The notes under the pieces: generated by a model | Told to the model about the DNA's origin: nothing | The model's database searches: none | What the model saw: the letters and a program-made list of their open reading frames with translations, nothing else | Shown: positions 1 through 64,000 of the stretch, piece after piece | Layout of the letters: each line of letters opens with the position of its first letter | How positions within the stretch are numbered: the first letter of the stretch is position 1 | Position numbers and translations under genes: made by a program | Origin: Bacillota bacterium | Lineage (GTDB): Bacteria; Bacillota; Clostridia; Christensenellales; Christensenellaceae | Direction: 5' to 3' | Assembly (NCBI GenBank): GCA_023393165.1 | Contig: JAEWMJ010000057.1 | Span: forward strand, 94,500 to 158,499 | DNA: 64,000 nt

Positions 1-391
1 AAAAAATCATTGACACCGCAAAAAGCGTATAACATTTCATCAGGATCTCGGTTTGATCCCCCGAATCATTCATGATGCCGAATACTGTACTCATGAGCAG
101 AGAAATCACGGTTCCAATTCCGGTCAGAATCAAAGCCAGGATGTATTTGCTTAAAACGACGTCCTTCCTGGTTACAGGCAGTGACAGCACGTATTTATCC
201 CATTTCGCGGCAGCGTCGCAGGAAAAGGAATTGATCACCATCGTGGAGCATAGCAAAACAATCATCAATTGGATTAAATCGGTCGTACCCCTTAGTGCAA
301 ATCCAAAGAACATAAAAAAAGCTATAATGAAGAAAACCGTGCGGCTGTTTTTGGACATTGTGATAAAATCTTTCAGCAACAAACCTTTCAT
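1..391 (-). CDS. ABC-2-type transporter permease, partial (C-terminal part lies beyond window start)
   Basis: The minus-strand frame stays open to the window edge, so it is absent from the ORF track. The ATG at 391-389 overlaps the TGA of the upstream ATPase gene (ATGA). The translation MKGLLLKDFITMSKNSRTVFFIIAFFMFFGFALRG...LALILTGIGTVISLLMSTVFGI is rich in TM helices. It is the third gene of a GntR-ATPase-permease arrangement. Confidence 0.6.
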   Translation of the reverse strand, partial: MKGLLLKDFITMSKNSRTVFFIIAFFMFFGFALRGTTDLIQLMIVLLCSTMVINSFSCDAAAKWDKYVLSLPVTRKDVVLSKYILALILTGIGTVISLLMSTVFGIMNDSGDQTEILMKCYTLFAVSMIF

Positions 392-1248
392 TTCTGATCC
401 CCTTTCGCGTAAAACAGCATGATATCCTCAATGTTTATATGGTCGATCGCAAACCCGCGATACTTTCTTTCCATTTCCTTTTTGTCCCGGACCAGCGCCT
501 CGCATCCGAACCGGCTTTTCCGGTATCCCAGCACATCTTCAGCGGACAACCGGGCAAAATCGTCTTTTGCGCATTTCAGTATTCCATAATCGTTCAGCAG
601 GATATCTTTTGATTCGCTGAGTACGATTTCTCCCCCATGGATGTAGGTGACATAGTCCGCAAACTTTTCCATGTCGCTGGTGATATGGGAAGAGATCAGT
701 ATGCTGTTTTTATCGTCCTGGATATATTCGAGGAAAATATCAGTAAGCTCGCTCCGCGCAACCGGATCCAGACCGCTTGTCGGTTCGTCCAGTATCAAAA
801 GCCGGGGATGGTGGGACAGCGCCGCCGCTATCGAAAGCTTCGTTTTCATTCCTTTTGAATACTCCTTGATCAAAATTCCTTCGGGCAGGTTAAACTTTTT
901 TAAGTACTGTTTAAAAAGCGCGCGGTCCCATTTTTTATACAGCAGTTTCATGATCCTAGTAACATCGCCGGCTTTCAGCTGGTCGTGGAAATAACTGTCT
1001 TCCATCACCACGCCGATCTCGTTTTTAAAATTTTCGCCGTCCGTATCCGCATCTTTGCCCAGTATGCTGATCCTGCCTCCGTCTTTTTTGATCATATTCA
1101 GTATCAGTTTGATCGTAGTGGTTTTTCCCGCGCCGTTCTCGCCTATCAGGCCCATGATGCTTCCGCAGGGCAGCGAAAAGCCTGCCTTTTTCAGGCTGAA
1201 ATGATCATAGTTTTTCGTGAGGTCCCGGACCTTCAGCGCATATTCCAA
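388..1248 (-). CDS. ABC transporter ATP-binding protein
   Basis: Walker A GENGAGKTT, signature-like SKGMKTKLSIAAAL, Walker B LLILDEPTSGLD, H-loop ISSH. 3-nt gap to the upstream GntR gene. Confidence 0.9.
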   Translation of the reverse strand: MEYALKVRDLTKNYDHFSLKKAGFSLPCGSIMGLIGENGAGKTTTIKLILNMIKKDGGRISILGKDADTDGENFKNEIGVVMEDSYFHDQLKAGDVTRIMKLLYKKWDRALFKQYLKKFNLPEGILIKEYSKGMKTKLSIAAALSHHPRLLILDEPTSGLDPVARSELTDIFLEYIQDDKNSILISSHITSDMEKFADYVTYIHGGEIVLSESKDILLNDYGILKCAKDDFARLSAEDVLGYRKSRFGCEALVRDKKEMERKYRGFAIDHINIEDIMLFYAKGDQK

Positions 1249-1251
1249 TTC

Positions 1252-1653
1252 TTATTCCTCCTTGTATAAAACCTGAAGAATCTCCGTCAATTCTTCAAGG
1301 CTGATCCCGCTGCTTCTCGCAACGTTTACAGCATTCTGCAGGTATTCTTCCGCCTGCCTGAGCTGCGCCTCGCGTATCAGCGAAACATTCCTTACTGCGA
1401 CAAAACTCCCTTTCCCCGTTACGGTTTCAATAAAGCCGTCCCTCTCCAGATCTTCATAGGCGCGTTTGGTGGTAATCACGCTGATTCTGAGCTCCTTTGC
1501 AAGGAGCCTCATGGACGGCAGCGGGTCTCCTTCGGACAATGCGCCGCTTATAATCATATTTTTGATCTGCAATGTGATCTGTTCATAAATGGGCTTATCG
1601 CTCGCATTCCGGATAATAATATCCACCTGGTCCCCCCTGTTTGCCGCACTCAA
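1252..1653 (-). CDS. GntR-family transcriptional regulator (short YtrA-like subtype)
   Basis: Winged-helix segment PLPSMRLLAKELRISVITTKRAYEDLERDGFIETVTGKGSFV. Only 133 aa with a short C-terminal helix region, and it is the first gene of an ABC operon, as in YtrA-type systems. Confidence 0.85.
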   Translation of the reverse strand: MSAANRGDQVDIIIRNASDKPIYEQITLQIKNMIISGALSEGDPLPSMRLLAKELRISVITTKRAYEDLERDGFIETVTGKGSFVAVRNVSLIREAQLRQAEEYLQNAVNVARSSGISLEELTEILQVLYKEE

Positions 1654-1680
1654 AAGCTTTCAGCTTTTTAAAGCGTTAAA

Positions 1681-1709
1681 ATATTGTATATATACTATAT
1701 ATACAATAT
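1681..1709. promoter_or_regulatory. Perfect 29-bp palindrome (14+1+14), candidate YtrA/GntR operator
   Basis: atattgtatatata-c-tatatatacaatat is perfectly symmetric about C1695. It lies 28 nt upstream of the GntR start and overlaps the predicted -10. Confidence 0.5.
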
Positions 1710-1733
1710 ACTATGTTGATTTATGCCTGTCAA
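1705..1733 (-). promoter_or_regulatory. Sigma-A-type promoter of the GntR-ABC operon
   Basis: Minus strand reads TTGACA (1733-1728), a 17-nt spacer, then TATATT (1710-1705). Confidence 0.45.
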
Positions 1734-1758
1734 CTGTCTTTTATACCTTGGCTGAAAT

Positions 1759-1800
1759 AAAAAAAAGGCCCTCCCAAACAAACCGGCGTTCAGGAAGGCC
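1759..1800 (-). terminator. Rho-independent terminator ending the zinc-ribbon operon
   Basis: Minus-strand stem ggccttcc / gggagggcc (8 bp including one G-U) followed by an 8-nt T run. It lies 19 nt downstream of the stop at 1819. Confidence 0.5.
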
Positions 1801-1818
1801 AAAAGCATTTCAAATATT

Positions 1819-2295
1819 TTAAAATTTATATCCGCATTCACCGCAGAATTTTGTTTCAGGAGGGTTGCTGCCTCCGCAATCCGGGCAGACCAGGTTTGAC
1901 GGCAATCCAAGCCTGCACCCGCATTCGTTGCAGAACTTGACGCCGGGTTCAAACACGGCTCCGCACTGCGGACAGGTGGATGCCTTGCGCGCGTCTTCTT
2001 CCTGCTTTTCCTTCTGCGTTTTTTCGTCCTGCGCAGCTTTAAGTTCGTCTTCCACCCGGCACATCCTGGCCTGAACGCCGCCCAGCTCGTTTACTATGGC
2101 GGCGTATTCCGGATAATTGCAGATAGAACCGTATAATTTTTGCCCTATGCTGGCGTACAGGCCCGTTTCTTTTTCCTGCAGTTCATTCAGTTCGTTCTGC
2201 AGGGTAAATATCTTTGTGTTGGGGTCGTCCTGAGGCATAAATGCGCCCAGGCCTTTCATCAGTCCTCCAAGGCCTCCCAAAAAATCATTTGCCAT
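1819..2295 (-). CDS. Coiled-coil protein with Gly-rich amphipathic N-terminus and C-terminal double zinc ribbon
   Basis: N-terminus MANDFLGGLGGLMKGLGAFM, a central Q/E/K-rich helix, and C-terminus CPQCG..x..CNECG and CPDCG..x..CGECG. Last gene of a tightly packed six-gene minus-strand operon. Confidence 0.7.
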   Translation of the reverse strand: MANDFLGGLGGLMKGLGAFMPQDDPNTKIFTLQNELNELQEKETGLYASIGQKLYGSICNYPEYAAIVNELGGVQARMCRVEDELKAAQDEKTQKEKQEEDARKASTCPQCGAVFEPGVKFCNECGCRLGLPSNLVCPDCGGSNPPETKFCGECGYKF

Positions 2296-2329
2296 ACTTA
2301 TCTCCTCTCATGGTATCCTTATTTGGAAT

Positions 2330-2998
2330 TCAGTCCAGCCTGAAGCCGCATTCCCCGCAGAACTTCACCGTTTGGGGAACCTGCGCGCCGCATTGCGGAC
2401 ATTTTCTGAGCGAAAGGCTGGCTCCGCAATTGTTGCAGAACTTTCCTTCTCCCGACGGTTTCCCGCACACCGGGCAAACGGTGGTCTTCTTTTCTATACT
2501 GCCTGTAAAAACCGTGGTTTGTTCCGCCTTTTGCTGAATATCCCTGATCATTTTTTCGGATCTGGCTTTGGCAACCGCAACATTCTGCAGAGGCGCGCAT
2601 TCGACGCACAGGCCTTCTTCGTCATTGTAATCCGCGTCGCACACATACTGGTGGCAGCCGTGGCAGCGGTGGAAATGCTGCTTTGCCTCGTTCTGCGCTC
2701 TTTCAAATGCTTTTTCGTGCTCTTTCTGCCATTCCGGGCTCATTCCCTGAAACCGTTCGGATAAAATGTCCTCTCCCCGGCCGATCCCATAACCGATATC
2801 GCCGGCTACTCCGCCGAACATGCTGCCCAGCGCGGAAGCGCCCCTGCCCAATCCCCTGAGCAAAGAGCCTTTTTTATACGTTTGGGATTCAATAAAAGAC
2901 GATTTATAACCATCCTGGCAGATATCGCAGTAAAATGTAAACTGGAATCCCGCTTCCGTGCTGTTGTCCTCGTAATTCCGCGTAAATGATTTCAGCAT
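2330..2998 (-). CDS. Cys-rich domain protein (paralogue of 4750..5115) with C-terminal double zinc ribbon
   Basis: Start moved to the ATG at 2998, which follows AGGAGG by 9 nt; the ORF-track start at 3052 would overlap the upstream gene. Shares FT+N..DNST..GFQF.F.CD.C and HF.RC..C...VCD.D.N.E.G.C..C.P blocks with ORF 4750..5115. C-terminus CPVCG..CNNCG and CPQCG..CGECG. Confidence 0.7.
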   Translation of the reverse strand: MLKSFTRNYEDNSTEAGFQFTFYCDICQDGYKSSFIESQTYKKGSLLRGLGRGASALGSMFGGVAGDIGYGIGRGEDILSERFQGMSPEWQKEHEKAFERAQNEAKQHFHRCHGCHQYVCDADYNDEEGLCVECAPLQNVAVAKARSEKMIRDIQQKAEQTTVFTGSIEKKTTVCPVCGKPSGEGKFCNNCGASLSLRKCPQCGAQVPQTVKFCGECGFRLD

Positions 2999-3018
2999 AA
3001 CAATTTGCCTCCTGAATT

Positions 3019-3348
3019 TTATTTTTTTAATTTTTTCCCGCAGGCGGTACATCTTTCATTCTGGAAAAACTGTATGCTTCCGCACCTTTTATACGAACAT
3101 ACAATTGTCAAAGACGCGCCGCATTTTTCACATTTGCTTCCCACAAACGTTTTTTGCCCGCATTTTGGGCAGTCGATTGTAAGCGGCCTGCCGCAGCCGC
3201 CGCAGACAATATCACCGCGTTTTATCTCGCGCAGGCAGGTGGGACAACTTAAGATAAAAGGGGATGTGCTCCCGCATTTTGGGCAGAAACGTACATCCCT
3301 GTCTATTAATTCCCCGCATTGCATGCACGGCTGTTTATAAAATGCCAT
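3019..3348 (-). CDS. Protein made of four tandem zinc ribbons (109 aa)
   Basis: Eight CxxC-type pairs: CMQCG/CPKCG, CPTC/CGGCG, CPKCG/CEKCG, CSYKRCG/CTACG. Confidence 0.7.
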   Translation of the reverse strand: MAFYKQPCMQCGELIDRDVRFCPKCGSTSPFILSCPTCLREIKRGDIVCGGCGRPLTIDCPKCGQKTFVGSKCEKCGASLTIVCSYKRCGSIQFFQNERCTACGKKLKK

Positions 3349-3368
3349 CGCAATGTCTCCTGCTTTAC

Positions 3369-4217
3369 TTAGTTATACTCGGTTCCTTCAACATAAGCGC
3401 TTAATTTCCCGTCTTTCAGGGTGTACCAGTCCTCCGAATCCGTGGCAAATCCGGCTCCAACGCCGTCGCCTTTCCCGAATATGGAAGCGGGCTCTGAAGA
3501 TCCGCTGCGGACAACGCCGATTGAACCCGCTGTGCCGTCCATATTGGTTACAACCTTTACGGTTTCGTACGTGCCGTCATCGTTTTGTATATAAACCTGG
3601 CCGGCATATCCGTCCTTGATCTTCGTATATTCCGAAAGCAGATAGAATTCACCGTTCTGCGTCAATGCAGAGCTCATCGATTGTAATCCCGCGTCATACT
3701 TTGATTCTATCTTTACGGTGCCGCCGTCCGCATCGGCGTACTCAACCGTATAGGTGTTTCCGTTATTCGAAATTTTAACGCCTTCCATTCCAAGCATTGC
3801 AAGCGCCGCGGCCGATCCGCTGCTGTCTTCCATGCCGCAAACCGTCAGAGGGATCAGCATGAGGTCGGCAAGAGATATTCCCAATATATCCATATTTGCG
3901 GTCATGGACATCTCCGCCAGTCCGGCGTCTTCGCCGAGCGCAGTGGACATGTTTGTAACCAGGTTGGATTTTGCTTCCGTATACTTTCCGTAGGATTCAT
4001 ACAGCGGCAGGCTTCCGCCCCCCGAAGTATCCGATACGGCGCTGTCCGCCGCTTCAGACGCTGTGCCGTCATCTTCCGGAATTTCCAAACTATCCCCATC
4101 TACCTGCATAGCGGATTTTACCGCGCTTTCCATTGCCTTGGGCAAGCCGCCCATACAGCCGGTGGCCGCAACAAGCAGCAACGAAAGGATAAGCGCGATG
4201 CATAGAATTTTTTTCAT
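3369..4217 (-). CDS. Lipoprotein of unknown function
   Basis: Signal peptide MKKILCIALILSLLLVAATGC with lipobox A-T-G-C, followed by a D/E/S-rich linker and a beta-rich body. Confidence 0.75.
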   Translation of the reverse strand: MKKILCIALILSLLLVAATGCMGGLPKAMESAVKSAMQVDGDSLEIPEDDGTASEAADSAVSDTSGGGSLPLYESYGKYTEAKSNLVTNMSTALGEDAGLAEMSMTANMDILGISLADLMLIPLTVCGMEDSSGSAAALAMLGMEGVKISNNGNTYTVEYADADGGTVKIESKYDAGLQSMSSALTQNGEFYLLSEYTKIKDGYAGQVYIQNDDGTYETVKVVTNMDGTAGSIGVVRSGSSEPASIFGKGDGVGAGFATDSEDWYTLKDGKLSAYVEGTEYN

Positions 4218-4247
4218 AAATTTACCTCCAAGCCATTATATAACTGT

Positions 4248-4727
4248 TTATTTATTGAGTTTGCCCGAGAATTTAGCGGCTAATTTACCGAAAACAGGCA
4301 TGGCATACTCTTCATATTTATAGGCCTTTACCATGGCAATGATTCCAAAAATCAGGAAAATAAGGCCGATAATGCCCATAATGATACTGGCGGCGGCTAC
4401 TCCCGCCCATGCGCCGAAATAGCTGTTCAGATCATAAGGATTCGATGCAATGGCTGCTGCCGTTGCGGCGCCTGCAATGCCGGCGATAATGTTGACAATG
4501 ACATCGATGATTGCGAAAATTAAGAAAAGCGCAAAAGCCTGAAGGGCGTGGAATTTTACGAGATTGCTGTTCTTTTCCAAATAGAAGAATATCAGCGGGA
4601 GCAACCATGAGACATATTGCACAAACGGTATAAAACTGAGAATGACGGCCGAGACATATGTCAACAACGCCATTACGTTTGCATCCATATTGCCTATTGA
4701 CGACTTGTGTGGTTCATAAATTTTCAT
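4248..4727 (-). CDS. Small multi-pass membrane protein, DUF4870-like
   Basis: At least three hydrophobic helices. The NVMALLTYVSAVIL and KFHALQAFALFLIF segments resemble my recollection of the DUF4870 family. Confidence 0.7.
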   Translation of the reverse strand: MKIYEPHKSSIGNMDANVMALLTYVSAVILSFIPFVQYVSWLLPLIFFYLEKNSNLVKFHALQAFALFLIFAIIDVIVNIIAGIAGAATAAAIASNPYDLNSYFGAWAGVAAASIIMGIIGLIFLIFGIIAMVKAYKYEEYAMPVFGKLAAKFSGKLNK

Positions 4728-4749
4728 TTAATCTTCCTCCTAAAATTAT

Positions 4750-5115
4750 TTATTTATTCAATCCGGCTTTTGAGCCGGCTTGTGTATCCAGTCCTAACGG
4801 CGAGCAACAAGCGCACATGCCTGTTTCGGCATTGAAGTCTTCGTCGCAAACAACCATTCCGCAGAAAGCACAGCGGTTGAAATGGTTTTTCGCTTCTTCA
4901 TTGGCAAAAAAGAGCGCCTGCTGATACTCGGATTTCATTACCTCGGCATATTTTTTGCCGAACCTTTTATACCACGGCTTCCGGCTCCCCGACGATTGAA
5001 TAAACACCGTTTCGTACGGTTTGCCGCACAGATCGCAAAAGAATACGAATTGAAATCCGTCTTTCGTACTGTTGTCTATGAATTTTTTTGTAAAGGCCTT
5101 TGTCATACGCGCCAC
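4750..5115 (-). CDS. Cys-rich domain protein (stand-alone copy of the N-terminal domain of 2330..2998)
   Basis: FTKKFIDNSTKDGFQFVFFCDLCGKPY and NHFNRCAFCGMVVCDEDFNAETGMCACCSP align block-for-block with ORF 2330..2998. First gene of the operon. Confidence 0.65.
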   Translation of the reverse strand: MARMTKAFTKKFIDNSTKDGFQFVFFCDLCGKPYETVFIQSSGSRKPWYKRFGKKYAEVMKSEYQQALFFANEEAKNHFNRCAFCGMVVCDEDFNAETGMCACCSPLGLDTQAGSKAGLNK

Positions 5116-5285
5116 CCCACAAATAAAAGGCGTTCGGATAACCGTATCATATTGGAATTTGCATAAAAATGCGTCACCCCGCGCTAAACATCCGTAATTA
5201 TTTTGGGGTGAAAACTATTTTAGGCAGGAAAAACTGAAAAAATGATTAAAAAAAGGTTAAATAATAAACAAATCACCATATTTTA

Positions 5286-5314
5286 TTGAAGAAAAACGAC
5301 AAATATCTTATAAT
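5286..5314 (+). promoter_or_regulatory. Sigma-A-type promoter for the SBP-sensor gene pair
   Basis: TTGAAG (5286-5291), a 17-nt spacer, then TATAAT (5309-5314), 60 nt upstream of the ATG at 5375. Confidence 0.45.
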
Positions 5315-5374
5315 GGTAACAGTTATAATTTCACTGGATTAAGCTATATCTGCTGACTAGGGGGACAAAGCCTG

Positions 5375-6865
5375 ATGAAAAAAATTATTCATTTTTTATC
5401 CTTCCTCATTGTTTTGGTTTGCCTTTTTCCGTTTTTGTTTGGCTGCACTTCCGGTTTTGTATTCTCGCAGGATCAGCCCACCACCATTACCGTATGGCAT
5501 TTTTATACTTCGGGACTCAAAACGGCGTTCGAGGATATGATAAACGATTTCAACAATACGTACGGAAGTGAACACAATATCATTGTGGAGGCTGAAAACC
5601 AGGAGGACCTGGACACGCTGGCCGCAAGCATCATCGACTCCAGCAAAAAAAAGGTCGGGGCAGACAAACTCCCCAATATCATATTCGCATATACGGGTAC
5701 GGTCCTGGAACTTGACCGTCAGGACTTTGTCGCCAATCTGGACGACTATTTCACAAAGGACGAACTTTCCAGATACTATCCTTCTTTTCTGGAGGAAGGG
5801 AGAATCGGTGAAGAAAACAAACTGGAATGTTTCCCTGTAGCCAAATCCACCGAACTGCTTTTTATAAACAAAGCGGATTTCGACGAATTTGCAAAAAGCG
5901 CGAATGATTCCGGATTGTACGGAAAAGTATCTGCCGACGATTTTTCCACATTTGAAGGCATTGCAAATCTCTCGGATATATATTACAAATGGACGGATGC
6001 AAAAACACCTTCCGTCCAAAATGACGGAAAATCTTTTTTTGGAATGGACGCCACGCCGAATTTCATATCTGTCGGCCTGCGCCAGTTGGGAAACGTCCCG
6101 GTAACCGTATCCGGTGCAACGGGAACATTTTCTATGGATAAGGAAGCCGCTAGACGCCTCTGGGGTTTTTACTACAGCAATATTGTAACCGGAAGGTTTG
6201 CGGAAATCGGACGCTACCGGGCGGATGATATGAAAACGGGCGATCTGGTCGCCTATCTGGGTTCATCGGGAGGCGCAACCTATTTTCCCGAAGAAATAAT
6301 GCCCGGCAGTCCGGAGGCCCGGAAGACCGATCTGCTGGTATTGCCTTACCCTGTATTTCAGGGCGCGAAAGCAGTTTCCATTCAGCAGGGCGCCGGAATG
6401 TCCGTGATAAAAACGGATAAGCAGCATGAAGAAGCGTCGGCGCAGTTTATTAAATGGTTCACCGACCCTGCGCAGAATGTTAAATTCTCCTATATGTCCG
6501 GTTACCAGCCGGTCCAAAAAGCGGAATTTATCCGTGACGCGCAGGAAAAAGAAATTGCCGGGCTTAAAAACGCCACGGATACGGCGCTTCAAAATACGCT
6601 TGCGGCGCTTCAGACGGCGTCCCGCCAGTTTAACGATTACGAGCTGACGGTGGATAAGGAATTCACCGGCAGTTATGATGTGCGCAACATGTTCGGCATG
6701 ACCCTCTCCGAGGCCGCCAAAAACGCAAGAAGTTCTCTTTTGGTTGACCTTCAGGCAGGCAAGACGCTGGATGAGGCCCTGCCCGGCTACCTTGACTCAG
6801 CGAACTTTGAAAACTGGTACAATCAGATTCAAAAGGAATTCAGTAATCTGACGGCCGGCGAATAA
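5375..6865 (+). CDS. Extracellular solute-binding lipoprotein (ABC family-1 type sugar binder)
   Basis: Signal peptide with lipobox LFGC. Size of 496 aa and the sequence style (ITVWHFYT, KLPNIIFAY, FYYSN) are typical of family-1 SBPs. No cognate permease or ATPase genes are adjacent. Confidence 0.8.
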   Translation: MKKIIHFLSFLIVLVCLFPFLFGCTSGFVFSQDQPTTITVWHFYTSGLKTAFEDMINDFNNTYGSEHNIIVEAENQEDLDTLAASIIDSSKKKVGADKLPNIIFAYTGTVLELDRQDFVANLDDYFTKDELSRYYPSFLEEGRIGEENKLECFPVAKSTELLFINKADFDEFAKSANDSGLYGKVSADDFSTFEGIANLSDIYYKWTDAKTPSVQNDGKSFFGMDATPNFISVGLRQLGNVPVTVSGATGTFSMDKEAARRLWGFYYSNIVTGRFAEIGRYRADDMKTGDLVAYLGSSGGATYFPEEIMPGSPEARKTDLLVLPYPVFQGAKAVSIQQGAGMSVIKTDKQHEEASAQFIKWFTDPAQNVKFSYMSGYQPVQKAEFIRDAQEKEIAGLKNATDTALQNTLAALQTASRQFNDYELTVDKEFTGSYDVRNMFGMTLSEAAKNARSSLLVDLQAGKTLDEALPGYLDSANFENWYNQIQKEFSNLTAGE

Positions 6866-6869
6866 AACG

Positions 6870-9800
6870 ATGGAACTATTCGGCAGATTCAAACGGAACC
6901 CGGGGTCTCTTCGGAAAAAAATAATAGGACCGCAGATTATATTGCTCTTCATTCAGCTTGCCATTATTTTGTCCTGTATTTCGGGACTCGGACTGCTCCG
7001 AAACGCGCGGGACAATGAATTTGACAAGCTTGCCGCTTCCGTTCAAAGCCGCGCCCTTCAGGTGCAGAAATATTTCAATAACATTTCAATCAACGCCGGT
7101 TACGCATCCGACAAAATTCAGAACAGCATGCAGGATATTCTTTCAGAAAAGCGCCTTGAATCCGCAGATGAATTGCTGCAAAACCAGGGTCTTGTGGAAG
7201 CATTTGAGAAAGATTCCCTGCCCGCTCTGGTAAACGCTCTGGAATACTCTGAAACTTCCGGAGTTTTTATCGTACTCGATACAAACAACAACCCCGGCAC
7301 CAAGGCCGCGCTTTATCTGCGCGATACCCGGCCGGAAACCGTAAGCGCATCGGACTTGCTTTATGTGCGCGGACCTTATTCCATCGCAAGGGACCTGTCC
7401 ATCCCACTGGACAGCGATTGGAGCTTTGAGCAGAAATTTACCGGTTCGGAGAGCGATTATTATGTGAATCCCTGGAATGCAGCGCTGAATAAGAAAACCG
7501 ATATATCCGACCAATGCGGCTACTGGAGCGGCGCATATCAATTTTCAGAGACCGGACAGAGAATCATATCGTATACCCTTCCGCTTTTGGACCCAAACGG
7601 TAAACCTTTTGGCGTTTTCGGATTTGAAGTGAATGAAGATCTGCTGATAAAAAAACTGCCCTCGGACGAAATTCCATATCAAAACGGGTTTTACGCATTA
7701 TATAAAAGTGCTGATCCCGGCAGCCTGTCCGATAGTACGGTTTTCAGCGGAGCATACGCAAGCATTCTGAAGGGAGACCCGGTTTCCATCCGTCCGGCAG
7801 GTTACGGCACTCCCGCCCTCATACAACTTGCAGTGGACCGGGATCACCCGCCCATGCTAGGAATAAAAAACATACTGGAATTATACAGCCCGGGTTCCTG
7901 CTTTGCCGGCGATCAGTGGATACTGGCGGGTATCGTGCCGGAATCCCAGCTTTTATCGCTCTGGTACGGGATCATTCAGGTACTTGCGATCGCTTTTATT
8001 TTATCATTTGCCATCGGCCTGGCCGGTATATTCGGCTCAGGCTGGGCTTTTGCGCGTCCCATAGCCGCACTTGCCAAAAAGGTCCGGGCGGCCAATCCAA
8101 AAGAACCTATTGCACTCGGTAAAACAAACATCGTGGAAATTGACGATCTGACGGCGGCCCTGGAAAAAATGAGCAGCGACGTCGCGCAGGCGGCTTCCCG
8201 TATGTCCAAAATAATCGGTCTGGTGGGTTTGCCGCTTGGAGGGTATGAAGCGGATTTTCAGAACGGAATTGCTTATTTGACAGATTCCATGTTCGACCTT
8301 TTTGGGCTGCACAAGGAAAAATCCGGATCTAATACCCTGCCCCTGTCCGAATGGAAGGCCCTCCTGACGGGCATCTTAAACGACAAGGAAGAAGGGTTTG
8401 AGGACGTCTACCGCTATAATCCTTCGCCCAAGAATGTTCGCTGGCTGCGAATCAAAACGGCCGTCATTTCGCCGCAGATCGAACTCGGTATTGTTCTTGA
8501 CGTATCGGAAGAAGTCCTTCATCAGCGTCAAAATGAATTTGCAAGGGATTACGATTCGCTCACCGGCTTTATGAACCGGAAAGCGTTTTTAAACAAATGT
8601 ACCGAACTGATAGAGGCCGATCCGTCCGCCTCGGGTATTCTGCTTCTTGCCGATCTGTATTTCATCCGGAGCCTTCATGCGTCGGGCGAACTGGAAAACG
8701 AAACGCTTCTGCGTATCGCAGGACTTTTTGGAGAGTTCAGGCAATTCGGGGGCATATTGTCCCGTATTTCCGGCTATGAATTTGTGGTCTATATCCATGG
8801 CTGCGGCGATGCTCCGGGCATCATGGAATTTGCGCAGAAACAGTTCGGTTCCCCGCTTGCAATCAGGCGGATGGATGGGCAGATCCAGGAGTTTTTCTTT
8901 TCAATAGGCGCATGCCGTTATCCCGAGGACGCCAGAAATGTGGAAGACCTCATTTATTTCGCAGATTTTGCCCAAAACGAAGCCCAACGCCAGCCCCGGA
9001 AAGGTATCGTACCCTTCCAGATGGAAAACTATAACCAAAACAATATTATGGCGCAAAAAAACAACGCGTTTTATGAAATATTGTCTTTAAGGCAGCTTAA
9101 TATCAATTTAATTCCTATTATGGACGTCAATACGGGAAATATCATGGGTTACGACGCTCTTGTGGACTACCGCAACAGCTTTATAAAAAAAGCGGAGGAC
9201 ATGATTGCAATGGCGCGCATCCACAACCGCCTTTTTGAACTCGAGCGGCTTACGATGATCAGCATACTCGAGTATATCCGTGAAAACTATCATGAACTGA
9301 ACGGCGCAAAAGTTTTCTTTTCTTCCCTTACGAACGAGGTCATACCGCAGAGCGAAATTCAAAAGGTAGACAAAATTTACGGGGCCCTTTACTCCTCCAT
9401 CGTATTTAATCTGACCGATACCGAACACTGCGATAAACAGATATTCATAGATAAGAACAGAGAACTTAAAAAACGCGGTGTTGCAATTGCGATTGACCGG
9501 TACGGTACGGTCAATGCCAGCGAACTGCTGCTTCTAGATTTAAAACCGGGTTACCTGCGCATGGATCCTTCCATCATACAGGACGTGAACCTGGATCCCA
9601 ACAGGCATCAGCTTCTCCAGGCGCTCCTCTCCTACACCACCACCCGTGGGATCAGGACAATGGCCGTGGGCATAAGAACCAGGGAAGAACTCGAAACCGT
9701 TATCAAAATGGGCATCGATTATGTACAGGGCCCCTATCTTTGCGAACCCATGTCCGGGATCATTTTGCCGGAGAGTACCGCCGCACAGAATATCCGTATA

Positions 9801-10256
9801 AAAATCAAGGATGTTGAAAACTATAAATTCACACTTTCCGACGGTGACGAGCGGTACGCGCGTCTGCTAAAACTATTGCCGGCAGGTTCGCAGCTGACCG
9901 AACGCGAAAAAATGATTCTGCATCAGATTTGCATGGGAGAACTGAACAATGTGATCTCATCCGACCTCGGCATATCCGTCAACACTTTGAAAACGCATAT
10001 CCGCAACATTTACAGTAAATGCGGCGTAAAGAACAGAAAAGAACTGCTGATGTTGTCAGAATCCGGTGAAAGCCCGGACAGCGAACTCACCCTCAGGGAA
10101 AAAGAGATCCTTCGTTTGATCATTCTGGGCAAAACGAATCAGGAAATCACATCAGCGCTTTGCATCAGCAACAATACGGTACGCGTGCACATCTGGAACA
10201 TCTGCACCAAACTGGGCGTAAAAAACCGGAACGACCTGATGGAGATACGGCTATAA
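6870..10256 (+). CDS. Membrane sensor: TM-Cache-like-TM-linker-PAS-like-degenerate GGDEF-degenerate EAL-2x LuxR HTH
   Basis: TM helices at aa ~20-43 and ~362-394. Periplasmic segment with the Cache-like motif ISYTLPLLDPNGKPFGVFGFEV. The domains below were identified by motif. The start lies 4 nt after the SBP stop. Confidence 0.85.
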   Translation: MELFGRFKRNPGSLRKKIIGPQIILLFIQLAIILSCISGLGLLRNARDNEFDKLAASVQSRALQVQKYFNNISINAGYASDKIQNSMQDILSEKRLESADELLQNQGLVEAFEKDSLPALVNALEYSETSGVFIVLDTNNNPGTKAALYLRDTRPETVSASDLLYVRGPYSIARDLSIPLDSDWSFEQKFTGSESDYYVNPWNAALNKKTDISDQCGYWSGAYQFSETGQRIISYTLPLLDPNGKPFGVFGFEVNEDLLIKKLPSDEIPYQNGFYALYKSADPGSLSDSTVFSGAYASILKGDPVSIRPAGYGTPALIQLAVDRDHPPMLGIKNILELYSPGSCFAGDQWILAGIVPESQLLSLWYGIIQVLAIAFILSFAIGLAGIFGSGWAFARPIAALAKKVRAANPKEPIALGKTNIVEIDDLTAALEKMSSDVAQAASRMSKIIGLVGLPLGGYEADFQNGIAYLTDSMFDLFGLHKEKSGSNTLPLSEWKALLTGILNDKEEGFEDVYRYNPSPKNVRWLRIKTAVISPQIELGIVLDVSEEVLHQRQNEFARDYDSLTGFMNRKAFLNKCTELIEADPSASGILLLADLYFIRSLHASGELENETLLRIAGLFGEFRQFGGILSRISGYEFVVYIHGCGDAPGIMEFAQKQFGSPLAIRRMDGQIQEFFFSIGACRYPEDARNVEDLIYFADFAQNEAQRQPRKGIVPFQMENYNQNNIMAQKNNAFYEILSLRQLNINLIPIMDVNTGNIMGYDALVDYRNSFIKKAEDMIAMARIHNRLFELERLTMISILEYIRENYHELNGAKVFFSSLTNEVIPQSEIQKVDKIYGALYSSIVFNLTDTEHCDKQIFIDKNRELKKRGVAIAIDRYGTVNASELLLLDLKPGYLRMDPSIIQDVNLDPNRHQLLQALLSYTTTRGIRTMAVGIRTREELETVIKMGIDYVQGPYLCEPMSGIILPESTAAQNIRIKIKDVENYKFTLSDGDERYARLLKLLPAGSQLTEREKMILHQICMGELNNVISSDLGISVNTLKTHIRNIYSKCGVKNRKELLMLSESGESPDSELTLREKEILRLIILGKTNQEITSALCISNNTVRVHIWNICTKLGVKNRNDLMEIRL
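8532..9014 (+). other. GGDEF-like domain, degenerate
   Basis: DSLTGFMNRKAF entry motif. The signature is SGYEF (nt 8769-8783) instead of GG(D/E)EF. The metal and GTP-contacting ND..GH..GD block is replaced by LHASGELENETL. Confidence 0.75.
9051..9755 (+). other. EAL-like domain, degenerate
   Basis: YDALVDY (nt 9150-9170) replaces EAL. IDRYG replaces DDFG. RMD replaces K.D. AVGIR replaces AEGVE. The terminal YVQG is retained. Confidence 0.75.
9882..10055 (+). other. LuxR/FixJ-type HTH domain 1
   Basis: LTEREKMILHQICMGELNNVISSDLGISVNTLKTHIRNIYSKCGVKNRKELL. Confidence 0.85.
10077..10247 (+). other. LuxR/FixJ-type HTH domain 2
   Basis: LTLREKEILRLIILGKTNQEITSALCISNNTVRVHIWNICTKLGVKNRNDL. Confidence 0.85.
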
Positions 10257-10333
10257 TTATCAGATTGATAATCAAGTATTTTTTGAGCCATCCATAAACT
10301 AAATGGACCGTTTCCTTAAATAAATGAAGGCTA

Positions 10334-10447
10334 CTGAAAGCCCCAAATACAAGGCATTTTGAGCATTGCGACGTAAGCGTAGTACATCCTACGCTGAGGA
10401 GCAAGCGGAAAAATAACACAGTAGTTGGGGTTTATCAGCAGCCTGAA
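10334..10447. repeat. Intergenic repeat element, short copy (~114 nt)
   Basis: Shares three blocks with 26540..26790: 39/41, 14/14 and 39/43 identical by hand alignment. Internal hairpin agcgtagta/ctacgct. The ends are mutually complementary (ccccaa/ttgggg, ctga/tcag, gct/agc). It sits between two convergent gene ends. Confidence 0.75.
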
Positions 10448-10517
10448 TCTTTCTTTTGAAAAAAGAAAGATTCTACCAAAGAAAACCAATTATAATTTAT
10501 ATATGTCCCGGCAGCGC

Positions 10518-12038
10518 TCACATGCTGGCTTCATTCAAGTGATTCTGTATATTTTCAAGCACGTCTTCTTCCTTTATAAGCTCCAGGAAGTTGTTTACCA
10601 CATCCGCGTCAAACTGCGTCCCGATTCCCAGCTTCAGCTGGTCGATCGCTTCCTGCAGGGTAAAACGCATGCGGTACTGCCTGTCCGAGGTCATGGCGTC
10701 AAAAGCGTCCGCCACCGAGATGATCCGCGCCGCAAGCGGGATCGCATCGCCCCTCAGCCCGTCGGGATATCCCGTTCCGTCAATTCTTTCGTGATGGTGG
10801 CGCACAATAGGCACAACATCGCTGAACATGGAAACAGCTGAAAGTATCAGCGCGCCTTTCATCGGATGCCTTTTGATCTCCTCATAATCGCTGCTGCTCA
10901 GCTTATCGGTTTTCAGCAATATATCGTCGGCCGTTCCGATCTTTCCTATATCGTGGAAAACCCCGCCGATGCGCAGAATCTCCAGTTCGTTATCACTCAG
11001 GGCAAACCTTTTTCCGATCTGCACGGAAAAATAGGCGACCCTGTCCGAATGGCCCCGCGTGTATACGTCCTTGGCATCCACCGCCAGCCGCAGGGCTTCA
11101 ATCGTATCCATATACCTGGTTTTCAGCTGGGCATACGTACGGTTGAGTTCCTCATTCTTTACGTTTACAAGGGAATGCAAAAACGCGTTGTTGATGGAGG
11201 ATGCGGCCTGGCCCGCGTAAATCTCCAAAAGTTTCATGCCTTCTTCCGCCACATCCCTGCTGCTCACATAAATTACGCCGATCGCCTTACGCAACTCGTT
11301 GATAAGCGGAAGTATCACGCCGTCGGGCAGAATAGTGATTTCCAGTTTCATGCGCGCGGTGCCGATAGCTTCCATCAGCTTGGGGTCAAGCATGTTCATA
11401 AAGCTCTGGACATTCACGTTGTACATGCCGATTCCCCTGAATATACTCTTATCCGTACTGCCGATCTCGGTCAGGTTATCCATGAGGATAAAAGCGTCCG
11501 TGCTGTTGACCAGAGGCAGTATCCTGACCAGAATCTCTTCCAGAATATTGCCGATGGGCTGCAGCTGGTATATCTTGGGCACAGCCCCAAGAATGCTGTT
11601 GAGTCCGTCCCTGAATTTCTTGATCGTCCGCATCTGGGAGATGGATTTTATCCCGGATTCTACTAGAAGCAGCAGTTGATCCAGCCTTTCGCTTTTTTCG
11701 CAGTAAGCCTGGATATCCAGCATTTTAATGGTGTCGATCGGCGGAGCCAGATCCTTGTATCCGGTCAGAAGCAGGATGTAAAGTTCCTTGTCGAAACTCC
11801 GTATATTTTCCACCACTTCGTCCCCGTGCATGGGAAGCATGAAATAATCCAATATCAAAAGATCGTAATGGACTTCTTTCAATTGCTTTAACCCCTCCAC
11901 GGGGTTCGTATAGCCGTCTATTACGTACCCCATTCTTCTCAAAAGCGAGGATACCGAATCGATGATGCCTTCGTCATCGTCAATGATCATCAACCTGTAA
12001 TCTTCATTAATCTCTTCCTGAAGCTTATTCTTACGCAT
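10518..12038 (-). CDS. Response regulator: REC - GAF-like linker domain - HD-GYP phosphodiesterase
   Basis: REC motifs IIDDDEG, LLILDYFMP, LLLTG and YCEKS. HD-GYP motifs RGHSDRVA, FHDIGKIG and HHHERIDGTGYPDG. The start overlaps the kinase stop by 8 nt. Confidence 0.9.
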   Translation of the reverse strand: MRKNKLQEEINEDYRLMIIDDDEGIIDSVSSLLRRMGYVIDGYTNPVEGLKQLKEVHYDLLILDYFMLPMHGDEVVENIRSFDKELYILLLTGYKDLAPPIDTIKMLDIQAYCEKSERLDQLLLLVESGIKSISQMRTIKKFRDGLNSILGAVPKIYQLQPIGNILEEILVRILPLVNSTDAFILMDNLTEIGSTDKSIFRGIGMYNVNVQSFMNMLDPKLMEAIGTARMKLEITILPDGVILPLINELRKAIGVIYVSSRDVAEEGMKLLEIYAGQAASSINNAFLHSLVNVKNEELNRTYAQLKTRYMDTIEALRLAVDAKDVYTRGHSDRVAYFSVQIGKRFALSDNELEILRIGGVFHDIGKIGTADDILLKTDKLSSSDYEEIKRHPMKGALILSAVSMFSDVVPIVRHHHERIDGTGYPDGLRGDAIPLAARIISVADAFDAMTSDRQYRMRFTLQEAIDQLKLGIGTQFDADVVNNFLELIKEEDVLENIQNHLNEASM

Positions 12039-13884
12039 GAATCACTTCCCCTTCCACGTCCATAGGAATCGATATAAAGAACTCCGTGCCCACATTTTCC
12101 TGCGATTCAAACCACATGTTTCCCCTGAACATACCCTTTATTGTTGAATACGAAATATAAAGGCCTATGCCCGTCCCGTTTTTCCCTTTGGTCGTAACCA
12201 TTTTTTTAAACAGGCTGTCCATTACGCTTTTATCCAGCCCGCCTGCGAAGTCTTTGATGGAAAACACAATATTATTGTTATCCTGGTTGATGCGGAGAAT
12301 AATTTTGCCTTTTTTTCCCTTATATGCCTGAATGGCGTTCACAATGATATTGTCAAATATCTGAACCAGGCTGTTTACATCGCCTTTGATTGTAATTTTA
12401 TCATCTATATTGATTTCTTTCAACAATACGCAGTTCTGCCGGATCAATTCGTACTTCATCAGAATATCCACGCGGTGTATCAGTTCATGCAGCGTAAAAA
12501 CCCCGGTTAATGTGGAATTCAGTTTTACCGCCTGATCCTTTACCGTTGAGATTACATCCGACATATAGGCGATATAGGTCCGGATTTTTTTAATTGCGAC
12601 ATCCATTTCTCCGGCTATTTCATGATGGTCTTCCACTGTCACTTCAGGATCTCCCACGGATTTATCGTATTCCTGCACAAGCACTTCAAGTTGTCCAAGC
12701 GCTCCCGACGCAGATAGGATGGGCGTTTTGAGGTTGTGCGCGATCCCGCCTACCAATTCTCCCAGAGAAACCAGACGTTCTTTTTCCATCATGATCGCCT
12801 GGTTTTCCTGAATGGTGTCAAAGTCTTTCTTGCGCTGTGTGATGTCTTTTAAAAGAATAATTGTCGCAACATACTGGTTGCCTGCAAACACAGGCGTAAA
12901 CTCAACTTCAAAATATTTATTATATTCCTTCCCTCTTTTTAAGTTAAGTTCAGTTTTCACGATTTGATTCGTTTCCTTGGTTAGTTTTACGTCTTTTAGC
13001 ACCATATCTGCGCTGATCTCGACAGGATCAAAATATATTTTGAGCAGATTATACAGATTTTCATTCTGTTTGATATTATGAAAGGCCGAAAAATTTTTAA
13101 TAAAACTTTTATTAAAGTCAATGATATTTAGTTTTTCATCCACGACAATATAGCTGTCTGATATCCGGTTTACAACTGTTTTCAGGGCTACGGGAGTGAT
13201 CTTCATCAGGTTGAACTTAAGCATGCCTACCATATAACATACGATCGCGGTCAACATGGCGATGGGCGTGGCAAATATATTCAGCCACGGCACACCCAAG
13301 GTATACAGCAGGTTAACTAATAACGGCAATATGCTGCCTATAATCATCACAGAGGCTTGTTTAACCGATATACCGGTATTTTTAACAGAAAAAAACAACA
13401 CATATCCCAGCCCCATCAGCAGCATAAAATAAGAATATATGGTGTGAACATAAAAATACCATCCCATTACGATCGTAGGCCTTACAAACCCAAACGTATA
13501 TTGTATGTAAAACCAGTGATGATAATTATTTGTGAACGCCACTACGAGCGTTAAAGCTGGGATTACAAATAAAAATATATACTTCCAGTTGAAATCTATT
13601 CTGGAATAAGCAAAGGAACGGCCGATCAAAAAAATTTGTACAGGCAGCAAACTGGATCCGATATATGTAAAATACTCCATCCATATAATTAAAGGACTGT
13701 CGGGATCTTTATCCGCAAAAAACGCTTCAAAAAAAACAAAAAGACAAATGACGGTTATTTCCATGACAGCAGCAAGAAAAATCCGGTGAAGCTGCGTCTT
13801 GTTTCTTGTCAGGGCGATCAGAACCATAAGAAATACCGAAATGCCTATGCAAAAAATCAGTAGTAAATAAGTTCCCGAATCCAT
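12031..13884 (-). CDS. Sensor histidine kinase with N-terminal 7-TM domain and PAS-like domain
   Basis: About seven hydrophobic helices in aa 1-230. H-box LVGGIAHNLKTP. ATPase motifs NIIVNAIQAY, DFAGGL and GTGIGLY. Starts 8 nt after the NRPS stop. Confidence 0.9.
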   Translation of the reverse strand: MDSGTYLLLIFCIGISVFLMVLIALTRNKTQLHRIFLAAVMEITVICLFVFFEAFFADKDPDSPLIIWMEYFTYIGSSLLPVQIFLIGRSFAYSRIDFNWKYIFLFVIPALTLVVAFTNNYHHWFYIQYTFGFVRPTIVMGWYFYVHTIYSYFMLLMGLGYVLFFSVKNTGISVKQASVMIIGSILPLLVNLLYTLGVPWLNIFATPIAMLTAIVCYMVGMLKFNLMKITPVALKTVVNRISDSYIVVDEKLNIIDFNKSFIKNFSAFHNIKQNENLYNLLKIYFDPVEISADMVLKDVKLTKETNQIVKTELNLKRGKEYNKYFEVEFTPVFAGNQYVATIILLKDITQRKKDFDTIQENQAIMMEKERLVSLGELVGGIAHNLKTPILSASGALGQLEVLVQEYDKSVGDPEVTVEDHHEIAGEMDVAIKKIRTYIAYMSDVISTVKDQAVKLNSTLTGVFTLHELIHRVDILMKYELIRQNCVLLKEINIDDKITIKGDVNSLVQIFDNIIVNAIQAYKGKKGKIILRINQDNNNIVFSIKDFAGGLDKSVMDSLFKKMVTTKGKNGTGIGLYISYSTIKGMFRGNMWFESQENVGTEFFISIPMDVEGEVIHA

Positions 13885-13892
13885 TTCCCCTC

Positions 13893-16800
13893 CTACGGCT
13901 CGCAGATTGTTGTAAGAAAACGTGTTACATATTCAGAAGATACCTGCGGCCAGTCAAACCCACAATGATGGAGTAATTCTGCGGTTTTGTCAGACCGGAC
14001 TTCAATATTTTGTCCCATGACATCTTGCCTGGAAATATCGTTAATAATACCTGATAGTTTTTTGCCTTCATTCTGCCGACTGATGGCGCGTATGGTCCGA
14101 TCAAAAACTTTCGTTGGAACAAACGCCGGCGCCGGCAAGATCTCTCGGGACCAAGCGATTAAATCTTTCATGAAGATCCTGTTAGGATTATATAAATGGT
14201 ATACAACAGGGCAAATTCCGCCCACTTGTGATAAAATCAGCATTGCTTTTGCGCAAGAGTCCACAGGGGTCAACTCCAGCAGCAGATCCTTTAACTTTTC
14301 CGGCAGAACCCCGATTTCAAATATGGATTTTAATCGGTTTGCAAAGGCATTGTTCTCCTTTGCCATCTGAAACTTTCCATCGATTGTACGGGCGGTCAGG
14401 TTTCCGGCTCTAAAGATCCGGGCGTCCAACCCCTCTTCACGGGCCTTGTGCACTATTCCTTCAGCAAAAAACTTGCTTTTCACATATTCGTTTGAACCGT
14501 ACTCCTGGCCGATGTAGTAACAGGTTTCGTCAAACACGAACGTCTTGGCGTCTTCCCGCACATACTTCCCGGATACGCTCATTGTGGAAACATGCAATAG
14601 TGGCTTGCTTTCCCTCAAACAAAATTCAACAATATATTTTGTTCCCAGAACATTGATTTCTTCAAATTTCTCGGGCATTCCATAATGGCTGGTGATCGCC
14701 GCGCAGTGAATCACGGTTTTAATATCAGCAGCGATTTCCGCACTTCTTCCGTCGGGCATTCCAAGATTGGGACTGCAAATTTCCCCGCTCACCGCCTGCA
14801 CATTTTTAAGAATCTTTTCCGCCGCGTCTTTCCCGAAGTAAAACACAAGGGAATCCTTCAATTTTTGCCGGGCGTTCTCGTCATTATCCGCTCTAATTAT
14901 ACAATAAACACGCGATTGATACAAGCCGACAAGCTCGGATAGAACATGCGCGCCTAAAAATCCGTTTGCGCCGGTCAGCAGCGTACAGCTCAGGTCCGCC
15001 GGCTGGCAATCCGCACTTCTGGGCGTCAATGGAATGCCTTTTTTAGAGGACGCATAAATATCATATTTAGAAGGCGCCGCTTGTTTTAAAGAATGTTTGC
15101 TGTCGATATGTTCGCAAATTGATTCAAGCGTCTGCATTTCGTAAAAATCCTGCGTCCCAATTTCAAATCCATATTTCCATATGGCGGCTTGCACCTGGAT
15201 CACCGCGAGGGAATCTCCGCCCAAATGGAAAAAGTTGTCCGCAGGGCCGACGCTTTGAACCTTTAAAACCTGCTTCCAGACTTTAGCCATTTTCTTTTGG
15301 GTATCGCTCGTCAACACCTTTTTCCGGACGGTATTCTTTCGGCTGCCGGTCTCTGTCCCGGGATTGGGCAGTGCTTTCCTGTCCAGCTTTCCGCCGGGAG
15401 TCATGGGGAAGCTTTCCAGCGAAATAAAATGCGAAGGGATCATATAAACCGGCAGGCGTTTTTTCAGGCTTTCCCTAAGCGCCGTCTCATCCACATCCCC
15501 ATTTTGGGTGAAATATGCGCAAAGATATTTGTTCTCTTCTTTTCCACAAGCCAAAACAACCGTTTTATCAACGCCTTTTATATCCAGTATTGCACTTTCA
15601 ATCTCTCCAAGTTCTATGCGTAGACCGCGGATTTTTACCTGAAAATCGCTGCGTCCCAGGCAAACGACTTCGCCGCTTGGCTGGTAGGCGCAGATGTCGC
15701 CCGAATTGTACATGATTCCCTCGGCAAACGGATTCCTCAGATATCGCTCCCGGGTCAGATCTTCCCGGTTAATGTACCCCCGAGAAACGCCTTTTCCCGC
15801 AATATACAGCAAACCCGGGCACCCAAGCGGAACAGGGATAAGGTCGTCGTCCAGTATATAGTACTGCAGATTGGCTGCAGCTTTCCCCACAGTGATATTC
15901 GACGTATGCGTCAAATCCTTAAAAGACGAATAAACGGTCGTTTCAGTAGGCCCGTATACGCTGACGATGCGCGCGCGGGAATATTTTTTAAGCTTCCTTA
16001 AAAGATCAGGCGGGAATGGCTCTCCTCCGTGAACGATCAGTTTTAGATGAATCAGATTTTCCCTGAAAGTTTTGTCACTCATCAATATTTGCATGCGCGA
16101 CGGTGTGGTCTGCAAAAAATTTGCTCCGCCCAACCGCATCGCCGGGACCAGAAGATGCGGCTGACGGCATTCGTCATCAGTGCACATGATTACGGCCGCG
16201 CCAAAAAACAATGAGATAAGGGAGTCCGAAACAAAAATATCAAACGAAATAGATGATATGGACGCAACTACCGTGTCTTCGGAATAAAATTTATTTTGTC
16301 CGATCATTTCATACAGATTCAGAAGGCCGGATACTGTAACCATCACCCCTTTGGGCCTGCCTGTCGATCCAGAGGTATAGATCACCAGTGCCAGATCGCC
16401 GGGCCCGCTTGCTATCACAGGCCGGTACTCACCCGCATTTTTATCCACAGTTCCTGAAAACAATATGGTCCCCTGAAAGCCGCACTTATCGGGATCGTCC
16501 GTAATCAGCACATCGGCTTTGCTGTTCTGAAGCATATAGGTTTTCCGTTCTTCAGGATAAAAAGGATCTACCGGCATATAAGCGGCGCCCGCCTTCAGCG
16601 TTCCCAGTATGGCGCACATCATATCCAAAGACCGGTTCACGCTGATTCCGACGATGCGGTTCCTTCCAACCCCAAGCTCTATTAATTTTTTTGCATAGGC
16701 TCCGGCCGCACGGTCGAGCTCCGAAAAAGTCATTCTCCGGCCTTTGCAGATCAGAGCGATTTTATCAGGATACCGGTCGGCCGCCCTCTCAAACAGGCGG

Positions 16801-19800
16801 ATCACTGGAATGCCTTCATCATATTCATAACCGGTCCGATTAAAATCCACAAGTATTTTCTTCCGTTCCGCAGGCGTCAGCAGGCAGATCTTTTTGATTT
16901 CAATTTCAGGATTGCGCAGCACCATCTTAATCAAATTTTTAAAATGCAGCGCAATAGCCTTCAGGGTGCTTCTTTTAAATAATTTCGTACAATACTCAAA
17001 TTCGCATTCCAGCGTCGCGCTTTTATCGTAAACTTCCAGTGTAATGTCAAATTTGGAAATAGGCTGGCTCAATCTGACTACCGTTGTTTTCAAATCTTTT
17101 AATTCCAAGGAGGCCAGATCGAAGGTATTGTAGCTCAGCATAGTGCCGAATACCGGGTTCCGGCTGGCGTCCTTTTCCAGTTTCAAATCGTTTACCATGA
17201 GTTCAAAAGGATAAGTCTGATTCTGGAACGCCGCCAAGCAACCTGCGCGGACCCTCTCCAGCATTTCGGTAAATTTTTCGTCGCCGTCAATCCGGGTTCG
17301 CATTGGGAGTGTGTTCACAAACATTCCTACAATATCCATAAGTTCATGCCGGTTGCGGACCGAAACCGGCGCGCCCACAATAATATCCTTCTGACCCGTA
17401 TACTTGGAAAGAACAACCGTATACAAACTTAATAGCAGCATAAACATTGTAACGCCCGAGCGCTGCGCAAACGTCCGGAGCTGTAAAGTCAGGTCCTTCG
17501 GGATGGAAAAGGAAAGTCTGTTACCTTCCATGCTTTGCACCGCTCCCCTTGGATAATCGGTATTCAGATTCAAGGTTGGCAGGTCGCCTCCCAAGGTGTC
17601 CATCCAGAATCTGCGCTGAAAGTCAACATGCCCGGACGCAAGGTGCTCTTCTTGCCAGACCGAATAATCCTTATAGCTGACCATATTGGATGGGATACTC
17701 TTTCCAGCGTACAGGCGGGATAGCTGCGATAAGACGGTCTCGACTGAAGTTCCGTCCGCAATAATGTGATGCATATCCAAAAACAGAATAAATTCATCCG
17801 CTTCCATCCGAAGCAGATTTGCGCGTAAAAGAGGCGGAGCCTTCAGATCAAACGGCCTGGCGAGCGAATTCAGTCTCTTTTGCATCTCGCTTTGGGCGCA
17901 GTCTTCCACATTCAGTATGATTTCGGCCCTCGGAACGATCCGCTGACGCAACTCGCCATTCTTCATTTCAAAACGGGTCCGGAACGACTCGTTTTTCGCA
18001 ACAAGCCTTGTTAGGGAGCGCTGAAGCGCCTGTATATCCAGGCTGCCTTTGATATAATAGGCTCCGGGCATATTATAGACCGTATTCTGTCCAAAAAACC
18101 CTCCGGATACAATGAAAACCTGTCTTTGAGCGGCGGATACCGGATAATCTTTTCTTCCCCGTACGCTTATAATTGGACGGCTATCGGTTTTTTTAGTTTC
18201 GCCGTCTATGAGCTTTGCATAATTTTCCAAAGTAGGATTTTCATACACTTTTTCCAGGGATACTTCCACCTGAAAACGTTTATATACCTCGGCCGATACC
18301 ATTACAATAGAGAGGGAATCTCCGCCTATATCAAAAAAGTTATCTTCTCTTCCAATCTTTTTAAGTTTCAGAACGTTTCCCCAAATTTCCGCCAGACCCT
18401 TCTCGGTTGCAGTAGAAAGCGAAGCGTTTTCATCCCTGTTGGCCTGCCGCTCTTCTTTATCAGGCTCAGGCAGCCCTTTTCTGTCCACCTTTCCGCTTAC
18501 GCCCAGGGGAAGGCTGTCCATCCAGATAAAATAGGATGGAACCATATACGCGGGCAGTTCTTTGGCCAGTTCACCCCTTAACTGGTTGACGTTTTTTCTG
18601 CGGGTTCCGCAGATATATGCGCACAGGTACTTTCTTCCGGTGTCGTCCTGCCTGTCCACCACTGCGCACGCGCTGATTCCGTCTATCTGCAGCAGTTTTG
18701 CTTCAATTTCACCTGGTTCGATACGGAATCCTCTGATTTTAACCTGCTGGTCCACCCTGCCGAGGTATTCGATCTCGCCCATCGGGAACCAGCGGGTCAT
18801 ATCTCCCGTTTTGTAAATCCTCCAGCCGGGTTTAAAAGGATCGGACACAAAAGACTCTGCCGTTAATTCAGGCCTGTCCAGATACCCTCTTGAGACGCCA
18901 TCCCCTCCGATATACAGTTCTCCGTGCACGCCGATGGGAACCGGGTTTTTATGCTTATCCAGAATATATGCGTATACACCGGGAAGCGGTTTTCCTATGT
19001 TGACCGTGTTGGAATCGGTCAGTTCCTTGTATGATGCGGCGATTGTAACTTCAGTCGGTCCATAAAAATTAAATATCCTGGCGGCAGTTTTTTCCTTGAT
19101 TTCGTTTAAAAGACGCACGGGAAGGACGTCCCCTCCCAGCATGATCTCTTTCAAGCTCTTTAGGCATTCGTCCGCGCCTTTACCGGACATAAAAAGCTGC
19201 ATTCTTGAAGGAGTCGTCATGATTTTATTGATCCTGGTCCTGATGATAAGACTGACCAGATTCTGCGGTATGTTGTGCTCGGTTTCTCCGGCCAGAACCA
19301 CGGTGCCTCCGTTCAGAAGCGTAGGAAATGTTTCCATAATAAACAGATCAAAAGAAACGGTCGCTGCGGACAGAACAATATTTCCGGGCGTAAAATCCAT
19401 TATTTCGGAAAGGGTATGCATAAAATGAACGATGGAATGATGCTCCACCATAACGCCCTTGGGCTTTCCGGTTGAACCTGACGTGTAGATGACATAGGCC
19501 AGATCGCGCAAACGATTGCCAGGCTGAATCGCTTCCCCGCATTCGGGCAGTGAGACAAGGATGTCCGCCGGTATCACTTCGCAGATATCGTCGCACTTTT
19601 CCGCAAGCTGCAAAGAGGCGATCACGCATTTGGCGCCGCTTTCTTTTAGTTCATACTGCACACGGTCGGCAGGGAAATCTGGATCGATGGGCAAAAACGC
19701 CGCTCCGGCCCGCAGGACCGCAAGTATGGATACGATGAGAGTATATTCCCTTGCGATCATAATGCCCGCGATGTCATCCCTGCCCAGCCCCTTGTTTATT

Positions 19801-21296
19801 AAAAAATACGCTGCTTTATTTACAAGCGCGTTTAATTGGCGGTAAGTCAATACGTCCGTTCCCGAAATCAGGGCGATTTCATCGGGCGTTTTGTTCATTT
19901 GCTGCTGAAAAAGCGCGTCCAGGCCCCGGTCGGCGGTGAAATCCGTCTTGTTGGCATTAAATTCGTACAGCACGCGTTTGAGTTCCTCGGGCGGCATAAT
20001 GTTCATTTCAAAAAGCTTTTTATATGGATGCGAAATAGCGTCCGTCAGAATGGTAAGGCAATGATCGTGGATGTACTCGATCTCTTTTATTGAGAAAAGA
20101 GGGACCTGATGATCATAGTCAACAATCAGCCTTCCCTCTCCCTCACGGTCGTTGATATGGATGTTGAGGGAGTTTACCTGGCTTCCGGAAAAATGCCACC
20201 TGCCTTCATAGGTAAAGTTGTTCGTGTTTTTTTCAAACTGTACGTTCTGATAGGAAAGCGTAATATCATAAAGTGAATCCAGGCCCTTATGCTTTTTCCT
20301 GAGATCGGAAAGCAGCAGTTCGTACGGATATTTTTGGTGCTTTAAAATACGGAACCACTCGCCCGAAACCATTTTTACAAATTCATCGAAGGGCGTATCG
20401 TCCAGTAATTTAATGCGTATGGGCACAGTGCTGACAAACATGCCCACCGTGTTCCTTTCGTCCCTGGACCGGTTGAATACCGGTACGCCGATGACAATAT
20501 CGTCCTTGCCCAATATCCGGTTGATATAGATGCATAGTACCGATAAATACAGGGCGAAGATGGACACGTTTTGTTTTTCACAGTATGCCCTCATATGGTC
20601 GGCAACGGTTTTTGAAATGATACATGCTTTCCTGCGCGCCCGGGTGCTTACATAATTAGTTTTCTTTTGCTTTAAAACGGTTGGTTCCGGAATATCCGAA
20701 AATATTTCGTTCAGACAGAGCTTGTCCGTAAGAAAACGTTTGGAATTCAGGTATTCCTGTTCCCGCCGGATGTAACTGGTATAAGAATCCCCCTGAAATT
20801 CAGCCGGCTCACCCCCCGATAAATAAATATCGTAGTATTCCATTACCTGATTGCTGAACATGACAAGGGACCATGCGTCCGATATGATATGATGCACTTT
20901 TGCGTACCAGACAAATTCGTCATTGCTGATCCTGACGATGGCTATATAAAAAAGTTCCCGGTCCAGCAGGGGCAGATATGACTGCGATTGCATGCTGTCC
21001 CACTCGTAAAGCCCCTGCAATCCCTTTGCGCTGAAATCGAGATAATCGTATTGGCTGTAGGCAAACGGACTTACATACTGAAAAGGTTCGCCGTTGATTT
21101 CCGTGATGCGGATACGCATCGCTTCGTTATTTTTAATAAAAAGGTTAATGGATTTTACAATCAGATCAAGATTGAGCGGTCCTTTGATTTTTAATGTGCC
21201 TGCATTGTTCCACATGCTTGTGCCCGGATGCAGCTTCTCTGTATACCATATTCTTTGTTGAGGATGTGTCAAAGGATAAAATTTATTTTCAATCAT
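13893..21296 (-). CDS. Bimodular non-ribosomal peptide synthetase with terminal thioester reductase (C-A-T-C-A-T-R)
   Basis: A single 2467-aa ORF. The domain motifs are listed in the sub-features below. No thioesterase domain is present. Confidence 0.95.
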   Translation of the reverse strand: MIENKFYPLTHPQQRIWYTEKLHPGTSMWNNAGTLKIKGPLNLDLIVKSINLFIKNNEAMRIRITEINGEPFQYVSPFAYSQYDYLDFSAKGLQGLYEWDSMQSQSYLPLLDRELFYIAIVRISNDEFVWYAKVHHIISDAWSLVMFSNQVMEYYDIYLSGGEPAEFQGDSYTSYIRREQEYLNSKRFLTDKLCLNEIFSDIPEPTVLKQKKTNYVSTRARRKACIISKTVADHMRAYCEKQNVSIFALYLSVLCIYINRILGKDDIVIGVPVFNRSRDERNTVGMFVSTVPIRIKLLDDTPFDEFVKMVSGEWFRILKHQKYPYELLLSDLRKKHKGLDSLYDITLSYQNVQFEKNTNNFTYEGRWHFSGSQVNSLNIHINDREGEGRLIVDYDHQVPLFSIKEIEYIHDHCLTILTDAISHPYKKLFEMNIMPPEELKRVLYEFNANKTDFTADRGLDALFQQQMNKTPDEIALISGTDVLTYRQLNALVNKAAYFLINKGLGRDDIAGIMIAREYTLIVSILAVLRAGAAFLPIDPDFPADRVQYELKESGAKCVIASLQLAEKCDDICEVIPADILVSLPECGEAIQPGNRLRDLAYVIYTSGSTGKPKGVMVEHHSIVHFMHTLSEIMDFTPGNIVLSAATVSFDLFIMETFPTLLNGGTVVLAGETEHNIPQNLVSLIIRTRINKIMTTPSRMQLFMSGKGADECLKSLKEIMLGGDVLPVRLLNEIKEKTAARIFNFYGPTEVTIAASYKELTDSNTVNIGKPLPGVYAYILDKHKNPVPIGVHGELYIGGDGVSRGYLDRPELTAESFVSDPFKPGWRIYKTGDMTRWFPMGEIEYLGRVDQQVKIRGFRIEPGEIEAKLLQIDGISACAVVDRQDDTGRKYLCAYICGTRRKNVNQLRGELAKELPAYMVPSYFIWMDSLPLGVSGKVDRKGLPEPDKEERQANRDENASLSTATEKGLAEIWGNVLKLKKIGREDNFFDIGGDSLSIVMVSAEVYKRFQVEVSLEKVYENPTLENYAKLIDGETKKTDSRPIISVRGRKDYPVSAAQRQVFIVSGGFFGQNTVYNMPGAYYIKGSLDIQALQRSLTRLVAKNESFRTRFEMKNGELRQRIVPRAEIILNVEDCAQSEMQKRLNSLARPFDLKAPPLLRANLLRMEADEFILFLDMHHIIADGTSVETVLSQLSRLYAGKSIPSNMVSYKDYSVWQEEHLASGHVDFQRRFWMDTLGGDLPTLNLNTDYPRGAVQSMEGNRLSFSIPKDLTLQLRTFAQRSGVTMFMLLLSLYTVVLSKYTGQKDIIVGAPVSVRNRHELMDIVGMFVNTLPMRTRIDGDEKFTEMLERVRAGCLAAFQNQTYPFELMVNDLKLEKDASRNPVFGTMLSYNTFDLASLELKDLKTTVVRLSQPISKFDITLEVYDKSATLECEFEYCTKLFKRSTLKAIALHFKNLIKMVLRNPEIEIKKICLLTPAERKKILVDFNRTGYEYDEGIPVIRLFERAADRYPDKIALICKGRRMTFSELDRAAGAYAKKLIELGVGRNRIVGISVNRSLDMMCAILGTLKAGAAYMPVDPFYPEERKTYMLQNSKADVLITDDPDKCGFQGTILFSGTVDKNAGEYRPVIASGPGDLALVIYTSGSTGRPKGVMVTVSGLLNLYEMIGQNKFYSEDTVVASISSISFDIFVSDSLISLFFGAAVIMCTDDECRQPHLLVPAMRLGGANFLQTTPSRMQILMSDKTFRENLIHLKLIVHGGEPFPPDLLRKLKKYSRARIVSVYGPTETTVYSSFKDLTHTSNITVGKAAANLQYYILDDDLIPVPLGCPGLLYIAGKGVSRGYINREDLTRERYLRNPFAEGIMYNSGDICAYQPSGEVVCLGRSDFQVKIRGLRIELGEIESAILDIKGVDKTVVLACGKEENKYLCAYFTQNGDVDETALRESLKKRLPVYMIPSHFISLESFPMTPGGKLDRKALPNPGTETGSRKNTVRKKVLTSDTQKKMAKVWKQVLKVQSVGPADNFFHLGGDSLAVIQVQAAIWKYGFEIGTQDFYEMQTLESICEHIDSKHSLKQAAPSKYDIYASSKKGIPLTPRSADCQPADLSCTLLTGANGFLGAHVLSELVGLYQSRVYCIIRADNDENARQKLKDSLVFYFGKDAAEKILKNVQAVSGEICSPNLGMPDGRSAEIAADIKTVIHCAAITSHYGMPEKFEEINVLGTKYIVEFCLRESKPLLHVSTMSVSGKYVREDAKTFVFDETCYYIGQEYGSNEYVKSKFFAEGIVHKAREEGLDARIFRAGNLTARTIDGKFQMAKENNAFANRLKSIFEIGVLPEKLKDLLLELTPVDSCAKAMLILSQVGGICPVVYHLYNPNRIFMKDLIAWSREILPAPAFVPTKVFDRTIRAISRQNEGKKLSGIINDISRQDVMGQNIEVRSDKTAELLHHCGFDWPQVSSEYVTRFLTTICEP
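13896..14990 (-). other. NRPS terminal reductase (SDR-type) domain
   Basis: NAD(P)-binding TGANGFLGAHV (aa 2108) and catalytic YVKSK (aa 2271). Confidence 0.85.
15102..15305 (-). other. NRPS carrier (thiolation) domain 2
   Basis: FFHLGGDSL, with Ser at aa 2029. Confidence 0.85.
15363..16814 (-). other. NRPS adenylation domain 2
   Basis: LVIYTSGSTGRPKG (aa 1637), FDIFVSD, SVYGPTE, GLLYIAGKGVSRGY, YNSGD, GRSDFQVKIRGLRIELGEIE, GKLDRK (aa 1969). Confidence 0.9.
16872..18155 (-). other. NRPS condensation domain 2
   Basis: MHHIIADGTS at aa 1175-1184. Confidence 0.85.
18201..18413 (-). other. NRPS carrier (thiolation) domain 1
   Basis: FFDIGGDSL, with the phosphopantetheine Ser at aa 994. Confidence 0.85.
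18462..19934 (-). other. NRPS adenylation domain 1
   Basis: LTYRQLN, YVIYTSGSTGKPKG (aa 601), FDLFIME, NFYGPTE, GELYIGGDGVSRGY, YKTGD, GRVDQQVKIRGFRIEPGEIE, GKVDRK (aa 935). Confidence 0.9.
19992..21287 (-). other. NRPS condensation domain 1 (leading/starter position)
   Basis: HHIISDAWS at aa 135-143. Boundaries are approximate. Confidence 0.8.
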
Positions 21297-21624
21297 GATA
21301 TTTGCTCCATGTGCCGAATGATGTTTAAATAATTTTCCCTTTTAAAGAATTAACCCGGAGTTAATACTTGTTCAATTATGGTCTTTTAGATTAACACCCT
21401 GACTCTTATTTTATTTTAATATTAAGGAATCATTTCATAATATTTTCAAGAATACTTAATGTAGTCTATGTTTGGCTTTTTGATCCTTTATATTGTATCT
21501 TATCATATTTAATAGTTTTTTGTCTACAAATTATGCCGTATTTCTTCTAAATTTTGTAAATTATTGAATGCCTTATCATAATTTGTCATAAAATAAATTC
21601 AGGCGCTTTATAATCAAATTCAGG

Positions 21625-21649
21625 CAAAAAAATACCGCAAGAGCGGTAT
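21625..21649 (-). terminator. Rho-independent terminator
   Basis: Minus-strand stem ataccgc-tctt-gcggtat (7 bp) followed by a T run, 65 nt downstream of the stop at 21714. It separates that gene from the NRPS promoter region. Confidence 0.65.
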
Positions 21650-21713
21650 GATTGATCACAAAGTATTATTCTCAGCAATCCATAATCAGACGGGCCGTTA
21701 TTTAAACTGTATT

Positions 21714-22196
21714 TTACGCATATCCAAGTTCTTTGAGCATGGCGCCCAATACGCGCAGACGCTCGCTGATCATTTCGTCGTCTTCAGTCAGAACTTTTTC
21801 AAACAAACGGATATCTTCGTCGATCATTGGATTATCCGCGCAAACGGCCACCGTCATGGCGTCTCCCTGCATCCCCACTCTGTCGATCACCGGCTTTTCA
21901 GGATCAAAGAGGCCTTTTTGCCTGTACGCCTCCCTGAAATACATCTTTGTCCTGCAAATCAAAATTGCCAGATCGATTACGCGGTGCATGGGCAGTTCCT
22001 CGGACTGCCGGGACCATTTCTCCCCGGTATACCTCCAAACCTTGGCGGAAATGTCCACCTTCCCCCGGTCATTCCATTGCGCCAGGCCCAGAGACAAACC
22101 TTTTGCATCGGAATTGTACGCGTACCTGCCGTCAATATTTTCATAATTCTCGGAGACGATAACGGGCTTATGTTTTAGTATTGTCGGTATTTTCAT
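21714..22196 (-). CDS. Conserved hypothetical cytoplasmic protein (160 aa)
   Basis: Protein-like composition, own terminator, and no motif I can name with confidence. The + strand ORFs over the same span look like antisense artefacts. Confidence 0.6.
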   Translation of the reverse strand: MKIPTILKHKPVIVSENYENIDGRYAYNSDAKGLSLGLAQWNDRGKVDISAKVWRYTGEKWSRQSEELPMHRVIDLAILICRTKMYFREAYRQKGLFDPEKPVIDRVGMQGDAMTVAVCADNPMIDEDIRLFEKVLTEDDEMISERLRVLGAMLKELGYA

Positions 22197-22326
22197 TTTC
22201 TTTGCCGCCTTTTACTGATTTAGTAATTTACTGTATTTACAATAGCAGAATGATGTTCCTCTGTCAAGTATAAACAGGGCTTCTCTGCCGCAAAAGTGAA
22301 TTTATCCTCCAAATTGAGCCTTAATA

Positions 22327-22355
22327 TTGACATTTCCGAGTCTTTTTAATAAAAT
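22327..22355 (+). promoter_or_regulatory. Sigma-A-type promoter for the M23 peptidase-bactofilin pair
   Basis: TTGACA (22327-22332), a 17-nt spacer, then TAAAAT (22350-22355). Confidence 0.4.
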
Positions 22356-22411
22356 TTTTACATAACCCTCGCAATGAATTCGCTATAATGATTATTGAAT
22401 AAGAGAAATTA

Positions 22412-23440
22412 TTGAAAAGAGCGTTGATGAATAACAAAAAGCCTTTGGAAAATTTTCAGGTTATAATCACCTCTGGCACTGACGCACGTAAAAAGCCGGT
22501 CTGTTTCAACATTCGGAAAAGAACGCTTGTTATTATTATTGCTGTTTTTTTTCTGTCTATCGCGGCTTCTCTCATAATTTCAGCCACGGCGTTTATGCAG
22601 ATTTCCGATTCCCGAAAGCAAATTCAGGATCTGACGCAGAAAATGGAAAACCAGTCAAAGCTGCTGGACGAATATGCCGGCGAGACGGCCAGTCTTCAAA
22701 AATCCCTTCAGGACGGCGGAAGCAGGGCATTTTCAAACCCGGTCTCAAGATCCGCACCCAACGTTTCAGAATATCAGAGCGGCCGGCAGCCCTTCATAAC
22801 AAGCGAGCCGGGCGGCGATACCACACGGGAACCGGGACAATCCGCGGAAGCCGCGGACAAGTCCTCTGCTGAAATTAACGCACAAACAGAAGAAGGCGGG
22901 ACATCCGGCCAGACTTTGCAGCAGTCCGCCGGGGAAACAGGGCAATCTTTTTCCGGCTATCTTGCCCAAGCTAAAATCCTGGACGATAAAGACCTCGATT
23001 ATCTTGTATGGCCCTTTCAGGGCCCGGACAGCGGGTATGATACGGACTGGCCGGGCCCGGACGGATATTATCACGCCCCCAGGGACGGCGGGCAGATTCA
23101 CGAAGGCGTGGACATCTGCGCCCCTCATAAAACGTCCGTCTCTGCCGTTACGGACGGCACGGTTGTTTCGAACGGATGGAACAACGACGGAGGATGGATG
23201 GTGGAAATACGTTCCCCCCAAGGCTATACATTCAGGTACCTGCACTTGGCGGATCAGTCTTCCCTGGACATGGGGACAAGCGTTCAGGCCGGCATAACCG
23301 TTATCGGATATTGCGGGAACACGGGGGGAGATTACCCGAATCATCTTCATTTAAGTATTTATCTGCCGGATTCAGAAGGAACAGCCGATCCTACGCCCTA
23401 TCTGAAGGCCGCAGAGGAGCGTTTTATATCAGGTGAATAA
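22412..23440 (+). CDS. M23-family metallopeptidase with N-terminal TM anchor and coiled coil
   Basis: HEGVDICAP (HxxxD) and NHLHLSIY (HxH) motifs. TM segment LVIIIAVFFLSIAASLIISATAF. The start is ambiguous: TTG at 22412 or ATG at 22427. Confidence 0.85.
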   Translation: MKRALMNNKKPLENFQVIITSGTDARKKPVCFNIRKRTLVIIIAVFFLSIAASLIISATAFMQISDSRKQIQDLTQKMENQSKLLDEYAGETASLQKSLQDGGSRAFSNPVSRSAPNVSEYQSGRQPFITSEPGGDTTREPGQSAEAADKSSAEINAQTEEGGTSGQTLQQSAGETGQSFSGYLAQAKILDDKDLDYLVWPFQGPDSGYDTDWPGPDGYYHAPRDGGQIHEGVDICAPHKTSVSAVTDGTVVSNGWNNDGGWMVEIRSPQGYTFRYLHLADQSSLDMGTSVQAGITVIGYCGNTGGDYPNHLHLSIYLPDSEGTADPTPYLKAAEERFISGE

Positions 23441-23465
23441 ATAAAAACCCAAAAGGAGGTTTATC

Positions 23466-23843
23466 ATGAAAAACGAAAGACGCAGTCCGCAGTCCGGCAT
23501 GGACGTATATATCTCCGCTGAATCGCAGATTACGGGCGACTTGACAACGCAAAACAATATCGTGGTGGAAGGCCAGGTAAACGGAAAAATAACCGCGACC
23601 GGAAACGTGCATATTGGGAGCGCCGCCAAAATCGAAGGCAACATTGCAGCCGCCGATATCCAGATCGCCGGCAGGGTGCAGGGGAACGTATCTTCCTCCG
23701 GCGTTATCGTTCTATACAGCGGCGCCCAGCTTGAAGGGGATGTCCGCGCAAGCGGCATCACGATTGAAAAAGGAGCGTCCTTTAAAGGGGCGACTGAGAT
23801 CGACGCGGAAAACGCCGCTGCCGGAATGCAGCCGGAATCATAA
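23466..23843 (+). CDS. Bactofilin (polymer-forming cytoskeletal protein)
   Basis: Repetitive beta-helix pattern ITGDLTTQNNIVVEGQVNGKITATGNVHIGSAAKIEGNIAAADIQIAGRVQGNV. 125 aa. 25 nt after the M23 gene. Confidence 0.8.
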   Translation: MKNERRSPQSGMDVYISAESQITGDLTTQNNIVVEGQVNGKITATGNVHIGSAAKIEGNIAAADIQIAGRVQGNVSSSGVIVLYSGAQLEGDVRASGITIEKGASFKGATEIDAENAAAGMQPES

Positions 23844-23849
23844 TATTAT

Positions 23850-24293
23850 TTATTTGTAATCAGCCGGTGGCAGCCATTTTTCAAACGCCTGCAAAAAGCT
23901 TATATCCGCCTCTTTTGTTCTTTTAGGCCCGCCTTTCAGCCTGCCGCCCGCTTTCCGTATCTTTTTTGTCTGGTGGCGCGACATCAGAAGCCCGTCGATA
24001 TTGTCGGCGGTATACGCGCGTCCGTTCTGGTCCATGCACAGCGCCCTTTTGGCGAGGGCCAGCGCGGCGAGGCCATAGTCCTGCGTGACAACGATATCGC
24101 CCGGCTCTATATTGTTGACAAGCGCAATATCAGCGCTGTCCGCCCCCTGTGAAAGAGTTACGGTCAGCGCCCCCTCACGCTCAAAAATATGAGAGGTATC
24201 GCAAAAAAGAACAACCTCCGTATGGTGTTTTTTCGCCGCCCGGATCGCTATATCCACCACCGGGCAGCCGTCGGCATCAATCAAAACGCGCAT
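23850..24293 (-). CDS. YaiI/YqxD-family protein (UPF0178)
   Basis: MRVLIDADGCPVVDIAIRAAKKHHTEVVLFCDTSH is the typical family N-terminus. 147 aa. Confidence 0.75.
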   Translation of the reverse strand: MRVLIDADGCPVVDIAIRAAKKHHTEVVLFCDTSHIFEREGALTVTLSQGADSADIALVNNIEPGDIVVTQDYGLAALALAKRALCMDQNGRAYTADNIDGLLMSRHQTKKIRKAGGRLKGGPKRTKEADISFLQAFEKWLPPADYK

Positions 24294-24326
24294 CTTTTTT
24301 CCCTGACCGAGTTTATTTCGTTTAAA

Positions 24327-26504
24327 TCAGCTGCTCTTGGGGCTGTTTCTCATTGAAAGAGAAATACGGCCTTTTTTTACGTCCACATCCAGCACCGTTA
24401 CGGAAACGATGTCGCCCACAGCGGCCGCCTCGGACGGATGCTTCAGATACCGTTCAGCCATCTGGGATATGTGCACGAGTCCGTCCTGATGGACGCCGAT
24501 ATCCACGAAAACGCCGAAGTCCACCACATTCCGCACGGTCCCTGTCAGTTCCATACCGGGCTTTAAATCTTCCATACTCAGAACATCCGTTCTTAAAATG
24601 GGCGGCGGAAGCTCATCCCGGATATCACGCCCGGGTTTTTTGAGTTCCCCCATAATGTCCCGCAATGTAGGCACGCCGATTCCGCAGGCATGGGCGATCT
24701 TTTCCTCGCCGGCCTCCCGAATGCCCAATTCTATTGCCGTGGTTTTGCGCGCGCCCATATCCGCGGCGGAAATGCCCAGCAGACCGAGCAGTTTTTTTAC
24801 AGCGCCGTAGGACTCCGGATGAACTGACGTATTATCCAGCATATCCGCGCCGCCGGGGATCCGCAGGAAACCCGCGCACTGTTCGAACGCCTTTGGCCCC
24901 AGGCGAGGCACCTTTTTCAGTTGGGAGCGTGACGCAAACGCGCCGTACTGGTTGCGGTATTCCACAATCTTCTCCGCAACCGACGCGTTCAGTCCGGATA
25001 TATAAGACAAAAGAGAAACGGACGCGGTATTGAGGTCTACGCCAACGCTGTTCACACAGTCTTCCACCACCCCGAACAGCGCCGAATCAAGCTCCGCGCC
25101 CGGCATATCGTGCTGGTATTGGCCCACGCCTATAGATTTTGGATCGATCTTCACCAGTTCGGCCAGCGGATCCTGCAGCCGCCTGGCGATGGAAACCGCG
25201 CTCCGTATGGAAACATCAAGTTCCGGAAACTCTTTGGCTCCAAGAGGGGACGCGGAATAAACCGAAGCGCCCGCTTCGTTCACAACCATATAGCTGACCT
25301 TTTCCGGCAGTTCTTTGATCAGTCCGGCGACAAAGAGCTCGGATTCGCGGGAAGCGGTGCCGTTTCCTATTGCAATGCACGAAACGCCGTGCTTTTGTAT
25401 CAGTTTTTTGAGCGCCGTTTTGGCTTCTTCCTGCCTGTTCTGGGGCGGCGTGGGATATACGACCGCGCTCTCCAGCAATTTGCCCGTACCGTCCACCACG
25501 GCTATCTTGCATCCGGTACGGTATGCCGGATCAAACCCCATCGTAACCTTTCCCTTGACGGGAGGCTGCATCAGCAGGGGTTTTAAGTTCAGGGCGAACA
25601 TATGGATGGCACCTTCCTCAGCTTTCTCCGTGAGTTCGTTTCTGATTTCGCGTTCCAGGGACGGCCATAAAAGCCTGCTCCACGCGTCGTCAATCGTTTT
25701 CAGGACGCACTCTCCTGATTCGCCGCCGCCTTTCACGTATTTGGAGCGGATAGCGGCTATGGCCAGGGACTCATCCATGGATATATCGATCTTTAAAAAA
25801 CCTTCCTTCTCCCCGCGGTTCATGGCCAGGATCCTGTGCCCCGGGGTCTGCAGAAGGGGTCCCGAGAAATCGTAGTAGGTCTTATATACGGAATCTTCCT
25901 CTTTTGCAGCCCGTGATTCGATCTTTCCGTTCTTCCGGATATGTCCCCGCAAGACTTTCCGCAATTCCGCATCGTCCGATATCCGCTCGGCAAGAATATC
26001 CTGCGCGCCCGAAACCGCGTCTTCCCAAGTTAAAACGCCCTTTTCCGCGTCCACATAAGGCGCAGCCGCCTCCATGAGCGTACATTTCATGTTCTGCGCA
26101 ATGATCATATCGGCCAGAGGTTCCAGGCCGCGTTCGCGCGCCATGGTTGCGCGCGTGCGCCTTTTTTGCTTGAACGGCCGGTAGATATCCTCCACCTCGG
26201 CCAGCGTCGCCGCGCGGGCGAGCTGCTCCCCGATTTCCTCAGACCATTTTCCCTGTTCGGTGATACTTTGCTCTGCCTGCTGTTTCCGTTCCTCCAGATT
26301 GCGCAGGTATGTGAGGCGTTCTCCAAACTGCCGCAATACCTGGTCGTCACAGGAACCCGTCATCTCCTTGCGGTACCGCGCGATAAAAGGTATGGTATTG
26401 CCTTCGTCTATCAGCGAGATGATGTTGCGGCTGTACTCAATCTTTACGGCGAATTCTTTTGCCAATACTTCTGCAAGTTCCATTCTATTCTCCTGTTTTT
26501 TCAA
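24327..26504 (-). CDS. tex: Tex-like transcription accessory protein (YqgF/HhH/S1 domains)
   Basis: N-terminus IISLIDEGNTIPFIARYRKE, MGFDPAYRTGCK (YqgF-like), and a C-terminal S1 domain GTVRNVVDFGVFVDIGVHQDGLVHIS. 725 aa. Confidence 0.9.
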   Translation of the reverse strand: MKKQENRMELAEVLAKEFAVKIEYSRNIISLIDEGNTIPFIARYRKEMTGSCDDQVLRQFGERLTYLRNLEERKQQAEQSITEQGKWSEEIGEQLARAATLAEVEDIYRPFKQKRRTRATMARERGLEPLADMIIAQNMKCTLMEAAAPYVDAEKGVLTWEDAVSGAQDILAERISDDAELRKVLRGHIRKNGKIESRAAKEEDSVYKTYYDFSGPLLQTPGHRILAMNRGEKEGFLKIDISMDESLAIAAIRSKYVKGGGESGECVLKTIDDAWSRLLWPSLEREIRNELTEKAEEGAIHMFALNLKPLLMQPPVKGKVTMGFDPAYRTGCKIAVVDGTGKLLESAVVYPTPPQNRQEEAKTALKKLIQKHGVSCIAIGNGTASRESELFVAGLIKELPEKVSYMVVNEAGASVYSASPLGAKEFPELDVSIRSAVSIARRLQDPLAELVKIDPKSIGVGQYQHDMPGAELDSALFGVVEDCVNSVGVDLNTASVSLLSYISGLNASVAEKIVEYRNQYGAFASRSQLKKVPRLGPKAFEQCAGFLRIPGGADMLDNTSVHPESYGAVKKLLGLLGISAADMGARKTTAIELGIREAGEEKIAHACGIGVPTLRDIMGELKKPGRDIRDELPPPILRTDVLSMEDLKPGMELTGTVRNVVDFGVFVDIGVHQDGLVHISQMAERYLKHPSEAAAVGDIVSVTVLDVDVKKGRISLSMRNSPKSS

Positions 26505-26539
26505 TTTTTATGATAAATATAATGTGTCCTCTATATGAA

Positions 26540-26790
26540 GGCCGATGAAAAGCACAAATACAAGGCATTTTGAGCACTGCGACGGAAGCGTAGTAAGAAC
26601 TAAGAACCTACGCTGAGGAGAGCGGAGCCGACCGCCGCCAGTGGCGGAAAAAGGAAGGCGAACGCTCACTGAACGCGAGATGAATACAAGCGCTAATCCC
26701 CAAAGAATACCTTACGCGCAGTATGAATCCGCTGTGAAGTGGGAAGGGCGGAAAAACAACACAGTAGTTGGGATTTTTCAGCCGCCTGAA
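26540..26790. repeat. Intergenic repeat element, long copy (~250 nt; short-copy blocks plus ~127-nt internal extra segment)
   Basis: Blocks 26555-26595, 26607-26620 and 26748-26790 match copy 10334..10447. Segment 26621-26747 has no counterpart there. The last block overlaps the final codons and stop of the ABC-F gene. Confidence 0.75.
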
Positions 26791-28574
26791 ATATCCCGCA
26801 TTTTTTCCGCAATCTCCTGCAGGTAGACCCATCTTTCCATTTGCCGCCCGAGCTCCTCTTCCAGTTGTTCCTTTTCCCCGTTCAGCTTTTGAAGCGCGAT
26901 GTAATCGGATGCGTTTTGGATGATTTCCCGTTCTTTATTCTCAAGCGCTTTCTCCAGTTCTTCGATCACCCGGTCTATCTTTTCATATTCAAGCTTTTCC
27001 GCATAGGTAAACTTCACCTTTGCGGGAGACGGGCTTTTTTTCTGTATTTTCTCCTCCGGCGGCTCCGCGCCTGACTTTTCCGTCCTTATTTGCCGGCGGA
27101 TGTTTTCGAAATAAGCCGAATAACCGCCCGTATACTGTTTCAGAACCCCGTCTTCTTCAAATATGAAAACGCGCTCGGCCACTTTATCGATAAAATACCT
27201 GTCATGGGATACAACCACCACAATGCCTTCAAAATTTTCTATATAATCCTCCAGCACAATCAGCGTTTCGATATCCAGATCATTGGTGGGCTCGTCCAGC
27301 AATAAAACATTGGGCGCGCGCATCAGTACCCGGAGCAGCGCAAGCCGCCTTCTCTCCCCGCCCGAGAGCTTTGCGACGGGACTGTACTGCATTTCTGATG
27401 TGAACAGGAATTTCTCCAGCATTTTTGTTGCGGAAACCGTACCCTCCGGCGTTTCTATATACTCCCCCGCATCGCGGACAACATCGATCACCCGCCTTGC
27501 AGAATCGCTCTCATGCAGTTCCTGGGTGTAATAGCCTATCCGGATGGTATCGCCCCGCTCGATTTTTCCGCTGTCCGGGCTTACGTTCCCTGCGATCATA
27601 TTGAGCAAAGTCGTTTTGCCTGTGCCGTTTGCCCCAATCAGCCCGACTCTGTCCCCGCGCGGGAACGTGTAGGAAAAGTTCCTGATCAATTCCCTGTCTC
27701 CGTAGCTTTTGGAGACGCCGCTTAATTCAATGGTTTTTTTGCCCATCCGCGTTTTGACGGATGAAAGGGACAACCCAGGTCCCTGCGCCGGTCCCTGCTT
27801 TTCAGAAAGCTCGTAAAACCGCTCCACCCTGGATTTATCCTTTGTTCCCCGCGCCCGGACGCCCCGCCGGATCCAGGCAAGCTCCTTTTTCAGGAGGCTT
27901 TGCCTTTTTCGTTCTGAAGCCAGCTCCATCTCTGTACGTTCCGCTTTTATCTCCAGATATCTGGAATAGTTCGCCTGGTACAGGAAAAGGTCCGCGCGGT
28001 CGATCTCCGCTATCTTGCCGGTCACCCTGTCCAGAAAGTAACGGTCGTGCGTCACCATTAAAAGCGCGCCTGAAAACCTTTTTAAATAATCCTCCAGCCA
28101 TGCCGCCATATTTCCGTCAATATGGTTGGTGGGTTCGTCCAATATCAGCAGATCGCAGGGACGTATCAAAGCGCCCGCAATGGCCAACCTGCGGCGCTGC
28201 CCTCCCGAGAGCAGCGATATATCCGAATCAAAATCATAGATGCCAAGCCTGGTCAGTATGGTTTTTGCTTCGTATTCGCCCGCGTCCTTCCATTCGGACG
28301 GCGCGCCCGAAAAAACCTGCTCAAGCACCGTCATTCCGGGTTCAAATACAGGATTCTGAGGCAGATAACCGATCTGCATGCCCGGAGTTTTTGCAATCAC
28401 GCCCTCGTCAGGTTCCTCCACACCGGCAATTATTTTAAGGAGCGTCGATTTGCCCGTACCGTTGACGCCTATCACGCCGATCTTATCTTTTTTTTCTATA
28501 TAAAGGGTTATATTTTGCAAAGCGGCCTTCAGGCCGTAGCTTTTTTTGATGCCTTCGGCAGATAATAAAGCCAA
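26778..28574 (-). CDS. ABC-F family ATPase (two ABC cassettes, no TM domain)
   Basis: Walker A GVNGTGKST and GANGTGKTT. Signatures LSGGQRRR and LSGGERRR. Walker B LLILDEPTNHID and LLLDEPTNDLD. Coiled-coil C-terminus. Confidence 0.9.
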   Translation of the reverse strand: MALLSAEGIKKSYGLKAALQNITLYIEKKDKIGVIGVNGTGKSTLLKIIAGVEEPDEGVIAKTPGMQIGYLPQNPVFEPGMTVLEQVFSGAPSEWKDAGEYEAKTILTRLGIYDFDSDISLLSGGQRRRLAIAGALIRPCDLLILDEPTNHIDGNMAAWLEDYLKRFSGALLMVTHDRYFLDRVTGKIAEIDRADLFLYQANYSRYLEIKAERTEMELASERKRQSLLKKELAWIRRGVRARGTKDKSRVERFYELSEKQGPAQGPGLSLSSVKTRMGKKTIELSGVSKSYGDRELIRNFSYTFPRGDRVGLIGANGTGKTTLLNMIAGNVSPDSGKIERGDTIRIGYYTQELHESDSARRVIDVVRDAGEYIETPEGTVSATKMLEKFLFTSEMQYSPVAKLSGGERRRLALLRVLMRAPNVLLLDEPTNDLDIETLIVLEDYIENFEGIVVVVSHDRYFIDKVAERVFIFEEDGVLKQYTGGYSAYFENIRRQIRTEKSGAEPPEEKIQKKSPSPAKVKFTYAEKLEYEKIDRVIEELEKALENKEREIIQNASDYIALQKLNGEKEQLEEELGRQMERWVYLQEIAEKMRDISGG

Positions 28575-28588
28575 TAATGTTCCCCCGT

Positions 28589-28789
28589 TTACTCAGTTAT
28601 GATATTCTTGACTCTCCCCACGGCGTCTCCCTCAACGAGCATCACCTTGATGCCGTGCGGATGAAAACTGCTGTTTGTAAGTATCTTTTTTACATGGCCG
28701 CGGGTAAGAATCCCTGTCCTCTGGTCCTTTTTCAACACAATATCTACCAGGGCGTTTATTTTGATATCCGCCCGTACCTGTCCGTTCAT
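28589..28789 (-). CDS. YwbE-family small protein
   Basis: 66 aa. The segment VDIVLKKDQRTGILTRGHVKKILTNSSFHPHGIKVMLVEG matches my recollection of the YwbE/DUF2196 family. Confidence 0.65.
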   Translation of the reverse strand: MNGQVRADIKINALVDIVLKKDQRTGILTRGHVKKILTNSSFHPHGIKVMLVEGDAVGRVKNIITE

Positions 28790-29099
28790 GCTTTACCTCC
28801 CACGCAAATACCCTATCCATAGTAGCATACCCATAATACGGGCCGCCGTCAATAATTTCTGTTTTCAATGTCGCCTTTCGCTGCAAAACCCTGCGGTTTA
28901 ACAAAATCTTAATACGCTATTCGAGGAATTCGCCTTGACAAGCGGTTCCTTAAGTTTTACACTTAATCTATGAATTGCTAAATTTTACGCAATATGCTTT
29001 TTTACTCTATTTTATGCGTATTTGATTGCTCAGAAATTGAAAAAGAGAAAGTCTGTCTTTTATCAATCTATTTGGTGTACGTTTTTAGGGTGGGTAATA

Positions 29100-30814
29100 T
29101 GAATCTGAATCATACAGATGAAACTTTGACCGGAATCATGACGGACATCTTGGAATCCGACAATTATGATATCATTAAAATATTTTGCATAGACCCGCAA
29201 ATCAAGTCCGTTTACGAATCCAATTCAATAGACCGGTCGGGCGCCGTTTCGGATGCGGATGCTTTTTCATACGGAAGATTGGAACCGGTTATCTTATTGT
29301 TGTCATCGCAAAGGGACACGGTTGTTTTTGACAAAGATAAAACCCTTTACGGCAACGTATTTTATCACAAACTAAACAAACAACTTATGAGAGAAATTTT
29401 TGTTCCGGTCTTTGACTATAATTCCGAGGTGGTCGGCTTTATATATCTGGCAAAAAAGGACGGCGGCCCGGTTGACCTTTCGCATCAGAAGTATTTAAAT
29501 AAAATGAATCAGCTGATCCATTTGATAGAAAAAAATATTTTCAGCTTTAAAATTAACGAAAGCCTGTTTGACACGGTATTATTGATGTGCGAGATCATTA
29601 ACGCGAAAGAACCCTATCTGATCGGCAACCTTTACGCAATATGCCATTGGGCCGTTAAAATAGCAAAATATCTGAACCTTCCGGCAAAAGACATACAAAA
29701 GCTGCAGCTGGTAACGCTGATGCACGATCTTGGGAAGATATACATTGATGACAGAATCCTGAATAAAAAAGGAAAATTGACCTCGCAGGAATACGAAATC
29801 ATGAAAACGCGCGTCATTCACAGCTACGAGATCGCTTTAAAGCTGGCCCAGTTATACGAACTGGAAGACATTCCGCAAATCATACTGAGCTACCAGGAAC
29901 GGATCGACGGAAACGGTTATCCGAACGGCATTATGGGGCAAGACATACCTGTGTTAAGCAAAATTCTTCTGGTGGCCAAAGCCCTTGTATCGATGCTCAC
30001 CAACAAGCAATACAGAAATGCCAAACCGATCGACGAAATCATTAATGAATTCAAGATCTATTCCAATACCCAATTTGACGCCGATGTCGCCGAAGCCGCC
30101 ATACTTTTGCTTATATACGAAAAAGACGAATATAACGACTGTTTTGAAGGAATAGGCAATTATGTAACAATGAATATCACCCTGAAAAGCCATGATCCGG
30201 AAGTCATTACCATGTGGGGCAATATTCGAAAAACCGGCAATTCGTATGTTTTCTCTTCAGTAGGAAGAATACCCGACTTTAAAATCAGCCAGGTCGCAGG
30301 ATGCGATATCTATCTGAACATCAACGAAAGAATTTATCACTTCAAACCGGTTTTGCAAAACATCACTTTTAATAAAATTCTGATATCGGATATAGAGATA
30401 CAAAATGAGGATAAATCGGTTTCAATAAAATGGTTTTTGGAAGGAAATTTTATACCAAGAACAAGAAGCCCGTTTAAGATATTCATCAATTTATTCGGCG
30501 GCGATTTTCTTGACTTTTATGTTTTTGATGCCGAAGTTCCCGAACCCATTACGAATGGGATCATTCAGATCAGCTTAAGCGACGGCAAGGATACCAATCT
30601 GCCCGGCGTAATCGTTTTTAGGCAACAGTTGGAAGACAAAGTTTTTTATAGATTTAAATACGCCAATGTTTCGAATTCGGTCAGCAGGGAAGTGTTTTCG
30701 AGTATTTTCAGGAAGCAGCTTGAGATCCGGAATCTCATTAAAGACACAAATTATTTTAAAACGGCCGCTCCATACGCCTCCAGGAAACGCAGGCAGGATT
30801 TCCTGAATGTTTGA
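29100..30814 (+). CDS. HD-GYP domain protein with GAF-like N-terminal region and ~200-aa uncharacterised C-terminal extension
   Basis: I prefer the start at ATG 29100 (GGGTGGG RBS) over 28994. HD-GYP motifs HDLGKIYIDD and YQERIDGNGYPNG. Confidence 0.8.
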
Positions 30815-30817
30815 AAA

Positions 30818-31558
30818 TCAGCGGACAACTGCCGAATAATTTCCGGAAAACGGGCTTTTGCGCAGAGCAAGCGAAAAAAGGTAAGGATACTTTTCATTTA
30901 AATGTTTCATATAAAATATCCATTCCACCACAAGCAAACGGTATGCCCGTTCGATATCGCCGGACAAATGGTCCAGGTCCGTCCCCGGAAGAGAAGAAAA
31001 ATCCTCTCTGTTTTTAAATTCGTCCATCACATGGTAAACCGCCCAAAGCATGGATGTAAACCGGTTGTTTTCCAGAAGGTTCGGATTCTGGAACATGCCG
31101 AGGATCATGTCTTTCTTTCCGTATAAAAAATCACTTGTTTCCATAAGATTTCCGGCGCGGCTGTCCGCATGAAAGGGATAACGCATCACGGCGTCCGCCG
31201 CGCTCTTAAAATCCCCGGAGGCGTATGCCCCGCTGATTTGGAGCCGGTCCAAAATCCCTTCCGGATTGGTTATAAACGGATTCATACGGCGGATGGCTTC
31301 CGACCCGAGTTCGCTGAAAAACGCGCTTACCACAATGTTGATTTCATCCAGCCTCTCCCGTTTTTCCCGCGCCTTCATGATTCCGTCCAATATCAGCGTA
31401 ACAAACAATACCTGCAGGGGCAGAAACGCCAGATCCTGAAAAAAGTAAAATCCCGACTGGTCCGGCCGGTGGAATATGGTGATCTGCAGCCAGTAGAATA
31501 ATATTGAAAAGCCGGTTAAGACAGCCGCAACCGCAAGTTTTCCAAATGGTTTCTTCAA
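30818..31558 (-). CDS. Hypothetical membrane protein (two N-terminal TM helices plus cytoplasmic domain)
   Basis: LAVAAVLTGFSILFYWL and LAFLPLQVLFVTLILDGI helices. No recognisable motif. Convergent with the HD-GYP gene at 3-nt spacing. Confidence 0.55.
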   Translation of the reverse strand: MKKPFGKLAVAAVLTGFSILFYWLQITIFHRPDQSGFYFFQDLAFLPLQVLFVTLILDGIMKAREKRERLDEINIVVSAFFSELGSEAIRRMNPFITNPEGILDRLQISGAYASGDFKSAADAVMRYPFHADSRAGNLMETSDFLYGKKDMILGMFQNPNLLENNRFTSMLWAVYHVMDEFKNREDFSSLPGTDLDHLSGDIERAYRLLVVEWIFYMKHLNEKYPYLFSLALRKSPFSGNYSAVVR

Positions 31559-31580
31559 GCAGTTTTCCTCCGCAACAAAT

Positions 31581-32402
31581 CTATTCGCCCGTATTCCATG
31601 TCCTGATATATTCGAGTCCGCCTACCGCACGCATGCTTTCCATATATTCCCATTTGCCGGGCAGGCGGAGGCTCTCCGCCATCAGCTCAAAGTGGCACAT
31701 GGCTATGCCGATGTCGTTTTTCTGTACGTCTATGGGCAGCGCGTCTCCGTAGCCTTTGTTGCGCTTCAGGCAGAAATGAAACCCGTTTTGGTCCGCAATC
31801 AACCTCCAGGGCTGTTTGTTTGATGCGGACGGCGCGAGCCTGACCATTTCGAGCGGAAGCGCAAAGTCCCCAGCCGCAGCCTGCGTCAGCGGAACGCCGG
31901 GCTTTCCGTCAAAGAAAAGCTCTTCCCAGGGTTTTCGCTTATCCGCACTCACAACACGCCGCACAAGTCCTTCTTTGAAACCGATATTCTTCGCGTATCC
32001 AACCGGGGAAGCCACGGCAACCAGTTCGTCCGGAGCAAGGCCGACCATCTGGTCAAGCAGTTTGCGGTTGATCCCCGCAAGCCAGCAGGTGCCCAGTCCC
32101 AGACCGGTTGCAAAAAGGATGATTTTTTCAAATTCAAAGCCGAAGTCCGTAATATCGCCGTTTTTATTCATGATCCCGACAACATAGTTTTGAGCCCCGG
32201 CTATCATCCCGTAGCTGCCCACCTTTCCATTCGTGTCCTTCTGTTCAAGATATACGAAACGGAAATTGCTGTTTTTTTGATTGCACTCTTCTAAAAAAGC
32301 TTTCAGCTTTTCCAGTTTCGGCGCTTCTATCGCCTTGTCTCCGTAAGCCCGGCAGGACCTGCGTTCTCTGATTATTTTCTCCAGCGGTTTTTCCCATTCC
32401 AT
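31581..32402 (-). CDS. Nitroreductase-family protein
   Basis: N-terminal IIRERRSCRAY motif and a SASNKQPWR segment. 273 aa. Confidence 0.7.
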   Translation of the reverse strand: MEWEKPLEKIIRERRSCRAYGDKAIEAPKLEKLKAFLEECNQKNSNFRFVYLEQKDTNGKVGSYGMIAGAQNYVVGIMNKNGDITDFGFEFEKIILFATGLGLGTCWLAGINRKLLDQMVGLAPDELVAVASPVGYAKNIGFKEGLVRRVVSADKRKPWEELFFDGKPGVPLTQAAAGDFALPLEMVRLAPSASNKQPWRLIADQNGFHFCLKRNKGYGDALPIDVQKNDIGIAMCHFELMAESLRLPGKWEYMESMRAVGGLEYIRTWNTGE

Positions 32403-32569
32403 TGATCAATACCTCTCCTTCAGAAATATTTTAAACAAAACTCTACACTCTAAAAACAATTATTTATATTGATGATACACCCATATAATACCGCTTACAA
32501 TAATACTTTATCAATCTGCCGATAAAAAAAACGCCCGGATACCGGACGCTTTTTAGGGTGTGTATAAAT

Positions 32570-33649
32570 TTATTTATTTTTATTTCCATTGTTGCCTTTA
32601 TCGTTATTCTGTTGGCCGTTGCCCTTTTCAGAAGTATCATTCTGTTTATCCTTATTGGAATTGGCATTGGCGGTTTCAGACGGGGCGCTGCCTGCGGATT
32701 GAGTTGCGCTGGCTGTAGGCGCCGCAGCCTCACCGGAAGAGTTTTTGCCTTTGTCCTTATCTTTATCCTTTTCCTTCCCGTTAACCGCGCTCTCCGAAGG
32801 CTGGCTTTGCGTCTGCAGATTCTGCTGCTGATCTCCAGTAGCGGGGGATCCTGTTGGCGCAGCCTCATTTTCATCGCCGGTATCGGTAGTTCTGTTCAAC
32901 TTGTCTTCTTTTTTGTTTTCTTTTATTTGCTTCATGATGTCCTTCACAGGACGGTCAATCCAATCTGTTATCACAATGCTGTCCGGATCATCCGTACTTG
33001 CCTGCAGCTTTTCAATCAGATTCAGCTTGCCCGGCGTCACTTCCAGGCCTTGTGCTTCCAATTCCTGTGCTTCCAGTACGCGCTCGCGTCCAACGCCCAT
33101 AATCTCAAGATCGGCCTGAACGCCGTCTTGATTCAACTGGTCCTGCGCTCCGTCCTGGATCGCATCCTGCAATTCTCCGGATTTATCTTCATTTTCGCTG
33201 TACGTTGCGATCACAACGCCGCCCTGCCCGTCGTCCATAAAAAATCCTTCGTTGCTGATTTCATTCAGGGTCTCGCGCACCGCATCATTGATATTCTTGC
33301 CTTTCAGCTCAATATTCGAAAGAACCTTTTTTCCGTCTTCATTTATACCGTCCGCTTTCAGCACTTTATCAAAACGGTTTACCGTATAGGCTATGGACGG
33401 ATTTACATCCAGGCTTACATAGGAATACGGATCATTGTAGGCATACGCCGTTGCCCCTGCAGTGGATACAACGGCTGCCACAACAACTGCCATTGCCACC
33501 ATTTTCTGTTTAAAACGATTGTTACTTTCATTTTTCAAGTATACCACCTGCCCGATCTCATAATTTTGATTTGCGACACGGACTATCGAACCGTCATCAT
33601 ACAGGGCGGCAGCATGTTTATTTTTAATTTCAACAATAACTGCTTTCAC
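32570..33649 (-). CDS. rsgI: Anti-sigma-I factor RsgI-like protein
   Basis: I prefer the GTG start at 33649, preceded by AGAGGAGA and lying 1 nt after the SigI stop. RsgI N-terminal domain KAVIVEIKNKHAAALYDDGSIVRVANQNYEIGQVVYL, one TM helix (MVAMAVVVAAVVSTAG), an extracytoplasmic domain and a K/D/N/Q-rich low-complexity tail. Confidence 0.75.
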   Translation of the reverse strand: MKAVIVEIKNKHAAALYDDGSIVRVANQNYEIGQVVYLKNESNNRFKQKMVAMAVVVAAVVSTAGATAYAYNDPYSYVSLDVNPSIAYTVNRFDKVLKADGINEDGKKVLSNIELKGKNINDAVRETLNEISNEGFFMDDGQGGVVIATYSENEDKSGELQDAIQDGAQDQLNQDGVQADLEIMGVGRERVLEAQELEAQGLEVTPGKLNLIEKLQASTDDPDSIVITDWIDRPVKDIMKQIKENKKEDKLNRTTDTGDENEAAPTGSPATGDQQQNLQTQSQPSESAVNGKEKDKDKDKGKNSSGEAAAPTASATQSAGSAPSETANANSNKDKQNDTSEKGNGQQNNDKGNNGNKNK

Positions 33650-33650
33650 T

Positions 33651-34370
33651 TTACGTCTCCTCTCTGATGAACCGCATATACTCCGCCAGGTAGGGATAAT
33701 CGCCGGCAAGAATCTCTACCGCCGCTATTATATATTTTCGGTGGTTCTCAAGTAATTTTCGGGGTATATCCGTATTCTTATGAATGACCTTTATTGGAAG
33801 TAATTTGGAAGCTTTTAATTGTTCCAGTATAATCGGATTTTTCAAAATAAACCGGACCGCTTTCGCGCAGGCGGCTTTTGTCTTATATGATTTAGGGGAA
33901 CAAGCGGTAAGATCGAAAAAAGAAAACCCATACGTGCCGAATGCTTCGTTAGCACTGTCTATTTCATAACAAAGATTTTTTTGATCTTCCCCGTCAGACG
34001 ATGCAATTCTTCCCGTAATCTCGTTCTTTATACTTGCAGTGTTTTCCTCAGCCTCTCCGTCGCCGAAAAGTCCCGGGTCAACCGAAAACTCAGCTTCCTT
34101 CCGTTTTTGGGACCTTTTATAATCCGCGCATCTGCGTTTGATCACAAGCCCGGCAAAAGAAAGAAAAGAGCCTTTATCAATGGAATAGTCGAAAACAGCC
34201 TCGGAAAAAGCCGTAAGCGAAACAGACCATTCGTCATCCGTCCTGTAAACGAATTTGCCGGTACATTTAGACGCCGTTTTTAAAATAAATGGTTCAAACT
34301 GCCGGATAAAATCATCCAGCTTGATTTCGCCTCTGGCAGCAGAAACTGCCATTTGGTCAATATGCCTCAA
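33651..34370 (-). CDS. sigI: RNA polymerase sigma factor SigI
   Basis: 239 aa. The N-terminus FIRQFEPFILKTASKC...DDEWSVSLTAFSEAV and the RsgI partner immediately downstream are typical of SigI. Confidence 0.75.
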   Translation of the reverse strand: MRHIDQMAVSAARGEIKLDDFIRQFEPFILKTASKCTGKFVYRTDDEWSVSLTAFSEAVFDYSIDKGSFLSFAGLVIKRRCADYKRSQKRKEAEFSVDPGLFGDGEAEENTASIKNEITGRIASSDGEDQKNLCYEIDSANEAFGTYGFSFFDLTACSPKSYKTKAACAKAVRFILKNPIILEQLKASKLLPIKVIHKNTDIPRKLLENHRKYIIAAVEILAGDYPYLAEYMRFIREET

Positions 34371-34411
34371 GCTTTTTGCCTCTCCAGTTAGTAAATTGCA
34401 TTGCGGAAATG

Positions 34412-35167
34412 CTATCTTTCTTCTTTGTTTCTGATATAGTTATGGTGCGTGTTGGAATCGCCGATCTTGCGGGACTGAACTTCAAAAATTTTCAGGGACG
34501 CAATAAATGGCGTCAGCTTGGAATACCCGTAGTTTCTGGTATCAAAATCTGGGTACCTTCTGCTGAGCGTACTTCCCACGGCGCCAAGCCCTGCCCAGCC
34601 GTCCTCATCCGATATTTCGGTGACGATTGTCTGGATCGCTTTGATGATCTCCTTTTTGCTGGACATTCCGGCCTTTTGTCCGCCGTTCTTCTCGGTTTCT
34701 TCTACATGGTTTTTCGCAACGTTCGTGGTCGCCGATTCAAGCACTTCCAGGTATTTGAATTTTTCACAGGCCGCGATAAAAGGCGTGGGCGTTTTCTTCT
34801 CACCCATGCCGACAACATACATGCCGGCCTCGCGCAGACGGGCGGCAAGTTTTGTAAAATCCCCGTCGCTGGAAACAATGCAGAACCCGTCCACATTCTT
34901 GGAATACAGAATATCCATCGCGTCTATGATCAGCGCGGCGTCCGTGGAATTTTTACCGGTCGTATAATTATACTGCTGAATGGGGGTTATGGAAAAATTC
35001 AGAAGAACGTTTTTCCACGATGCAAGCTGCGGTTTTGTCCAATCCCCGTAAATTCTCTTATACGTCGGCGTCCCGTGATTGGATATCTCATCGAAAATAA
35101 ATTTTATATATTTGGACGATACATTATCGGCGTCAATCAAAACAGCGATATTCTTATCACTTTCCAT
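34412..35167 (-). CDS. NYN (LabA-like PIN) nuclease domain protein with C-terminal OST-HTH/LOTUS domain
   Basis: IAVLIDADNVS, YGDW and CIVSSDGDFTKLAARLRE (NYN acidic residues). C-terminal WAGLGAVGSTLSRRYPDFDTRNYGYSKLTPFI (LOTUS-like). Confidence 0.8.
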   Translation of the reverse strand: MESDKNIAVLIDADNVSSKYIKFIFDEISNHGTPTYKRIYGDWTKPQLASWKNVLLNFSITPIQQYNYTTGKNSTDAALIIDAMDILYSKNVDGFCIVSSDGDFTKLAARLREAGMYVVGMGEKKTPTPFIAACEKFKYLEVLESATTNVAKNHVEETEKNGGQKAGMSSKKEIIKAIQTIVTEISDEDGWAGLGAVGSTLSRRYPDFDTRNYGYSKLTPFIASLKIFEVQSRKIGDSNTHHNYIRNKEER

Positions 35168-35271
35168 TTATATTCTCCTTTTATCCGAATATTAAAATTA
35201 TAACATATTTTATCCAAAACATAAAACTTTTAAATAATTCCCCGTTCAGTTGATTTTTTCGGCATTTGATT

Positions 35272-35301
35272 GTAAAAAAAAAAAGAGAGCCTGTGCTCTC
35301 T
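35272..35301 (-). terminator. Rho-independent terminator
   Basis: Stem agagagc-ctgt-gctctct (7 bp) with a long T run on the minus strand, just downstream of the stop at 35310. Confidence 0.7.
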
Positions 35302-35309
35302 TTTAAATT

Positions 35310-35492
35310 CTACCATCTGTTGGATGAATTTCTGTTTCCATAATTGTTTCTCTGCTGTTTTCTTGCTTTTCTGCAAGCAGGGCATCTTTGCGGTTCGTTT
35401 TCAAAACCTTTTTCTTTGTAGAATGCCTGCTCGTTTTCGGTGAAAATGAATTCAGCGTTGCAGTCTTTGCATATTAACGTTTTGTCTGCCAT
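35310..35492 (-). CDS. Small zinc-ribbon protein (60 aa)
   Basis: CKDC-x26-CPAC with a basic tail. Strong RBS AAGGAGG. Confidence 0.75.
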   Translation of the reverse strand: MADKTLICKDCNAEFIFTENEQAFYKEKGFENEPQRCPACRKARKQQRNNYGNRNSSNRW

Positions 35493-35613
35493 AAAAAAAT
35501 ACCTCCTTAATTATTCGATTTAACAGGTTCTTGACATATCTCTCAAATAACTTGGAAGAGTATTTTGGAAGAGGCAAAAACATATTAAAACCACAGCTTT
35601 TAGCTGCATGTCC

Positions 35614-35641
35614 ATTATAGCACAACCTGCAATAAATGCAA
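35614..35641 (-). promoter_or_regulatory. Extended -10 promoter of the small zinc-ribbon gene
   Basis: Minus strand reads TTGCAT (35641-35636), a 16-nt spacer ending in TGC, then TATAAT (35619-35614). This leaves a ~115-nt leader. Confidence 0.5.
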
Positions 35642-35655
35642 GCATTAATACAAAA

Positions 35656-35677
35656 GACGCGCATAAGCGCGTTTTTT
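35656..35677. terminator. Terminator hairpin after the PadR-HAAS operon (possibly bidirectional)
   Basis: acgcgc-ataa-gcgcgt stem flanked by A and T runs, 12 nt beyond the stop at 35689. Confidence 0.55.
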
Positions 35678-35688
35678 AGATATTCTTT

Positions 35689-36738
35689 TTAAAATTCCCT
35701 GTACGTTACGCTGTACCTTACCGCATGGTAGAATACCTTGACGGTATCCACAATAAACCCCAGCACCAAGAGCCAGACAAAGACCGTTTTGAATATATTC
35801 ACAAAGAATGCAAGATCAAAATCGGATGACATCCCGAATGCGTGTATGGAGGTGAGCGTGGAAACAAAATCAGGATTCCATATGGCCGGATTGGTAAACA
35901 GGAGCACAGCCATCACGAGAGACACGATATTTATGAGAGTCACCGAAATTGCAAGCGTCATATTATACCGCCCAAACAGCAAACGCACGAATTCCTTTGC
36001 GATTCCCAGCACAAACAGGGTATTGAACACGCTTATAATGCTGGGCCAGATTTCAAGATTGAATATGGGCACAACAGTGAGCTCTTCTCCCGCCACATAA
36101 ACGCTCAGGATCTGAGGGGCAACATTAAATATGATCATGACAATTAAGGTAAATATTATACCCGCAATGGGTTCCGAGCGCCTGATGGTCGCTTTTTCCA
36201 CAGGCACGGGCGGAAGATCCGAAGGCTTCCATTTGTCATCCGGGAATTTAAAATTGATTTTCTTATCACTGTATCTTTCCGCCATCGCAAATCCGAAAGT
36301 CAGCCATGCAAACGCCTGCAGCAGAGCCATAATGATTGATCCTAAAAAGTCGGCTATGCCCGAAACAATATCCGTTGGGGGCGAGGTAACCAGGCTAACG
36401 GTCATGGCTATGATCATACCGAACGCGGTGGCCCCCAAGACGATCTTTAAGATAAAAATATAAAATTCATAATACTGCGGCCCGATCAGATACCGTTTGG
36501 AATCCCGGTACTTGTTCGCTAGCTCCCACGGCCTTCCAAGTTCCATCAATACGGCGTCAATATCTTCTTTGGTCGGATTGTCCGTCCGCTCGGAGAGCAT
36601 ATCTTCTATCAATCCCTGCAGCTCCTTTTTGATATCCTCCCTTTGCCCGGGCGGAAGCCGCCTTACTACCTGGTAGAAATAACGCTCGATAACATCCTTT
36701 ACATACTTCCCATTATTCTCCATCCCTTTTTTCACCAC
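35689..36738 (-). CDS. Membrane protein with DUF1700/HAAS-type N-terminal domain
   Basis: N-terminus YVKDVIERYFYQVVRRLPPGQREDIKKELQGLIEDML, followed by about six TM helices. Overlaps the upstream PadR gene. Confidence 0.75.
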   Translation of the reverse strand: MVKKGMENNGKYVKDVIERYFYQVVRRLPPGQREDIKKELQGLIEDMLSERTDNPTKEDIDAVLMELGRPWELANKYRDSKRYLIGPQYYEFYIFILKIVLGATAFGMIIAMTVSLVTSPPTDIVSGIADFLGSIIMALLQAFAWLTFGFAMAERYSDKKINFKFPDDKWKPSDLPPVPVEKATIRRSEPIAGIIFTLIVMIIFNVAPQILSVYVAGEELTVVPIFNLEIWPSIISVFNTLFVLGIAKEFVRLLFGRYNMTLAISVTLINIVSLVMAVLLFTNPAIWNPDFVSTLTSIHAFGMSSDFDLAFFVNIFKTVFVWLLVLGFIVDTVKVFYHAVRYSVTYREF

Positions 36739-37069
36739 TTTCCAATAAACTATTCATACTGTCCACCATGCCGGCCCATTCGCTGCAGAGTCTTTTGTAT
36801 ACTTCCAGACCTTTTTTACTTAAAACATAATATTTTCGGGGCTTTGTTCCGGAAACTTCCCACTCGCCGCTTAAAAGGCCCTGTTTTTCAAGCCTGCGCA
36901 ACAGCGGGTATAATGTGCCCGCCTCTATCCTTACGTTTTTTTCTTCCAGGCTCTGCACCAGTGAGTATCCGTAAGTCGGGCGGTCCAGCTGGCTCAAGAC
37001 ACTCAGTACGAGCGTTCCTCTTCTAAGTTCTAAAAGCAGATTTTCCACAATTTCCGTGGTATCGTCCAT
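36713..37069 (-). CDS. PadR-family transcriptional regulator
   Basis: I prefer the start at ATG 37069 (RBS AAGGTGGTG); the ORF-track start at 37159 would lie upstream of the promoter. The motif LVLSVLSQLDRPTYGYSLVQSLEE...AGTLYPLLRRLEKQGLL is classic PadR. Confidence 0.85.
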   Translation of the reverse strand: MDDTTEIVENLLLELRRGTLVLSVLSQLDRPTYGYSLVQSLEEKNVRIEAGTLYPLLRRLEKQGLLSGEWEVSGTKPRKYYVLSKKGLEVYKRLCSEWAGMVDSMNSLLESGEKRDGE

Positions 37070-37090
37070 CCTTATCACCACCTTGATGTC

Positions 37091-37120
37091 ATTATACTGT
37101 ACGACGTACACTATTGTCAA
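37091..37120 (-). promoter_or_regulatory. Promoter with embedded palindromic operator (PadR autoregulation candidate)
   Basis: Minus strand reads TTGACA (37120-37115), an 18-nt spacer, then TATAAT (37096-37091). The spacer holds the 13-bp palindrome tgtacg-n-cgtaca (37098-37110). Confidence 0.5.
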
Positions 37121-37197
37121 TGTAATACTATTAATTTTTTTATAATATTTTTGATCCAACTTTATTGTTGGTTGTCCAGTTTGTTTTTATCTAATTT

Positions 37198-37227
37198 AAA
37201 AACCCGCCGGTTAAAAAACCGCCGGGT
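37198..37227 (-). terminator. Rho-independent terminator after the yyaL-like gene
   Basis: Minus-strand stem cccggcgg/ccggcggg (7 of 8 paired) followed by TTTTT, 21 nt after the stop at 37248. Confidence 0.55.
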
Positions 37228-37247
37228 CATCATAAAATGAAATGCCG

Positions 37248-39271
37248 TTATCTCTTCTCTTCCAGCAATTTTTTGAATTTTTCCGCGCCGAATGCGGGCG
37301 GCAGGCAGGTCTGCCCCCTGCACACATACGCCGTGGGTCTTTCGTCCTGCATCTTGTATCCGGAAAAATAATCCCGCAAATTTTCTGGAATTTTTTCATC
37401 CGCCGCTATCACAACAACGTCCGCGTCCCTCCCCCTGGCAAGTTCAATCATCCCCTGCAATTCTTCCTTTGTTTTACCAACGAGAACTATTTTTATTTTC
37501 TCCCGGCTGTCCTCCAGCATCGCGTGCATCATATGGGCATACGCGCCCGGACTCCGGGATATATCATCCGCAAATGCGCGGAATATATCCACAGCGCGTT
37601 CCCTCATTTCAAGATCCCCCGTCAGACCGGACAAGCGCAATAAATTTCCAGCCTCAACGGAATTTGCCGAAGGCGTCGCTCCATCGTAAACCGTTTTGGT
37701 GCGGGCGATCAGCATCTCGGAACTCGTACCCGAATAAAACAGGCCGCCGGTTTCATTGTCCCAAAAATCTTCCATAAATACTTCGTTCATCCGCACCGCG
37801 GCTGAGAGTACGTCCGCGTCAAACGCAGCGGCATACAGTTCAAGCAATCCCCATATGAGATACGCCCAGTCGTCCGCATGCGCGGGATTTTTCGCCTGTC
37901 CTTCGCGGTAAGAGGATTTCAAAGCTTTTCCTTCCATCAGCTTATTCTGGACGAACTGCCAGCATTCGGCTGCGGTCTGGATAAAACTGTAATTCTTTAA
38001 TACTCTTCCGGCAAACGCGAAGGCCGCCATGGCCAGTCCGTTCCAGCAAGTAAGGATTTTGTCGTCCAGAAACGGATGGACCCGTTTTTCACGGGCGTCA
38101 AACAATATTTTTCGCTCTTTTTCAAAATCCGGCATTTCTTCCAGGCCTAGCGGATTGCCTATCAGATTGGGGATGTTTTTACCTTCAAAATTACCCCCAT
38201 CCGTTATATCGAAATTGCCGCAAAAATTCTCCGCAGCATCTCCCAGAAGTTCGCCTGCTTCGGACCGGTCCCAAAGGTAAAACTTGCCTTCCACGCCCTC
38301 CGAATCCGCGTCCTCCGCGGTATAAAACCCGCCTTCGGGTGAGCGCATCATCCGCTCCAGATACGAAAGGGTGCTTTGGGCGGTATTCTTGAGGCTCTCT
38401 CTGCCCGTCCGGGCATAGGCCCCGGTATAGGTGTATGCCAGCAATGCGTTGTCGTACAGCATTTTTTCAAAATGCGGAACCAGCCATCTTTGGTCGGTAG
38501 AGTAGCGGCAGAAACCGTACCCGATATGGTCGTGGATGCCGCCCCTGTCCATGGCGTCCAGCGTCTTGAGCGCCATTTGAAGCGCCTGCGGCTTATCGTG
38601 CGCCTCCGCGTATTCCATCAGAAACAGCAGCAGATGCGGAGAAGGGAACTTGGGCGCATAGGAAAATCCGCCGTAATTTGTGTCAAAACTTCTCTTCAGT
38701 TCCCCGTATGCGACATGCGGCAGGTTTCTGTCCTCGTCTTTCTTTTGAGCAGTCCTGCTGTTCAGATATTTTAATACCTCCTGCGAAGCTTCTTCCAGCT
38801 TGCCCCGGTCCGAATCCCAGATTTTACGAATCTGTAAAATGAGGCTTTGAAACTGCGCGTTTGTAAAATAAGTTCCGGTAAAAAAAGGGCGCCGCTCCGC
38901 ATCCATGAATATGGAAAGCGGCCATCCGCCGCTGCCCGTCATGGCCTGGCATACGTCCATATACACATGGTCCACATCCGGGCGTTCCTCCCGGTCCACC
39001 TTGATGCTCACAAAATTGTCGTTCAGCATCCGTGCCGCCGCCTCGTCCTCGAACGTTTCACGTTCCATCACGTGGCACCAATGACAAGTGCGTCATAGTA
39101 GACAAGTCAGCTATACCCAATAGATAGGAAAACAGGCTTATCCTCAAGCCTTGCTTTCTCAAACGCTTCTTCTCCCCATGGGAACCAGTCCACCGGATTA
39201 TACGCATGCTGCAACAGATAAGGAGATTTCTCATTGATTAATCTATTGGGTATTTTCTTTTGATTGTCCAC
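37248..39271 (-). pseudogene. yyaL: YyaL-like thioredoxin-domain (DUF255) / six-hairpin glycosidase-like protein, interrupted by a 20-nt insertion
   Basis: The 5' piece (39107..39271/39289) ends ...[10 protein letters not shown] then TGA. The 3' piece (37248..39071) starts at VMERETFEDE. The expected TCHWCH active-site codons (39072-39089) lie between them in the 3' frame, behind a stop. The frames differ by 2 nt. Confidence 0.8.
39090..39109. other. 20-nt extra segment / candidate recombination junction inside yyaL
   Basis: The + strand reads atGACAAGTgcgtcatagtaGACAAGTcagctata. A 7-nt direct repeat GACAAGT sits at 39083-39089 and 39101-39107. By hand count, GC is 68/120 on the host side (38941-39060) and 78/183 on the other side (39107-39289). 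Confidence 0.6.
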
Positions 39272-39330
39272 TTGACCACCCCCTTTCAAAAAACAGAGAT
39301 TATAATATTCTAATAATTTTTTTGATCATC

Positions 39331-40845
39331 CTATTTGAAATTGATCTTTATTCTAATATCGTCTCCGTTCTTATACCATATTATACTATCCAGAATAGTA
39401 CGATACAGATCATTTCGAGCTGCATTATCCGTAGTAATAGTAATGTTTTCAAAAAAATCGGATAATGATTTTAATCTCTCCGTATTGGATAGTGGCTGAT
39501 CATTATCGGATAGTTTTTTTAGCGTATAAATTTCATCTGAAATGTTATTTATTTCAAGCTCTCTCTTCCTTTTTCTCTCAAGCCATTCTTCGCGACAATA
39601 ATCACCCATTTCATATGCATCATTTACTAAAGTCAAAGCCTTTTTTTGCTTGGATAAAAGAAGCTCTTTTTCTTTTATGAGGACTTCCAGCATATTTAAA
39701 TCGTTATCTTCTTGTTCAACAATAGTCAGAAAACTATCTTTATACTTCGCAATTTCGGCAAAAACCTTTTCTTCTATAACGGATACAACAATACCTTCAT
39801 TATGACATTTTGTACCGTAGGGATCAATATACCAGCACGGTTTCATATGATACTTATTATCTCTAAAGTAAAAAGTATGGGTATGACCGCATCTACCACA
39901 CTTGATTAAACCAGAAAACATAAAAGTTTGGTGGCGCGCTTTTGTCGCTATCTGCTTCCTATCATTTATAAATTGAATAATCTTGTCATGCTCTTCCTGA
40001 GTTTTTACAGCTTCATGGCAATTTTTAACTACTACCCATTCGCTTCTGGGTAAAACTTTATAATCTTTTGCATTGGGCCGTTTATTTTTATGAGCATCTC
40101 CTTGAGTCTTGTTGCTTATTATTTTTCCAAGATGCGTTTCGTCGAATAAAAGTCTTTGGATTGAAAATCCGTTCCAGTATTTAGATTTAACTGTTAATAT
40201 GCCTTTTTGATTAAGACTATTCGCAATTTTTTGTGGGGGTACCCCTTGCAGAGCTTGATTAATCATACTCCTATAAACCTTGTATCTCTCATCATGAACA
40301 ACAAGTCCTTTAGGATTGAACTTATCTTTATATTGTTGATAGACATAAGGAAATGGTGGGATACCATTTGTCCATTGACCGCGCCTAGAACCGATTTTCT
40401 TGCCCTGTCGCAACCTCTTAGTTATCATTTTATATTCCTGACGTGCAAAAAAGCCCTTTAAATCTGCATAAGTATCATCAATATCATCATTGAGATCATA
40501 GATTTTATCGGGCGTTATTATGAGAGTATTTGACCTTTGAAACGCCTTTTTTATTCGATCTTGTTCTCCAAGGTCACCTCTCCCCAACCTGTCATATTCT
40601 ACAACGCATACTGCATCATATACCCCTTCTTCGACTTCCTTTAATAGTTTACTGATTTGGGGACGCATATCTATACTATCGGAAGTACCCACTTCCATAT
40701 ATTCTACGTATTTGAAATTGTTTTTTTGACAAAGGTCAATAAGAACTATTCGATGCTTTTCTAAATCTTCCATGCTTTCCGCACGGGATTTTCTGATGTA
40801 GATCGCAACATAACGGATAATGTATTTTTTGTTTTCAATATCCAA
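39331..40845 (-). CDS. Large serine recombinase
   Basis: Resolvase catalytic N-terminus YVAIYIRKSRAES and EYDRLGRG, a recombinase domain, a zinc ribbon CGRCGHTHTF...C..C, and a C-terminal coiled coil. TTG start 8 nt after GGGAGG. Confidence 0.9.
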   Translation of the reverse strand: MDIENKKYIIRYVAIYIRKSRAESMEDLEKHRIVLIDLCQKNNFKYVEYMEVGTSDSIDMRPQISKLLKEVEEGVYDAVCVVEYDRLGRGDLGEQDRIKKAFQRSNTLIITPDKIYDLNDDIDDTYADLKGFFARQEYKMITKRLRQGKKIGSRRGQWTNGIPPFPYVYQQYKDKFNPKGLVVHDERYKVYRSMINQALQGVPPQKIANSLNQKGILTVKSKYWNGFSIQRLLFDETHLGKIISNKTQGDAHKNKRPNAKDYKVLPRSEWVVVKNCHEAVKTQEEHDKIIQFINDRKQIATKARHQTFMFSGLIKCGRCGHTHTFYFRDNKYHMKPCWYIDPYGTKCHNEGIVVSVIEEKVFAEIAKYKDSFLTIVEQEDNDLNMLEVLIKEKELLLSKQKKALTLVNDAYEMGDYCREEWLERKRKRELEINNISDEIYTLKKLSDNDQPLSNTERLKSLSDFFENITITTDNAARNDLYRTILDSIIWYKNGDDIRIKINFK

Positions 40846-40924
40846 TATGCCCGCCTCCCAATAATATATCTAGGATTATTATGAGTTTTAAGACAGATAG
40901 AGTCAAAGGTGCCAATTAGATCTC

Positions 40925-41083
40925 CTATGGTATAACCACTTTTTTATCTTGGACTTGAAAAACTATTTTATCTGATTTGCTACTTCCATGAAGACGGCAT
41001 AACATTTTCTGAAAATTCTTTAAGGCTTCGTTTGATGGTGTGTTTGAAATAACAACTATTTTTAATTTGATGTTTTCACACAT
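40925..41083 (-). CDS. Small hypothetical protein (52 aa), possibly TnpW/orf5-like accessory protein
   Basis: I prefer the start at ATG 41083, preceded by AGGAGGAAAACTT. Its position directly upstream of the recombinase supports an accessory role. The family assignment is only a guess. Confidence 0.4.
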   Translation of the reverse strand: MCENIKLKIVVISNTPSNEALKNFQKMLCRLHGSSKSDKIVFQVQDKKVVIP

Positions 41084-41117
41084 AAGTTTTCCTCCTATCC
41101 GATTAATGTTATAGAGG

Positions 41118-41178
41118 AAATAGGAAATACCCATGTTTTAAGAAGATATGACTTATAGGTGTACCGTATTTCCTATTT
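41118..41178. promoter_or_regulatory. Perfect 13-bp inverted repeat with 35-nt spacer
   Basis: aaataggaaatac (41118-41130) pairs with gtatttcctattt (41166-41178), immediately upstream of the small ORF's RBS. Confidence 0.35.
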
Positions 41179-41331
41179 TAAAAAAGGTATAAAAATGGGC
41201 CAGAATCTATATTTTAAGCCAGTTTTTTGTATCAAGCTATTTATTTAAACATTTATATCTTATGACTAATCTGTAATGAATTTGTTTTCGATATAAAGTG
41301 TAAATGCATGACAATTCAACTTTATCATTAG

Positions 41332-41579
41332 GATACCGGACAACAGCGGGCCGCTGCCTCATAGGAATCACACCTCCCCCCATTCTGATGGCGGGCCGTC
41401 CCTTGACATCATGTTAGCCAGACGGAAGTATCATTATCCGGTTCGTGAGATCATCGCCTGCAGGCTTGCCACAGCCTGCCTGAGGCACAATATTTGTCGC
41501 TCTCCCCATTACTGGAGGTCCTGGCGTATCTGCCGCATAGCTTGTCCTTTCGGCTCACGCACCGAAGGTATCCGGTATC
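41332..41579 (-). ncRNA. Candidate structured non-coding RNA or cis element (~250 nt, GC-rich island in AT-rich DNA)
   Basis: Stops occur in all minus-strand frames. Closing 8-bp helix 41332-41339/41572-41579. An 11-bp bulged hairpin 41456-41486. Hairpin 41376-41395. Long-range 6-bp helix 41444-41449/41554-41559. 5-bp hairpin 41344-41356. Strand was chosen from flanking gene orientation and a GAAA loop, and is not secure. Confidence 0.4.
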
Positions 41580-41649
41580 ATATATTGAATTTTCAAAGTC
41601 CAGAAGTATGATCTACTGATCATAAACAAAGTATTAAAAGGATTTTGAT

Positions 41650-41892
41650 TTAAAATATTTTGAAACTTATTATTTTTGTTATTAACTTCGTCTGCAGTTG
41701 TCGCCGCATTTCTTCGTCTACAAAGTTATAGGTATTGCCTGATTCATCAAAAAGTTTTTTAATCGATAGTTTTAATATATAGCTATCATAATGGTCAACA
41801 ATTTTATTAATTGCAGCTACGTTACCTTTTACCGCTAACAAAATTGTTGGAAATGGAATCCTTTGGATTTTCTTCTGAGCAGTACTGTTCAC
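41650..41892 (-). CDS. Tn916 Orf8-like helix-turn-helix protein
   Basis: AAINKIVDHYDSYILKLS...FVDEEMRRQLQTKLITKII resembles my recollection of Tn916 Orf8 (…YEPYIAKLS…FVDETIRRRLETKLITKIL). Confidence 0.7.
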   Translation of the reverse strand: MNSTAQKKIQRIPFPTILLAVKGNVAAINKIVDHYDSYILKLSIKKLFDESGNTYNFVDEEMRRQLQTKLITKIISFKIF

Positions 41893-42229
41893 TGTTAGCC
41901 TCCAGATACTTTTTAAGTAATTTTAGCGCACTAGACCTCATATAGCTTACAGTCCAATGAACGAGATGAAGAAAACTGGATATTTCTTTGTCTGTCATGT
42001 TCAGCCAATAACTTAATATAACGATATCCCGTTTTATATCAGGTAGAGTATTGATAGCCTCGAGCAAAGTCTCGTTTTCTATTTCAAATACAAAACCAGC
42101 GGCAGCCAACTGGCCTCCTAGATTATATTTATCGATTGAATATAGTTGATTCATTTCATTTGGTGTCAGTTCACTAAATGCTTTTTCATGCTCGAGTAAA
42201 TATGATTCATGTTGCCGAATATCTTTCAT
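41822..42229 (-). CDS. Tn916 Orf7-like sigma-70 region-4 protein (N-terminus probably extends to ~42307-42313)
   Basis: LLEAINTLPDIKRDIVILSYWLNMTDKEISSFLHLVHWTVSYMRSSALKLLKKYLE is a sigma region-4 HTH. The frame is open upstream to a TGA at 42314-42316. Confidence 0.75.
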   Translation of the reverse strand: MKDIRQHESYLLEHEKAFSELTPNEMNQLYSIDKYNLGGQLAAAGFVFEIENETLLEAINTLPDIKRDIVILSYWLNMTDKEISSFLHLVHWTVSYMRSSALKLLKKYLEANSEQYCSEENPKDSISNNFVSGKR

Positions 42230-42397
42230 TTCATTGGCGACTACAAGCTTACAAAAATAGTCAAACTGTTTTTCAACCCTTTGTTTATTGGATAAAGAAA
42301 TTTCTATTAAAATTCACCTCCTCCTTAATTTTTAGAAAAGACTAATTTTTAGTTATTAATAGAACGAATCGAAATGTATAATTTTGTAATAATTTAG

Positions 42398-42428
42398 AAA
42401 AAAACAAAAAAAACCGCTTATTGCGGTT
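42398..42428 (-). terminator. Rho-independent terminator
   Basis: Minus-strand stem aaccgc-aataa-gcggtt followed by TTTTTTTTGTTTTTTT. Confidence 0.6.
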
Positions 42429-42480
42429 AAAAGAATTTATAAATCCATTTTTAAAATAGCTCTTAGATTTTTTTAGCTTG

Positions 42481-42660
42481 CTAGATAATATGTCTGGTCT
42501 TTTCATAGTCCATGTTGAGTAAAACAGAAATCTGCTTTAAGTTTCTGTTTTTAAAAATATTTATATATAAAGCTTGTTGAATAGAGGGACCAGGGTGCTT
42601 AAGTAATCATTTACTGTTTTTTTTATTTCCATTCAGCTTTGATGTCTCATAAACCGGCTT
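42481..42660 (-). pseudogene. Remnant of an XRE-type HTH gene (no start, internal stop)
   Basis: The frame reads KPVYETSKLNGNKKNSK*LLKHPGPSIQQALYINIFKNRNLKQISVLLNMDYEKTRHII*. It resembles the C-terminal half of Cro/CI-type HTH proteins such as Tn916 Orf9, which contains ...[21 protein letters not shown]. Confidence 0.3.
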
Positions 42661-42804
42661 TCACCCTGGACTTAGGGGTTCTTTTAAATATGGTTTCATT
42701 TCCTCTGAGGTTCGGAAAACAACTTTCTCAGCATGAGCCATTCATTTCGTATACAAGTGAGATCACTTACAAGGATTACAACCAAGCGTAAAATAACTGC
42801 ATAA

Positions 42805-43587
42805 TTAGTCGGGTTTACAGCATTGCAAAACGTCGCGAATAATTTCGTTAAATTTATCAGCCTCCCACGCGCTCCTTCCGATAAACAAGCCATCGATATT
42901 TGGTATTTGCATCAACTCTTGTGCATTCTGCCGATTAACGCTTCCCCCATAAAGAATAGGTATTTTTAGCCCTTGAGTTTCTCCAAAGAGTTCTACCAGT
43001 ATTTTACGAATAACCTTATGTTTTTCTGCTGCATATATCGGGGAAGCAGGCGAACCATTAACTCCTATGGCCCATACCGGTTCATATGCAATCCAGACAC
43101 GCTCTGCCTGATCTGGCAAAATTCCATTCAAACCGATTCTAAGTTGAATGCGCAATATCTCATCCGATATTCCCACTCCTTTCTGCTGTCCTGTTTCCCC
43201 TATGCACAGTAGCGCGGTTAATCCATGCGCAAGCGCGCATCTCATCTTTAAATTCTCTTCTTCGTCAGTCTCATGCAGGATGTGTCGACGCTCGCTGTGC
43301 CCAATCTCAGCAATATCAATTCCTATTTCCGAAAGCATCAGTGGTGAAATTTCTCCGGTAAATTGACCCCGTTCCTCCCATCCGATGTTCTGCGCACCCA
43401 AGCGGATGCTTTCGGTAGGAACACATCTGCGGCTGCTCTCAAGCGAAGTAAACGACGGGATTACAAACAGCTCCAGCCATTCGCGGTCAATATCTCTGGT
43501 CAATTCATGAAGCTTCATTAAATATTCTCTTGTTTCTACCGCAGTTTTGAACATCTTGGTATTCGTTCCCAGATATAGTTTTTTCAT
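42805..43587 (-). CDS. tpiA: Triose-phosphate isomerase family protein (operon-embedded paralogue)
   Basis: Catalytic Lys in GTNTKMF, His in EIGHSERR, Glu in AYEPVWAIG. 260 aa. Confidence 0.85.
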   Translation of the reverse strand: MKKLYLGTNTKMFKTAVETREYLMKLHELTRDIDREWLELFVIPSFTSLESSRRCVPTESIRLGAQNIGWEERGQFTGEISPLMLSEIGIDIAEIGHSERRHILHETDEEENLKMRCALAHGLTALLCIGETGQQKGVGISDEILRIQLRIGLNGILPDQAERVWIAYEPVWAIGVNGSPASPIYAAEKHKVIRKILVELFGETQGLKIPILYGGSVNRQNAQELMQIPNIDGLFIGRSAWEADKFNEIIRDVLQCCKPD

Positions 43588-43595
43588 GTTATTAC

Positions 43596-44054
43596 CTATT
43601 TCATATTACCTTTTTCGATTTCGATAATGTTGTTCACCTTCGGCGTTGATGCACCATCTTTGAATTCAAGCATGATCCATGCATCCAGTATACGCTTTGC
43701 CAACTCCACGCCAATAACACGTGCGCCAAAACAAAGCACATTACAGTTGTTGCTTAATACAGAACGCTCCGCGGAATAGATATCATGTCCGACTGCCGCC
43801 CTAATGCCCTTAAATTTATTTGCGGTGATCGCCATGCCGATTCCTGTCCCACAAACCAAAATCCCTTTTATCTGATATCCGCTAGCAACAATCCTTTCAC
43901 ATACGTGGGCCGCAACGGTCGGGTACATCGTCGGATCATTTGCGTTGCCGCAGCCCACATCTTCCACTTCAATTCCCTTTTCCTTAAGAAACGCAATTAG
44001 AGCTTTCTTGAGATCTACAGCCGCGTTATCACAGCCAATAATAATATTCCTCAC
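43596..44054 (-). CDS. rpiB: RpiB/LacA/LacB-family sugar-phosphate isomerase
   Basis: MRNIIIGCDNAAVDLK and GILVCGTGIGMAITANKFKGIRAA. 152 aa. Confidence 0.85.
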   Translation of the reverse strand: MRNIIIGCDNAAVDLKKALIAFLKEKGIEVEDVGCGNANDPTMYPTVAAHVCERIVASGYQIKGILVCGTGIGMAITANKFKGIRAAVGHDIYSAERSVLSNNCNVLCFGARVIGVELAKRILDAWIMLEFKDGASTPKVNNIIEIEKGNMK

Positions 44055-44128
44055 ATTATCCTCCTCAAAAGAATTCTTTTCCCTCTGTATCCTATTTCCG
44101 CTAAATGCCGCTATATTTTAGAGTCTAA

Positions 44129-45574
44129 TTATTGATCCATCACTAATTTAACTCCATAAAAATTGCACAAATATTTCAACTCATCCGAAAAATCACCATA
44201 AACGATTGAGTAATGATGGCCAGTTGCATTTCTAAGGAATGAATCTGGGTTTTCCAACTTTATCCCACAGCCGGGCCATCTGGTGCCACCTGTAAAGCTA
44301 TTGTTGGGAGCTTCTTCGTTATTATTCAAACGGAATGTTGTTTTGGCTATAGCCGCATGAAAACGCAGTGTGCTGTCATTGCCACCCAGTCGCAATAGTG
44401 TGACGGTCTTTTCTCCTTCAAACTCAAATTCAATACAAGCACCGCCGGAATCACCATTTAAGTAAGGCTTAGCAACCGCTTCATCTGGTACTAGCTGAGG
44501 AATAGGCCATAGAGTATACCCATTACTGTTTGCCATTGAAACCGGTCCGGAGCCGCAGTTAAAAAAATTGATCACGCCCTCTTTCTCATTCAATCTAGAG
44601 ATATCCGCAAACATGACAGGTTTATGTGAGAGCTTTTTTAGGATATACATAGAAATGCCGGCAGGAATATCCCCCTCGCAAGCCGCAATGGTGGACTCCT
44701 CCTCGTTGAGCATTGCAGTTGCAAGGCAAGCGCCATAACTATAGCCATAACACTTGTTCACAAGCTCCGGCATACATTTCGTCGCGAACATGTCAACTTC
44801 ATATAACTTTTGGAAACGTTTGTATGCCAGATACAACCGCATTTGTGATATAATTGCGTCAGGATTGATCTTTTCCCCATTGTCCAGATTCCAATTCACC
44901 TTCTGGCAGCTAGCAATGAAAGATTCCGTTAAGCGTTTTGCTTCAGTTTCATCAATCTTCTCCAACTCTTTAAATATTTCGACATGATCATATTGCGGAA
45001 AATCGATTCCGAAAACCTTTTTCCAGTTGAACTCATTCACTTGCGTCTGGTACATCATCATGCACTTGCCGCCGATAAGCGCAATATTCCTGCCGACAAG
45101 ATCGTTTTTTGTCCATGCAGCGCGTAAGGCCTTTTTTATTTCGTCTGCGCGTTGCTTGTCATCAATCTTGCCATACATATATACAAACGGCAGCTTCATC
45201 TCTTCCATCACGTATCTGAGCTGTACCGAAACTCCTAAGGAACCATTGGCGATTTTATCACAAAGGCCATATATTACGCAAGGCTTGTTATTCAGCGCGT
45301 TAACAGCCGTAGTCACCAGCGATGTATACATCCAAGAACCAATCACAAACAAAAACATATCGCAATTCGCTTTTTCCATTTCCGTACATGTTTCCATAAG
45401 CTTGTCCAGCTCAAACAGCGGCTCATCCGGTATCATGATTTCGATATCAGTATCGCTGCCAAAGGTCTCCTTGGCCACATCGATATACTTCCATATGTTG
45501 CCCTGATATTGATTGGTTTTCGCAACAGGCAAAATGCCCATCTTTAGCTTTTCGTTGTGATTGAATTTACTCAT
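44129..45574 (-). CDS. L-fucose/L-arabinose isomerase-family protein (tentative)
   Basis: 481 aa. The N-terminal flavodoxin-like layout (KMGILPV..., FLFVIGSWMY, VIYGL) and the operon context fit. The assignment is by resemblance only. Confidence 0.5.
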   Translation of the reverse strand: MSKFNHNEKLKMGILPVAKTNQYQGNIWKYIDVAKETFGSDTDIEIMIPDEPLFELDKLMETCTEMEKANCDMFLFVIGSWMYTSLVTTAVNALNNKPCVIYGLCDKIANGSLGVSVQLRYVMEEMKLPFVYMYGKIDDKQRADEIKKALRAAWTKNDLVGRNIALIGGKCMMMYQTQVNEFNWKKVFGIDFPQYDHVEIFKELEKIDETEAKRLTESFIASCQKVNWNLDNGEKINPDAIISQMRLYLAYKRFQKLYEVDMFATKCMPELVNKCYGYSYGACLATAMLNEEESTIAACEGDIPAGISMYILKKLSHKPVMFADISRLNEKEGVINFFNCGSGPVSMANSNGYTLWPIPQLVPDEAVAKPYLNGDSGGACIEFEFEGEKTVTLLRLGGNDSTLRFHAAIAKTTFRLNNNEEAPNNSFTGGTRWPGCGIKLENPDSFLRNATGHHYSIVYGDFSDELKYLCNFYGVKLVMDQ

Positions 45575-45586
45575 GGGAATATCTCC

Positions 45587-47113
45587 TCAGAGTTTAATTT
45601 TGTTGAATGTTTTCAGTGAATCATATAGATGCGTGTACTTTTGAAACGTAGATTCATACCCTTCCGTCTGCGAAGTATCAGGGGCGTAGACTCGATCTAT
45701 TTTAACGCAAGCTTTTACCGCCGCTCCACAGCTGTAGTAGATACCTTTGCTGCACATCGCGATAATGGCTGCGCCCAGACAGGCTGCATCCTTTTCTTTC
45801 AATGTAGAAACTGTGCGATTGAGAATATTCGCTTTCAGTTGCATCCAATATGAAGACTTTGAAACTCCGCCTACTACTCTCATTTCCTTGAAATTAAAGC
45901 CCATACTTTCGTAAAAAAGCATGTTGATTTTAAACTCATAAGTTAAAGAATCCATTATTGCTTTGACGATATCGTGCCGGGTACTATCAAACGTCAATCC
46001 AACGATTGCACCCTTTGAGTCTAGATCATTCCATGGCGGCCCGCTGCCGATAAAGTGTGGAAGCACCATTACACTACTGGGCTTATCCACAACGTGCTCG
46101 GTCATCACATCGTAAACATTCATGCCCCGCCTTACCGCTTCATCAACTTCCGGAAAAGAGAAATTGTTTTTAAACCATTTCAGCAACAACCCTCCAACCT
46201 GACTTGAGGACATCAGAAAGTAAGCATCGGGCATTGTATATGTATAGCAGGAGACACCGGAACTCAAGGCAATTTCATCAGTCACTTTACGCTTGGACAT
46301 CACGCCGATACCTTCAATCGTTCCGTGAGAATCCATGCCTATGGTTTCATCTACAAGCCCCGCGCCGAGAGCTGCACAAGTCTGGTCTTGCCCGCCCGCT
46401 ATAAGTTCAACTTTATCTGTCAACCCAAGTTCTTGTGCTATTCGGCTGCTAATACGGCCGACTACCTGGCCAGGGTAAGATGCCTTGCAAAAGAAACTGC
46501 TATCCAATCCCGCAGCCTTCAATAGCATATCTGACCATCGTTTGTTTTCAATATCAAAAGCCATTGTTCGTCCGGCCTGAGGAAAGTCAATATAGCCTTC
46601 CTCAGCTCCCAGACCTTTCATGATATATTCCGTAAAAGTCACGTATTTATAAGTATGTTCTAACAACTCCGGCTCATTTTTCCGAATCCACATAATAGTC
46701 GGTAAAGATGCCATAGGATGCGGTACGAAGCCTGTGATATTATATATTTCTTGTGCTGGGATGAGCTCTGTAAGTTCCTTTGTCTCCAGACTGGCACGAT
46801 AATCCATACCCAAAATGGCATTACGGAGGGGACGATAGTTCCTATCCACAGGCATGATTTCTTCGCCAAGCACAGACGTGCTCAGTGCCACGATCTCCTC
46901 AGTTCTTATACCGTTTTCCTTCGCACGGTGAACCGATTCCCTCAAAACATGCTTCACCGAGTCTAATACTAATACAGGATCCTGCTCGGCCCATACTGGT
47001 TTTCTACAAATAATATCAAACTCTTCGTAGTACTTCCCAAATGAATTTCCTGATTCATCAAAAACAGCAGCTTTACAGCCGGTAGTGCCAACATCTAAGC
47101 CAATAAAGTACAT
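45587..47113 (-). CDS. FGGY-family carbohydrate kinase (1)
   Basis: YFIGLDVGTTGCKAAVFD N-terminal ATPase motif and C-terminal VVGGVSKSSYWMQLKANIL. Confidence 0.85.
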   Translation of the reverse strand: MYFIGLDVGTTGCKAAVFDESGNSFGKYYEEFDIICRKPVWAEQDPVLVLDSVKHVLRESVHRAKENGIRTEEIVALSTSVLGEEIMPVDRNYRPLRNAILGMDYRASLETKELTELIPAQEIYNITGFVPHPMASLPTIMWIRKNEPELLEHTYKYVTFTEYIMKGLGAEEGYIDFPQAGRTMAFDIENKRWSDMLLKAAGLDSSFFCKASYPGQVVGRISSRIAQELGLTDKVELIAGGQDQTCAALGAGLVDETIGMDSHGTIEGIGVMSKRKVTDEIALSSGVSCYTYTMPDAYFLMSSSQVGGLLLKWFKNNFSFPEVDEAVRRGMNVYDVMTEHVVDKPSSVMVLPHFIGSGPPWNDLDSKGAIVGLTFDSTRHDIVKAIMDSLTYEFKINMLFYESMGFNFKEMRVVGGVSKSSYWMQLKANILNRTVSTLKEKDAACLGAAIIAMCSKGIYYSCGAAVKACVKIDRVYAPDTSQTEGYESTFQKYTHLYDSLKTFNKIKL

Positions 47114-47125
47114 AAGTTTACTCCG

Positions 47126-47803
47126 TTACACATTTTTCTTACTTGCGTTTAATATCTCCTGTACGCCCGCGACTTCTTCGGAAGTCATCTTATATGCACC
47201 ACCAAGCATATTCGTGACAAGAATGGCCGTTCCAACAGCTTCCAGACATTCAAGCTTATAGCATGCATCCAGGATATCAACCGACGAGAAGCACAATGCG
47301 CCATGTCCTTTCAGAATGAGAGCCCTGACATCGGGATTTTTGACGATTGATTTGCGTACTACCGCCGGAACTTGTTCGGTAGTAGGCACTGAAAAATCTG
47401 TAACTTCGATTCCGCCAATATCCAGCATAGCCTCCGGCATACAAAAATCATCAAAGTTATAGTTTGACATCGCGAATCCGGTTATTATCTTGGGGTGACT
47501 GTGCACGATTGCCTTAATCTCTGGCATCGAACGATAAACCTCAAGGTGCATACGAATGTCCAAGGCCGGTTTCAGACCCCTTAGGAGATTACCATCTTTA
47601 TCTATAAGACTGATTTGATCTGTATCAATCTCAGATTTATCAAATCCCGAAGCTGTCAAAAGAATATGGTTTTCATCAATACGAACACTATAATTACCGC
47701 CTTTACCGATAAGAAGGCCTTTGTCAGCCAACCGTTTGCCAACTGCCAGCATATCATTTTTTGTCTGTAAAATCGCTTGTTCAAAAATAAAATCATTATA
47801 CAT
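47126..47803 (-). CDS. Class II aldolase/adducin-family protein (fuculose-1-P aldolase or ribulose-5-P 4-epimerase-like)
   Basis: GKGGNYS, the metal-binding stretch AIVHSHP, and LILKGHGAL. 225 aa. Confidence 0.8.
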   Translation of the reverse strand: MYNDFIFEQAILQTKNDMLAVGKRLADKGLLIGKGGNYSVRIDENHILLTASGFDKSEIDTDQISLIDKDGNLLRGLKPALDIRMHLEVYRSMPEIKAIVHSHPKIITGFAMSNYNFDDFCMPEAMLDIGGIEVTDFSVPTTEQVPAVVRKSIVKNPDVRALILKGHGALCFSSVDILDACYKLECLEAVGTAILVTNMLGGAYKMTSEEVAGVQEILNASKKNV

Positions 47804-47814
47804 CGTTTTTCTCC

Positions 47815-48432
47815 TTAATTGCTTTTGATGTCACGTAGTGCTTCGAATATTAAAACGCCCACCACAGAGCCACCATCCAATGTGCCAATACTTTTATCAC
47901 CATAATAAGCTGCGCGTCCCCAAACAGCTTTCATTTTCTTTGTGTTCTCACTGCCGTCCCTTGCGGCGTCAGCCGCCAATACAAATGCAGTAGATGGGTC
48001 ACCAGAGCTAGCTTTGAGAGCCTCGATCCCTGGGGAAAGTGAATCGAGAATCGTCTTCTCGCCCGGTTTGGATCCGGCTTTACTCATTACATTCTCCAAA
48101 CCCAATTGCATCGCTTCTGAAAGATTCTCTAAGTTACACTCTGTTTTGCCCATCAAGGCTTTCGCCATACCTTTAAATGCAAAGGCGATAATGGTTCCCA
48201 GCGAGCTGGGGGCTGCCTCATTAAAAGCGTTTCCGCACCTGTTTAGAACTTTTCCCAAATCGGTTTCTTGGTTGTCGTTCAAGTATTGTAAAACGGCATG
48301 AAAACCATCGCTCATGGAAATACCCAAATCGCCGTCGCCATTTTGCTGATCCAAAGAAACCAAATAGTCTTTGTTTTCATCTATTCTTGCAGAGATGGCA
48401 AGAATTGCTTTCGTTAACTCTTTCGTTGTCAT
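47815..48432 (-). CDS. dhaL: Dihydroxyacetone kinase subunit L (nucleotide-binding)
   Basis: LDQQNGDGDLGISM motif, WGRAAYYGDKSIG. 205 aa. Confidence 0.85.
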   Translation of the reverse strand: MTTKELTKAILAISARIDENKDYLVSLDQQNGDGDLGISMSDGFHAVLQYLNDNQETDLGKVLNRCGNAFNEAAPSSLGTIIAFAFKGMAKALMGKTECNLENLSEAMQLGLENVMSKAGSKPGEKTILDSLSPGIEALKASSGDPSTAFVLAADAARDGSENTKKMKAVWGRAAYYGDKSIGTLDGGSVVGVLIFEALRDIKSN

Positions 48433-48441
48433 AAAGTTCTC

Positions 48442-49449
48442 CTATTTATTTGTATTTGTATAAAATGGTGTACTTGCTGGTGCAGAGAGTAATTCCTTTA
48501 GTTCAGCATCCAGCTTAAATATCGTAATTGACAGGCCGGCCATTTCCATGGATGTCGCATATTCTCCGATATGCGGCATGAATACTTTTACTCCAATTTC
48601 CTTTAAAAATGAGGCTACACGTCGATAAACAATGAGCTGTTCCTCTAGTGGCGTTCCACCTAAGCCATTGATCATAACGGAAACCTCTTCATCCTTTTTC
48701 AGCGGCATATCATCAAGGAGTTTCTGCATTACAGTATCCGCTATCTGATCTGCCGTCATTATTTTGCTTACGCTAATACCTTTTTCGCCATGGATTCCCA
48801 TTCCAATTTCTATTTCATCATCTTCTATAGTAAAGGTAGGCTTACCGGCTTCAGGGACTATACAAGGAGAAAGTGCAACCCCCATGGTGCGAATATTCGC
48901 CAATGCTTTTTCAGCGACGACAGCCACATTGTCCAAACTTCTCATCTGGTCGGCTGCGGCTCCCGCGCATTTAAAAGCATATATCAATCCCGCTACGCCC
49001 CGTCGTTTCTCTGCGGTTTCTTTTGGGCTTGAGGCTACGTCATCACAGGCCAGGACCGACTTGCAGCGAATGCCGTCGAGCTCACAGTCCTCTATCGCCT
49101 GGTTGAAATTCATTTTATCGCCGCCATAATTGCCATACAGGCACAAAACACCAGCACCACGATTTACAGCGCGTATCGCGTCCGCCATTTTTGTATAAGC
49201 CGGAGATGCAAACACATTACCAACAGCGCAAGCATCCACCATTCCGGCGCCAACATAACCTAAAAACACAGGCAAATGTCCGGAGCCTCCTGCGGTTACG
49301 ATCCCTACCTTTCCATCTTTCGCCGGATAACTGGATATGAGTATCCTCTTATCCCCATTTAAAAGATGAACTTTATCACCAAATGCAGCTATGATGCCCT
49401 CCATGGTTTCATCCACAAAATTTGTTGCCTGATTTATAATTTTTTTCAC
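48442..49449 (-). CDS. dhaK: Dihydroxyacetone kinase subunit K (substrate-binding)
   Basis: TAGGSGHLPVFLGYVG, LYGNYGGD, GIHGEKG. 335 aa. Confidence 0.85.
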   Translation of the reverse strand: MKKIINQATNFVDETMEGIIAAFGDKVHLLNGDKRILISSYPAKDGKVGIVTAGGSGHLPVFLGYVGAGMVDACAVGNVFASPAYTKMADAIRAVNRGAGVLCLYGNYGGDKMNFNQAIEDCELDGIRCKSVLACDDVASSPKETAEKRRGVAGLIYAFKCAGAAADQMRSLDNVAVVAEKALANIRTMGVALSPCIVPEAGKPTFTIEDDEIEIGMGIHGEKGISVSKIMTADQIADTVMQKLLDDMPLKKDEEVSVMINGLGGTPLEEQLIVYRRVASFLKEIGVKVFMPHIGEYATSMEMAGLSITIFKLDAELKELLSAPASTPFYTNTNK

Positions 49450-49460
49450 TGCAAACTCCT

Positions 49461-51002
49461 TTAGTTTTTATACTTCTCTTCAAATTGCTTTAAGTCAACG
49501 AAAAATGCCTTCGAAGTAGCGTATATTTTTTTATAAATATCGTATAAATCGTCATACAAAGCTTTTTTATCCGGATTCGGTTCAAACACGGACTCGATCT
49601 GAACGTTTCTATACATATTCTCCGTCTCATCAAAATGGTTCATTGCATTAAAAGCAAGAATAGCCACGCTCAGTGCACCGCAGACAGAATAATTACGTAC
49701 GCGACAGACCTGTGTTTGAAAAACATCCGCAAATATCTGGCACCAAAAACTGCTGTGAGCGCCTCCGCCGGAAATATGAATGCGCTTCACAGGCCCGCCC
49801 ACATGTTCCAGCTGAACGCAGACATCCCTCATACCCAGCGTTATTCCTTCAAGCAACGAGCGATACATATGTTTTTTGGTATGAACCGGTTTTAGTCCAA
49901 TCATTATGCCTTTTGCAAACGGATCGTCCACCGGATTACGCTGCCCCATCAAGGTAGGATAAAAAACAAGTCCGTCGCAACCGCTAGCAACCGTAGCCGC
50001 TTCCTTTTCCATCTGTATATAAACATCTGTAGGACTTTGTTGAGCTTTTGCCTGATACAAATTGTTTTTAAACCAGTCGACCGAAGCGCCCACGCTCATT
50101 AATCCCGCATAAGCCACCCACTGATTCCGGATTCCACTGCAGTATATCTGGAGCTTTGCATCCTCGTTTTTCTTAAACGTCTTCAATGACGTGGAAATCA
50201 AACCGCCGGTGCCAAGAATGATACTGTATATTCCCTCGTCAACTGCGCCGGTACCCAGCGTCTGCATGATGGCATCGCCGCCCCCAGCAACTACCAAGGC
50301 GTCCTTGTCGATACCAAGATACTCTGCTATTTCCGGCAGCACCTTGCCAACGATTTGATCGGAGAAATATACCTGTGGTAATATTGATTCAGGAATGCCT
50401 ATAAGCTTTAGAAGCTCTTTATTCCAACTATGATTTTTCACATCATAAACGCCATATCCACTTGCATCCGATTCATCGGTGGCGGCAACCCCCGTCAAAA
50501 CCATGCGGAGAAAGTCCTTAGGGTTTACTACCGTTCTGACATGAGTAAATAGTTCCGGCTCGTTCTCCATCATCCATAAAATCTTGCCACTGGTACAGGA
50601 TGGGACCATTTTATTATTTGTAAACCTAAGCAAGCCAGCTTTCCCACCTACTTTTGCATATATTGCATCAATTTGTTTTTCATTTCGGAAATCAACGCAG
50701 CTAATAACCGGACGTATAGTTTCAAGATTATTGTCTAACGCTACCAAACCATGCATCTGTCCTGTAAACCCCAAAGCAACCACCCGATAATCCGGCCCCA
50801 TTTTCTCAGTGAGCTTCTTTATGCATTCCATGCCCGCATTCTTCAACACCTGTTCAGATTGATCATATTTGCCATATCCCGTGTAAATAATCGTACCTTC
50901 ATAGCGGACGTAATTAGTCTCAATTGTCTCAAGCTCCCCGTTGATTGCTATCGCTTTACAGTTGGATGATCCAACGTCAATTCCAAGATATACATCTTTC
51001 AT
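49461..51002 (-). CDS. FGGY-family carbohydrate kinase (2)
   Basis: VYLGIDVGSSNCKAIA, and ISGGGAHSSFWCQIFADVF. Confidence 0.85.
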   Translation of the reverse strand: MKDVYLGIDVGSSNCKAIAINGELETIETNYVRYEGTIIYTGYGKYDQSEQVLKNAGMECIKKLTEKMGPDYRVVALGFTGQMHGLVALDNNLETIRPVISCVDFRNEKQIDAIYAKVGGKAGLLRFTNNKMVPSCTSGKILWMMENEPELFTHVRTVVNPKDFLRMVLTGVAATDESDASGYGVYDVKNHSWNKELLKLIGIPESILPQVYFSDQIVGKVLPEIAEYLGIDKDALVVAGGGDAIMQTLGTGAVDEGIYSIILGTGGLISTSLKTFKKNEDAKLQIYCSGIRNQWVAYAGLMSVGASVDWFKNNLYQAKAQQSPTDVYIQMEKEAATVASGCDGLVFYPTLMGQRNPVDDPFAKGIMIGLKPVHTKKHMYRSLLEGITLGMRDVCVQLEHVGGPVKRIHISGGGAHSSFWCQIFADVFQTQVCRVRNYSVCGALSVAILAFNAMNHFDETENMYRNVQIESVFEPNPDKKALYDDLYDIYKKIYATSKAFFVDLKQFEEKYKN

Positions 51003-51069
51003 TTGATCATTCCCGTTATTTTTGGTTAATTATTCTTGCAAATACACATTATTGCATACAATAGGCGGA

Positions 51070-51897
51070 TTATTGTAATTTCAGTTCATTACATGCATAC
51101 TCCACACTCAGTCTGACGCATTCTTCCTCGTAAGCGCACGTTTCCTTGTAATCCTCAAAGCGGTCGATATACAGCTCAAGAAAGATGTTTCCGTCGTAAC
51201 CGTTTTCCTTCAAAATTTTCAACATAAGATTAAAATCGACATAACCTTGCCCAAGCGGGACGCCTGTGATAATGTCCCCACGGTTATTTAATTTGACAAC
51301 ATAATCCTTGAAATGCACAGACTTGGCATATGGAGCTAAGGTACGCACAACTTCTTCAGTAGGTGTTATGAAGCAGGTTGAATTACATGTATCCACAGCG
51401 CACCCGAAGAACGGGTCATTTACTCCGTCAATAATCGCCTTGACTTCGTATATATCGTTAAGTTTACCGTTTTCAATGGCGACTTGAATACCATATTCGT
51501 GAGCAATGGTCATCAAGGATCCAATTGTTTCTATACCATTTTGAACTTGTTTCTGAATGCTCTTTTCATCGGCATTGCGATCCATATCCCAGCCAATTCT
51601 GATCACCTTGGATCCAAGAAACCGGGAGACTTCCAACATTCGCTTAAAGTAGTAAAAGTCAGTTCCGCGTGAGCCTGTCTCTGCTTCTATACCTTCTTTA
51701 TTTAGGCGATCCTTAATCACCGTAAGCTGTGATTCTGTAAACTCATGCAGGGGAATGTTGTTACACAACAAAACAGACTTTATATTATAATGGACACAGC
51801 GATCTATCAATTGATCAACGGTCATAGGCTTCTCCGGCCTGTAATAAGGCCTTCCCATAGACCATCTATAAGCAAACGAACCAATACCTAATTTCAT
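51070..51897 (-). CDS. Sugar-phosphate isomerase/epimerase (xylose isomerase-like TIM barrel)
   Basis: 275 aa. A barrel-style alternating pattern, with VAIENG and FLELY segments typical of this fold family. Confidence 0.6.
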   Translation of the reverse strand: MKLGIGSFAYRWSMGRPYYRPEKPMTVDQLIDRCVHYNIKSVLLCNNIPLHEFTESQLTVIKDRLNKEGIEAETGSRGTDFYYFKRMLEVSRFLGSKVIRIGWDMDRNADEKSIQKQVQNGIETIGSLMTIAHEYGIQVAIENGKLNDIYEVKAIIDGVNDPFFGCAVDTCNSTCFITPTEEVVRTLAPYAKSVHFKDYVVKLNNRGDIITGVPLGQGYVDFNLMLKILKENGYDGNIFLELYIDRFEDYKETCAYEEECVRLSVEYACNELKLQ

Positions 51898-51943
51898 AAT
51901 AATTATTTCCTTTTTTATCTTATTTCTATTGCAAAATTAATAC

Positions 51944-52990
51944 CTACATCCTAAAGCGCTTCTTCTCAATAAAGCCAAGAAGCGTCATCGTGAAGACTAT
52001 TACGATACCATATGCGATTTGCTGTATCGAAAGGCTAAAACCAAGGAATGTCATTGCATTCATAAGGAATATGATAGACAGTATACCGAGTCCGGCTTGA
52101 AGCATATTTCCATAACCGCCACTTTGGCTGATGCCGCCAATGGTAACCGCCGCAACCATCGGCAACAGAAAATTACCGCCCATAGCTGGATTTACAGCAC
52201 CCATGGACATGATAACGAATATTCCTGCAATGCCTGAAAATAAGCCAGAAATTAAATAAACTAAAATATATATCTTTTGAACCGGAATGCCTGCATGGCG
52301 CGCGCCTTCCGGATTGCTGCCCGTCAGGATAATTTGTCTACCAAACGTTGTTTTAACCAAAACGACGGCCATGACAATTAATAGAATTATCGGAATGATT
52401 GCAGCATAGGGCACAATTGTTTTTCCGAAGTAGATGCCGGTCAAAGTAGAAAGTTTTGCAAGCTCCCTTGGAGCTCCGGAAACCGTATAACCATTAGTCA
52501 GCACTAAACATAGGCCATTCGCCAAAAGTTGGGTCGCCAATGTTATAATAAACGGTGCAATTTTGAACTTTGCGATCACAAAACCATTAAGTAATCCAAA
52601 TGCACAACCAATTACACAAGCTACGACTACTCCAATTAGAATAACAATCCAGGGATTCATGCCAAGCTGGTCGTTCGACAACGCAGCCATGGCCTTTGTT
52701 GATACAATTGCCGAAAATGAGATTACATATCCGACGCTTAAATCAATGCCACAATTTCCTGAAAGAAACACAAAGGCTAGTCCAATCGACCCCACTATAA
52801 AATATGAATTGGATGTGAATATCGATATGATATTTGAAGGTGTATAGAAGTCTCGGTTAAGAAAGTACATGACGATGCAGATAGCCAGCAGCATATATAC
52901 CACCGGATAGTCAAGTGAAAACTTATTAAAGCCTGTCCTTACTATAGTTTTGTATCCACTTATTTCTGACTTATTCATTATTGGCTCCAT
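51944..52990 (-). CDS. Ribose/xylose-type (CUT2) ABC sugar permease
   Basis: About 9-10 TM helices. GIDLSVGYV and ILTGSNPEGARHAGI motifs are characteristic of RbsC-like permeases. Confidence 0.85.
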   Translation of the reverse strand: MEPIMNKSEISGYKTIVRTGFNKFSLDYPVVYMLLAICIVMYFLNRDFYTPSNIISIFTSNSYFIVGSIGLAFVFLSGNCGIDLSVGYVISFSAIVSTKAMAALSNDQLGMNPWIVILIGVVVACVIGCAFGLLNGFVIAKFKIAPFIITLATQLLANGLCLVLTNGYTVSGAPRELAKLSTLTGIYFGKTIVPYAAIIPIILLIVMAVVLVKTTFGRQIILTGSNPEGARHAGIPVQKIYILVYLISGLFSGIAGIFVIMSMGAVNPAMGGNFLLPMVAAVTIGGISQSGGYGNMLQAGLGILSIIFLMNAMTFLGFSLSIQQIAYGIVIVFTMTLLGFIEKKRFRM

Positions 52991-53047
52991 AGCACAGTGA
53001 CCTTTCGTATATATTCTCTCGGCTCAAATACTCAGCGTATTTGTTTC

Positions 53048-53083
53048 AGTGGTGCGGGCTGCACTATATCTGCCCGCACCACT
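53048..53083 (-). promoter_or_regulatory. 12-bp intra-operon stem-loop after the SBP gene (no T run)
   Basis: agtggtgcgggc pairs with gcccgcaccact, with a 12-nt loop. It lies between the SBP stop (53147) and the next permease start (52990). Confidence 0.45.
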
Positions 53084-53146
53084 TACTTCATTTCTGCGAA
53101 ATATTACAATTGTTCAAACACTAAATTTTTGCAGAGTATTAAATAA

Positions 53147-54244
53147 TTATTTGCTCATCAGATCAGCATACTTGATTGACCAAATTTGATCAGACTTTGC
53201 TTTCAATTCATCCGGTCCCACACCGAAGGTAGGCATGTAGAAGACATCACTCTGAAGCGTTCCGCCGGTCATCAACGTCATAGCAGCGTCATAGAGTGCT
53301 TTGCCTGCGCTATCCGCCGGAATAACGAAGAGCTTATCGGTGTAACCTTGCTCCATATAGGATACCGACGGTGGTTCACCAGAGAGAGAAGTGTAGTATA
53401 CATGTCCCGGTTCTCCACGCTTAAACAGCAGGCCGGCCTCTTTCAGAGCCTGAAAACAAGAACCGTCCATGTGGGATGATACGTTTGCAACTGCCCAAGG
53501 TTTCTCAACCTGCAAAGCATTCTGCATATTGGACAAGGCTTGGTCGACTTTCCAATCGGTCATAATCTCGGTAATCTTCAAATTGGTATGACCGGAATTT
53601 TTAATCGTATCTTCAAAGCCCTGGCGACGTGCGATACCATTCGGGTCCGCCAGTGAACCAACGGTCAGGAAGATAGTATGATCTTTACCATCATCCACAG
53701 AAAGCAAGTATTCTGCCAGCTGTTTTGCATCGCTGTAAGAATCGTACATGGCAGTGAATTTTACATCGGGATGATCCACCTTACGGTCGTAGTTGAGAAT
53801 TGGAATGCCCGCTGCCTGAGCGTAATCATAAGCAGTTTGAATAGCATCCTTATCAATTGCGCAGCAAACGATGACATTAACTTTCTGATCAACCAAAGAC
53901 TTTAACTGGTTAGTCTGAGTCGCTGTATCGTCATTAGCGACCAGTTCAGTGATGTCCACATTGCCCGCTGCCTCAGCCGCATCATAAAGACCCATAAGTT
54001 CGATCTTACGGAATACCGTAACAGCGGTGTCTGTTGAAATTCCTATTTTGTAACGAATGGCTCCTGCCGCTCCCTGAGAAGCCGCAGGCGAAGATTCTGC
54101 AGGTGCCGCAGATGAAGCTGCAGGTGCCGCGGATGTAGCTTCGGGTGCTGCGGATGGAGTTGTAGGCTGTGTTGCACATCCCGCCAATGCAACAGCAACC
54201 ATGGCTACAACTAGAATCGCAGCAATTAAGGTTTTCTTGAACAT
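53147..54244 (-). CDS. Periplasmic-binding-protein-type sugar-binding lipoprotein (RbsB-like)
   Basis: Signal peptide with lipobox LAGC, an Ala/Ser/Pro linker, and a type-I PBP body. Confidence 0.85.
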   Translation of the reverse strand: MFKKTLIAAILVVAMVAVALAGCATQPTTPSAAPEATSAAPAASSAAPAESSPAASQGAAGAIRYKIGISTDTAVTVFRKIELMGLYDAAEAAGNVDITELVANDDTATQTNQLKSLVDQKVNVIVCCAIDKDAIQTAYDYAQAAGIPILNYDRKVDHPDVKFTAMYDSYSDAKQLAEYLLSVDDGKDHTIFLTVGSLADPNGIARRQGFEDTIKNSGHTNLKITEIMTDWKVDQALSNMQNALQVEKPWAVANVSSHMDGSCFQALKEAGLLFKRGEPGHVYYTSLSGEPPSVSYMEQGYTDKLFVIPADSAGKALYDAAMTLMTGGTLQSDVFYMPTFGVGPDELKAKSDQIWSIKYADLMSK

Positions 54245-54304
54245 GTTTTTTCCTCCTTTAATAAGCTTATTTTATATTTCACGGCAAGCCGTGTAATATA
54301 CAAA

Positions 54305-55312
54305 CTAATGAATCTGCAGTATACGACGTTTCCTTTCATTGACCATAGCAGCTTGTGAGCGGGAAGATGTAACAGCATCAATGGTAATTACGGCCAGCAT
54401 GATAATGGCTCTTGCAAACATCTGATAATAGCTGGAGATTTGGAGCATCGTCATGGCGTTTTCCACAAGATACAGGAATAAGCATCCTAATACCGCCCCG
54501 ATCACGGAGGATTTCCCTCCGCTCATCTTCGTGCCCCCCAACACAACGGCAGTAATAACGGTAAATTCGTAACCCTGGGCGGAATTAGGAGCAATGGAGC
54601 CTATGCGTCCAGCATAAACGATACCGCCGACTGCAGCACAGATACCGCAAATGACATATGCCCCAATACGAATACGTGTAACGTTTATTCCCGAATAAAT
54701 TGCAGAGTTTCTACTTCCTCCAACGGCCAATACATAGCGGCCAAATCTTGTATATCGAAGCACACAAAAGCCGATTACGGTTATCAGTATCATCAATAAA
54801 GCGGGGGTTGGAACTATGTCAAAAATTTTCGTATTTCCGATCACCCGCATAGGGTCGGGGACAAATTTCTGTGAATTATCCAATAATAAGAAGGCACCTC
54901 CACTTAAAATTGACATACTGGCAAGCGTTGCAATCATATCAGGGAAGTTTAGAACGCTCGCCATAAAGCCATTAAGAAAGCCGATCAGGCAACCGGTTGC
55001 TAATGCAATCAAAAACACAACCGGCACGGGAAAAAACTGAGACAGTTTATACATCAGCGCCATCGTAAAAAGCGCATTCATGCCAACAGATATATCAATG
55101 CCACCGGTCGAAATCACAAATGTCATGCCAACGGCCATAATTCCATAAAGGCTACACTGGCCGATGATATTCATCAGATTTGTAACCTGAAGGAATGCCG
55201 GCTGGAATAAAGCAAGGATAGAAAACAACAGAATAATGCCAATCAAGACGGCTGCCCATTGCTGATTTTGCAGGTTTTTTATCGGATTTTTCTTATAGAT
55301 TTCTTTTTCCAT
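54305..55312 (-). CDS. Ribose/xylose-type (CUT2) ABC sugar permease (second)
   Basis: I prefer the start at ATG 55312 (GGAGG RBS, 19 nt after the ATPase stop) over 55456, which overlaps the ATPase gene. GIDISVG and AVGGSRNSAIYSGI motifs. Confidence 0.85.
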   Translation of the reverse strand: MEKEIYKKNPIKNLQNQQWAAVLIGIILLFSILALFQPAFLQVTNLMNIIGQCSLYGIMAVGMTFVISTGGIDISVGMNALFTMALMYKLSQFFPVPVVFLIALATGCLIGFLNGFMASVLNFPDMIATLASMSILSGGAFLLLDNSQKFVPDPMRVIGNTKIFDIVPTPALLMILITVIGFCVLRYTRFGRYVLAVGGSRNSAIYSGINVTRIRIGAYVICGICAAVGGIVYAGRIGSIAPNSAQGYEFTVITAVVLGGTKMSGGKSSVIGAVLGCLFLYLVENAMTMLQISSYYQMFARAIIMLAVITIDAVTSSRSQAAMVNERKRRILQIH

Positions 55313-55331
55313 GAATTTTTTCCTCCAGTAA

Positions 55332-56819
55332 TTACTCATCTTCCTGCTTAGAAGATGCAAATGACAGTATTCTTCGAACGTCAAATTCTTCTCTTTTACA
55401 TTCGGAAACCAGCCTGCCTCTACGCATGATAATAATTCTATGCGCCATCGAGACAAGCTCGTTAAGGTCGGAAGATACCAGAATTACGGCTGTACCCGTT
55501 TTGGCTAATTCCACGATTTGAGAGCCAATCTCTTTTCTTGCACCAACATCAACACCCCTGGTTGGGTCATCAAACATACAAACCTTAGGCGCGTGGCTGA
55601 GCCATCTGCCTACAATGATTTTCTGTTGATTCCCTCCGCTGAGCTCGGTAATGTAAGCATCGACCCCAGGACATGCAACACGAAATCTTTCTAAGACCTC
55701 CTGAGCGTGTTTTCTTTCATTTTTAAAACCAAAAAACTTGACCTTACGATCCACAAACTTGTTAATCATTGCCGCTGTTATATTCTCTTTCAAATCGCGG
55801 CGTGGAAAAACGCCGTGATTCTTTCGGTCCTCCGGAATCATGACAACGCCTTTGGCAATTAGTTGTTTGGTGCTCCATTTGGTCAGCCGTTCACCCATTA
55901 TCTCGATCGTACCCTCGCATTTTCTCAAGCCGAATATGGATTCCATCAGTTCTGTGCGACCAGCTCCAATTAAGCCAGCCAATCCCAGTATTTCTCCTTG
56001 TTTTACTTCAAATTTGATGTCTACAAAATTCTCTGACTGTAGGTTTTCCACTTTCAAGGCGACCTCGTTTCGAATATCTCCAAGCACATATTCAGACCCC
56101 TGCAACGAATGCCCAACCATATGTTCCTCGATTTTATGTATCGTCACATTGCTGACAAAATCATCACAAACCTTTTCTCCATTACGGAGAACGACTACCT
56201 TGTCACAAATGGTAAACACTTCATCCAAAAAGTGTGTAATAAATATCAAGCCAATTTTCTGTGTCTTCAATGCGCGGAGCACTTCAAATAAACGTTCGCG
56301 TTCAGGTGCGGTTAGCGATGCAGTTGGCTCATCCAAAATCAGAACGCGCGGATTCAATCGAATCGCTTTTGCGATTTCAATTAATTGTTGCTCCCCTGGT
56401 CCCAGCGTTCCAACGATCACATCTGGATCAAGTGCAATATTAAGAATACCCATGTATTTTTGCGCTTCTTCTTTACATTTCTTCCAATCGACAATCGGTT
56501 TGCTTCCCGGAAAGTCTTCAATACATATATTTTCTGCAACCGTTAAGTTTAGAAACAAGCTCAGTTCCTGATGCACCGCAACAATAGGAAAGTTCCCCAT
56601 CTTGATTTCCTTCATTTCTACACCATCGAACGAAATCGTACCTTCTGTAGGTTCATAAAGCCCTACAAGCATGTTTTTAAAAGTAGATTTTCCGGCTCCG
56701 TTTTCGCCTAAAAGCGCAGTAATCTCTCCCTCACAAACCGTAAAATCAACATCAGAAACAACTTTCTTGCTTGCAAAGGTCTTGGTCAACTTCTTAGTTT
56801 CCAGAATAACGCCGCTCAT
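55332..56819 (-). CDS. Sugar ABC transporter ATP-binding protein (fused double cassette, RbsA-like)
   Basis: Walker A GENGAGKST. Walker B ILDEPTASL. Second cassette LSGGNQQK and FDDPTRGVDVG. Confidence 0.9.
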   Translation of the reverse strand: MSGVILETKKLTKTFASKKVVSDVDFTVCEGEITALLGENGAGKSTFKNMLVGLYEPTEGTISFDGVEMKEIKMGNFPIVAVHQELSLFLNLTVAENICIEDFPGSKPIVDWKKCKEEAQKYMGILNIALDPDVIVGTLGPGEQQLIEIAKAIRLNPRVLILDEPTASLTAPERERLFEVLRALKTQKIGLIFITHFLDEVFTICDKVVVLRNGEKVCDDFVSNVTIHKIEEHMVGHSLQGSEYVLGDIRNEVALKVENLQSENFVDIKFEVKQGEILGLAGLIGAGRTELMESIFGLRKCEGTIEIMGERLTKWSTKQLIAKGVVMIPEDRKNHGVFPRRDLKENITAAMINKFVDRKVKFFGFKNERKHAQEVLERFRVACPGVDAYITELSGGNQQKIIVGRWLSHAPKVCMFDDPTRGVDVGARKEIGSQIVELAKTGTAVILVSSDLNELVSMAHRIIIMRRGRLVSECKREEFDVRRILSFASSKQEDE

Positions 56820-57295
56820 AAATTACCTCACTCATACACGAAAATTAAAAGTTTATATTTGTTTCATCGAACCGATTCTATTCAATAACTAGACGTTCGG
56901 GTCCAGGAAGTGCTTTTCGCGATGTCCTTTTATACTACTAGCTTTTCGACTTTCGTTTTATTTTTTAGTTTTTGAACTTTACGTTTGATATACTATAATA
57001 TTTTTTCATTTTTGTCAATATATTTTATGAAATTTTTTATACTTAAACAATATAATATTACATAATTTTATCATTTATATAGAAATTAATATTAGGTTCT
57101 TATAAATCCACCATAGTAAATATATCAAAGCGATCGAATAGTTAAATTCAATTGCAGAGCCTTATAATAGCTTTTGACAAAGCCTCTGTAATATCTTTCC
57201 AGTGCAAAGATTCTGTATTTTTTTTACAATTTTTTATTTTATTTTGTATTTATTTTTTTCATTTTATATTTTTTTTATTGAAATTTTATTTGCAT

Positions 57296-57324
57296 TTGAC
57301 TAGTTCTTAAAATTGTTATATTAT
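57296..57324 (+). promoter_or_regulatory. Candidate promoter of the RpiR gene
   Basis: TTGACT (57296-57301), a 17-nt spacer, then TATTAT (57319-57324), inside a ~600-nt extremely AT-rich divergent region. Confidence 0.35.
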
Positions 57325-57424
57325 ATTTAAGAAAGATTCCAATAAGAGGATCTGGGTTATAAAAAAGTATTTGAAAAATCGAAAGACCATGATATTTTGT
57401 GTCTTTTGCAGAAAGGCTATACGT

Positions 57425-58321
57425 ATGTCTTATCCTGACTCCAGCCAGAATTTAAATAATTCAAATATACTGAATACCAAATTACAGTTTTTGCTGCCTA
57501 CGCTTTCCCGCAGTGAAAACGCAGTCGCTTTATATATGATTGAGAATCTGGATCAAATAGGATACCAAAACCTGGATTCGATTTCAACGAAAACGAAAGC
57601 CAGCAGTGCTACCATCATTAGATTATGTAAGCGCATGGGTTATAAAGGTTTTTTGGACTTTAGGAACGATGTTAGACAGATGAGTGCCGCACCCGAATCA
57701 ATCCACACTGAAGATTCAGTGGAGCTTTCTTTTTCCCGGAGATTAATGTTGCAAACTATTGAAAAGAATATAGAAACCATGCGGAATACTTACGCACTGT
57801 TTTCAGAACAATATGACAAAGCTACCGATGCCTTACGGAACGCAAATGTTATTGCTATGTTCGGAAACGGGGATGCAATTATTCCGTGCCAACTCATCGC
57901 CATTAAACTTTTGAAAATAGGTAAAGCTTGTGTTTTATATAACGATCAGGATTTACAAGTATTCTGTGCATCTTCAATTCATGTTGGAGATGTTGCGTTA
58001 GCGGTTTCTCATACGGGACGTTCAAAATCAGTAGTTGAGGCAATGCGGATCGCTCAAGAACGAGGCGCCATTACTATTGGGATTACTGGCACGGCAAAAT
58101 CTCCATTGCTTAAATACTGTCTTATCGCTTTGCACACAGCGACATCTGATGACACCTATGCTGGTGATATTATTTCCCGCAGAATTGCTGAGCAGACCAT
58201 TTTAGAAACGCTCTATCAGAATTTACTAAACAATAGCGAAAAGGATCTTACAGAAGTTAAAAAACAAGGTGTTGAAAATCTTAAAATGATGAAACTTATA
58301 GATGATGATAATATATCATAA
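57425..58321 (+). CDS. MurR/RpiR-family transcriptional regulator (HTH + SIS domain)
   Basis: I prefer the ATG at 57425 over the TTG at 57371. LSRSENAVALYMIEN...ISTKTKASSATIIRLCKRMGYKGF (HTH_6) and the SIS segment VALAVSHTGRSKSVVEAM. Confidence 0.85.
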   Translation: MSYPDSSQNLNNSNILNTKLQFLLPTLSRSENAVALYMIENLDQIGYQNLDSISTKTKASSATIIRLCKRMGYKGFLDFRNDVRQMSAAPESIHTEDSVELSFSRRLMLQTIEKNIETMRNTYALFSEQYDKATDALRNANVIAMFGNGDAIIPCQLIAIKLLKIGKACVLYNDQDLQVFCASSIHVGDVALAVSHTGRSKSVVEAMRIAQERGAITIGITGTAKSPLLKYCLIALHTATSDDTYAGDIISRRIAEQTILETLYQNLLNNSEKDLTEVKKQGVENLKMMKLIDDDNIS

Positions 58322-58791
58322 TCGTTTTTTCATCCCCACGGAGGAGATCCATTTGAATCGCTTTTGAAATATAACCGGATCGTTGTAATTTGCACTATTG
58401 AAATTCATGAGCAAAGCGAGCTTTGCTTTGCGGATCGCGGCACGTTGCTTCCATACTGCTTAAGATTTTTAATACCATCACCAACTAATATGCGCGATGA
58501 ACTCGTCTGCGTTCATAATCTGCATGTTCTTTTTTGGAAAATCAACTTAGTTCTACTGAAATTTAATCTTAGGCTTTACAAGAAAATCAGTTTTATAAAA
58601 TGGATATATTTTTTATATTTATAATTATATCAACCTCCGTTTTAATTTTTTTAGAGAACCCCTTCCTCATTCCGGTAAACTTTAAGGGAATCACTGATTA
58701 GAGAAAAAGCTTTTTCTTCTTTGAATCCTTTAATAGGCATTTGCCAGGCAATTAACATTAAAACTATAAATATTTTCACTTGGTATTTTTA

Positions 58792-59685
58792 CTATCCGCC
58801 AATTTTTACAACTATACCCATATCCTCTAGAACTTTTTTATCAGTCTCTACAATCTCATTAGATGGTGTTTTACCTTCAAATGTATAGCTTCTTCCGAGT
58901 TTTTGGTATTTAGGTTCACCAAATTTATGATACGGAAGCAGATGAACTTCCTTAATATTTAATTGATTAGCAAGTTTGCCTATCTCCTCAATATGCTTTT
59001 TTTCCGAGTTAACACCTTCAATCAAAGGAACTCTAATTATTATCTTATCAGGTACCTGTTTAGCTAATTTTTTAATATTATCAAGTATCTTCTCATTGCT
59101 TATGCCTGTATACCGTTTGTGAGTAGCGTCATCCATATGCTTAATATCATACAAAATTTCATCGCAAAACTGAGCAGCTTCCCATAACTTGTCCCAGTTA
59201 GCAAATCCTGTTGTTTCAATCGCAGTTTGCATATGGTGTACTTCGCGTGCCTTTTTTAGTATTGCCGCAGCAAACTCCCATTGCATCAGTACTTCGCCAC
59301 CAGATAGCGTTATGCCTCCGCCCTGCATATAAAACAGCCTGTCTTTTTCAGCTTCATGCAGCACCGCATCTACTGTCATCTCTTTCCCAACCAGCTCCAA
59401 TGCCCCCGTAGGACAAACGTTTACACAGGACTGACACCGTGTGCAGCGTTCATGGTCGATATTATTTGGAAGATCCAATTCTATCGGGCAAGATTTATGG
59501 CAACTCATACAACCGATACATTGCATTTTGCTGAATAATACTTGCGGGGTAATGCTTTGCGTTTCCGGGTTAGAACACCATTCACAACGCAATGGGCAGC
59601 CTTTAAAGAAGATAACCGTACGAATACCTTTTCCATCATTTATACTGTAACGTTGAATATCTGTTATTATACCTTTATCCTTCAT
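58792..59685 (-). CDS. Glycyl-radical enzyme activating protein (radical SAM)
   Basis: CPLRCEWCSNPE (CX3CX2C) plus two ferredoxin-type clusters, CIGCMSCHKSCP and CTRCQSCVNVCP. GGITLSGGE. Confidence 0.9.
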   Translation of the reverse strand: MKDKGIITDIQRYSINDGKGIRTVIFFKGCPLRCEWCSNPETQSITPQVLFSKMQCIGCMSCHKSCPIELDLPNNIDHERCTRCQSCVNVCPTGALELVGKEMTVDAVLHEAEKDRLFYMQGGGITLSGGEVLMQWEFAAAILKKAREVHHMQTAIETTGFANWDKLWEAAQFCDEILYDIKHMDDATHKRYTGISNEKILDNIKKLAKQVPDKIIIRVPLIEGVNSEKKHIEEIGKLANQLNIKEVHLLPYHKFGEPKYQKLGRSYTFEGKTPSNEIVETDKKVLEDMGIVVKIGG

Positions 59686-59768
59686 CGTTCTGCTAACCTT
59701 TTTTATTATTTGGAGAAGAAGAATGATACAAGGCTATTTCTGATAGCCTTGTATCAAAATGAAGCAAC

Positions 59769-61625
59769 TTAAATCTTATGTTCAGTTCGTGCAATAATAG
59801 TATCCTGAACTTCCTCGGAAAGTTCTGTAAAGAACGCACTATACCCAGCTACACGCACAACAAGCCCCCTATGCTCTTGAGGATTAGCCTTTGCTGCTTT
59901 TAACGTTTCGCCATCCACAATATTTATTTGAATTTGCATTCCTTTTAAGGTGATATAGGTTTGGACAAGTTGTGCAAATTTTTTCATCCCCTCGGGTGTA
60001 CGTACCGTCGAAGGATTAATCTTAAAATTATACAGCAATCCATTCGGCACAAAGTAATGATCCAGTTTTACAACAGATTTAAAGGCTGCGGTTGGTCCAT
60101 TTAAATCAGTCCCCATGCTAGGTGAAATCCCGTCAGACAGAGGTTCGTGTGCATGACGTCCATCCGGCGTAGCGCCTACAGCGTGACCGAGAGGAATATA
60201 TCCTGATACCGGCGCGTATGATGCAGTAAAATGTCCACCTCTATAGGTCTCGTAATGATATAATGCTTCCAAAAGTACATCCGTAGCATATCTCGCCATA
60301 TAGTCTACTTCATCAATATCATTTCCGTATTTATCCACACGGTTGATTAAATACTGCCGCATAGCTTCGTTATCTTTGAAATCGTTATCCAGCGCATCAA
60401 TCAATTCACTCATTGAATAACGTTTATCTTCAAATACAACTTTTTTTACCGCGTAAAGCATATTGCCTAAACTTGCGGGACCAGTCATAACCGGTCCAGT
60501 CCAATTATACTTGGCCCCACCTGATGTTACATCTTTTCCAACCTCCATACAATCATCCAACAGTATGGACATTAACGGAATCGGCATACGTGTTTCGTGT
60601 ATATGGTCAAGTGTATTATTCCAGGTCACTATAAGGCGCGCTGAGTGTTCTACCTGTTTTTCATATGCATCTAATACATCTTCGAATGTTTTAAATTTCC
60701 GCGGGTCCCCTGTCTTTGGGCCAACTTGCTTACCTGTAATACGGCAGACGCCATCATTGAGCGCAAGCTCAAACATCTTGCAAATATTAGTAAAACCGCC
60801 ATTGCCACGTCCCCAGGCATTGAGGGGCGTTCCTTCAACACAACCTTCAGGGGCATAATTACGCGCATCATGAAGAGAAACACCAAGAGTTAATAAAGCA
60901 GGAATATATACTTCGTCGTTTAGAATTTGCGGTAAGCCTCCACCCTCAGCAACAATTTCACATACCTTTGATAAAAATTCGTAGGGAGTGCCAATATGCA
61001 TACGCACAGCAAAATTTGGCTGAGAGAATCGTATATGTTTTTGACACTCTAAAAAACGATATGATAGATCATTTGTTGCATCCAATCCTTCTGGGGTTAA
61101 TCCACCTACGCAGACGTTTTGCCCCATAGGAAAGCCAGAATGTATCTCTGCATCTGCAGCCCGATATAATTTTGTTGGCTCACAAAATTTTATCCAGAAG
61201 GTTTCAAGCAGCCCTTGACACTCCGCCTTACTCTTCCCTTGCTCTAATATTTCACTTTCATAAAAAGTATATAACCATTGATCTATACGACCCGGAGAAA
61301 TTGATACACCGTTATCCATAACCTGAAGTAAAAGCTGAATAAACCATACAGTCTGGAGTGCTTGCTGTAAATTCTCAGCCGGATGCTCGGGAACTCGCCG
61401 ACAGGTTTTTTCTATTTCTAATAACTCCATTTTACGTACAGGATCTTGTTCGTTTTCAGCCATGCGTTTCGCTTCATTGGCATAACGATTAGCATAAGCC
61501 ACAACAGCATCAACAGTAATAATTACGGCTTCGTAAAATTCTCTTTTCTTAGGACTGTCATGTTGCCAAAGCTTAATAGATTCCAGTTTTTCTATTGCTT
61601 GTTTTTTTATGTGCCCTAAAGGTAA
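59769..61625 (-). pseudogene. Glycyl radical enzyme (PFL2/dehydratase-lyase type), 5'-truncated
   Basis: Glycyl motif VVRVAGYSAFF and Cys loop APEGCVEG. Family-like sequence (LGHIKKQAIEKL...KREFYEAVIITVDAVVAYANRYA) continues upstream of the GTG at 61502 with no start codon, then runs into antisense deoC. About 200 N-terminal residues expected for this family are missing. Confidence 0.75.
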
Positions 61626-61960
61626 TATTGGAAAACTATTTTTTAACTGACGAAGAGATAAAAATTGGATGTCAATTAATAGAAAAAGCTGGCGCTGACT
61701 TTGTTAAAACATCAACTGGTTATGCAGGAGGCGGGGCAAAAATCCATGATTTACAGATCATGCGAAGTGCAGTTTCCGCACATGTTCAGGTCAAGGCTGC
61801 TGGCGGGGTGCGTACATTAGATACTGCTTTGGCAGTAATCGCAGTAGGTGGAACGCGTATGGGCAGTACTGGAACAGCGGCAATAATTGATGAAGCTGTT
61901 CAACGTGAAAAGATTGGTACACTATGTATTCCTACGTACGTTGCAGATGATGCCATCTAA
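61613..61960 (+). pseudogene. deoC: Deoxyribose-phosphate aldolase, C-terminal fragment only
   Basis: LKVILENYFLTDEEIKIGCQLIEKAGADFVKTSTGY (Schiff-base Lys) and VKAAGGVRT...GGTRMGTS. The N-terminal ~100 aa of the family are absent. Confidence 0.75.
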
Positions 61961-62344
61961 CAAGTTATGTGAACTGTTTTGGCGGTTCGACTTTGTGTTT
62001 AACTAAAAATTACAAAAAATATATCAGTATAAATCTTAGAAAAATTCCATTGATTGGTATAATAATGGATGATTGGTAAAATTATACTAAAAAAGACGAG
62101 AACACATCTTACAATTGTTAAATAGTATGATGTTGTTAATCGGCAAAGGTGTACTACCACAGAATATCAGCTATGAAACGATTACGCAGCATTTGGAGTG
62201 AGGGTACATTTGCAGCATAAAAAAAACCAGTATAATCTGAAGCGAATACGAAAGAGGCATTCACCGAGCTACGGAAGAATGCCTCATGTCATCGATAGCA
62301 TTAAATCTACACACTCACTAAGTGGTATCCTAGTCTTGTAAAAG

Positions 62345-62974
62345 CTACTTGGAATCCGCTACCAACTGAAGCTTTTCTCGGGTAATTTGCTGCCCATATG
62401 GAATACGGGAAGCAAGGCACGTAAGGGGTTGCTTATCCCAGGTAGGTAGACCCATCTCTTTGGATAAGAACGTGATTTCCTTCTTGTTTAATTCCGCTAT
62501 CTGCAGGGGGCTTTCTACTCCTAGCTCCATTAGTGCCAACTTGCCCGGAACGTAATCGTAAGTATCATCTGCGTTTGAGCCGCCAGCGACGGTGTCAATT
62601 CCTAGTTCATTTGCAATTTTCCATATCTTTCGAAATAGTTCTTGCTTGCAAAAATAACAGCGGTTTCTTTGGTTTTCCGAAAAGTTAGGAATCTCCAGTT
62701 CTTCAGATTCAAATACGATATGCCGTACACCTATGCTTTTTGCAAATTTCTTAGCCTCATCAAGTTCCTGCACGGGATACGTGGATGAACGTGCAGTGAC
62801 CGCAATCGCCTTTTCTCCCAGCATATCCAAAGCTACCTTAATCAAAAACGCACTGTTCACACCGCCTGAAAAAGCTACCGCAATACTATCATACCTTCGG
62901 ATGGTCTGCTGCAAATGTATTAATTTTTCATTTTCATTCATAACTTGTCCTAAAAACCTGCTGTTATTACTCAC
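62345..62974 (-). CDS. larE: LarE-like PP-loop ATP pyrophosphatase (sulfur transferase family), apparently C-terminally short
   Basis: PP-loop VAFSGGVNS and the conserved Cys segment LTCLASRIPYG. 209 aa, against the ~270 aa I recall for the family. Confidence 0.6.
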   Translation of the reverse strand: MSNNSRFLGQVMNENEKLIHLQQTIRRYDSIAVAFSGGVNSAFLIKVALDMLGEKAIAVTARSSTYPVQELDEAKKFAKSIGVRHIVFESEELEIPNFSENQRNRCYFCKQELFRKIWKIANELGIDTVAGGSNADDTYDYVPGKLALMELGVESPLQIAELNKKEITFLSKEMGLPTWDKQPLTCLASRIPYGQQITREKLQLVADSK

Positions 62975-63378
62975 AGCCTGGTTTTACAACTCCTTTTCAA
63001 TTATTCCATAACTTATGTAATAGTATGCTGTAGATATTCGATCTATTCGACCTTCTTTATCCGCTTTTAATGATGAAAAGCTTAAAGAGTTCCAACGTGT
63101 CTAATTATAAATGATTTCTCACCAAATACAATCAACTTTGATTCTTATCCTGTCCCGGATAAAAGTTTCACTTCGCTTTTAAAATCAATTAGCGCTTCGC
63201 CTATTGCAATTAATTTTTCATAATAACTCAATTAAAAACTGAAACCTTTTTGAAATAAAAAGAAGTAAATTCCATATTTCGCCGAATGGTATTCGTTACA
63301 AAGCAGCCGGTAAAGATGGTTCATCCTCTTTTATGCTCAGGAACCGGCTTAACTCTTTATAAATGTGGTTGTCTGTTT

Positions 63379-63633
63379 TTATCGTCGTTGCAATAGATAC
63401 CTAGCCCAGCAGTACGGTTCCGGTACCTTTCTCCACTTAAAAATCGTGATACAGGTACGGATATATAGATATGCTTTCACCTGTTTCAGGCAAACTCGCG
63501 TACCTGCCAGAACAGTAAATGAGCGCCCGTCACATTTGAGTTGTTCTTCCTGCTCCGAAAGTCCGCTTTCCGCAATTGCATTGTAAACGCGGATCAATAA
63601 ATTTCCCCCGCTCTTGTTTATGATGCCTTCCAT
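63379..63633 (-). CDS. Hypothetical ORF (weak)
   Basis: An 84-aa ORF. Only the first ~50 residues look protein-like. There is no RBS or motif support. Confidence 0.2.
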   Translation of the reverse strand: MEGIINKSGGNLLIRVYNAIAESGLSEQEEQLKCDGRSFTVLAGTRVCLKQVKAYLYIRTCITIFKWRKVPEPYCWARYLLQRR

Positions 63634-64000
63634 TTTGTTATAACGACAATCCCCATTATATTTTCATGTCCCTCTTTCAAAAAGTATACACCTCAGCCCT
63701 TAGTGGATCAACGCTTTTTTTATGGATCATTCTCTGCTCTCAAAATGTTTTCCGCTTCACCGATATTTTCTTAGAATTTGAATTTGTTATATCTGGAGAG
63801 GAATAAAAATTATTAGCAGGATTGAATTTAAATTAATAAAGAGTAGACTGATAATATTCATGCCCTGGCAAGTCGTCAAAAAACATGTCCAATATCTGGA
63901 AACATTTAAATATCATTTTCGGCCAGGGTCCTTTTTGAGCAACGATACCCCGTTTTTTTCTGATCTTAGTGATATCATCTTTGAAGAGCATAAAATATCA

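Follow-up and report, generated by a model that had tools for sequence, protein, structure and literature searches.

The NspS-MbaA system of Vibrio cholerae and the ScrB-ScrC system of V. parahaemolyticus are membrane GGDEF-EAL receptors that are stimulated by a solute-binding protein (SBP), and where an SBP stimulates a sensor kinase, its gene typically sits among signalling genes instead of transporter genes (PMC8050422). ChiS is a membrane-embedded, DNA-binding sensor under SBP control (bioRxiv 10.1101/2020.01.10.902320; PMC12704726). In the literature, the only characterised protein that we found to combine a LuxR-type helix-turn-helix (HTH) and an EAL domain in a single chain is PdeL, which couples c-di-GMP binding at the EAL domain to LuxR-mediated transcription (PMC5052742). 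YdiV is a degenerate EAL protein that does not bind c-di-GMP (PMC3510510).

In the window (the whole stretch of 64 kb that was analysed), an uncultured Clostridia-type bacterium encodes an operon of two genes, an SBP gene and a sensor gene. Both are long open reading frames with an ATG start (5375..6865, 496 aa, and 6870..10256, 1128 aa, both on the plus strand), and 4 nt separate the TAA stop codon of the SBP gene (6863-6865) from the ATG of the sensor gene at 6870. The features of the locus are as follows.

5286..5314, plus strand: sigma-A-type promoter of the SBP-sensor operon, TTGAAG-17-TATAAT, 10/12 matches
5375..6865, plus strand: solute-binding lipoprotein, 496 aa, SBP_bac_8 (Pfam SBP_bac_8, 1e-19)
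6870..10256, plus strand: 1128-aa transmembrane regulator, whole gene (ORF, Pfam, 84% identical collinear orthologue P0002)
6870..6998, plus strand: cytoplasmic N-terminus and TM1, aa 1-43 (hydropathy; long AF2 helix from residue 14)
6999..7955, plus strand: extracytoplasmic dCache-fold sensor domain, aa 44-362 (AF2 and Foldseek)
7956..8045, plus strand: TM2, aa 363-392 (hydropathy; AF2 helix 363-406)
8046..8216, plus strand: HAMP-like helix-loop-helix linker, aa 393-449 (AF2 helices 363-406 and 422-449)
8217..8534, plus strand: conserved cytoplasmic module, aa 450-555 (no Pfam match; dN/dS 0.05)
8535..9005, plus strand: degenerate GGDEF domain, aa 556-712 (Pfam GGDEF, 2.5e-11; dN/dS 0.09)
9078..9755, plus strand: degenerate EAL domain, aa 737-962 (Pfam EAL, 1.6e-29; dN/dS 0.12)
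9882..10055, plus strand: LuxR/GerE HTH unit 1, aa 1005-1062 (Pfam GerE; AF2 four-helix unit; dN/dS 0.03)
10077..10247, plus strand: LuxR/GerE HTH unit 2, aa 1070-1126 (Pfam GerE 1072-1124; AF2 four-helix unit; dN/dS 0.02)
10445..10473, no strand: perfect 13-bp inverted repeat GAATCTTTCTTTT-GAA-AAAAGAAAGATTC, read from the sequence, between convergent genes

The promoter is the top-scoring promoter-like site of the region in a promoter scan, and both hexamers are kept in the related contigs L001 and L024 while the adjoining sequence diverges. The inverted repeat may be a bidirectional terminator, as we infer from its position; lacking a downstream T-run, it was not picked up by the terminator scan. 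The only conserved non-coding block near the locus (5119-5215) could simply belong to the divergent gene, as its promoter or leader. No DNA target of the regulator was found, and no motif shared with the NRPS promoter region.

The regulator consists of TM1, a dCache sensor, TM2, a HAMP-like linker, a conserved module, a GGDEF-like domain, an EAL-like domain and two GerE/LuxR HTH units. Hydropathy places the N-terminus inside, TM1 at ~19-43, residues 44-362 outside, TM2 at ~363-392 and residues 393-1128 in the cytoplasm; the six K/R within the first 18 residues fit the positive-inside rule, and the ATG at 6870 is backed by an N-terminal SLR motif conserved in the family (L14 invariant). Some gene callers place the start of the regulator 24 codons later. 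The membrane anchor and extracytoplasmic Cache-type sensor proposed in an earlier, sequence-only reading agree with the two transmembrane segments and with the AF2 and Foldseek results, although "Cache-like" is not established by sequence, because dCache_1 (PF02743) remains below the Pfam cut-off (19.5 versus 45 bits, residues 204-275 only); it is the predicted fold that upholds the assignment. The AF2 model of the sensor (pLDDT 74.7, poor at residues 153-192) has a stalk helix and two alpha/beta modules, consistent with the two PAS-like modules of a dCache fold between two TM helices. Its top matches in the PDB are the dCache domains of TlpQ, PacA, Tlp3 and PctA (probability 1.0; target-normalised TM-score 0.45-0.67), and among the 50 matches listed of the 88 with E<=0.001, nearly all are double-Cache-type sensor domains of chemoreceptors and histidine kinases.

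The HAMP-like linker, for which there is no Pfam HAMP match, is the most conserved segment outside the HTH units (96% identity to P0002, dN/dS 0.04), and its EIDDLTAA motif is conserved family-wide. The module that follows it contains the family-invariant residues W525, R527, G540, D544 and V545. At the C-terminus, GerE (PF00196) scores 104 bits over two stretches (~1007-1061 and 1072-1124), the first of which also matches the NCBIfam model of the MalT C-terminus (1007-1061). AF2 models both as four-helix units, with PDB matches to GerE (1fse, for unit 2) and to the C-terminal domains of VraR and EsrB. The two LuxR HTH units of the sequence-only reading are therefore real, with DNA binding predicted from profile and modelled fold; they form a tandem duplication, since they are 52% identical to each other. 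With a TM anchor and a predicted cytoplasmic DNA-binding domain in one chain, the protein would belong with the transmembrane transcription regulators ToxR, CadC and ChiS. The inter-domain geometry in the AF2 model is unreliable (pTM 0.65).

The reading that we favour, with moderate confidence, is that of an SBP-dependent transmembrane transcription regulator in which a dead GGDEF-EAL pair serves as signal relay. The SBP carries an N-terminal hydrophobic segment followed by the lipobox LFGC (Cys24), which is the signal peptide of a lipoprotein. In 20 of the 21 loci that have both genes on the contig, the sensor gene is immediately preceded by a homologous SBP gene, with a spacing that ranges from an overlap to a gap of 117 nt. 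The pairing extends to Acetobacterium, Oscillospiraceae, Lachnospiraceae and Evtepia, with identities of only 25-40%, and the SBP gene also precedes the sensor gene at L005, L018 and L023, where the latter is truncated or broken. In the Pfam annotation precomputed for six loci (L001-L005 and L024), neither an ABC permease nor an ATPase gene appears; at L006-L023, flanking ORFs were screened by size and TM count only. As in the class of NspS-MbaA, LuxP-LuxQ and CBP-ChiS, the SBP gene is linked to a receptor gene and not to transporter genes, and this gene arrangement suggests that the orphan SBP is a likely co-sensor, as had been proposed.

Alternatively, the SBP could be a regular transporter subunit, with permease and ATPase genes elsewhere in the genome, and only be co-regulated with the sensor gene, while the dCache domain senses a small ligand of its own directly. 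dCache domains are usually direct binders, as are all top structural matches of the sensor model. ChvE and MBP demonstrate that an SBP can serve both transport and signalling (PMC8050422). The exception among the 21 loci, L022, has the sensor gene beside a complete Peripla_BP_4 ABC importer, and the part of the genome inspected is the 64-kb window only. Within that window, however, no BPD_transp_1 permease was identified with Pfam, and the sole importer (51944-56819) has its own Peripla_BP_4 SBP. The earlier statement that neither permease nor ATPase genes accompany the SBP stands, with one proviso: an ABC ATPase gene (388-1248, minus strand) adjoins a GntR gene (1252-1653, minus strand). From the GntR pairing, this appears to be an exporter-type module and therefore not a partner of the SBP. 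The conserved gene order across several families of Clostridia, the six loci lacking transporter genes and the absence of a BPD_transp_1 permease from the window make a purely transport-related SBP unlikely. As for the ligand, the SBP family profile comes closest, among PDB structures, to SBPs for sugars and of the UgpB type (E 1e-9 to 1e-12); the extracellular sugar signal suggested earlier is weak, since this relation to sugar or glycerol-3-phosphate binders is only distant.

The parent family of the regulator is a large group of Clostridia proteins of ~990 aa, in which an SBP is paired with a dCache-SGDEF-EAL protein. The family search returned 604 representatives at E<=1e-30; the best 150 of these (748-1029 aa) have no LuxR tail, because all alignments stop at residue 956-986 of the query. 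Of 153 family members, 116 keep the full set of 17 key catalytic residues; the window protein has lost 13 of the 17 and P0002 14. The combination of tandem LuxR units and loss of 13-14 of the 17 residues was seen only in the window protein and two close relatives (84% and ~75% identity), and other GGDEF-EAL-LuxR proteins are possible among 96,755 weaker, lower-scoring matches. Judged from these sequences, the window protein is an offshoot, confined to one lineage, of a large family that is catalytically intact. An independent precedent for direct LuxR output from a homologous sensor is, by its predicted domain content, P0035, which has TM1, the sensor, TM2 and a single GerE domain but lacks GGDEF and EAL. 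This family context and the close functional precedents (NspS-MbaA, CBP-ChiS and PdeL) are new here and were absent from the sequence-only reading.

Both signalling-enzyme domains are recognised by profile: GGDEF (PF00990) with 44.0 bits versus a cut-off of 23.8 (residues 560-710) and EAL (PF00563) with 103.4 versus 31.3 bits (residues 737-960). Re-reading and alignment confirm the motifs SGYEF, DALVD, DRYG and VGIR noted before. A GG[DE]EF or SGDEF signature together with the D, N and K of DxLKxxND, as expected for an active diguanylate cyclase, is not present; the signature is SGYEF, and DxLKxxN is replaced by DLYFIRS (DLYFIRSLHAS where the family has DLDNLKYIND). The family keeps SGDEF and DLDNLK at 88-99% in a motif census, and the window protein has lost four of the six GGDEF key residues. 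There is no RxxD I-site before SGYEF (EFRQFGGILSRI) or in the family consensus, which does not fit a GGDEF I-site receptor of the PelD or PopA type.

For the EAL domain, the studies of RocR and TBD1265 are reportedly part of the basis for the list of core residues. The active PA0575 structure (5m3c) served as the alignment reference. The ten core residues, on which catalysis and c-di-GMP binding depend, are the E and R of EALxR, E, N, E, DD, K, E and Q (list partly from PMC3510510). Eight of them are changed (E to D, R to D, E to R, N to S, E(xxE) to N, D to R, K to R and E to V), so that just the leading D of DDFG and the Q of QG survive and the core of an active c-di-GMP phosphodiesterase is gone; the motifs now read DALVD, S for N, NLTD, DRYG, RMD and VGIR, with QG kept. 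In addition, the Q of QPI has become I. Residue losses on this scale point to catalytic degeneracy of both domains, as had been recognised. The fold itself appears to be preserved: AF2 predicts a TIM-barrel-like structure with pLDDT ~90, and its top Foldseek match is the c-di-GMP-bound EAL domain of LapD (target-normalised TM-score 0.83).

This match is among the arguments for a second alternative, in which the degenerate EAL or GGDEF domain binds c-di-GMP and gates the LuxR units, so that the protein integrates an outside signal with the c-di-GMP level. Degenerate EAL domains such as those of FimX and LapD are known c-di-GMP receptors, PdeL provides a precedent for the coupling to transcription, c-di-GMP machinery is encoded near the locus (a response regulator with HD-GYP domain, RR-HD-GYP, at 10518-12038, and an HD-GYP protein at 28994-30814), and the degenerate domains are under purifying selection. 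Foldseek, however, ranks degenerate and active EAL domains alike, so that it does not separate the two. FimX and LapD retain the R of EALxR, where the window protein has an acidic residue. The contact residues of these receptors are altered here (Q to I and R to D), and former active-site positions drift among the three close relatives (DRYG/DQYG, DALVD/DAFAD/DAYAD, QG/AG and SGYEF/SSYEF), which is unexpected for a ligand pocket. As the decay of the EAL domain equals that of YdiV and no I-site is present, c-di-GMP sensing by the window protein is not supported; the integration of c-di-GMP proposed in the sequence-only reading, which also conflicts with the loss of eight of ten EAL core residues, now seems improbable.

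The regulator is intact and collinear on a second contig (P0002 on L001; 84% amino acid identity) and is therefore no ORF that arose by chance. Relative to L001, dN/dS is 0.10 overall, 0.09 for GGDEF, 0.12 for EAL and 0.03 and 0.02 for the LuxR units, and all domains are under purifying selection (0.02-0.19). The copy on L024, a contig whose name (ctg49619l) hints at a long-read assembly, falls into three ORFs in the assembly and gives the same pattern once three 1-nt indels are removed; conservation of the LuxR tail spans only three closely related genomes at a short evolutionary distance (dS ~0.9). That the gene is a decaying relic or an assembly chimera, a functionless GGDEF-EAL pseudogene in the making with a chance LuxR fusion, is very improbable. 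In favour of this reading, the catalytic motifs are lost, L024 is split, the nearest outgroup (P0004) is also broken, within its GGDEF domain, and the fusion occurs in three related genomes only. Against it, the 1128-codon frame is intact in two genomes that are dS ~0.9 apart, at the above dN/dS values, two of the three single-base indels of L024 are at homopolymer runs, purifying selection persists in the codons downstream of each break, and the identical sequence is present in several independent assemblies (JGI/IMG, NCBI, ENA and Logan).

The SBP-dependent regulator that we favour is probably a second-messenger enzyme rewired into a membrane-tethered transcription factor. The SBP, ligand-loaded or empty, would dock on the dCache domain, and the signal would pass the membrane via TM2 and the HAMP-like linker, as in the enzymatic ancestors. 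In these ancestors, a change in the geometry of the GGDEF-EAL dimer may have tuned c-di-GMP turnover; here, an equivalent rearrangement of the inert scaffold could reposition the C-terminal HTH pairs and switch DNA binding at promoters within reach of the membrane. Output would have shifted from second-messenger turnover to direct transcription control. As each chain has a built-in HTH "dimer", a receptor dimer would present four HTH units. More tentatively, the locus may represent a natural "output swap" of an SBP-co-sensed c-di-GMP enzyme to a membrane-tethered transcription factor, in which the dead GGDEF-EAL is a purely allosteric transmission, the duplicated LuxR units form an intramolecular pseudo-dimer and the receptor dimer reads an operator with four half-sites. 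If true, the locus would stand for a so far undescribed class of transmembrane regulator, and would directly demonstrate that the conformational switch of a GGDEF-EAL module can drive an unrelated output.

Of the known systems, NspS-MbaA has an SBP_bac_8-type gene beside that of a two-TM protein, in which a dCache-like outside domain is followed by a linker, an SGDEF-type GGDEF and an EAL domain, and NspS is a signalling rather than a transport partner of MbaA (PMC8050422, PMC8079147). The parent family described here has the same gene order and SGDEF signature. In contrast to MbaA, whose output is c-di-GMP turnover, the window protein has dead enzyme domains and two LuxR HTH units. Its SBP is nearest to sugar/UgpB-type and not to polyamine binders and, unlike that of NspS-MbaA, is a lipoprotein, because the host belongs to the Gram-positive-type Clostridia. 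In CBP-ChiS of V. cholerae, an SBP on the outside domain likewise acts through signalling-enzyme domains that relay to a C-terminal DNA-binding domain while the protein remains in the membrane (bioRxiv 10.1101/2020.01.10.902320; PMC12704726; PMC11856585). The ChiS relay is an active histidine kinase and receiver, with phosphorylation-controlled DNA binding through a cryptic non-LuxR HTH (PMC8092284), whereas the window protein would use an inert GGDEF-EAL and a duplicated canonical LuxR/GerE HTH.

PdeL (YahA) of E. coli also has a LuxR-type HTH and EAL in one chain, and its DNA binding and transcriptional control are believed to depend on the state of the EAL domain (PMC5052742). It is soluble, with one N-terminal HTH and an active, c-di-GMP-binding EAL, and lacks GGDEF, sensor and SBP; the window protein is membrane-anchored, with a degenerate EAL and a doubled, C-terminal HTH. 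With this reversed domain order and degenerate EAL, it does not conform to a PdeL-type trigger phosphodiesterase in spite of its HTH. YdiV (STM1344) has kept the EAL fold despite the loss of eight of ten core residues and is a protein scaffold in transcription control (PMC3510510), though as a stand-alone EAL protein that sequesters FlhD4C2 and has no DNA-binding domain or sensor of its own. By analogy, the logic of the window protein is like that of NspS-MbaA on the input side and of CBP-ChiS or PdeL on the output side.

Both open reading frames, for a solute-binding lipoprotein (SBP) and for the membrane-anchored regulator, lie on the plus strand exactly where a reading of the sequence alone (hereafter the sequence-only reading) had placed them, 4 nt apart. 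The SBP stop codon TAA (6863-6865) is followed by AACG and then by the ATG of the regulator, which suggests translational coupling of the two genes. With a predicted promoter, the hexamers of which are kept in two related contigs, this 4-nt junction and a downstream inverted repeat, the pair looks like a self-contained two-gene operon:

5286-5314, plus strand: predicted sigma-A-type promoter TTGAAG-17-TATAAT, 10 of 12 matches, 60 nt upstream of the SBP start
5375-6865, plus strand: SBP gene, 496 aa
6870-10256, plus strand: regulator gene, 1128 aa
10445-10473: perfect 13-bp inverted repeat in the gap that parts the regulator gene from its convergent neighbour downstream

Some public annotations, 1104 aa long and from the same 90% cluster, begin the regulator 24 codons past 6870, inside the first transmembrane helix (TM1); the N-terminal SLR/K-rich segment conserved in the family supports the ATG at 6870 as the probable start.

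Divergent from the operon, and syntenic in the contigs of the two closest relatives (L001 and L024), a conserved minus-strand cluster (1819-5115) encodes small proteins: a pair with double zinc ribbons (DZR), one membrane protein with DUF4870 (MamF/MmsF-like), and proteins of 282 and 121 aa without a family match. On the other side, an apparent minus-strand operon convergent with the regulator gene (10518-21296) encodes an NRPS of 2467 aa (C-A-T-C-A-T, ending in a reductase), a HisKA_7TM histidine kinase, which begins with a 7TM region, and a response regulator that combines DUF3369 with an output domain of the HD-GYP type (HD_5). By domain content this is a putative second-messenger phosphodiesterase module joined to a small NRPS cluster; in L001 and L024, too, the beginning of the response-regulator gene adjoins the orthologue. 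At 28994-30814 (plus strand) a further 606-aa protein of the HD-GYP type (HD_5) is encoded, the N-terminal half of which (about 200 aa) is unassigned, and the region is rich in genes for cyclic-dinucleotide signalling. Further along, the minus strand carries, within 32570-34370, a gene for an RsgI-like anti-sigma factor (379 aa, RsgI_M domain), overlapped on its upstream side by a 239-aa reading frame that lacks a Pfam match and may encode a SigI-type partner, and a pemK RNA motif (41359-41437; Rfam RF02913, 59 bits) near a large serine recombinase gene (39331-40845), which together probably mark a small mobile element or toxin-antitoxin locus.

The SBP matches SBP_bac_8 in Pfam (1e-19), and its N-terminal signal peptide has the lipobox LFGC at its end, as expected for a putative binding lipoprotein of the Gram-positive type. 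The regulator has a K/R-rich N-terminus and hydrophobic segments at about residues 19-43 and 363-392, on either side of the sensor. Profile searches bore out the remaining domain boundaries, with GGDEF, EAL and two GerE stretches above threshold:

Residues 560-710: GGDEF-like domain, Pfam 44 bits, above the curated threshold
Residues 737-960: EAL-like domain, Pfam 103 bits, above the curated threshold
Residues ~1007-1061 and 1068-1124: helix-turn-helix (HTH) units 1 and 2, NCBIfam models
Two stretches: GerE, Pfam 104 bits, above the curated threshold

The Cache-like sensor proposed earlier held at the level of the predicted fold, but its Pfam dCache_1 match is sub-threshold (19.5 versus 45 bits). 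The AlphaFold2 model of residues 1-450 (mean pLDDT 74.7) consists of a long stalk helix that leads into two alpha/beta modules and of a helix back through the membrane; loop 153-192 is invariant (R151, G168, W184) but modelled poorly. The best PDB matches of this model are the chemoreceptor and kinase dCache ligand-binding domains of TlpQ, PacA, Tlp3 and PctA (probability 1.0; TM-score normalised to the target 0.45-0.67); since a sensor-only profile, used in the third word-index search, returned seven proteins, the alignment behind this model is shallow (13 sequences). In the model of residues 725-1128 (pLDDT 85.2), an EAL barrel is followed by two four-helix units, in agreement with the GerE matches and with the two C-terminal LuxR HTH units first read from the sequence. 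These units, 52% identical to each other, arose by an internal duplication. As their recognition helices differ (NTLKTHIRNIYSK versus NTVRVHIWNICTK), the two half-sites may not be identical.

An SBP homologue lies directly upstream of the sensor gene in 20 of the 21 loci holding both, at spacings from an overlap to a gap of 117 nt. These loci (25-40% identity) are found in Acetobacterium species, Oscillospiraceae, Lachnospiraceae, Evtepia and unclassified Clostridia, and the SBP gene also precedes truncated or broken sensor genes in three loci (L005, L018 and L023). ABC permease or ATPase genes are absent from the six loci with precomputed Pfam calls (L001-L005 and L024); the reading frames flanking L006-L023 were screened by size and number of transmembrane segments only. 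The earlier statement that no ABC genes accompany the SBP stands in so far as no BPD_transp_1 permease occurs within the 64-kb window, where the sole complete importer (51944-56819) comes with a Peripla_BP_4 protein of its own, but an ABC ATPase is encoded at 388-1248, adjoining a GntR gene with which it would form an exporter-type module. The single exception among the loci is L022 (Marasmitruncus massiliensis; 3613-11015), in which the sensor gene, without an SBP_bac_8 gene, is divergent to a complete ribose-type importer (Peripla_BP_4, ATPase and BPD_transp_2); this sensor may have exchanged its partner for a binding protein associated with a transporter. That the SBP is a plain transporter component while the dCache domain senses directly is a reading compatible with signalling, and one we regard as rather unlikely. 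As for the ligand, the SBP family profile is distantly nearest to sugar/glycerol-3-phosphate binders, and not to polyamine binders; the matches are partial (E 1e-9 to 1e-12), so that the sugar signal of the sequence-only reading is possible but unproven.

The regulator descends from an enzymatically intact family. An exhaustive representative search gave 604 clusters at E<=1e-30; the best 150 representatives are 748-1029 aa long (mostly 950-1030), and in all of them the match stops at query residue 956-986, none reaching the LuxR region. In a census alignment of the window protein and 152 relatives, the GGDEF consensus is DLDNLK..D and SGDEF (S 91%, G 98%, D 99%, E 99%, F 97%) and the EAL consensus is YEALMR, N, E..E, DDFG, K.D, EGVE and QG, each at 90% or more. 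Losses were counted over 17 key positions in the 153 sequences, the truncated nearest outgroup (P0004) being the one sequence outside these classes:

No key residue lost: 116 of 153 sequences
One lost: 21 sequences
Two lost: 10 sequences
Three to four lost: 3 sequences
Thirteen lost: window protein
Fourteen lost: P0002, the fused relative on L001

This comparison with its own family confirms that the motifs had been correctly read as degenerate, and makes the loss lineage-specific. Of the ten core EAL residues that catalysis and c-di-GMP binding are reported to require (PMC3510510), the regulator keeps two, the Q of QG and, in DDFG, the first D. The accompanying proposal, that the degenerate domains sense and integrate c-di-GMP, has fared less well and now seems distinctly improbable: eight of the ten core residues are gone, as in YdiV (PMC3510510), the Q of QPI and the R of EALxR are lost, and an RxxD I-site is absent. 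The former catalytic positions moreover vary among the three relatives (SGYEF/SSYEF, DRYG/DQYG, DALVD/DAFAD/DAYAD, QG/AG), a drift which argues that the old active site would no longer be a ligand pocket. The best structural match of the EAL barrel model is the EAL domain of LapD (TM-score normalised to the target 0.83), a likeness that does not discriminate, because active EAL domains score equally.

The fusion is limited to three close relatives from apparently uncultured genomes. P0002 is 84% identical to the window protein, of equal length and with the same neighbours; the L024 copy is about 75% identical and annotated as three reading frames. Three 1-nt indels, two of which fall in homopolymer runs, account for the breaks, and the contig name (ctg49619l) makes us think of a long-read assembly. 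Near-identical copies (>=90% identity) are present in JGI/IMG, NCBI, ENA and Logan assemblies; the product name in IMG is 'NarL/FixJ family response regulator / EAL domain-containing protein'. P0004 is 37-40% identical and its GGDEF motif is also degenerate (SGNYL); its gene is broken and at a contig end, the C-terminus lying beyond the available sequence. The nearest named relatives show only 25-29% identity. Word-index searches for more fused members gave only P0002, P0033 and P0035; none occurred among the best 150 of the representative search, to which the fusion check applied (96,755 weaker matches followed at E<=0.001), nor among 18 loci of a GTDB genome scan, and when JGI metagenomes were scanned with the last 195 aa of the regulator, just two short and irrelevant EAL matches came back.

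Purifying selection acts on the whole regulator (Nei-Gojobori dN/dS, window versus L001, dS about 0.9):

Whole regulator: 0.10
dCache domain: 0.19
HAMP-like linker: 0.04
Module without assigned fold, 449-555: 0.05
GGDEF-like domain: 0.09
EAL-like domain: 0.12
LuxR unit 1: 0.03
LuxR unit 2: 0.02

Constraint is strongest in the HTH units, and the low values in the GGDEF-like and EAL-like domains indicate that the dead enzyme domains are maintained; with the indels removed, the L024 codons past each break show the same selection. A decaying pseudogene or chimera, contradicted by these ratios and by several independent assemblies, is very hard to credit.

Capture of a neighbouring LuxR gene (a Rosetta-stone origin) was considered; LuxR-type genes lie near the pair in few loci, which is suggestive, not systematic. 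In L012 (Evtepia MAG; 11156-12733), directly downstream of an SBP and dCache-GGDEF-EAL pair, a 525-aa protein with ~9 predicted transmembrane segments and a C-terminal GerE domain is apparently another membrane-embedded LuxR-type regulator. An 873-aa GerE protein is encoded about 5 kb downstream in L013 (Acetobacterium bakii), and a REC-GerE gene lies on the opposite strand in L003 and L016. P0035 (L025, 1-1656) has the homologous sensor between two transmembrane helices, then a single GerE domain, without GGDEF or EAL; its called start leaves out TM1, for which there are in-frame codons further upstream, and the contig does not extend far enough to reveal any preceding SBP gene. This putative minimal membrane-anchored LuxR-type regulator indicates that the sensor type was joined to a LuxR output in another lineage too.

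With the operon upstream region aligned in three genomes, the block at 5119-5215, 5' of the divergent gene 4750-5115 (minus strand), is near-invariant while flanking intergenic DNA diverges. It holds an inverted repeat TCACCCC-N24-GGGGTGA (5174-5211), with arms kept and spacer variable, and a third CACCCC, which serves the minus-strand gene as its ribosome-binding site. GCGYCACCCC is confined to this block, below chance expectation for the window; the upstream and NRPS promoter regions have no k-mers in common beyond chance, and Rfam gave no match at 5050-5400. The block could be an operator (conceivably one for the LuxR pair) or could encode a hairpin that, in a leader RNA, sequesters the ribosome-binding site; as a target of the regulator we set it aside, the promoter or leader of the divergent gene being simpler.

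We consider it fairly probable that the pair is an SBP-dependent transmembrane transcription regulator with an inert GGDEF-EAL relay. The SBP would report its ligand to the dCache domain, and the signal would pass through TM2 and the HAMP-like linker, as in the ancestors, where the GGDEF-EAL body presumably converted it into altered enzyme activity. The inert body may now reposition the C-terminal HTH pairs, switching DNA binding from a membrane-held protein. Regulated proteolytic release of the LuxR part is also conceivable.

The gene pair is a real, functional-looking and novel assembly of known parts; our search of the literature (as distinct from architecture databases) turned up neither a GGDEF-EAL-LuxR-LuxR protein nor a single chain with tandem LuxR units. 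It is attractive to regard the regulator as an evolutionary 'output swap', in which the input module and GGDEF-EAL body were kept, the chemistry removed and a DNA-binding read-out added. To our knowledge, signal passage through both domains of composite GGDEF-EAL proteins is poorly understood; if the proposal is true, promoter activity would directly report the GGDEF-EAL conformational state, which would make the regulator useful both as a reporter and in dissecting the parent family. The analysis also brings to light this large uncharacterised Clostridia family of lipoprotein SBP and dCache-SGDEF-EAL pairs, apparently the Gram-positive equivalents of NspS-MbaA. On the input side, the SBP and the dCache-like domain recall NspS-MbaA and ScrB-ScrC, and so does the SGDEF signature of the parent family. 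SBP-controlled transmembrane transcription regulators are, as far as we know, a small set so far represented by ChiS, beside which the regulator would be a further example. The output side resembles transmembrane transcription regulators, above all CBP-ChiS, an SBP-controlled membrane sensor that binds DNA directly via its C-terminal domain while internal enzyme domains relay (bioRxiv 10.1101/2020.01.10.902320; PMC12704726). Because the catalytic features were tested and found missing, the regulator lies outside the enzymatically defined families. Nor does it belong with the PdeL-type trigger phosphodiesterases; its LuxR-EAL combination is nevertheless similar to that of PdeL, in which alternative EAL oligomeric states are proposed to govern the fused LuxR HTH (PMC5052742), and its inert EAL scaffold is similar to that of YdiV.

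Follow-up and report, generated by a model that had tools for sequence, protein, structure and literature searches.

The window, that is, the whole 64-kb stretch of DNA that was analysed, carries on its reverse strand a gene for a bimodular nonribosomal peptide synthetase (NRPS), followed by genes for a histidine kinase with a seven-transmembrane (7TM) sensor domain and for a regulator of REC-DUF3369-HD-GYP architecture. The three open reading frames sit exactly at the coordinates reported in a preliminary description of this DNA. The features of the locus and the evidence used to place them are:

21497..21529, (-) strand, candidate sigma-70-type promoter with TTGTAGACAA, spacer and extended -10 TG-TAAGAT (promoter scan)
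21297..21496, (-) strand, AT-rich leader with a conserved TTCATCGGCA box just 5' of the RBS (sequence and alignment)
13893..21296, (-) strand, bimodular NRPS, C-A-T-C-A-T-R, 2467 aa (Pfam and motif positions, as for its domains below)
19977-21296, (-) strand, NRPS C1 (approximate)
18459-19910, (-) strand, NRPS A1 (approximate)
18207-18395, (-) strand, NRPS T1 (approximate)
16851-18152, (-) strand, NRPS C2 (approximate)
15354-16799, (-) strand, NRPS A2 (approximate)
15102-15290, (-) strand, NRPS T2 (approximate)
13896-14987, (-) strand, NRPS R (approximate)
13216..13884, (-) strand, 7TM sensor domain of the histidine kinase, residues 1-223 (HisKA_7TM match)
12031..13215, (-) strand, cytoplasmic part of the kinase (Pfam HATPase_c, weak PAS_9)
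12841-13167, (-) strand, PAS-like domain of the kinase (weak PAS_9)
12055-12840, (-) strand, DHp and catalytic domains of the kinase (HATPase_c; H, N and G boxes)
12736-12738, (-) strand, phospho-accepting His383 of the kinase (H-box)
10518..12038, (-) strand, regulator REC-DUF3369-HD-GYP, 506 aa (Pfam)
11664-11990, (-) strand, REC of the regulator (Pfam)
11847-11849, (-) strand, Asp64 of REC (invariant residue)
11172-11657, (-) strand, DUF3369 of the regulator (Pfam)
10599-11084, (-) strand, HD-GYP of the regulator (Pfam)
10320..10480, (-) strand, structured intergenic region at the operon end (sequence, terminator-like match, fold)

Pfam matches of the NRPS (Condensation twice, AMP-binding twice, PP-binding twice and NAD_binding_4) follow the order C-A-T-C-A-T-R, and no Thioesterase (TE) match was obtained for the protein; both the architecture and the motif positions of the preliminary description are borne out. 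The HHxxxD motifs of the C domains are intact (HHIISDAWS at residue 135, with Ala where Gly is usual, and HHIIADG at residue 1176), and the T-domain serines Ser994 and Ser2029 lie in GGDS. The R domain contains TGANGFLGAHV at residue 2108 and YVKSK at residue 2271, with TGxxGxxG present, Ser/Thr-Tyr-Lys intact (residues 2237, 2271) and the motif residues invariant across six orthologues. Among the PDB matches, the closest solved structure to the R domain was the AusA reductase (4f6c, E = 1.2e-44), which is consistent with the release of dipeptide aldehydes that the preliminary description had drawn from established knowledge. The PDB matches of C1 included the starter C domains RzmA (7c1h) and CDA-C1 (4jn3); TycC outranked both, and assignment of C1 to the starter class from PDB similarity was rejected as non-discriminating. 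Approximate pocket codes, read off an alignment to a GrsA sequence (which reproduced the GrsA code DAWTIAAICK), were DLMSMGFIAK for A1 and DISSVGVVYK for A2; we know of no code that agrees with either, and so no amino acids were assigned.

Genes for FAAL, ACP and PPTase are present in most relatives, with FAAL and ACP preceding the NRPS, and are absent from the window's clade, so that acylation there is no more than putative. In the 64-kb window, neither tblastn with the relatives' proteins nor Pfam on 46 of the 50 candidate ORFs (those up to 59.7 kb) detected a PPTase, FAAL, ACP or MbtH gene. The earlier statement that the window lacks MbtH, PPTase and transporter genes thus stands for the first two only: ABC-type genes are found at 388-1248, 26778-28574 and 51944-56819, none of which adjoins the operon. 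As judged from its domains, the NRPS probably yields an N-acyl dipeptide aldehyde, acylated via the leading C domain and freed by the R domain.

The N-terminus of the kinase matches HisKA_7TM (PF16927) with 113.3 bits against a cut-off of 28.6 (E = 2e-32), and its H-box GGIAHNLKTPI and its N and G boxes are invariant. AlphaFold2 modelled the 7TM domain as seven helices with a beta hairpin at residues 126-140; pLDDT is 70-92 over most of the domain and falls to 60 in one ten-residue block near residue 135. Foldseek found no fold relative for the 7TM domain, all matches (PAS/LOV histidine kinases) coming from the cytoplasmic PAS-kinase part, and in Pfam the protein matched no transporter family and no REC or HPt domain. 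Clustering at 90% identity gives at least 3845 clusters for the kinase family. The hypervariable 7TM domain is presumed to be the ligand-binding part.

The regulator matched Response_reg, DUF3369 and HD_5/HD in Pfam, a domain order of the RpfY type, and carries all HD-GYP and REC signature residues; residues D20, D21, D64, T92 and K115 and the motifs RGHSDRV, FHDIGK (at 361) and HHHERIDGTGYP (at 414; the HHExxDGxGYP motif) are invariant. It has no DNA-binding output. The regulator is far better conserved than the NRPS or the kinase, being 64-69% identical to the window protein in orthologous loci whose NRPS is only 43-48% identical. REC-DUF3369-HD-GYP proteins constitute the 'RpfY family', with only two characterised members, one of which hydrolyses cGAMP as well, and the other of which is inactive as an unphosphorylated full-length protein (bioRxiv 10.1101/2021.11.05.467447). 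The regulator is accordingly described here as a predicted c-di-GMP phosphodiesterase, for which, given the architecture, cGAMP hydrolysis or inactivity without phosphorylation can also apply.

Between the NRPS stop codon TAG and the kinase ATG stands GAGGGGAA, a gap of 8 nt; the distance between stop (13893) and start (13884) is as first reported, and the kinase RBS GGAGGGG overlaps the NRPS stop. Similarly, the positions of the kinase TAA and the regulator ATG agree with the reported overlap of 8 nt (12031-12038). Terminator-like matches inside 10518-21296 are at the level of chance (14 found vs 12.8 expected from shuffles), and the region 3' of the regulator stop is strongly structured (z = -5.2 vs shuffles), in keeping with the earlier observation of no terminator-like hairpin until past 10518. 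Region 10320..10480 consists of a perfect 13-bp AT-rich hairpin and a G+C-richer outer stem, then a T-rich run, with a terminator-like match at 10344-10327, and is probably a terminator for convergent genes. The convergent gene itself (GGDEF-EAL-LuxR, 6870-10256) was rejected as a part of the module, as of the loci searched none but L003, a closely related locus, and L001, the window's own contig, carried it. At the other end, a good terminator (21632-21649) lies 5' of the NRPS leader, and the promoter scan matched TAGACA-18-TAAGAT with TG about 200 nt 5' of the NRPS ATG. Both boxes are invariant in the aligned upstream regions of six related species, and we infer that 21497..21529 is a candidate promoter driving the operon; an internal promoter may add basal expression of the kinase and regulator. 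The leader matched no Rfam family, c-di-GMP riboswitches included. A riboswitch of this type closing a feedback loop was rejected, since searches of the window and of six related loci detected none.

The preliminary description had named retention of the kinase and regulator beside orthologous NRPS genes as a check on the link, and this retention was found when starting from either the NRPS or the kinase. Every NRPS orthologue (43-72% identity) with enough downstream DNA keeps both genes, and the flanks around the trio differ between orthologues. Starting from the kinase, the NRPS is directly upstream in 41 of 43 kinase clusters, in L063 NRPS and kinase are fused in a single ORF, and L060 is the only one of the 43 without an NRPS. 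The distance from NRPS stop to kinase start ranges from -56 to +83 nt (median 14; 41 independent kinase clusters). The HD-GYP gene comes next on the same strand in 54 of 64 clusters and is nearby in 60; family members without a nearby HD-GYP gene include L046, L122 and L042. Elsewhere, the NRPS of the module ends in a TE domain or in an uncharacterised domain. Relatives of the window carry Christensenellaceae or Christensenellales MAG labels, several of these MAGs being from bioreactors, and several surveyed contigs are labelled human-gut metagenome, where C-A-T-C-A-T-R NRPSs are followed by the same kinase family. The link between NRPS, kinase and regulator is not a local chance arrangement, and the trio is predicted to be one conserved operon in many Clostridia, human-gut species included. 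This conservation supports the functional coupling of synthetase, sensor and HD-GYP protein that had been suggested for the window.

The strongest evidence for the coupling is co-diversification of the A-domain pockets and the 7TM domain. In near-identical operons (background nucleotide identity 92-100%), the only divergent parts are one A-domain core and the 7TM domain. Sliding-window nucleotide identity for L017/L020 (background 92-95%) drops to 59% at the A2 core and, separately, to 65% at the 7TM region, and for L057/L081 (background 99-100%) it drops only at the A1 core and at the R-domain end plus the 7TM domain. For L079/L123 and L072/L079, divergence runs without a break through the entire NRPS and the 7TM region and stops at the junction of the 7TM and cytoplasmic parts of the kinase. 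Regarding pairs with identical pocket codes (n = 6), 7TM identity was 0.98 and cytoplasmic identity 0.96, whereas in pairs with different codes (n = 24) the values were 0.71 and 0.93. The more pocket positions differed, the larger was the 7TM identity deficit (Spearman 0.85; 30 close pairs, non-redundant but phylogenetically non-independent). The boundary is sharp at about kinase residue 220: 12 close pairs whose codes are not the same show differences at 23-48% of residues up to position 220 and at 1-15% beyond it. Within groups of near-identical kinase cores with more than one 7TM type, every type has its own pocket-code set. The window itself differs from L003 by four A2 pocket positions, with identities of 0.90 in the cytoplasmic part and 0.66 in the 7TM domain. 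Exceptions are L029/L030 and L006/L009, in which the A2 code has changed and 7TM identity is barely lower (0.90 and 0.93, respectively). The 7TM domain is the fastest-evolving part generally (mean identity 0.40 vs 0.59 for the kinase core). A partial Mantel test over all 37 loci gave a weak association (r = 0.13-0.16), positive only for the 7TM domain, and the close-pair analysis was therefore relied on instead. That the sensor changes whenever the amino-acid choice of the NRPS changes suggests that the peptide is a self-made signal for that sensor.

With moderate confidence, the three genes are read as one signalling module, in which the NRPS product would be sensed by the kinase and c-di-GMP hydrolysis would be the output. 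The NRPS would assemble a dipeptide, probably N-acylated via the leading C domain, and the R domain would release it as an aldehyde. The product, lipophilic if N-acylated, would be the ligand of the 7TM domain, and the co-encoded kinase would phosphorylate the REC domain of the adjacent regulator; its HD-GYP domain would then hydrolyse c-di-GMP, so that accumulation of the product would lower the second messenger. Strains would carry matched synthetase and sensor alleles, i.e., specificity types, as in agr or comQXP. Gene order, intact motifs, retention of the trio and the joint variation of pockets and 7TM domain are observed directly, whereas we infer the product structure, ligand binding and the direction of the HD-GYP effect; sensing may take place between cells or be private to the producer. 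The preliminary description had left two options, a metabolite sensed by the second-messenger circuit or one produced under its control; the former is favoured and the latter less so, because the regulator lacks a DNA-binding output, the leader lacks a c-di-GMP riboswitch and the 7TM domain co-diversifies with the pockets.

Three other explanations were weighed. According to the first, which we regard as unlikely, the genes are co-expressed and nothing else: the kinase would respond to something else, e.g., the state of the membrane or a compound from host or diet, and would stay in the NRPS operon only to make peptide production coincide with a fall in c-di-GMP. Operon membership alone demands nothing more, no ligand of HisKA_7TM is on record (the literature searched gave only the name, in two papers on archaeal two-component systems), and the association of the module with varied NRPS terminal domains means that no single chemotype is required. 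Co-expression leaves unexplained, however, why near-identical operons should diverge only at two sites separated by 1.5-4 kb of conserved sequence, an A-domain core and the 7TM domain, and why 7TM types should map one-to-one to pocket-code sets.

It is quite unlikely that the product is cargo for the 7TM domain and not a signal, with the domain exporting it or coupling its export to signalling and the kinase reporting flux and not extracellular concentration. The co-variation with the pockets would be equally expected of a substrate-specific exporter, as is also the case for AgrB of the agr system, which processes and exports the signal and co-varies with it, and the conserved trio includes no transporter gene. 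HisKA_7TM is nevertheless known only as the N-terminal domain of kinases, the Pfam and Foldseek searches pointed to kinases and to no transporter, and seven helices without an ATPase or a known antiporter signature would make an unusual exporter; even then the 7TM domain would have to bind the product. Independent diversifying selection with linkage (the product adapting to target proteases, the 7TM domain serving, e.g., as a phage receptor, and the neighbours recombining together) would suit the contiguous blocks of L079/L123 and L072/L079, which resemble a single recombination import, and the non-independence of the statistical pairs, but is improbable in view of the islands in L017/L020 and L057/L081 that are split by sequence of background identity, the six identical-code pairs without a 7TM deficit despite 3-4% cytoplasmic divergence, and a block boundary that coincides with a domain junction within the kinase gene.

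Among known systems, the proposed signalling module invites comparison with Rpf/DSF (RpfF, RpfC and RpfG of Xanthomonas), where a synthase gene likewise lies beside those of a membrane kinase and a REC-HD-GYP regulator, a grouping that there converts, and here would convert, signal accumulation into c-di-GMP hydrolysis. The presumed signal is here also lipophilic, and the regulator falls into the same broad RpfG/RpfY group. The synthase, however, is an NRPS and not an RpfF-type crotonase, the kinase is a plain 7TM-PAS protein and not an RpfC hybrid with REC and HPt, the regulator has an extra DUF3369 (GAF-like) domain, and the host is a Gram-positive anaerobe. To our knowledge, matched specificity alleles as seen here are not a feature of Rpf. 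By its gene content, the module would thus work like Rpf and yet be no member of Rpf/DSF. It shares with agr (AgrBDCA of staphylococci) and comQXP (Bacillus) a hypervariable signal-determining region and kinase TM sensor beside a conserved cytoplasmic core, and, as in those systems, the signal determinant co-varies with the kinase sensor in close relatives. Their signals, however, are ribosomal peptides (thiolactone or isoprenylated) and their output is a DNA-binding regulator, whereas here specificity would come from NRPS A-domain pockets and the predicted output is a c-di-GMP phosphodiesterase; no AgrB/AgrD-like or ComQ/ComX-like genes are present with the module.

The NRPSs of human-gut Clostridia that form dipeptide aldehydes, and AusA of Staphylococcus aureus, share the (C-)A-T-C-A-T-R architecture and reductive release. 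According to secondary sources, the gut NRPSs make dipeptide aldehydes, which either act as protease inhibitors or undergo cyclisation to pyrazinones. The window differs in that its relatives are Christensenellaceae/Christensenellales MAGs and that it has no FAAL-ACP-PPTase genes. Work by Guo et al. (2017, Cell) and by Schneider and Balskus (2018, Tetrahedron; ruminopeptin) reportedly assigns such products a role as inhibitors of host or competitor proteases. The searchable literature, outside which these primary gut-NRPS papers lie, yielded no description of the NRPS-kinase-HD-GYP coupling and nothing on a kinase or HD-GYP protein dedicated to gut NRPSs. Pyrazinone and pyrazine autoinducers are likewise small signal molecules of amino-aldehyde or amino-ketone origin; examples are DPO-VqmA (Vibrio cholerae), AI-3 (E. 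coli) and the leupeptin-derived pyrazinones of Klebsiella oxytoca. They are made by threonine dehydrogenase, by tRNA-synthetase chemistry or by the leupeptin pathway. Their receptors are cytoplasmic regulators or kinases of other kinds, and none of these systems has a co-encoded 7TM kinase or HD-GYP output. For K. oxytoca, a peptide-aldehyde pathway is reported to supply autoinducer production (PMC11480411).

Tentatively, the loci might represent a new class of Gram-positive cell-cell signalling systems, with (lipo)dipeptide-aldehyde autoinducers made by NRPSs, pherotypes within species, 7TM kinases as receptors and HD-GYP output. Such a class would be a Gram-positive counterpart to the Rpf/DSF circuit and would suggest what kind of ligand the uncharacterised HisKA_7TM sensor domain may bind. 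In gut Clostridia, gene clusters for reductase-terminated NRPSs have so far been read as sources of inhibitors of host or competitor proteases; the alternative, for which natural allele pairs such as L057/L081 and L017/L020 are on hand as a means of testing, is that their peptides are self-recognised signals that set the level of a second messenger and thereby plausibly control motility, adhesion or sporulation. If this is true, strains within one species would use specific dialects, and the widespread 'protease-inhibitor' NRPS clusters of the human gut would be primarily signalling loci.

The three genes of the module lie on the minus strand, exactly where the preliminary description had placed them, and encode a nonribosomal peptide synthetase (NRPS), a histidine kinase and a response regulator, preceded by a promoter-like site:

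13893-21296, minus strand: NRPS of 2467 aa with two Condensation, two AMP-binding and two PP-binding domains and a terminal NAD_binding_4/Epimerase reductase (Pfam)
12031-13884, minus strand: histidine kinase of 617 aa with HisKA_7TM (113 bits, cut-off 28.6), a weak PAS_9 match and HATPase_c
10518-12038, minus strand: response regulator of 506 aa with Response_reg, DUF3369 and HD_5/HD (Pfam)
21497-21529, minus strand: candidate promoter (TTGTAGACAA, spacer, TG-TAAGAT), its boxes invariant in six related species

Taken alone, the NRPS belongs to a known kind. A motif search recovered the motifs originally reported for it, including Ser994 and Ser2029, at those residues, and Pfam confirmed that it ends in a reductase (R) domain, with no thioesterase domain found. 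The best relative of the R domain among solved structures is the AusA reductase. Approximate Stachelhaus-type pocket codes, read by alignment to GrsA (the alignment returns the expected DAWTIAAICK), are DLMSMGFIAK for the first adenylation domain (A1) and DISSVGVVYK for the second (A2). Neither a FAAL, an ACP nor a PPTase, the last already described as missing, was found in the 64-kb window by tblastn with the relatives' proteins and by Pfam on 46 of 50 candidate ORFs, up to 59.7 kb.

The AlphaFold2 model of the kinase shows seven N-terminal helices (residues 3-223, most at high confidence), followed by a PAS-like fold and the DHp and catalytic domains; PDB matches of the cytoplasmic part are PAS/LOV kinases. 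The H-box GGIAHNLKTPI (His383), N box and G box are invariant among relatives. In the regulator the REC acidic pocket is complete (D20, D21, D64, T92, K115), and every HD-GYP signature checked is present (RGHSDRV, FHDIGK, HHHERIDGTGYP). The REC-DUF3369-HD-GYP architecture was named the RpfY family by Galperin and Chou (bioRxiv 10.1101/2021.11.05.467447), with two studied members, VCA0210 and DVU0722. A second HD_5/HD protein (606 aa; 28994-30814, plus strand) has HDLGK; a simple pattern search did not find HHExxDGxGYP in it, and it may be a degenerate HD-GYP protein.

The 8 nt after the NRPS stop codon form the kinase ribosome-binding site (RBS), and the kinase stop and regulator start overlap by 8 nt; both 8-nt distances are as first described. 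Upstream, a good intrinsic terminator at 21632-21649 closes the DUF6530 gene. Terminator-like sites inside the operon occur at chance level, and the strong structure lies after the regulator stop, in keeping with the initial reading that no such hairpin precedes 10518: the convergent-gene intergenic region 10257-10530 folds far better than shuffles (z = -5.2) and includes a perfect 13-bp AT-rich hairpin (GAATCTTTCTTTT/AAAAGAAAGATTC). Because of the tight junctions, the upstream terminator and promoter-like site, the chance-level internal terminators and the structured 3' end, the three genes are likely co-transcribed. Promoter-like matches within the NRPS coding region (e.g., 14214-14187) could supply basal kinase expression. 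The NRPS leader matched no Rfam family, c-di-GMP riboswitches included. Directly upstream of the NRPS RBS, a TTCATCGGCA box (21297-21330, minus strand) is conserved in six species (alignment of upstream regions) and may be a regulatory site.

Convergent with the regulator (5375-10256, plus strand) lie an SBP_bac_8 gene and, after it, a gene encoding 1128 aa with GGDEF, EAL and two LuxR-type HTH domains and a weak dCache match; a simple search of this protein for a canonical GG[DE]EF was negative. The latter gene was rejected as part of the module, being kept among the searched loci only in L003, a close relative, and on the window's own contig (L001). At 39331-42229 (minus strand), in the lowest-GC part of the window (0.36), a large serine recombinase (39331-40845), a pemK RNA motif (41359-41437, 59 bits) and a small sigma-70 region-4-like protein are probably an integrated mobile element.

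Conservation of the neighborhood was surveyed from both ends of the module. An identical copy of the NRPS occurs on a 324-kb JGI contig; other relatives are 67-72% identical, and many proteins of the same length are 43-48% identical. Gene tables of four relatives all showed the NRPS, 7TM kinase and REC-DUF3369-HD-GYP regulator, in three of the four within flanks unrelated to those of the window. When the T2-R end of the NRPS was used to search a single genome from each species, 38 loci came up, nearly all of them MAGs labelled 'Bacillota bacterium', Christensenellaceae or Christensenellales. Behind every NRPS orthologue of at least 43% identity with sufficient downstream DNA, tblastn found the kinase, followed by the regulator; more distant NRPSs, from Paenibacillus (~30%) and locus L032 (35%), lack the pair. 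The NRPS of most relatives (most Christensenellales loci) is preceded by genes for an HD protein (214 aa), FAAL, ACP and PPTase, and behind the regulator most distant relatives have a LigB/AMMECR1 fusion and a radical SAM gene. The window's clade (window, L003, L004, L008) lacks both sets, which are seen together in one relative:

L007, 4573-7884: HD protein, FAAL, ACP and PPTase, before the NRPS
L007, 19307-21516: LigB/AMMECR1 and radical SAM genes, after the regulator

The kinase-first direction is unbiased towards NRPSs. Kinase relatives number in the thousands (at least 3845 clusters at 90% identity, E ≤1e-60 to the family profile), and each of three sampled kinases with 43-48% identity to that of the window (P0239, P0219, P0253) has a reductase-terminated NRPS ahead of it. 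From a metagenome scan with the kinase alignment, the best 80 of 359 relatives were taken through ORF reconstruction and de-replication; several of these 80 loci are labelled human-gut metagenome. Among 43 clusters reached only via the kinase and with at least 1.5 kb of upstream DNA, 41 have an NRPS ORF whose end lies between -56 and +83 nt relative to the start of the kinase (median 14 nt), with a recognizable R domain in 32 of the 41. In L063 the NRPS and kinase share one uninterrupted frame (4910-11791), through a genuine gene fusion or through an error in sequencing, and L060 is the only cluster without an NRPS. Downstream sequence of 2.5 kb or more was available for 64 clusters: in 54 an HD-GYP gene is next on the same strand, and in others it lies 2-4.5 kb further on (five), on the opposite strand (one) or upstream (one, L039). 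Gut-type regulators are shorter (about 355-370 aa), without DUF3369. The same kinase/regulator pair also follows other synthetases:

L124, 2869-9939: bimodular NRPS with a terminal TE domain
L043, 7109-11428, and L061, 5656-10008: single-module C-A-T with ~400 further residues (no Pfam family, weak NAD(P)-binding matches)

Given these counts, the kinase subfamily is in practice NRPS-dedicated. The trio is almost certainly a conserved functional unit.

Tex and ABC-F genes lie a few kb from the module in the window (24327-28574) and in the distant gut-type loci L048 and L130 (~16000-20500), a hint at an old, vertically inherited locus. In a widespread gut-type species (L048, L130-L133) an HtrA-like Trypsin-PDZ protease gene is divergent and directly upstream of the NRPS (1280/1311-2410/2441, minus strand), a notable neighbor since peptide aldehydes inhibit proteases.

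Among 30 non-redundant pairs of close relatives (kinase cytoplasmic identity at least 85%), those with identical pocket codes (n=6) showed a 7TM identity of 0.98 versus 0.96 for the cytoplasmic part, whereas those with different codes (n=24) showed 0.71 versus 0.93. The more pocket positions differed, the larger was the 7TM deficit (Spearman 0.85; the 30 pairs are non-independent and the p-value nominal). Between L017 and L020, nucleotide identity in a sliding window is 92-95% across 17 kb except for two separate troughs, at the A2 core (down to 59%) and at the R-domain end with the 7TM region (65%); L057 and L081 are 99-100% identical, with falls only at the A1 core (to 55%) and at the R-domain end with 7TM (to 60%). 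For L079/L123 and L072/L079 the whole NRPS and 7TM region form a block of 55-70% identity against a background of 97-100%, to which the remainder of the kinase and the regulator belong. In twelve close pairs with different codes, the kinase differs at 23-48% of its positions as far as residue 220 and at 1-15% of those beyond. In every group that combines near-identical kinase cores with at least two 7TM types, each of these types goes with a code set of its own. The window and L003 follow the same pattern (cytoplasmic 0.90, 7TM 0.66, four A2 pocket differences); L029/L030 and L006/L009 are mild exceptions, with a changed A2 code and a small fall in 7TM identity. A partial Mantel test over 37 loci was positive for the 7TM domain only, and weak (r = 0.13-0.16). 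L017 (JBLNCA010000025.1) is labelled a 'Burkholderiales bacterium' MAG and is probably mis-binned; it shares gene order and nearly the same coordinates with L018, a locus in a Bacillota MAG, the two kinases cluster together at 90% identity, and the NRPS domains of the two loci are 81-91% identical.

In agr and comQXP, specificity groups are defined by co-variation of the signal-determining region with the kinase sensor domain around a fixed kinase core; here the A-domain pocket and 7TM domain likewise vary together while the core stays fixed. Without binding of the NRPS product by the 7TM domain, such co-variation would be difficult to account for. As the regulator lacks a DNA-binding domain, the kinase-regulator pair cannot directly control NRPS transcription; the regulator's predicted output is c-di-GMP hydrolysis. 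On these grounds the most economical model is one in which the NRPS would be a signal synthase, its product would be sensed by the 7TM kinase, and the kinase would act through the HD-GYP regulator on c-di-GMP hydrolysis; we regard such sensing and output as moderately probable. Judging from the leading C domain, the FAAL-ACP genes of most relatives and the AusA-like R domain, an N-acyl dipeptide aldehyde is the probable product. N-acylation would prevent cyclization to a pyrazinone and make the molecule partition into membranes, which would suit a membrane-embedded sensor. Sensing may be between cells or private to the producer, and the 7TM domain may also help in product export.

DSF/RpfC/RpfG follows the same logic of synthase, sensor kinase and HD-GYP regulator, but the present circuit is built from an NRPS and found in Gram-positive anaerobes; the scheme is thus known, and its NRPS-based version would be new. 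In the full-text literature we found nothing that treats c-di-GMP, peptide aldehydes and NRPSs together, that links a dipeptide aldehyde with a histidine kinase, or that connects an HD-GYP protein with an NRPS and a histidine kinase in Clostridia in the way proposed here, although the primary cluster diagrams of gut dipeptide-aldehyde NRPSs might show a kinase. The name 'HisKA_7TM' appears there only in two articles, both about archaeal two-component systems, and a May 2026 quorum sensing review includes no such system. The functional coupling of synthetase and sensor/HD-GYP pair proposed in the preliminary description is supported by conservation of the trio in both survey directions and by 7TM/pocket co-diversification, and it extends far beyond the window locus.

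Follow-up and report, generated by a model that had tools for sequence, protein, structure and literature searches.

Why should a yyaL-like gene be interrupted by 20 nucleotides immediately beside a serine recombinase gene? In the window, the whole 64,000-nt stretch of Bacillota DNA analysed here, the minus strand carries a 5' open reading frame that ends ...SIGYS-TGA (stop codon at 39109-39107). The 20-nt segment TGACTTGTCTACTATGACGC (39109-39090) precedes the T-C-H-W-C-H codons (39089-39072) and a long ORF starting at GTG 39071 (VMERE...). Deleting 39090-39109 in silico yields a single yyaL ORF of 673 aa. A preliminary description had read the gene as split by this segment, and each feature that it listed was recovered at its place: the two plus-strand copies of GACAAGT, 18 nt apart (39083-39089 and 39101-39107), the GC shift, with counts of 68/120 at 38941-39060 and 78/183 at 39107-39289, and the short distance from the recombinase stop codon (39331-39333) to the start of the 5' fragment, 41 nt for TTG 39289 and 59 nt for GTG 39271. 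Once repaired, the ORF shares 79% identity with the intact protein P0002 and, from Thr55 on, ~99% with the intact P0241. PF03190 was found on the called products of both fragments, the solved homologs are PDB 7TKV (E 5e-120) and 3IRA, and an N-terminal thioredoxin-like domain with a CxxC motif followed by a C-terminal alpha/alpha-barrel region places the protein in the YyaL / SSP411 (Thioredox_DsbH) family.

An assembly artefact at the junction was ruled out, since the same 20 nt and flanking junction are 100% identical in an independent Logan assembly from another sample (SRR13243524). Neither is the interruption due to chance, because a stop and a spacer after Ser54, beside a homologous recombinase, recur at 28 distinct attR loci in many Bacillota. 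The comparisons below indicate that the split yyaL is very probably attR, the right-hand junction of a large conjugative element integrated by the serine recombinase encoded at 39331-40845.

The uninterrupted yyaL of a close relative, a comparison suggested in the preliminary description, was found in a genome of the same species (L138), which carries the attB allele. The window is 98.8% identical to this genome over 12 kb; identity is lost in the middle of the CxxC codons, beyond which the window is foreign, and synteny with the empty-site genomes ends exactly at the yyaL junction. The host 3' part of yyaL, from the right half of the attachment core to the stop codon (37248-39078, minus strand), is itself 98.8% identical to the intact allele, from which it differs at 14 codons synonymously and at 2 non-synonymously, and its reading frame is intact, without a usable start ahead of the CxxC motif. 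The Thr55 and Cys56 codons read ACT TGT in the window and ACC TGC in the native allele, and the two sequences are identical from CAT TGG on; two mismatches in 6 nt are hardly expected from 1.2% divergence (P about 0.002). As these two codons differ from the same-species intact allele, they are element DNA, and the empty-site comparison brackets the host/element boundary between 39084 and about 39061. The crossover had previously been placed at the 20-nt segment, but host identity starts inside the CxxC core.

The 5' fragment, hereafter the decoy, is a 54-codon copy of the YyaL N-terminus (39110-39271, minus strand; GTG start, ending ...FLSIGYS), recognised by identity, co-divergence and dN/dS. 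It is preceded by a Shine-Dalgarno region, GAAAGGGGGTGG (39276-39287, minus strand), and a strong Shine-Dalgarno sequence 5-8 nt ahead of the start is kept in the 20 non-Paenibacillus decoys examined; at L036 and L039 the alignment is ambiguous. Identity of the decoy is 70% with the native 5' end of the host, and 86-91% with the decoys found beside related recombinases in other species. Consistently, decoy distances follow those of the recombinase (rho 0.48) and not those of the host yyaL part (rho -0.04). Over all decoys dN/dS is 0.08, and in the clade of the window 0.084 (the within-clade value for the recombinase was discarded as saturated and unreliable), and its per-site constraints match those of genuine YyaL N-termini (rho 0.87). 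On these sequence comparisons, the 5' fragment is element DNA with its own ribosome-binding site and start codon, and with a stop just outside attP.

Junctions of the same anatomy were identified in Bacillota genomes and viral contigs (28 attR, 14 attL and 6 attP-like), and dozens of related elements, phage contigs among them, share this layout; recombinase homologs down to about 35% identity adjoin yyaL cores. The decoy is carried at 28 of the 31 related attR junctions. Relatives devoid of it (L026, L076 and the phage group L058-L067) show that the decoy is not needed for recombination. A stop directly after Ser54, followed by a spacer, is likewise present at 28/31 attR junctions, so that the loss of frame, which the preliminary description had put as "now out of frame", is a conserved character and no accident. 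The spacers measure 15, 17, 19, 20, 21, 22, 24 or 37-44 nt, lengths that fall in all three frames, and two in-frame stops are often found ahead of Thr55. A literature search returned no prior description of yyaL in connection with serine recombinases, attB or intervening elements.

All attL, attR and attP sites of the family contain the same 20-nt core, ACTTGTCAT-TG-GTGCCACGT (39070-39089 in the window, minus strand), which encodes T55-C56-H57-W58-C59-H60-V61. This core is an imperfect palindrome common to attB and attP, with 6-7/10 self-complementary positions; in the window its left half (39089-39081) is element DNA and its right half is host DNA. The predicted crossover dinucleotide is the TG of the Trp58 codon (39079-39080, minus strand), which is the symmetry centre of attP and lies within the empty-site bracket, and strand exchange would take place at this central TG. 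A crossover at the Val61 codon, derived from attL/attR comparisons, was abandoned in favour of the central TG on the evidence of the mirror symmetry and of the empty-site comparison. The prediction of the dinucleotide and of the protein-DNA contacts is based on symmetry together with one published structure, that of a distant integrase. The recombinase would have integrated the element into the most conserved piece of yyaL, a 20-nt palindrome encoding T-C-H-W-C-H-V, at a native core predicted to read ...GGCTATTCCACCTGCCATTGGTGCCACGTGATGG... (attB). Integration would silence yyaL, as two frames contain stops and the CxxC motif has no start ahead of it, and precise excision would restore the gene.

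What, then, are the 20 nt? The segment (39090-39109, minus strand) consists of the decoy stop codon (39109-39107) and of the outer P-type half-site of the element's attP, kept at attR; it is neither an insertion nor a footprint, although it had been counted as extra DNA. In three relatives with both junctions (L032, L033 and L124), spacer and P' arm mirror each other around the 20-nt core with zero offset, matching at 17/26, 17/26 and 15/26 positions with runs of 10-12 nt located 14-23 nt from the centre; for 17/26 at zero offset, P is about 2e-5 to 5e-4. The core motif of the segment, TTGTCTACTAT, is conserved inside the recombinase clade, and spacers vary by clade. Mirroring the window spacer predicts an attL of the form TGGTGYCAYGT-N4-CATAGTAGA. 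This motif was then found at two attL junctions on metagenome contigs (L136 and L137), with typical conjugative-element left-end content behind it, and had no match in viral contigs. For the element in the window, the attL would read GGCTATTCC-ACCTGCCAT-TG-GTG...N4-CATAGTAGAC. A pseudo-palindromic attP, in which the attR arm mirrors the attL arm, is therefore seen both in the relatives with two junctions and through the L136/L137 attL. The shift of the 5-bp motif between B-type and P-type arms is clear only for the right arms of the L035 clade.

The position of the segment agrees with the Listeria A118/LI integrase model, in which the attP half-site is 25 bp long and the zinc-ribbon motif occupies bp 16-24 (PMC3783163); the outer motif lies here 14-23 nt from the centre, and the segment would be the P-arm binding place of the recombinase zinc-ribbon domain. 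As in the large serine integrases A118/LI, phiC31 and Bxb1, the system comprises a three-domain recombinase, a pseudo-palindromic attP of ~50 bp, a shorter attB and hybrid attL/attR. It differs from them in two respects: (i) the stretch in which attP and attB are identical is, at 20 nt, unusually long, since this core is a coding palindrome, and (ii) a copy of the target gene's 5' end, presumably translated, abuts attP. An attP that works and a surrogate 5' end free of interruption would be mutually exclusive here, since native codons 50-54 cannot be matched by the outer 15 bp of the P half-site. This would explain why elements with a serine integrase do not just bring along the 5' end of their target in frame.

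The recombinase (504 aa, minus strand) has the architecture of a large serine recombinase, with a resolvase catalytic domain followed C-terminally by Recombinase and zinc-ribbon domains (PF00239 Resolvase, residues 13-158, E 1.6e-17; PF07508 Recombinase, 1.1e-11; PF13408 Zn_ribbon_recom, 3.7e-07). The YIRKSR serine nucleophile motif and four cysteines (C316, C319, C337 and C347) are invariant in the alignment. Upstream, on the same strand, lies a conserved 52-aa ORF (40925-41083), called as a gene in L001, L006 and L010 and sharing 79% DNA identity with L006 over 58 nt; that it encodes a directionality factor is speculative. It is followed by a regulatory pair (41650-42229, minus strand) that Pfam assigns to a Sigma70_r4_2 protein (41822-42229) and an HTH_16 protein (41650-41892) and that is also present upstream of the recombinase in L006. 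The element interior (42230-64000, minus strand), delimited by position and annotated with Pfam, contains sugar-catabolism, ABC-transporter and glycyl-radical-enzyme cargo. Past the window, the same ENA contig (L133, L139; ERZ27268806 k141_24251) continues with NlpC/P60, VirB4-like, PrgI, TrbL, VirD4, DUF3801, relaxase and NikA-like genes, the conjugation genes beginning at window-equivalent ~64 kb. This transfer module is co-oriented (PF03432 relaxase, VirD4/TraG, AAA_10 VirB4-like, PrgI, TrbL_2, NlpC/P60), with no core site in between, and the VirD4 homologs are named "CD1115 family" by NCBI. A relaxase, a coupling protein and a type IV secretion ATPase are thus encoded on the contig of the recombinase, as expected for an integrative conjugative element. 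From their position and the absence of an internal core site, the recombinase and conjugation modules probably form one element.

Firmicutes conjugative elements that use a large serine recombinase include Tn5397, with TndX, and elements with Tn1549/CTn-type transfer modules. In the Tn5397/Tn1549 type the order is relaxase, VirD4, VirB4, NlpC/P60, cargo, small sigma/HTH regulators and a recombinase at the element end. The element in the window has the same gene order, with a terminal recombinase; in contrast to this type, it targets the yyaL CxxC core and carries ~21 kb of metabolic cargo and the decoy ORF.

The distal boundary of the element lies outside the window. A search beyond 64 kb for a second yyaL 5' end had been suggested. 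The window, and then the contig walked with window-encoded and cluster-member proteins to ~73 kb and on to window-equivalent ~83 kb, contained none, and neither a second core nor a matching attL in the 44 kb from 39.1 kb on. Neither an excised circle nor a repaired allele was encountered in the same sample. The element would therefore measure at least 44 kb, with its left end beyond window-equivalent ~83 kb, and it may be larger, composite or no longer excisable. The missing attL also agrees with an immobilised remnant, that is, a true attR whose attL has been lost or which now bounds a composite of islands, so that excision no longer occurs and yyaL is permanently dead in the lineage. Tandem accretion and scars are common at the yyaL locus (L032, L034, L043, L052, L135, L138), and a large block of ordinary metabolic genes separates the recombinase from the conjugation genes. 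However, no damage is seen in the recombinase, in the decoy, in the attR half-sites or in the host 3' part, the transfer module is complete and identical copies occur in separate samples. We consider immobilisation unlikely, although of some weight, and keep attR of a conjugative element as the preferred interpretation.

Precise excision recalls skin in sigK, SPbeta in spsM and gin in gerE, where a large serine recombinase splits a conserved gene (PMC4191935, PMC5595907). The element shares with these systems its class of recombinase and the way in which it splits a gene, precise excision would likewise reconstitute the gene, the interrupted gene is kept intact and the hosts are mostly spore-forming Bacillota, all of which would suit an intervening element that leaves the chromosome of a terminal cell type so that yyaL is rebuilt. 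This is nevertheless improbable: yyaL is not a known sporulation gene, a literature search found no link between yyaL and sporulation, nothing points to developmental control, and the family includes ordinary conjugative elements, large phages and a non-sporulating host, Pectinatus. In addition, skin, SPbeta and gin carry no copy of the target N-terminus as far as their literature shows.

A conjugative element could also repair its target. SXT in prfC and the elements that target tRNA genes, which use tyrosine recombinases, carry an attP that duplicates the gene end, and this copy rebuilds a working gene. Here too the element carries the displaced part of its target with expression signals. 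If it supplied promoter and 5' end to rebuild yyaL, with the junction at the 20 nt, this copy would merely be out of frame. Such a role would fit the fragment's own Shine-Dalgarno sequence and start, its perfectly conserved YyaL N-terminal sequence, the in-frame fusion of decoy and yyaL in L041 and the restored yyaL genes next to attL scars in L135 and L138. However, L041 is the single exception; elsewhere the copy ends in a stop and a P half-site separates it from the rest of the gene, the 3' frame often contains stops as well, and the crossover is inside the core and not at the 20 nt. Because of the stop and the spacer, with spacer lengths in all three frames, yyaL is not rebuilt by the element-borne 5' end, and in the window the stop after Ser54 and the 20 nt break the frame. 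A rebuilding function is accordingly quite improbable. Of the attachment-site interpretation given in the preliminary description, the integrative element targeting yyaL, its own 5' end and the att junction stand; the crossover site, the "extra" 20 nt and the "now out of frame" do not.

Recoding would give the same product by another route, ribosomes bypassing, frameshifting over or reading through the 20 nt to make full-length YyaL from decoy and host part. In its favour, the stop comes immediately after the final sense codon, GGG-TAT-NNN-TGA-C is similar to the prfB shift site, and purifying selection acts on both flanks. We nonetheless regard recoding as very improbable: in the window, where stops occupy two frames, one shift by +1 or -1 runs into stops, the spacer lengths obey no frame rule, no take-off and landing codons match, and Thr55 is often preceded by two in-frame stops. 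That the C-terminal part is translated separately, from a start in the spacer, was also rejected, as an in-frame ATG is present only in L018, L023, L036 and L040, about the chance fraction because the ATG belongs to the half-site motif, and is absent from the window. Lastly, the alternative originally offered, in which a native yyaL lost its function through 20 nt inserted locally or left as a transposon footprint and the composition shift is coincidental, can draw on the GACAAGT copies, which resemble a small duplication, but is refuted, as the 5' fragment is foreign (70% against 98.8% identity for the rest of the locus relative to the same-species allele) and common to the elements of other species, and the spacer is conserved in the recombinase clade and mirrors P'.

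If the split gene is the attR of a conjugative element, the role of the decoy has to be explained. Its most likely role would be that of a candidate YyaL N-terminal module acting in trans with the host fragment or serving as a repair template. We tentatively propose, as a possibility that we would not yet favour, that mobile elements of a broad family, which comprises conjugative elements, small islands and large phages, code for a functional N-terminal micro-protein of the very protein whose gene is destroyed by integration, always directly upstream of the orphaned host fragment, and that this peptide acts on or with YyaL. If true, the host fragments might be complemented, stabilised or poisoned by the decoy peptide, or short gene conversion from the decoy might allow yyaL to be repaired, to which the scars in L138 and L135 point; no such means by which an element limits the cost of its own insertion would have been described before. 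That the decoy is kept "fresh" by conversion from the host gene was rejected: a conversion tract exists in L138, but the window decoy is only 70% identical to the native sequence and evolves under the within-clade dN/dS given above. A function as directionality factor is disfavoured: in position and orientation the decoy goes with attP and not with the gene of the recombinase (L071, L124), and site by site it is constrained just as real YyaL is. Inspection by eye of distant recombinase relatives that target other genes revealed nothing obvious in the way of similar target-gene mimics. Selection on the decoy at the protein level is nevertheless strong throughout elements with recombinases as far apart as 43% identity.

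The yyaL system provides a natural family of serine integrases that is large and whose target can be clearly read: the coding palindrome of 20 nt that most yyaL genes of Bacillota contain. All four sites, attB, attP, attL and attR, can be deduced from sequence, which is of use for integrase engineering and island annotation. It also accounts for a recurrent annotation puzzle, the 54-aa "Thioredox_DsbH" mini-gene that is found beside an N-terminally truncated yyaL.

In the window, yyaL (minus strand; Thioredox_DsbH/YyaL family) is broken near its CxxC codons. A 54-codon ORF, hereafter the decoy, runs from a GTG at 39271 to Ser54 at 39110 and ends at a TGA (39109-39107); the T-C-H-W-C-H codons (39089-39072) lie 17 bases past this stop on the same strand, and the remainder of the reading frame continues from them down to 37248. 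In silico removal of 39090-39109 yields a single ORF of 673 aa. The GC counts at the junction, the two GACAAGT copies (39083-39089 and 39101-39107) and the distance from the 5' fragment to the recombinase stop, all reported in the preliminary description, were reproduced on re-measurement. As an independent Logan assembly contains the same junction base for base, the junction is real DNA. The 5' frame meets a stop immediately past Ser54, the 3' frame has a second stop immediately before the CGC-ACT preceding the CxxC codons, and no start codon is present between the latter stop and Thr55, which argues that yyaL would be off as long as the element stays integrated. Recoding to full-length YyaL was ruled out: gap lengths in the family obey no frame rule, being spread over all three frames, and take-off codons with matching landing codons are absent. 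The host 3' part differs from the intact allele by 14 synonymous and 2 non-synonymous differences and has not decayed, a pattern consistent with recent integration, with ongoing selection or with both.

The preliminary description had proposed a comparison with an uninterrupted yyaL from a close relative. Such an allele, P0241, shares a 90%-identity cluster with the 3' fragment of the window; it is an intact 665-aa YyaL encoded on contig L138, from a genome of the same species, and this contig is 98.8% identical to the window across 12 kb. Synteny with intact-yyaL genomes is strong 3' of yyaL and ends exactly at the junction, where the native allele reads GGC TAT TCC / ACC TGC CAT TGG TGC CAC GTG ATG and the window GGG TAT AGC (20 nt) ACT TGT CAT TGG TGC CAC GTG ATG. 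Of the 16 codons that differ, only codons 55 and 56, both changed at the wobble position, are neighbours (P about 5e-4, or 0.002 counted by nucleotide), and past CAT TGG the two sequences are identical save for scattered SNPs, the earliest at codon 64. Host DNA thus starts inside the CxxC codons and not at the boundary of the 20-nt segment. The 54-codon fragment shares just 70% identity with the native 5' end, but 86-91% with its counterparts beside related recombinases in other species; at those loci, identity to the window is 70-75% for the recombinase genes and 68-71% for the host 3' parts. These comparisons indicate that the fragment and the 20 nt are element DNA. A native gene interrupted by a local insertion or footprint can therefore be discarded, its 5' fragment being foreign (70% against 98.8% for the locus), and the other initial proposal, an integrative element carrying its own yyaL 5' end, is retained.

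The large serine recombinase (504 aa; Resolvase, Recombinase and Zn_ribbon_recom domains) is encoded upstream of the broken gene, in a module that also carries, all on the strand of yyaL, a conserved 52-aa ORF upstream of the recombinase, an HTH_16 protein and a Sigma70_r4_2 protein. The module is AT-rich (GC about 0.35) and extends to about 42.8 kb. Inside it, in a GC-rich, structured-looking stretch lying between the HTH_16 gene and the 52-aa ORF, 41359-41437 (minus strand) matches the pemK RNA motif (Rfam RF02913; 59.4 bits, gathering score 34.8) and is followed by no pemK toxin gene. The next 21 kb or so are given over to sugar catabolism, ABC transport and glycyl-radical enzymes. At 59769-61502 (minus) and 61595-61960 (plus) are found a glycyl-radical enzyme and, beside it, a short DeoC-like fragment (called in L133); the enzyme's alignment to the PFL-like profile (647 positions) starts at position 211, so that it appears N-terminally truncated, and both are possibly pseudogenes in the element cargo. 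Past the window, the same ENA contig encodes NlpC/P60, a VirB4-like ATPase, PrgI, TrbL_2, a VirD4 coupling protein, DUF3801, a relaxase and a NikA-like protein, all co-oriented; we infer that these conjugation genes and the recombinase module belong to one conjugative element, at least 44 kb long, with the recombinase at its right end. Its own attL (the opposite end) was not found in a search up to window-equivalent 83 kb. The element is similar to those Firmicute conjugative elements that use a serine recombinase. Defence-type genes travel with yyaL-targeting elements: DruA (Druantia) and a 1137-aa FtsK/SpoIIIE protein lie past the relaxase of the window's element (L139, 1-4176), and LmuB_C (Lamassu) and a Gp49/HTH toxin-antitoxin pair lie upstream of the recombinase in a second species (L003/L010, 270-3325). 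The host part of the window contains a 2467-aa ORF (13893-21296, minus strand).

The T-C-H-W-C-H-V codons (ACN TGY CAY TGG TGY CAY GT) form a 20-nt imperfect palindrome, the core, whose centre is the Trp codon's TG. For elements that offer both junctions or an attP-like site, the spacer separating Ser54 from the core is the reverse complement, at zero offset, of the P' arm right of the core: 17/26 positions match at L032 (10-nt run) and L124 (12-nt run), 15/26 at L033 and 11/26 overall at L035, where the same motif is present, with 6.5-8 matches expected by chance (P about 2e-5 to 5e-4 for 17/26). The block of matches, 14-23 nt from the centre, coincides with the zinc-ribbon contact of the Listeria integrase, which touches attP at bp 16-24 of the 25-bp half-site and attB at 11-19 (PMC3783163), contacts in the present case being predicted from symmetry and from that distant integrase. 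The 10-bp half-core and about 15 nt of spacer add up to 25 bp, so the decoy stop codon falls just outside attP. For a predictive test, the window spacer was mirrored to give TGGTGYCAYGT-N4-CATAGTAGA and metagenome contigs were scanned once with this motif. Two contigs were returned, and in each the motif falls at an attL junction built just as predicted: a host-type 5' fragment of yyaL continues as far as ...SIGYA-TCHWCHV and passes, with no spacer, into CCGC and CATAGTAGAC. The DNA behind encodes topoisomerase III, an ArdC/YodL protein and a sigma-70 r4 protein, resembling the left end of Firmicute conjugative elements. Taken together, the mirror symmetry and the recovery of the predicted attL motif indicate that the 20-nt segment is the outer P-type half-site of attP, kept at attR. 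Crossover is predicted at 39080-39079; the limits set for it by the empty-site comparison are 39084 and about 39061. In the P half-site, the outer 15 bp would stand where codons 50-54 belong and would have to differ from them, so that the element's 5' copy could not be in frame; were this half-site native-like, attP would resemble attL and attR would resemble attB.

A scan of species-representative genomes with the recombinase alignment gave 42 loci. Homologs beside yyaL, with identity down to about 35%, occur in Clostridia, Negativicutes, Paenibacillus, Bacillus and others, and viral contigs provide additional members. Counted over distinct loci, the junctions comprised 28 attR with decoy, stop and spacer, two attR without decoy (L026, L076), one attR fused in frame (L041), 14 attL (host 5' yyaL unbroken through GYS-TCHWCH, then foreign DNA and an early stop) and six attP-like sites (decoy, spacer, core, P'). 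Large phage contigs have a decoy-less attP (L058-L067; IMG/VR, 96-158 kb): at ~11569 a yyaL-type core and a TAGAAC-type P' arm directly follow the recombinase, which is 40% identical and represents a decoy-less branch of the same targeting family. Spacers measured 20 nt in 15 cases and 19 nt in 7 (range 15 to 44 nt), and are kept within a recombinase clade but differ between clades. Tandem accretion, with several yyaL 5' fragments or att cores per locus, was seen at L032, L034, L043 and L052. At L032 (1275, 4440, 11772), the last junction has a spacer whose mirror image is the P' arm at the middle one, which argues that one element entered the attR of an earlier, different element; occupied yyaL sites are still targets.

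The yyaL junction itself is ordinary mobile-element biology, with a recombinase and att-site logic standard for large serine integrases; the interesting part is the conserved decoy. Its frame is open in 22/22 copies examined, and a strong Shine-Dalgarno and a start codon are evident in 20 of these, two Paenibacillus loci aligning ambiguously. Decoy dN/dS is 0.08 (dS about 1.3), compared to 0.13 for the adjoining functional host segment, and 0.084 (dS 0.88) within the window's own clade, which shares the element-specific start GTG-GAC-AAT. Distances between decoys correlate with those between recombinases (rho 0.48, p about 1e-14), but show no correlation with those of the host part (rho -0.04). 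Per-site variability follows that of 117 genuine YyaL N-termini (rho 0.87), from whose consensus the decoy differs at two of 45 positions, and its position and orientation go with attP rather than with the recombinase gene (L071, L124). The element-borne copy is no decaying relic. As relatives without it exist, it is not needed for recombination. Codons 49-51, TCT ATT GGG (39125-39117, minus strand), are synonymously invariant in 20/22 decoys, whereas host genes mostly use TCC ATC GGN and dS elsewhere in the decoy is about 1.3; this hints at an additional DNA-level constraint beyond the canonical 25-bp half-site. Our best guess from these sequences is that the peptide would supply the YyaL N-terminal module, acting in trans with orphaned host fragments or keeping the gene repairable; it might also be a directionality factor. 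Splitting of yyaL with potential reconstitution recalls skin, SPbeta and gin. SXT at prfC and tRNA-targeting elements carry a copy of the displaced gene end; the yyaL element does so too, but its copy leaves the gene unrebuilt. No paper connecting yyaL with serine recombinases, or describing an ORF of this target-mimicking kind at attP, was found in a literature search.

Working yyaL genes stand beside attL scars at L041, L135 and L138. In L138 (5077-5300 and 10001-10200), an attL-type scar composed of the native promoter, codons 1-57, a foreign right half-core TAGTGACAAAT and a P' arm with AAATGCAAGT lies 4.7 kb upstream of the intact yyaL, with an LHH toxin/SUKH immunity island between. The two 5' copies are 100% identical over the 85 nt beside the core and about 75% over the remainder, and the identical stretch is a gene-conversion tract. 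In L135 (8793-8987 and 10001-12007), a 64-aa attL-type fragment with a duplicated native promoter lies 1 kb upstream of the intact gene, a reversed short-chain dehydrogenase gene separating the two. L041 (7081 and 11726; Bacillus sp. NTK071) has the only in-frame fusion of an element-side 5' end, SIGYS-V-CHWCHVMERE, and a normal attL 4.5 kb upstream of the recombinase; as its right junction is attB-like, this element is probably locked in.
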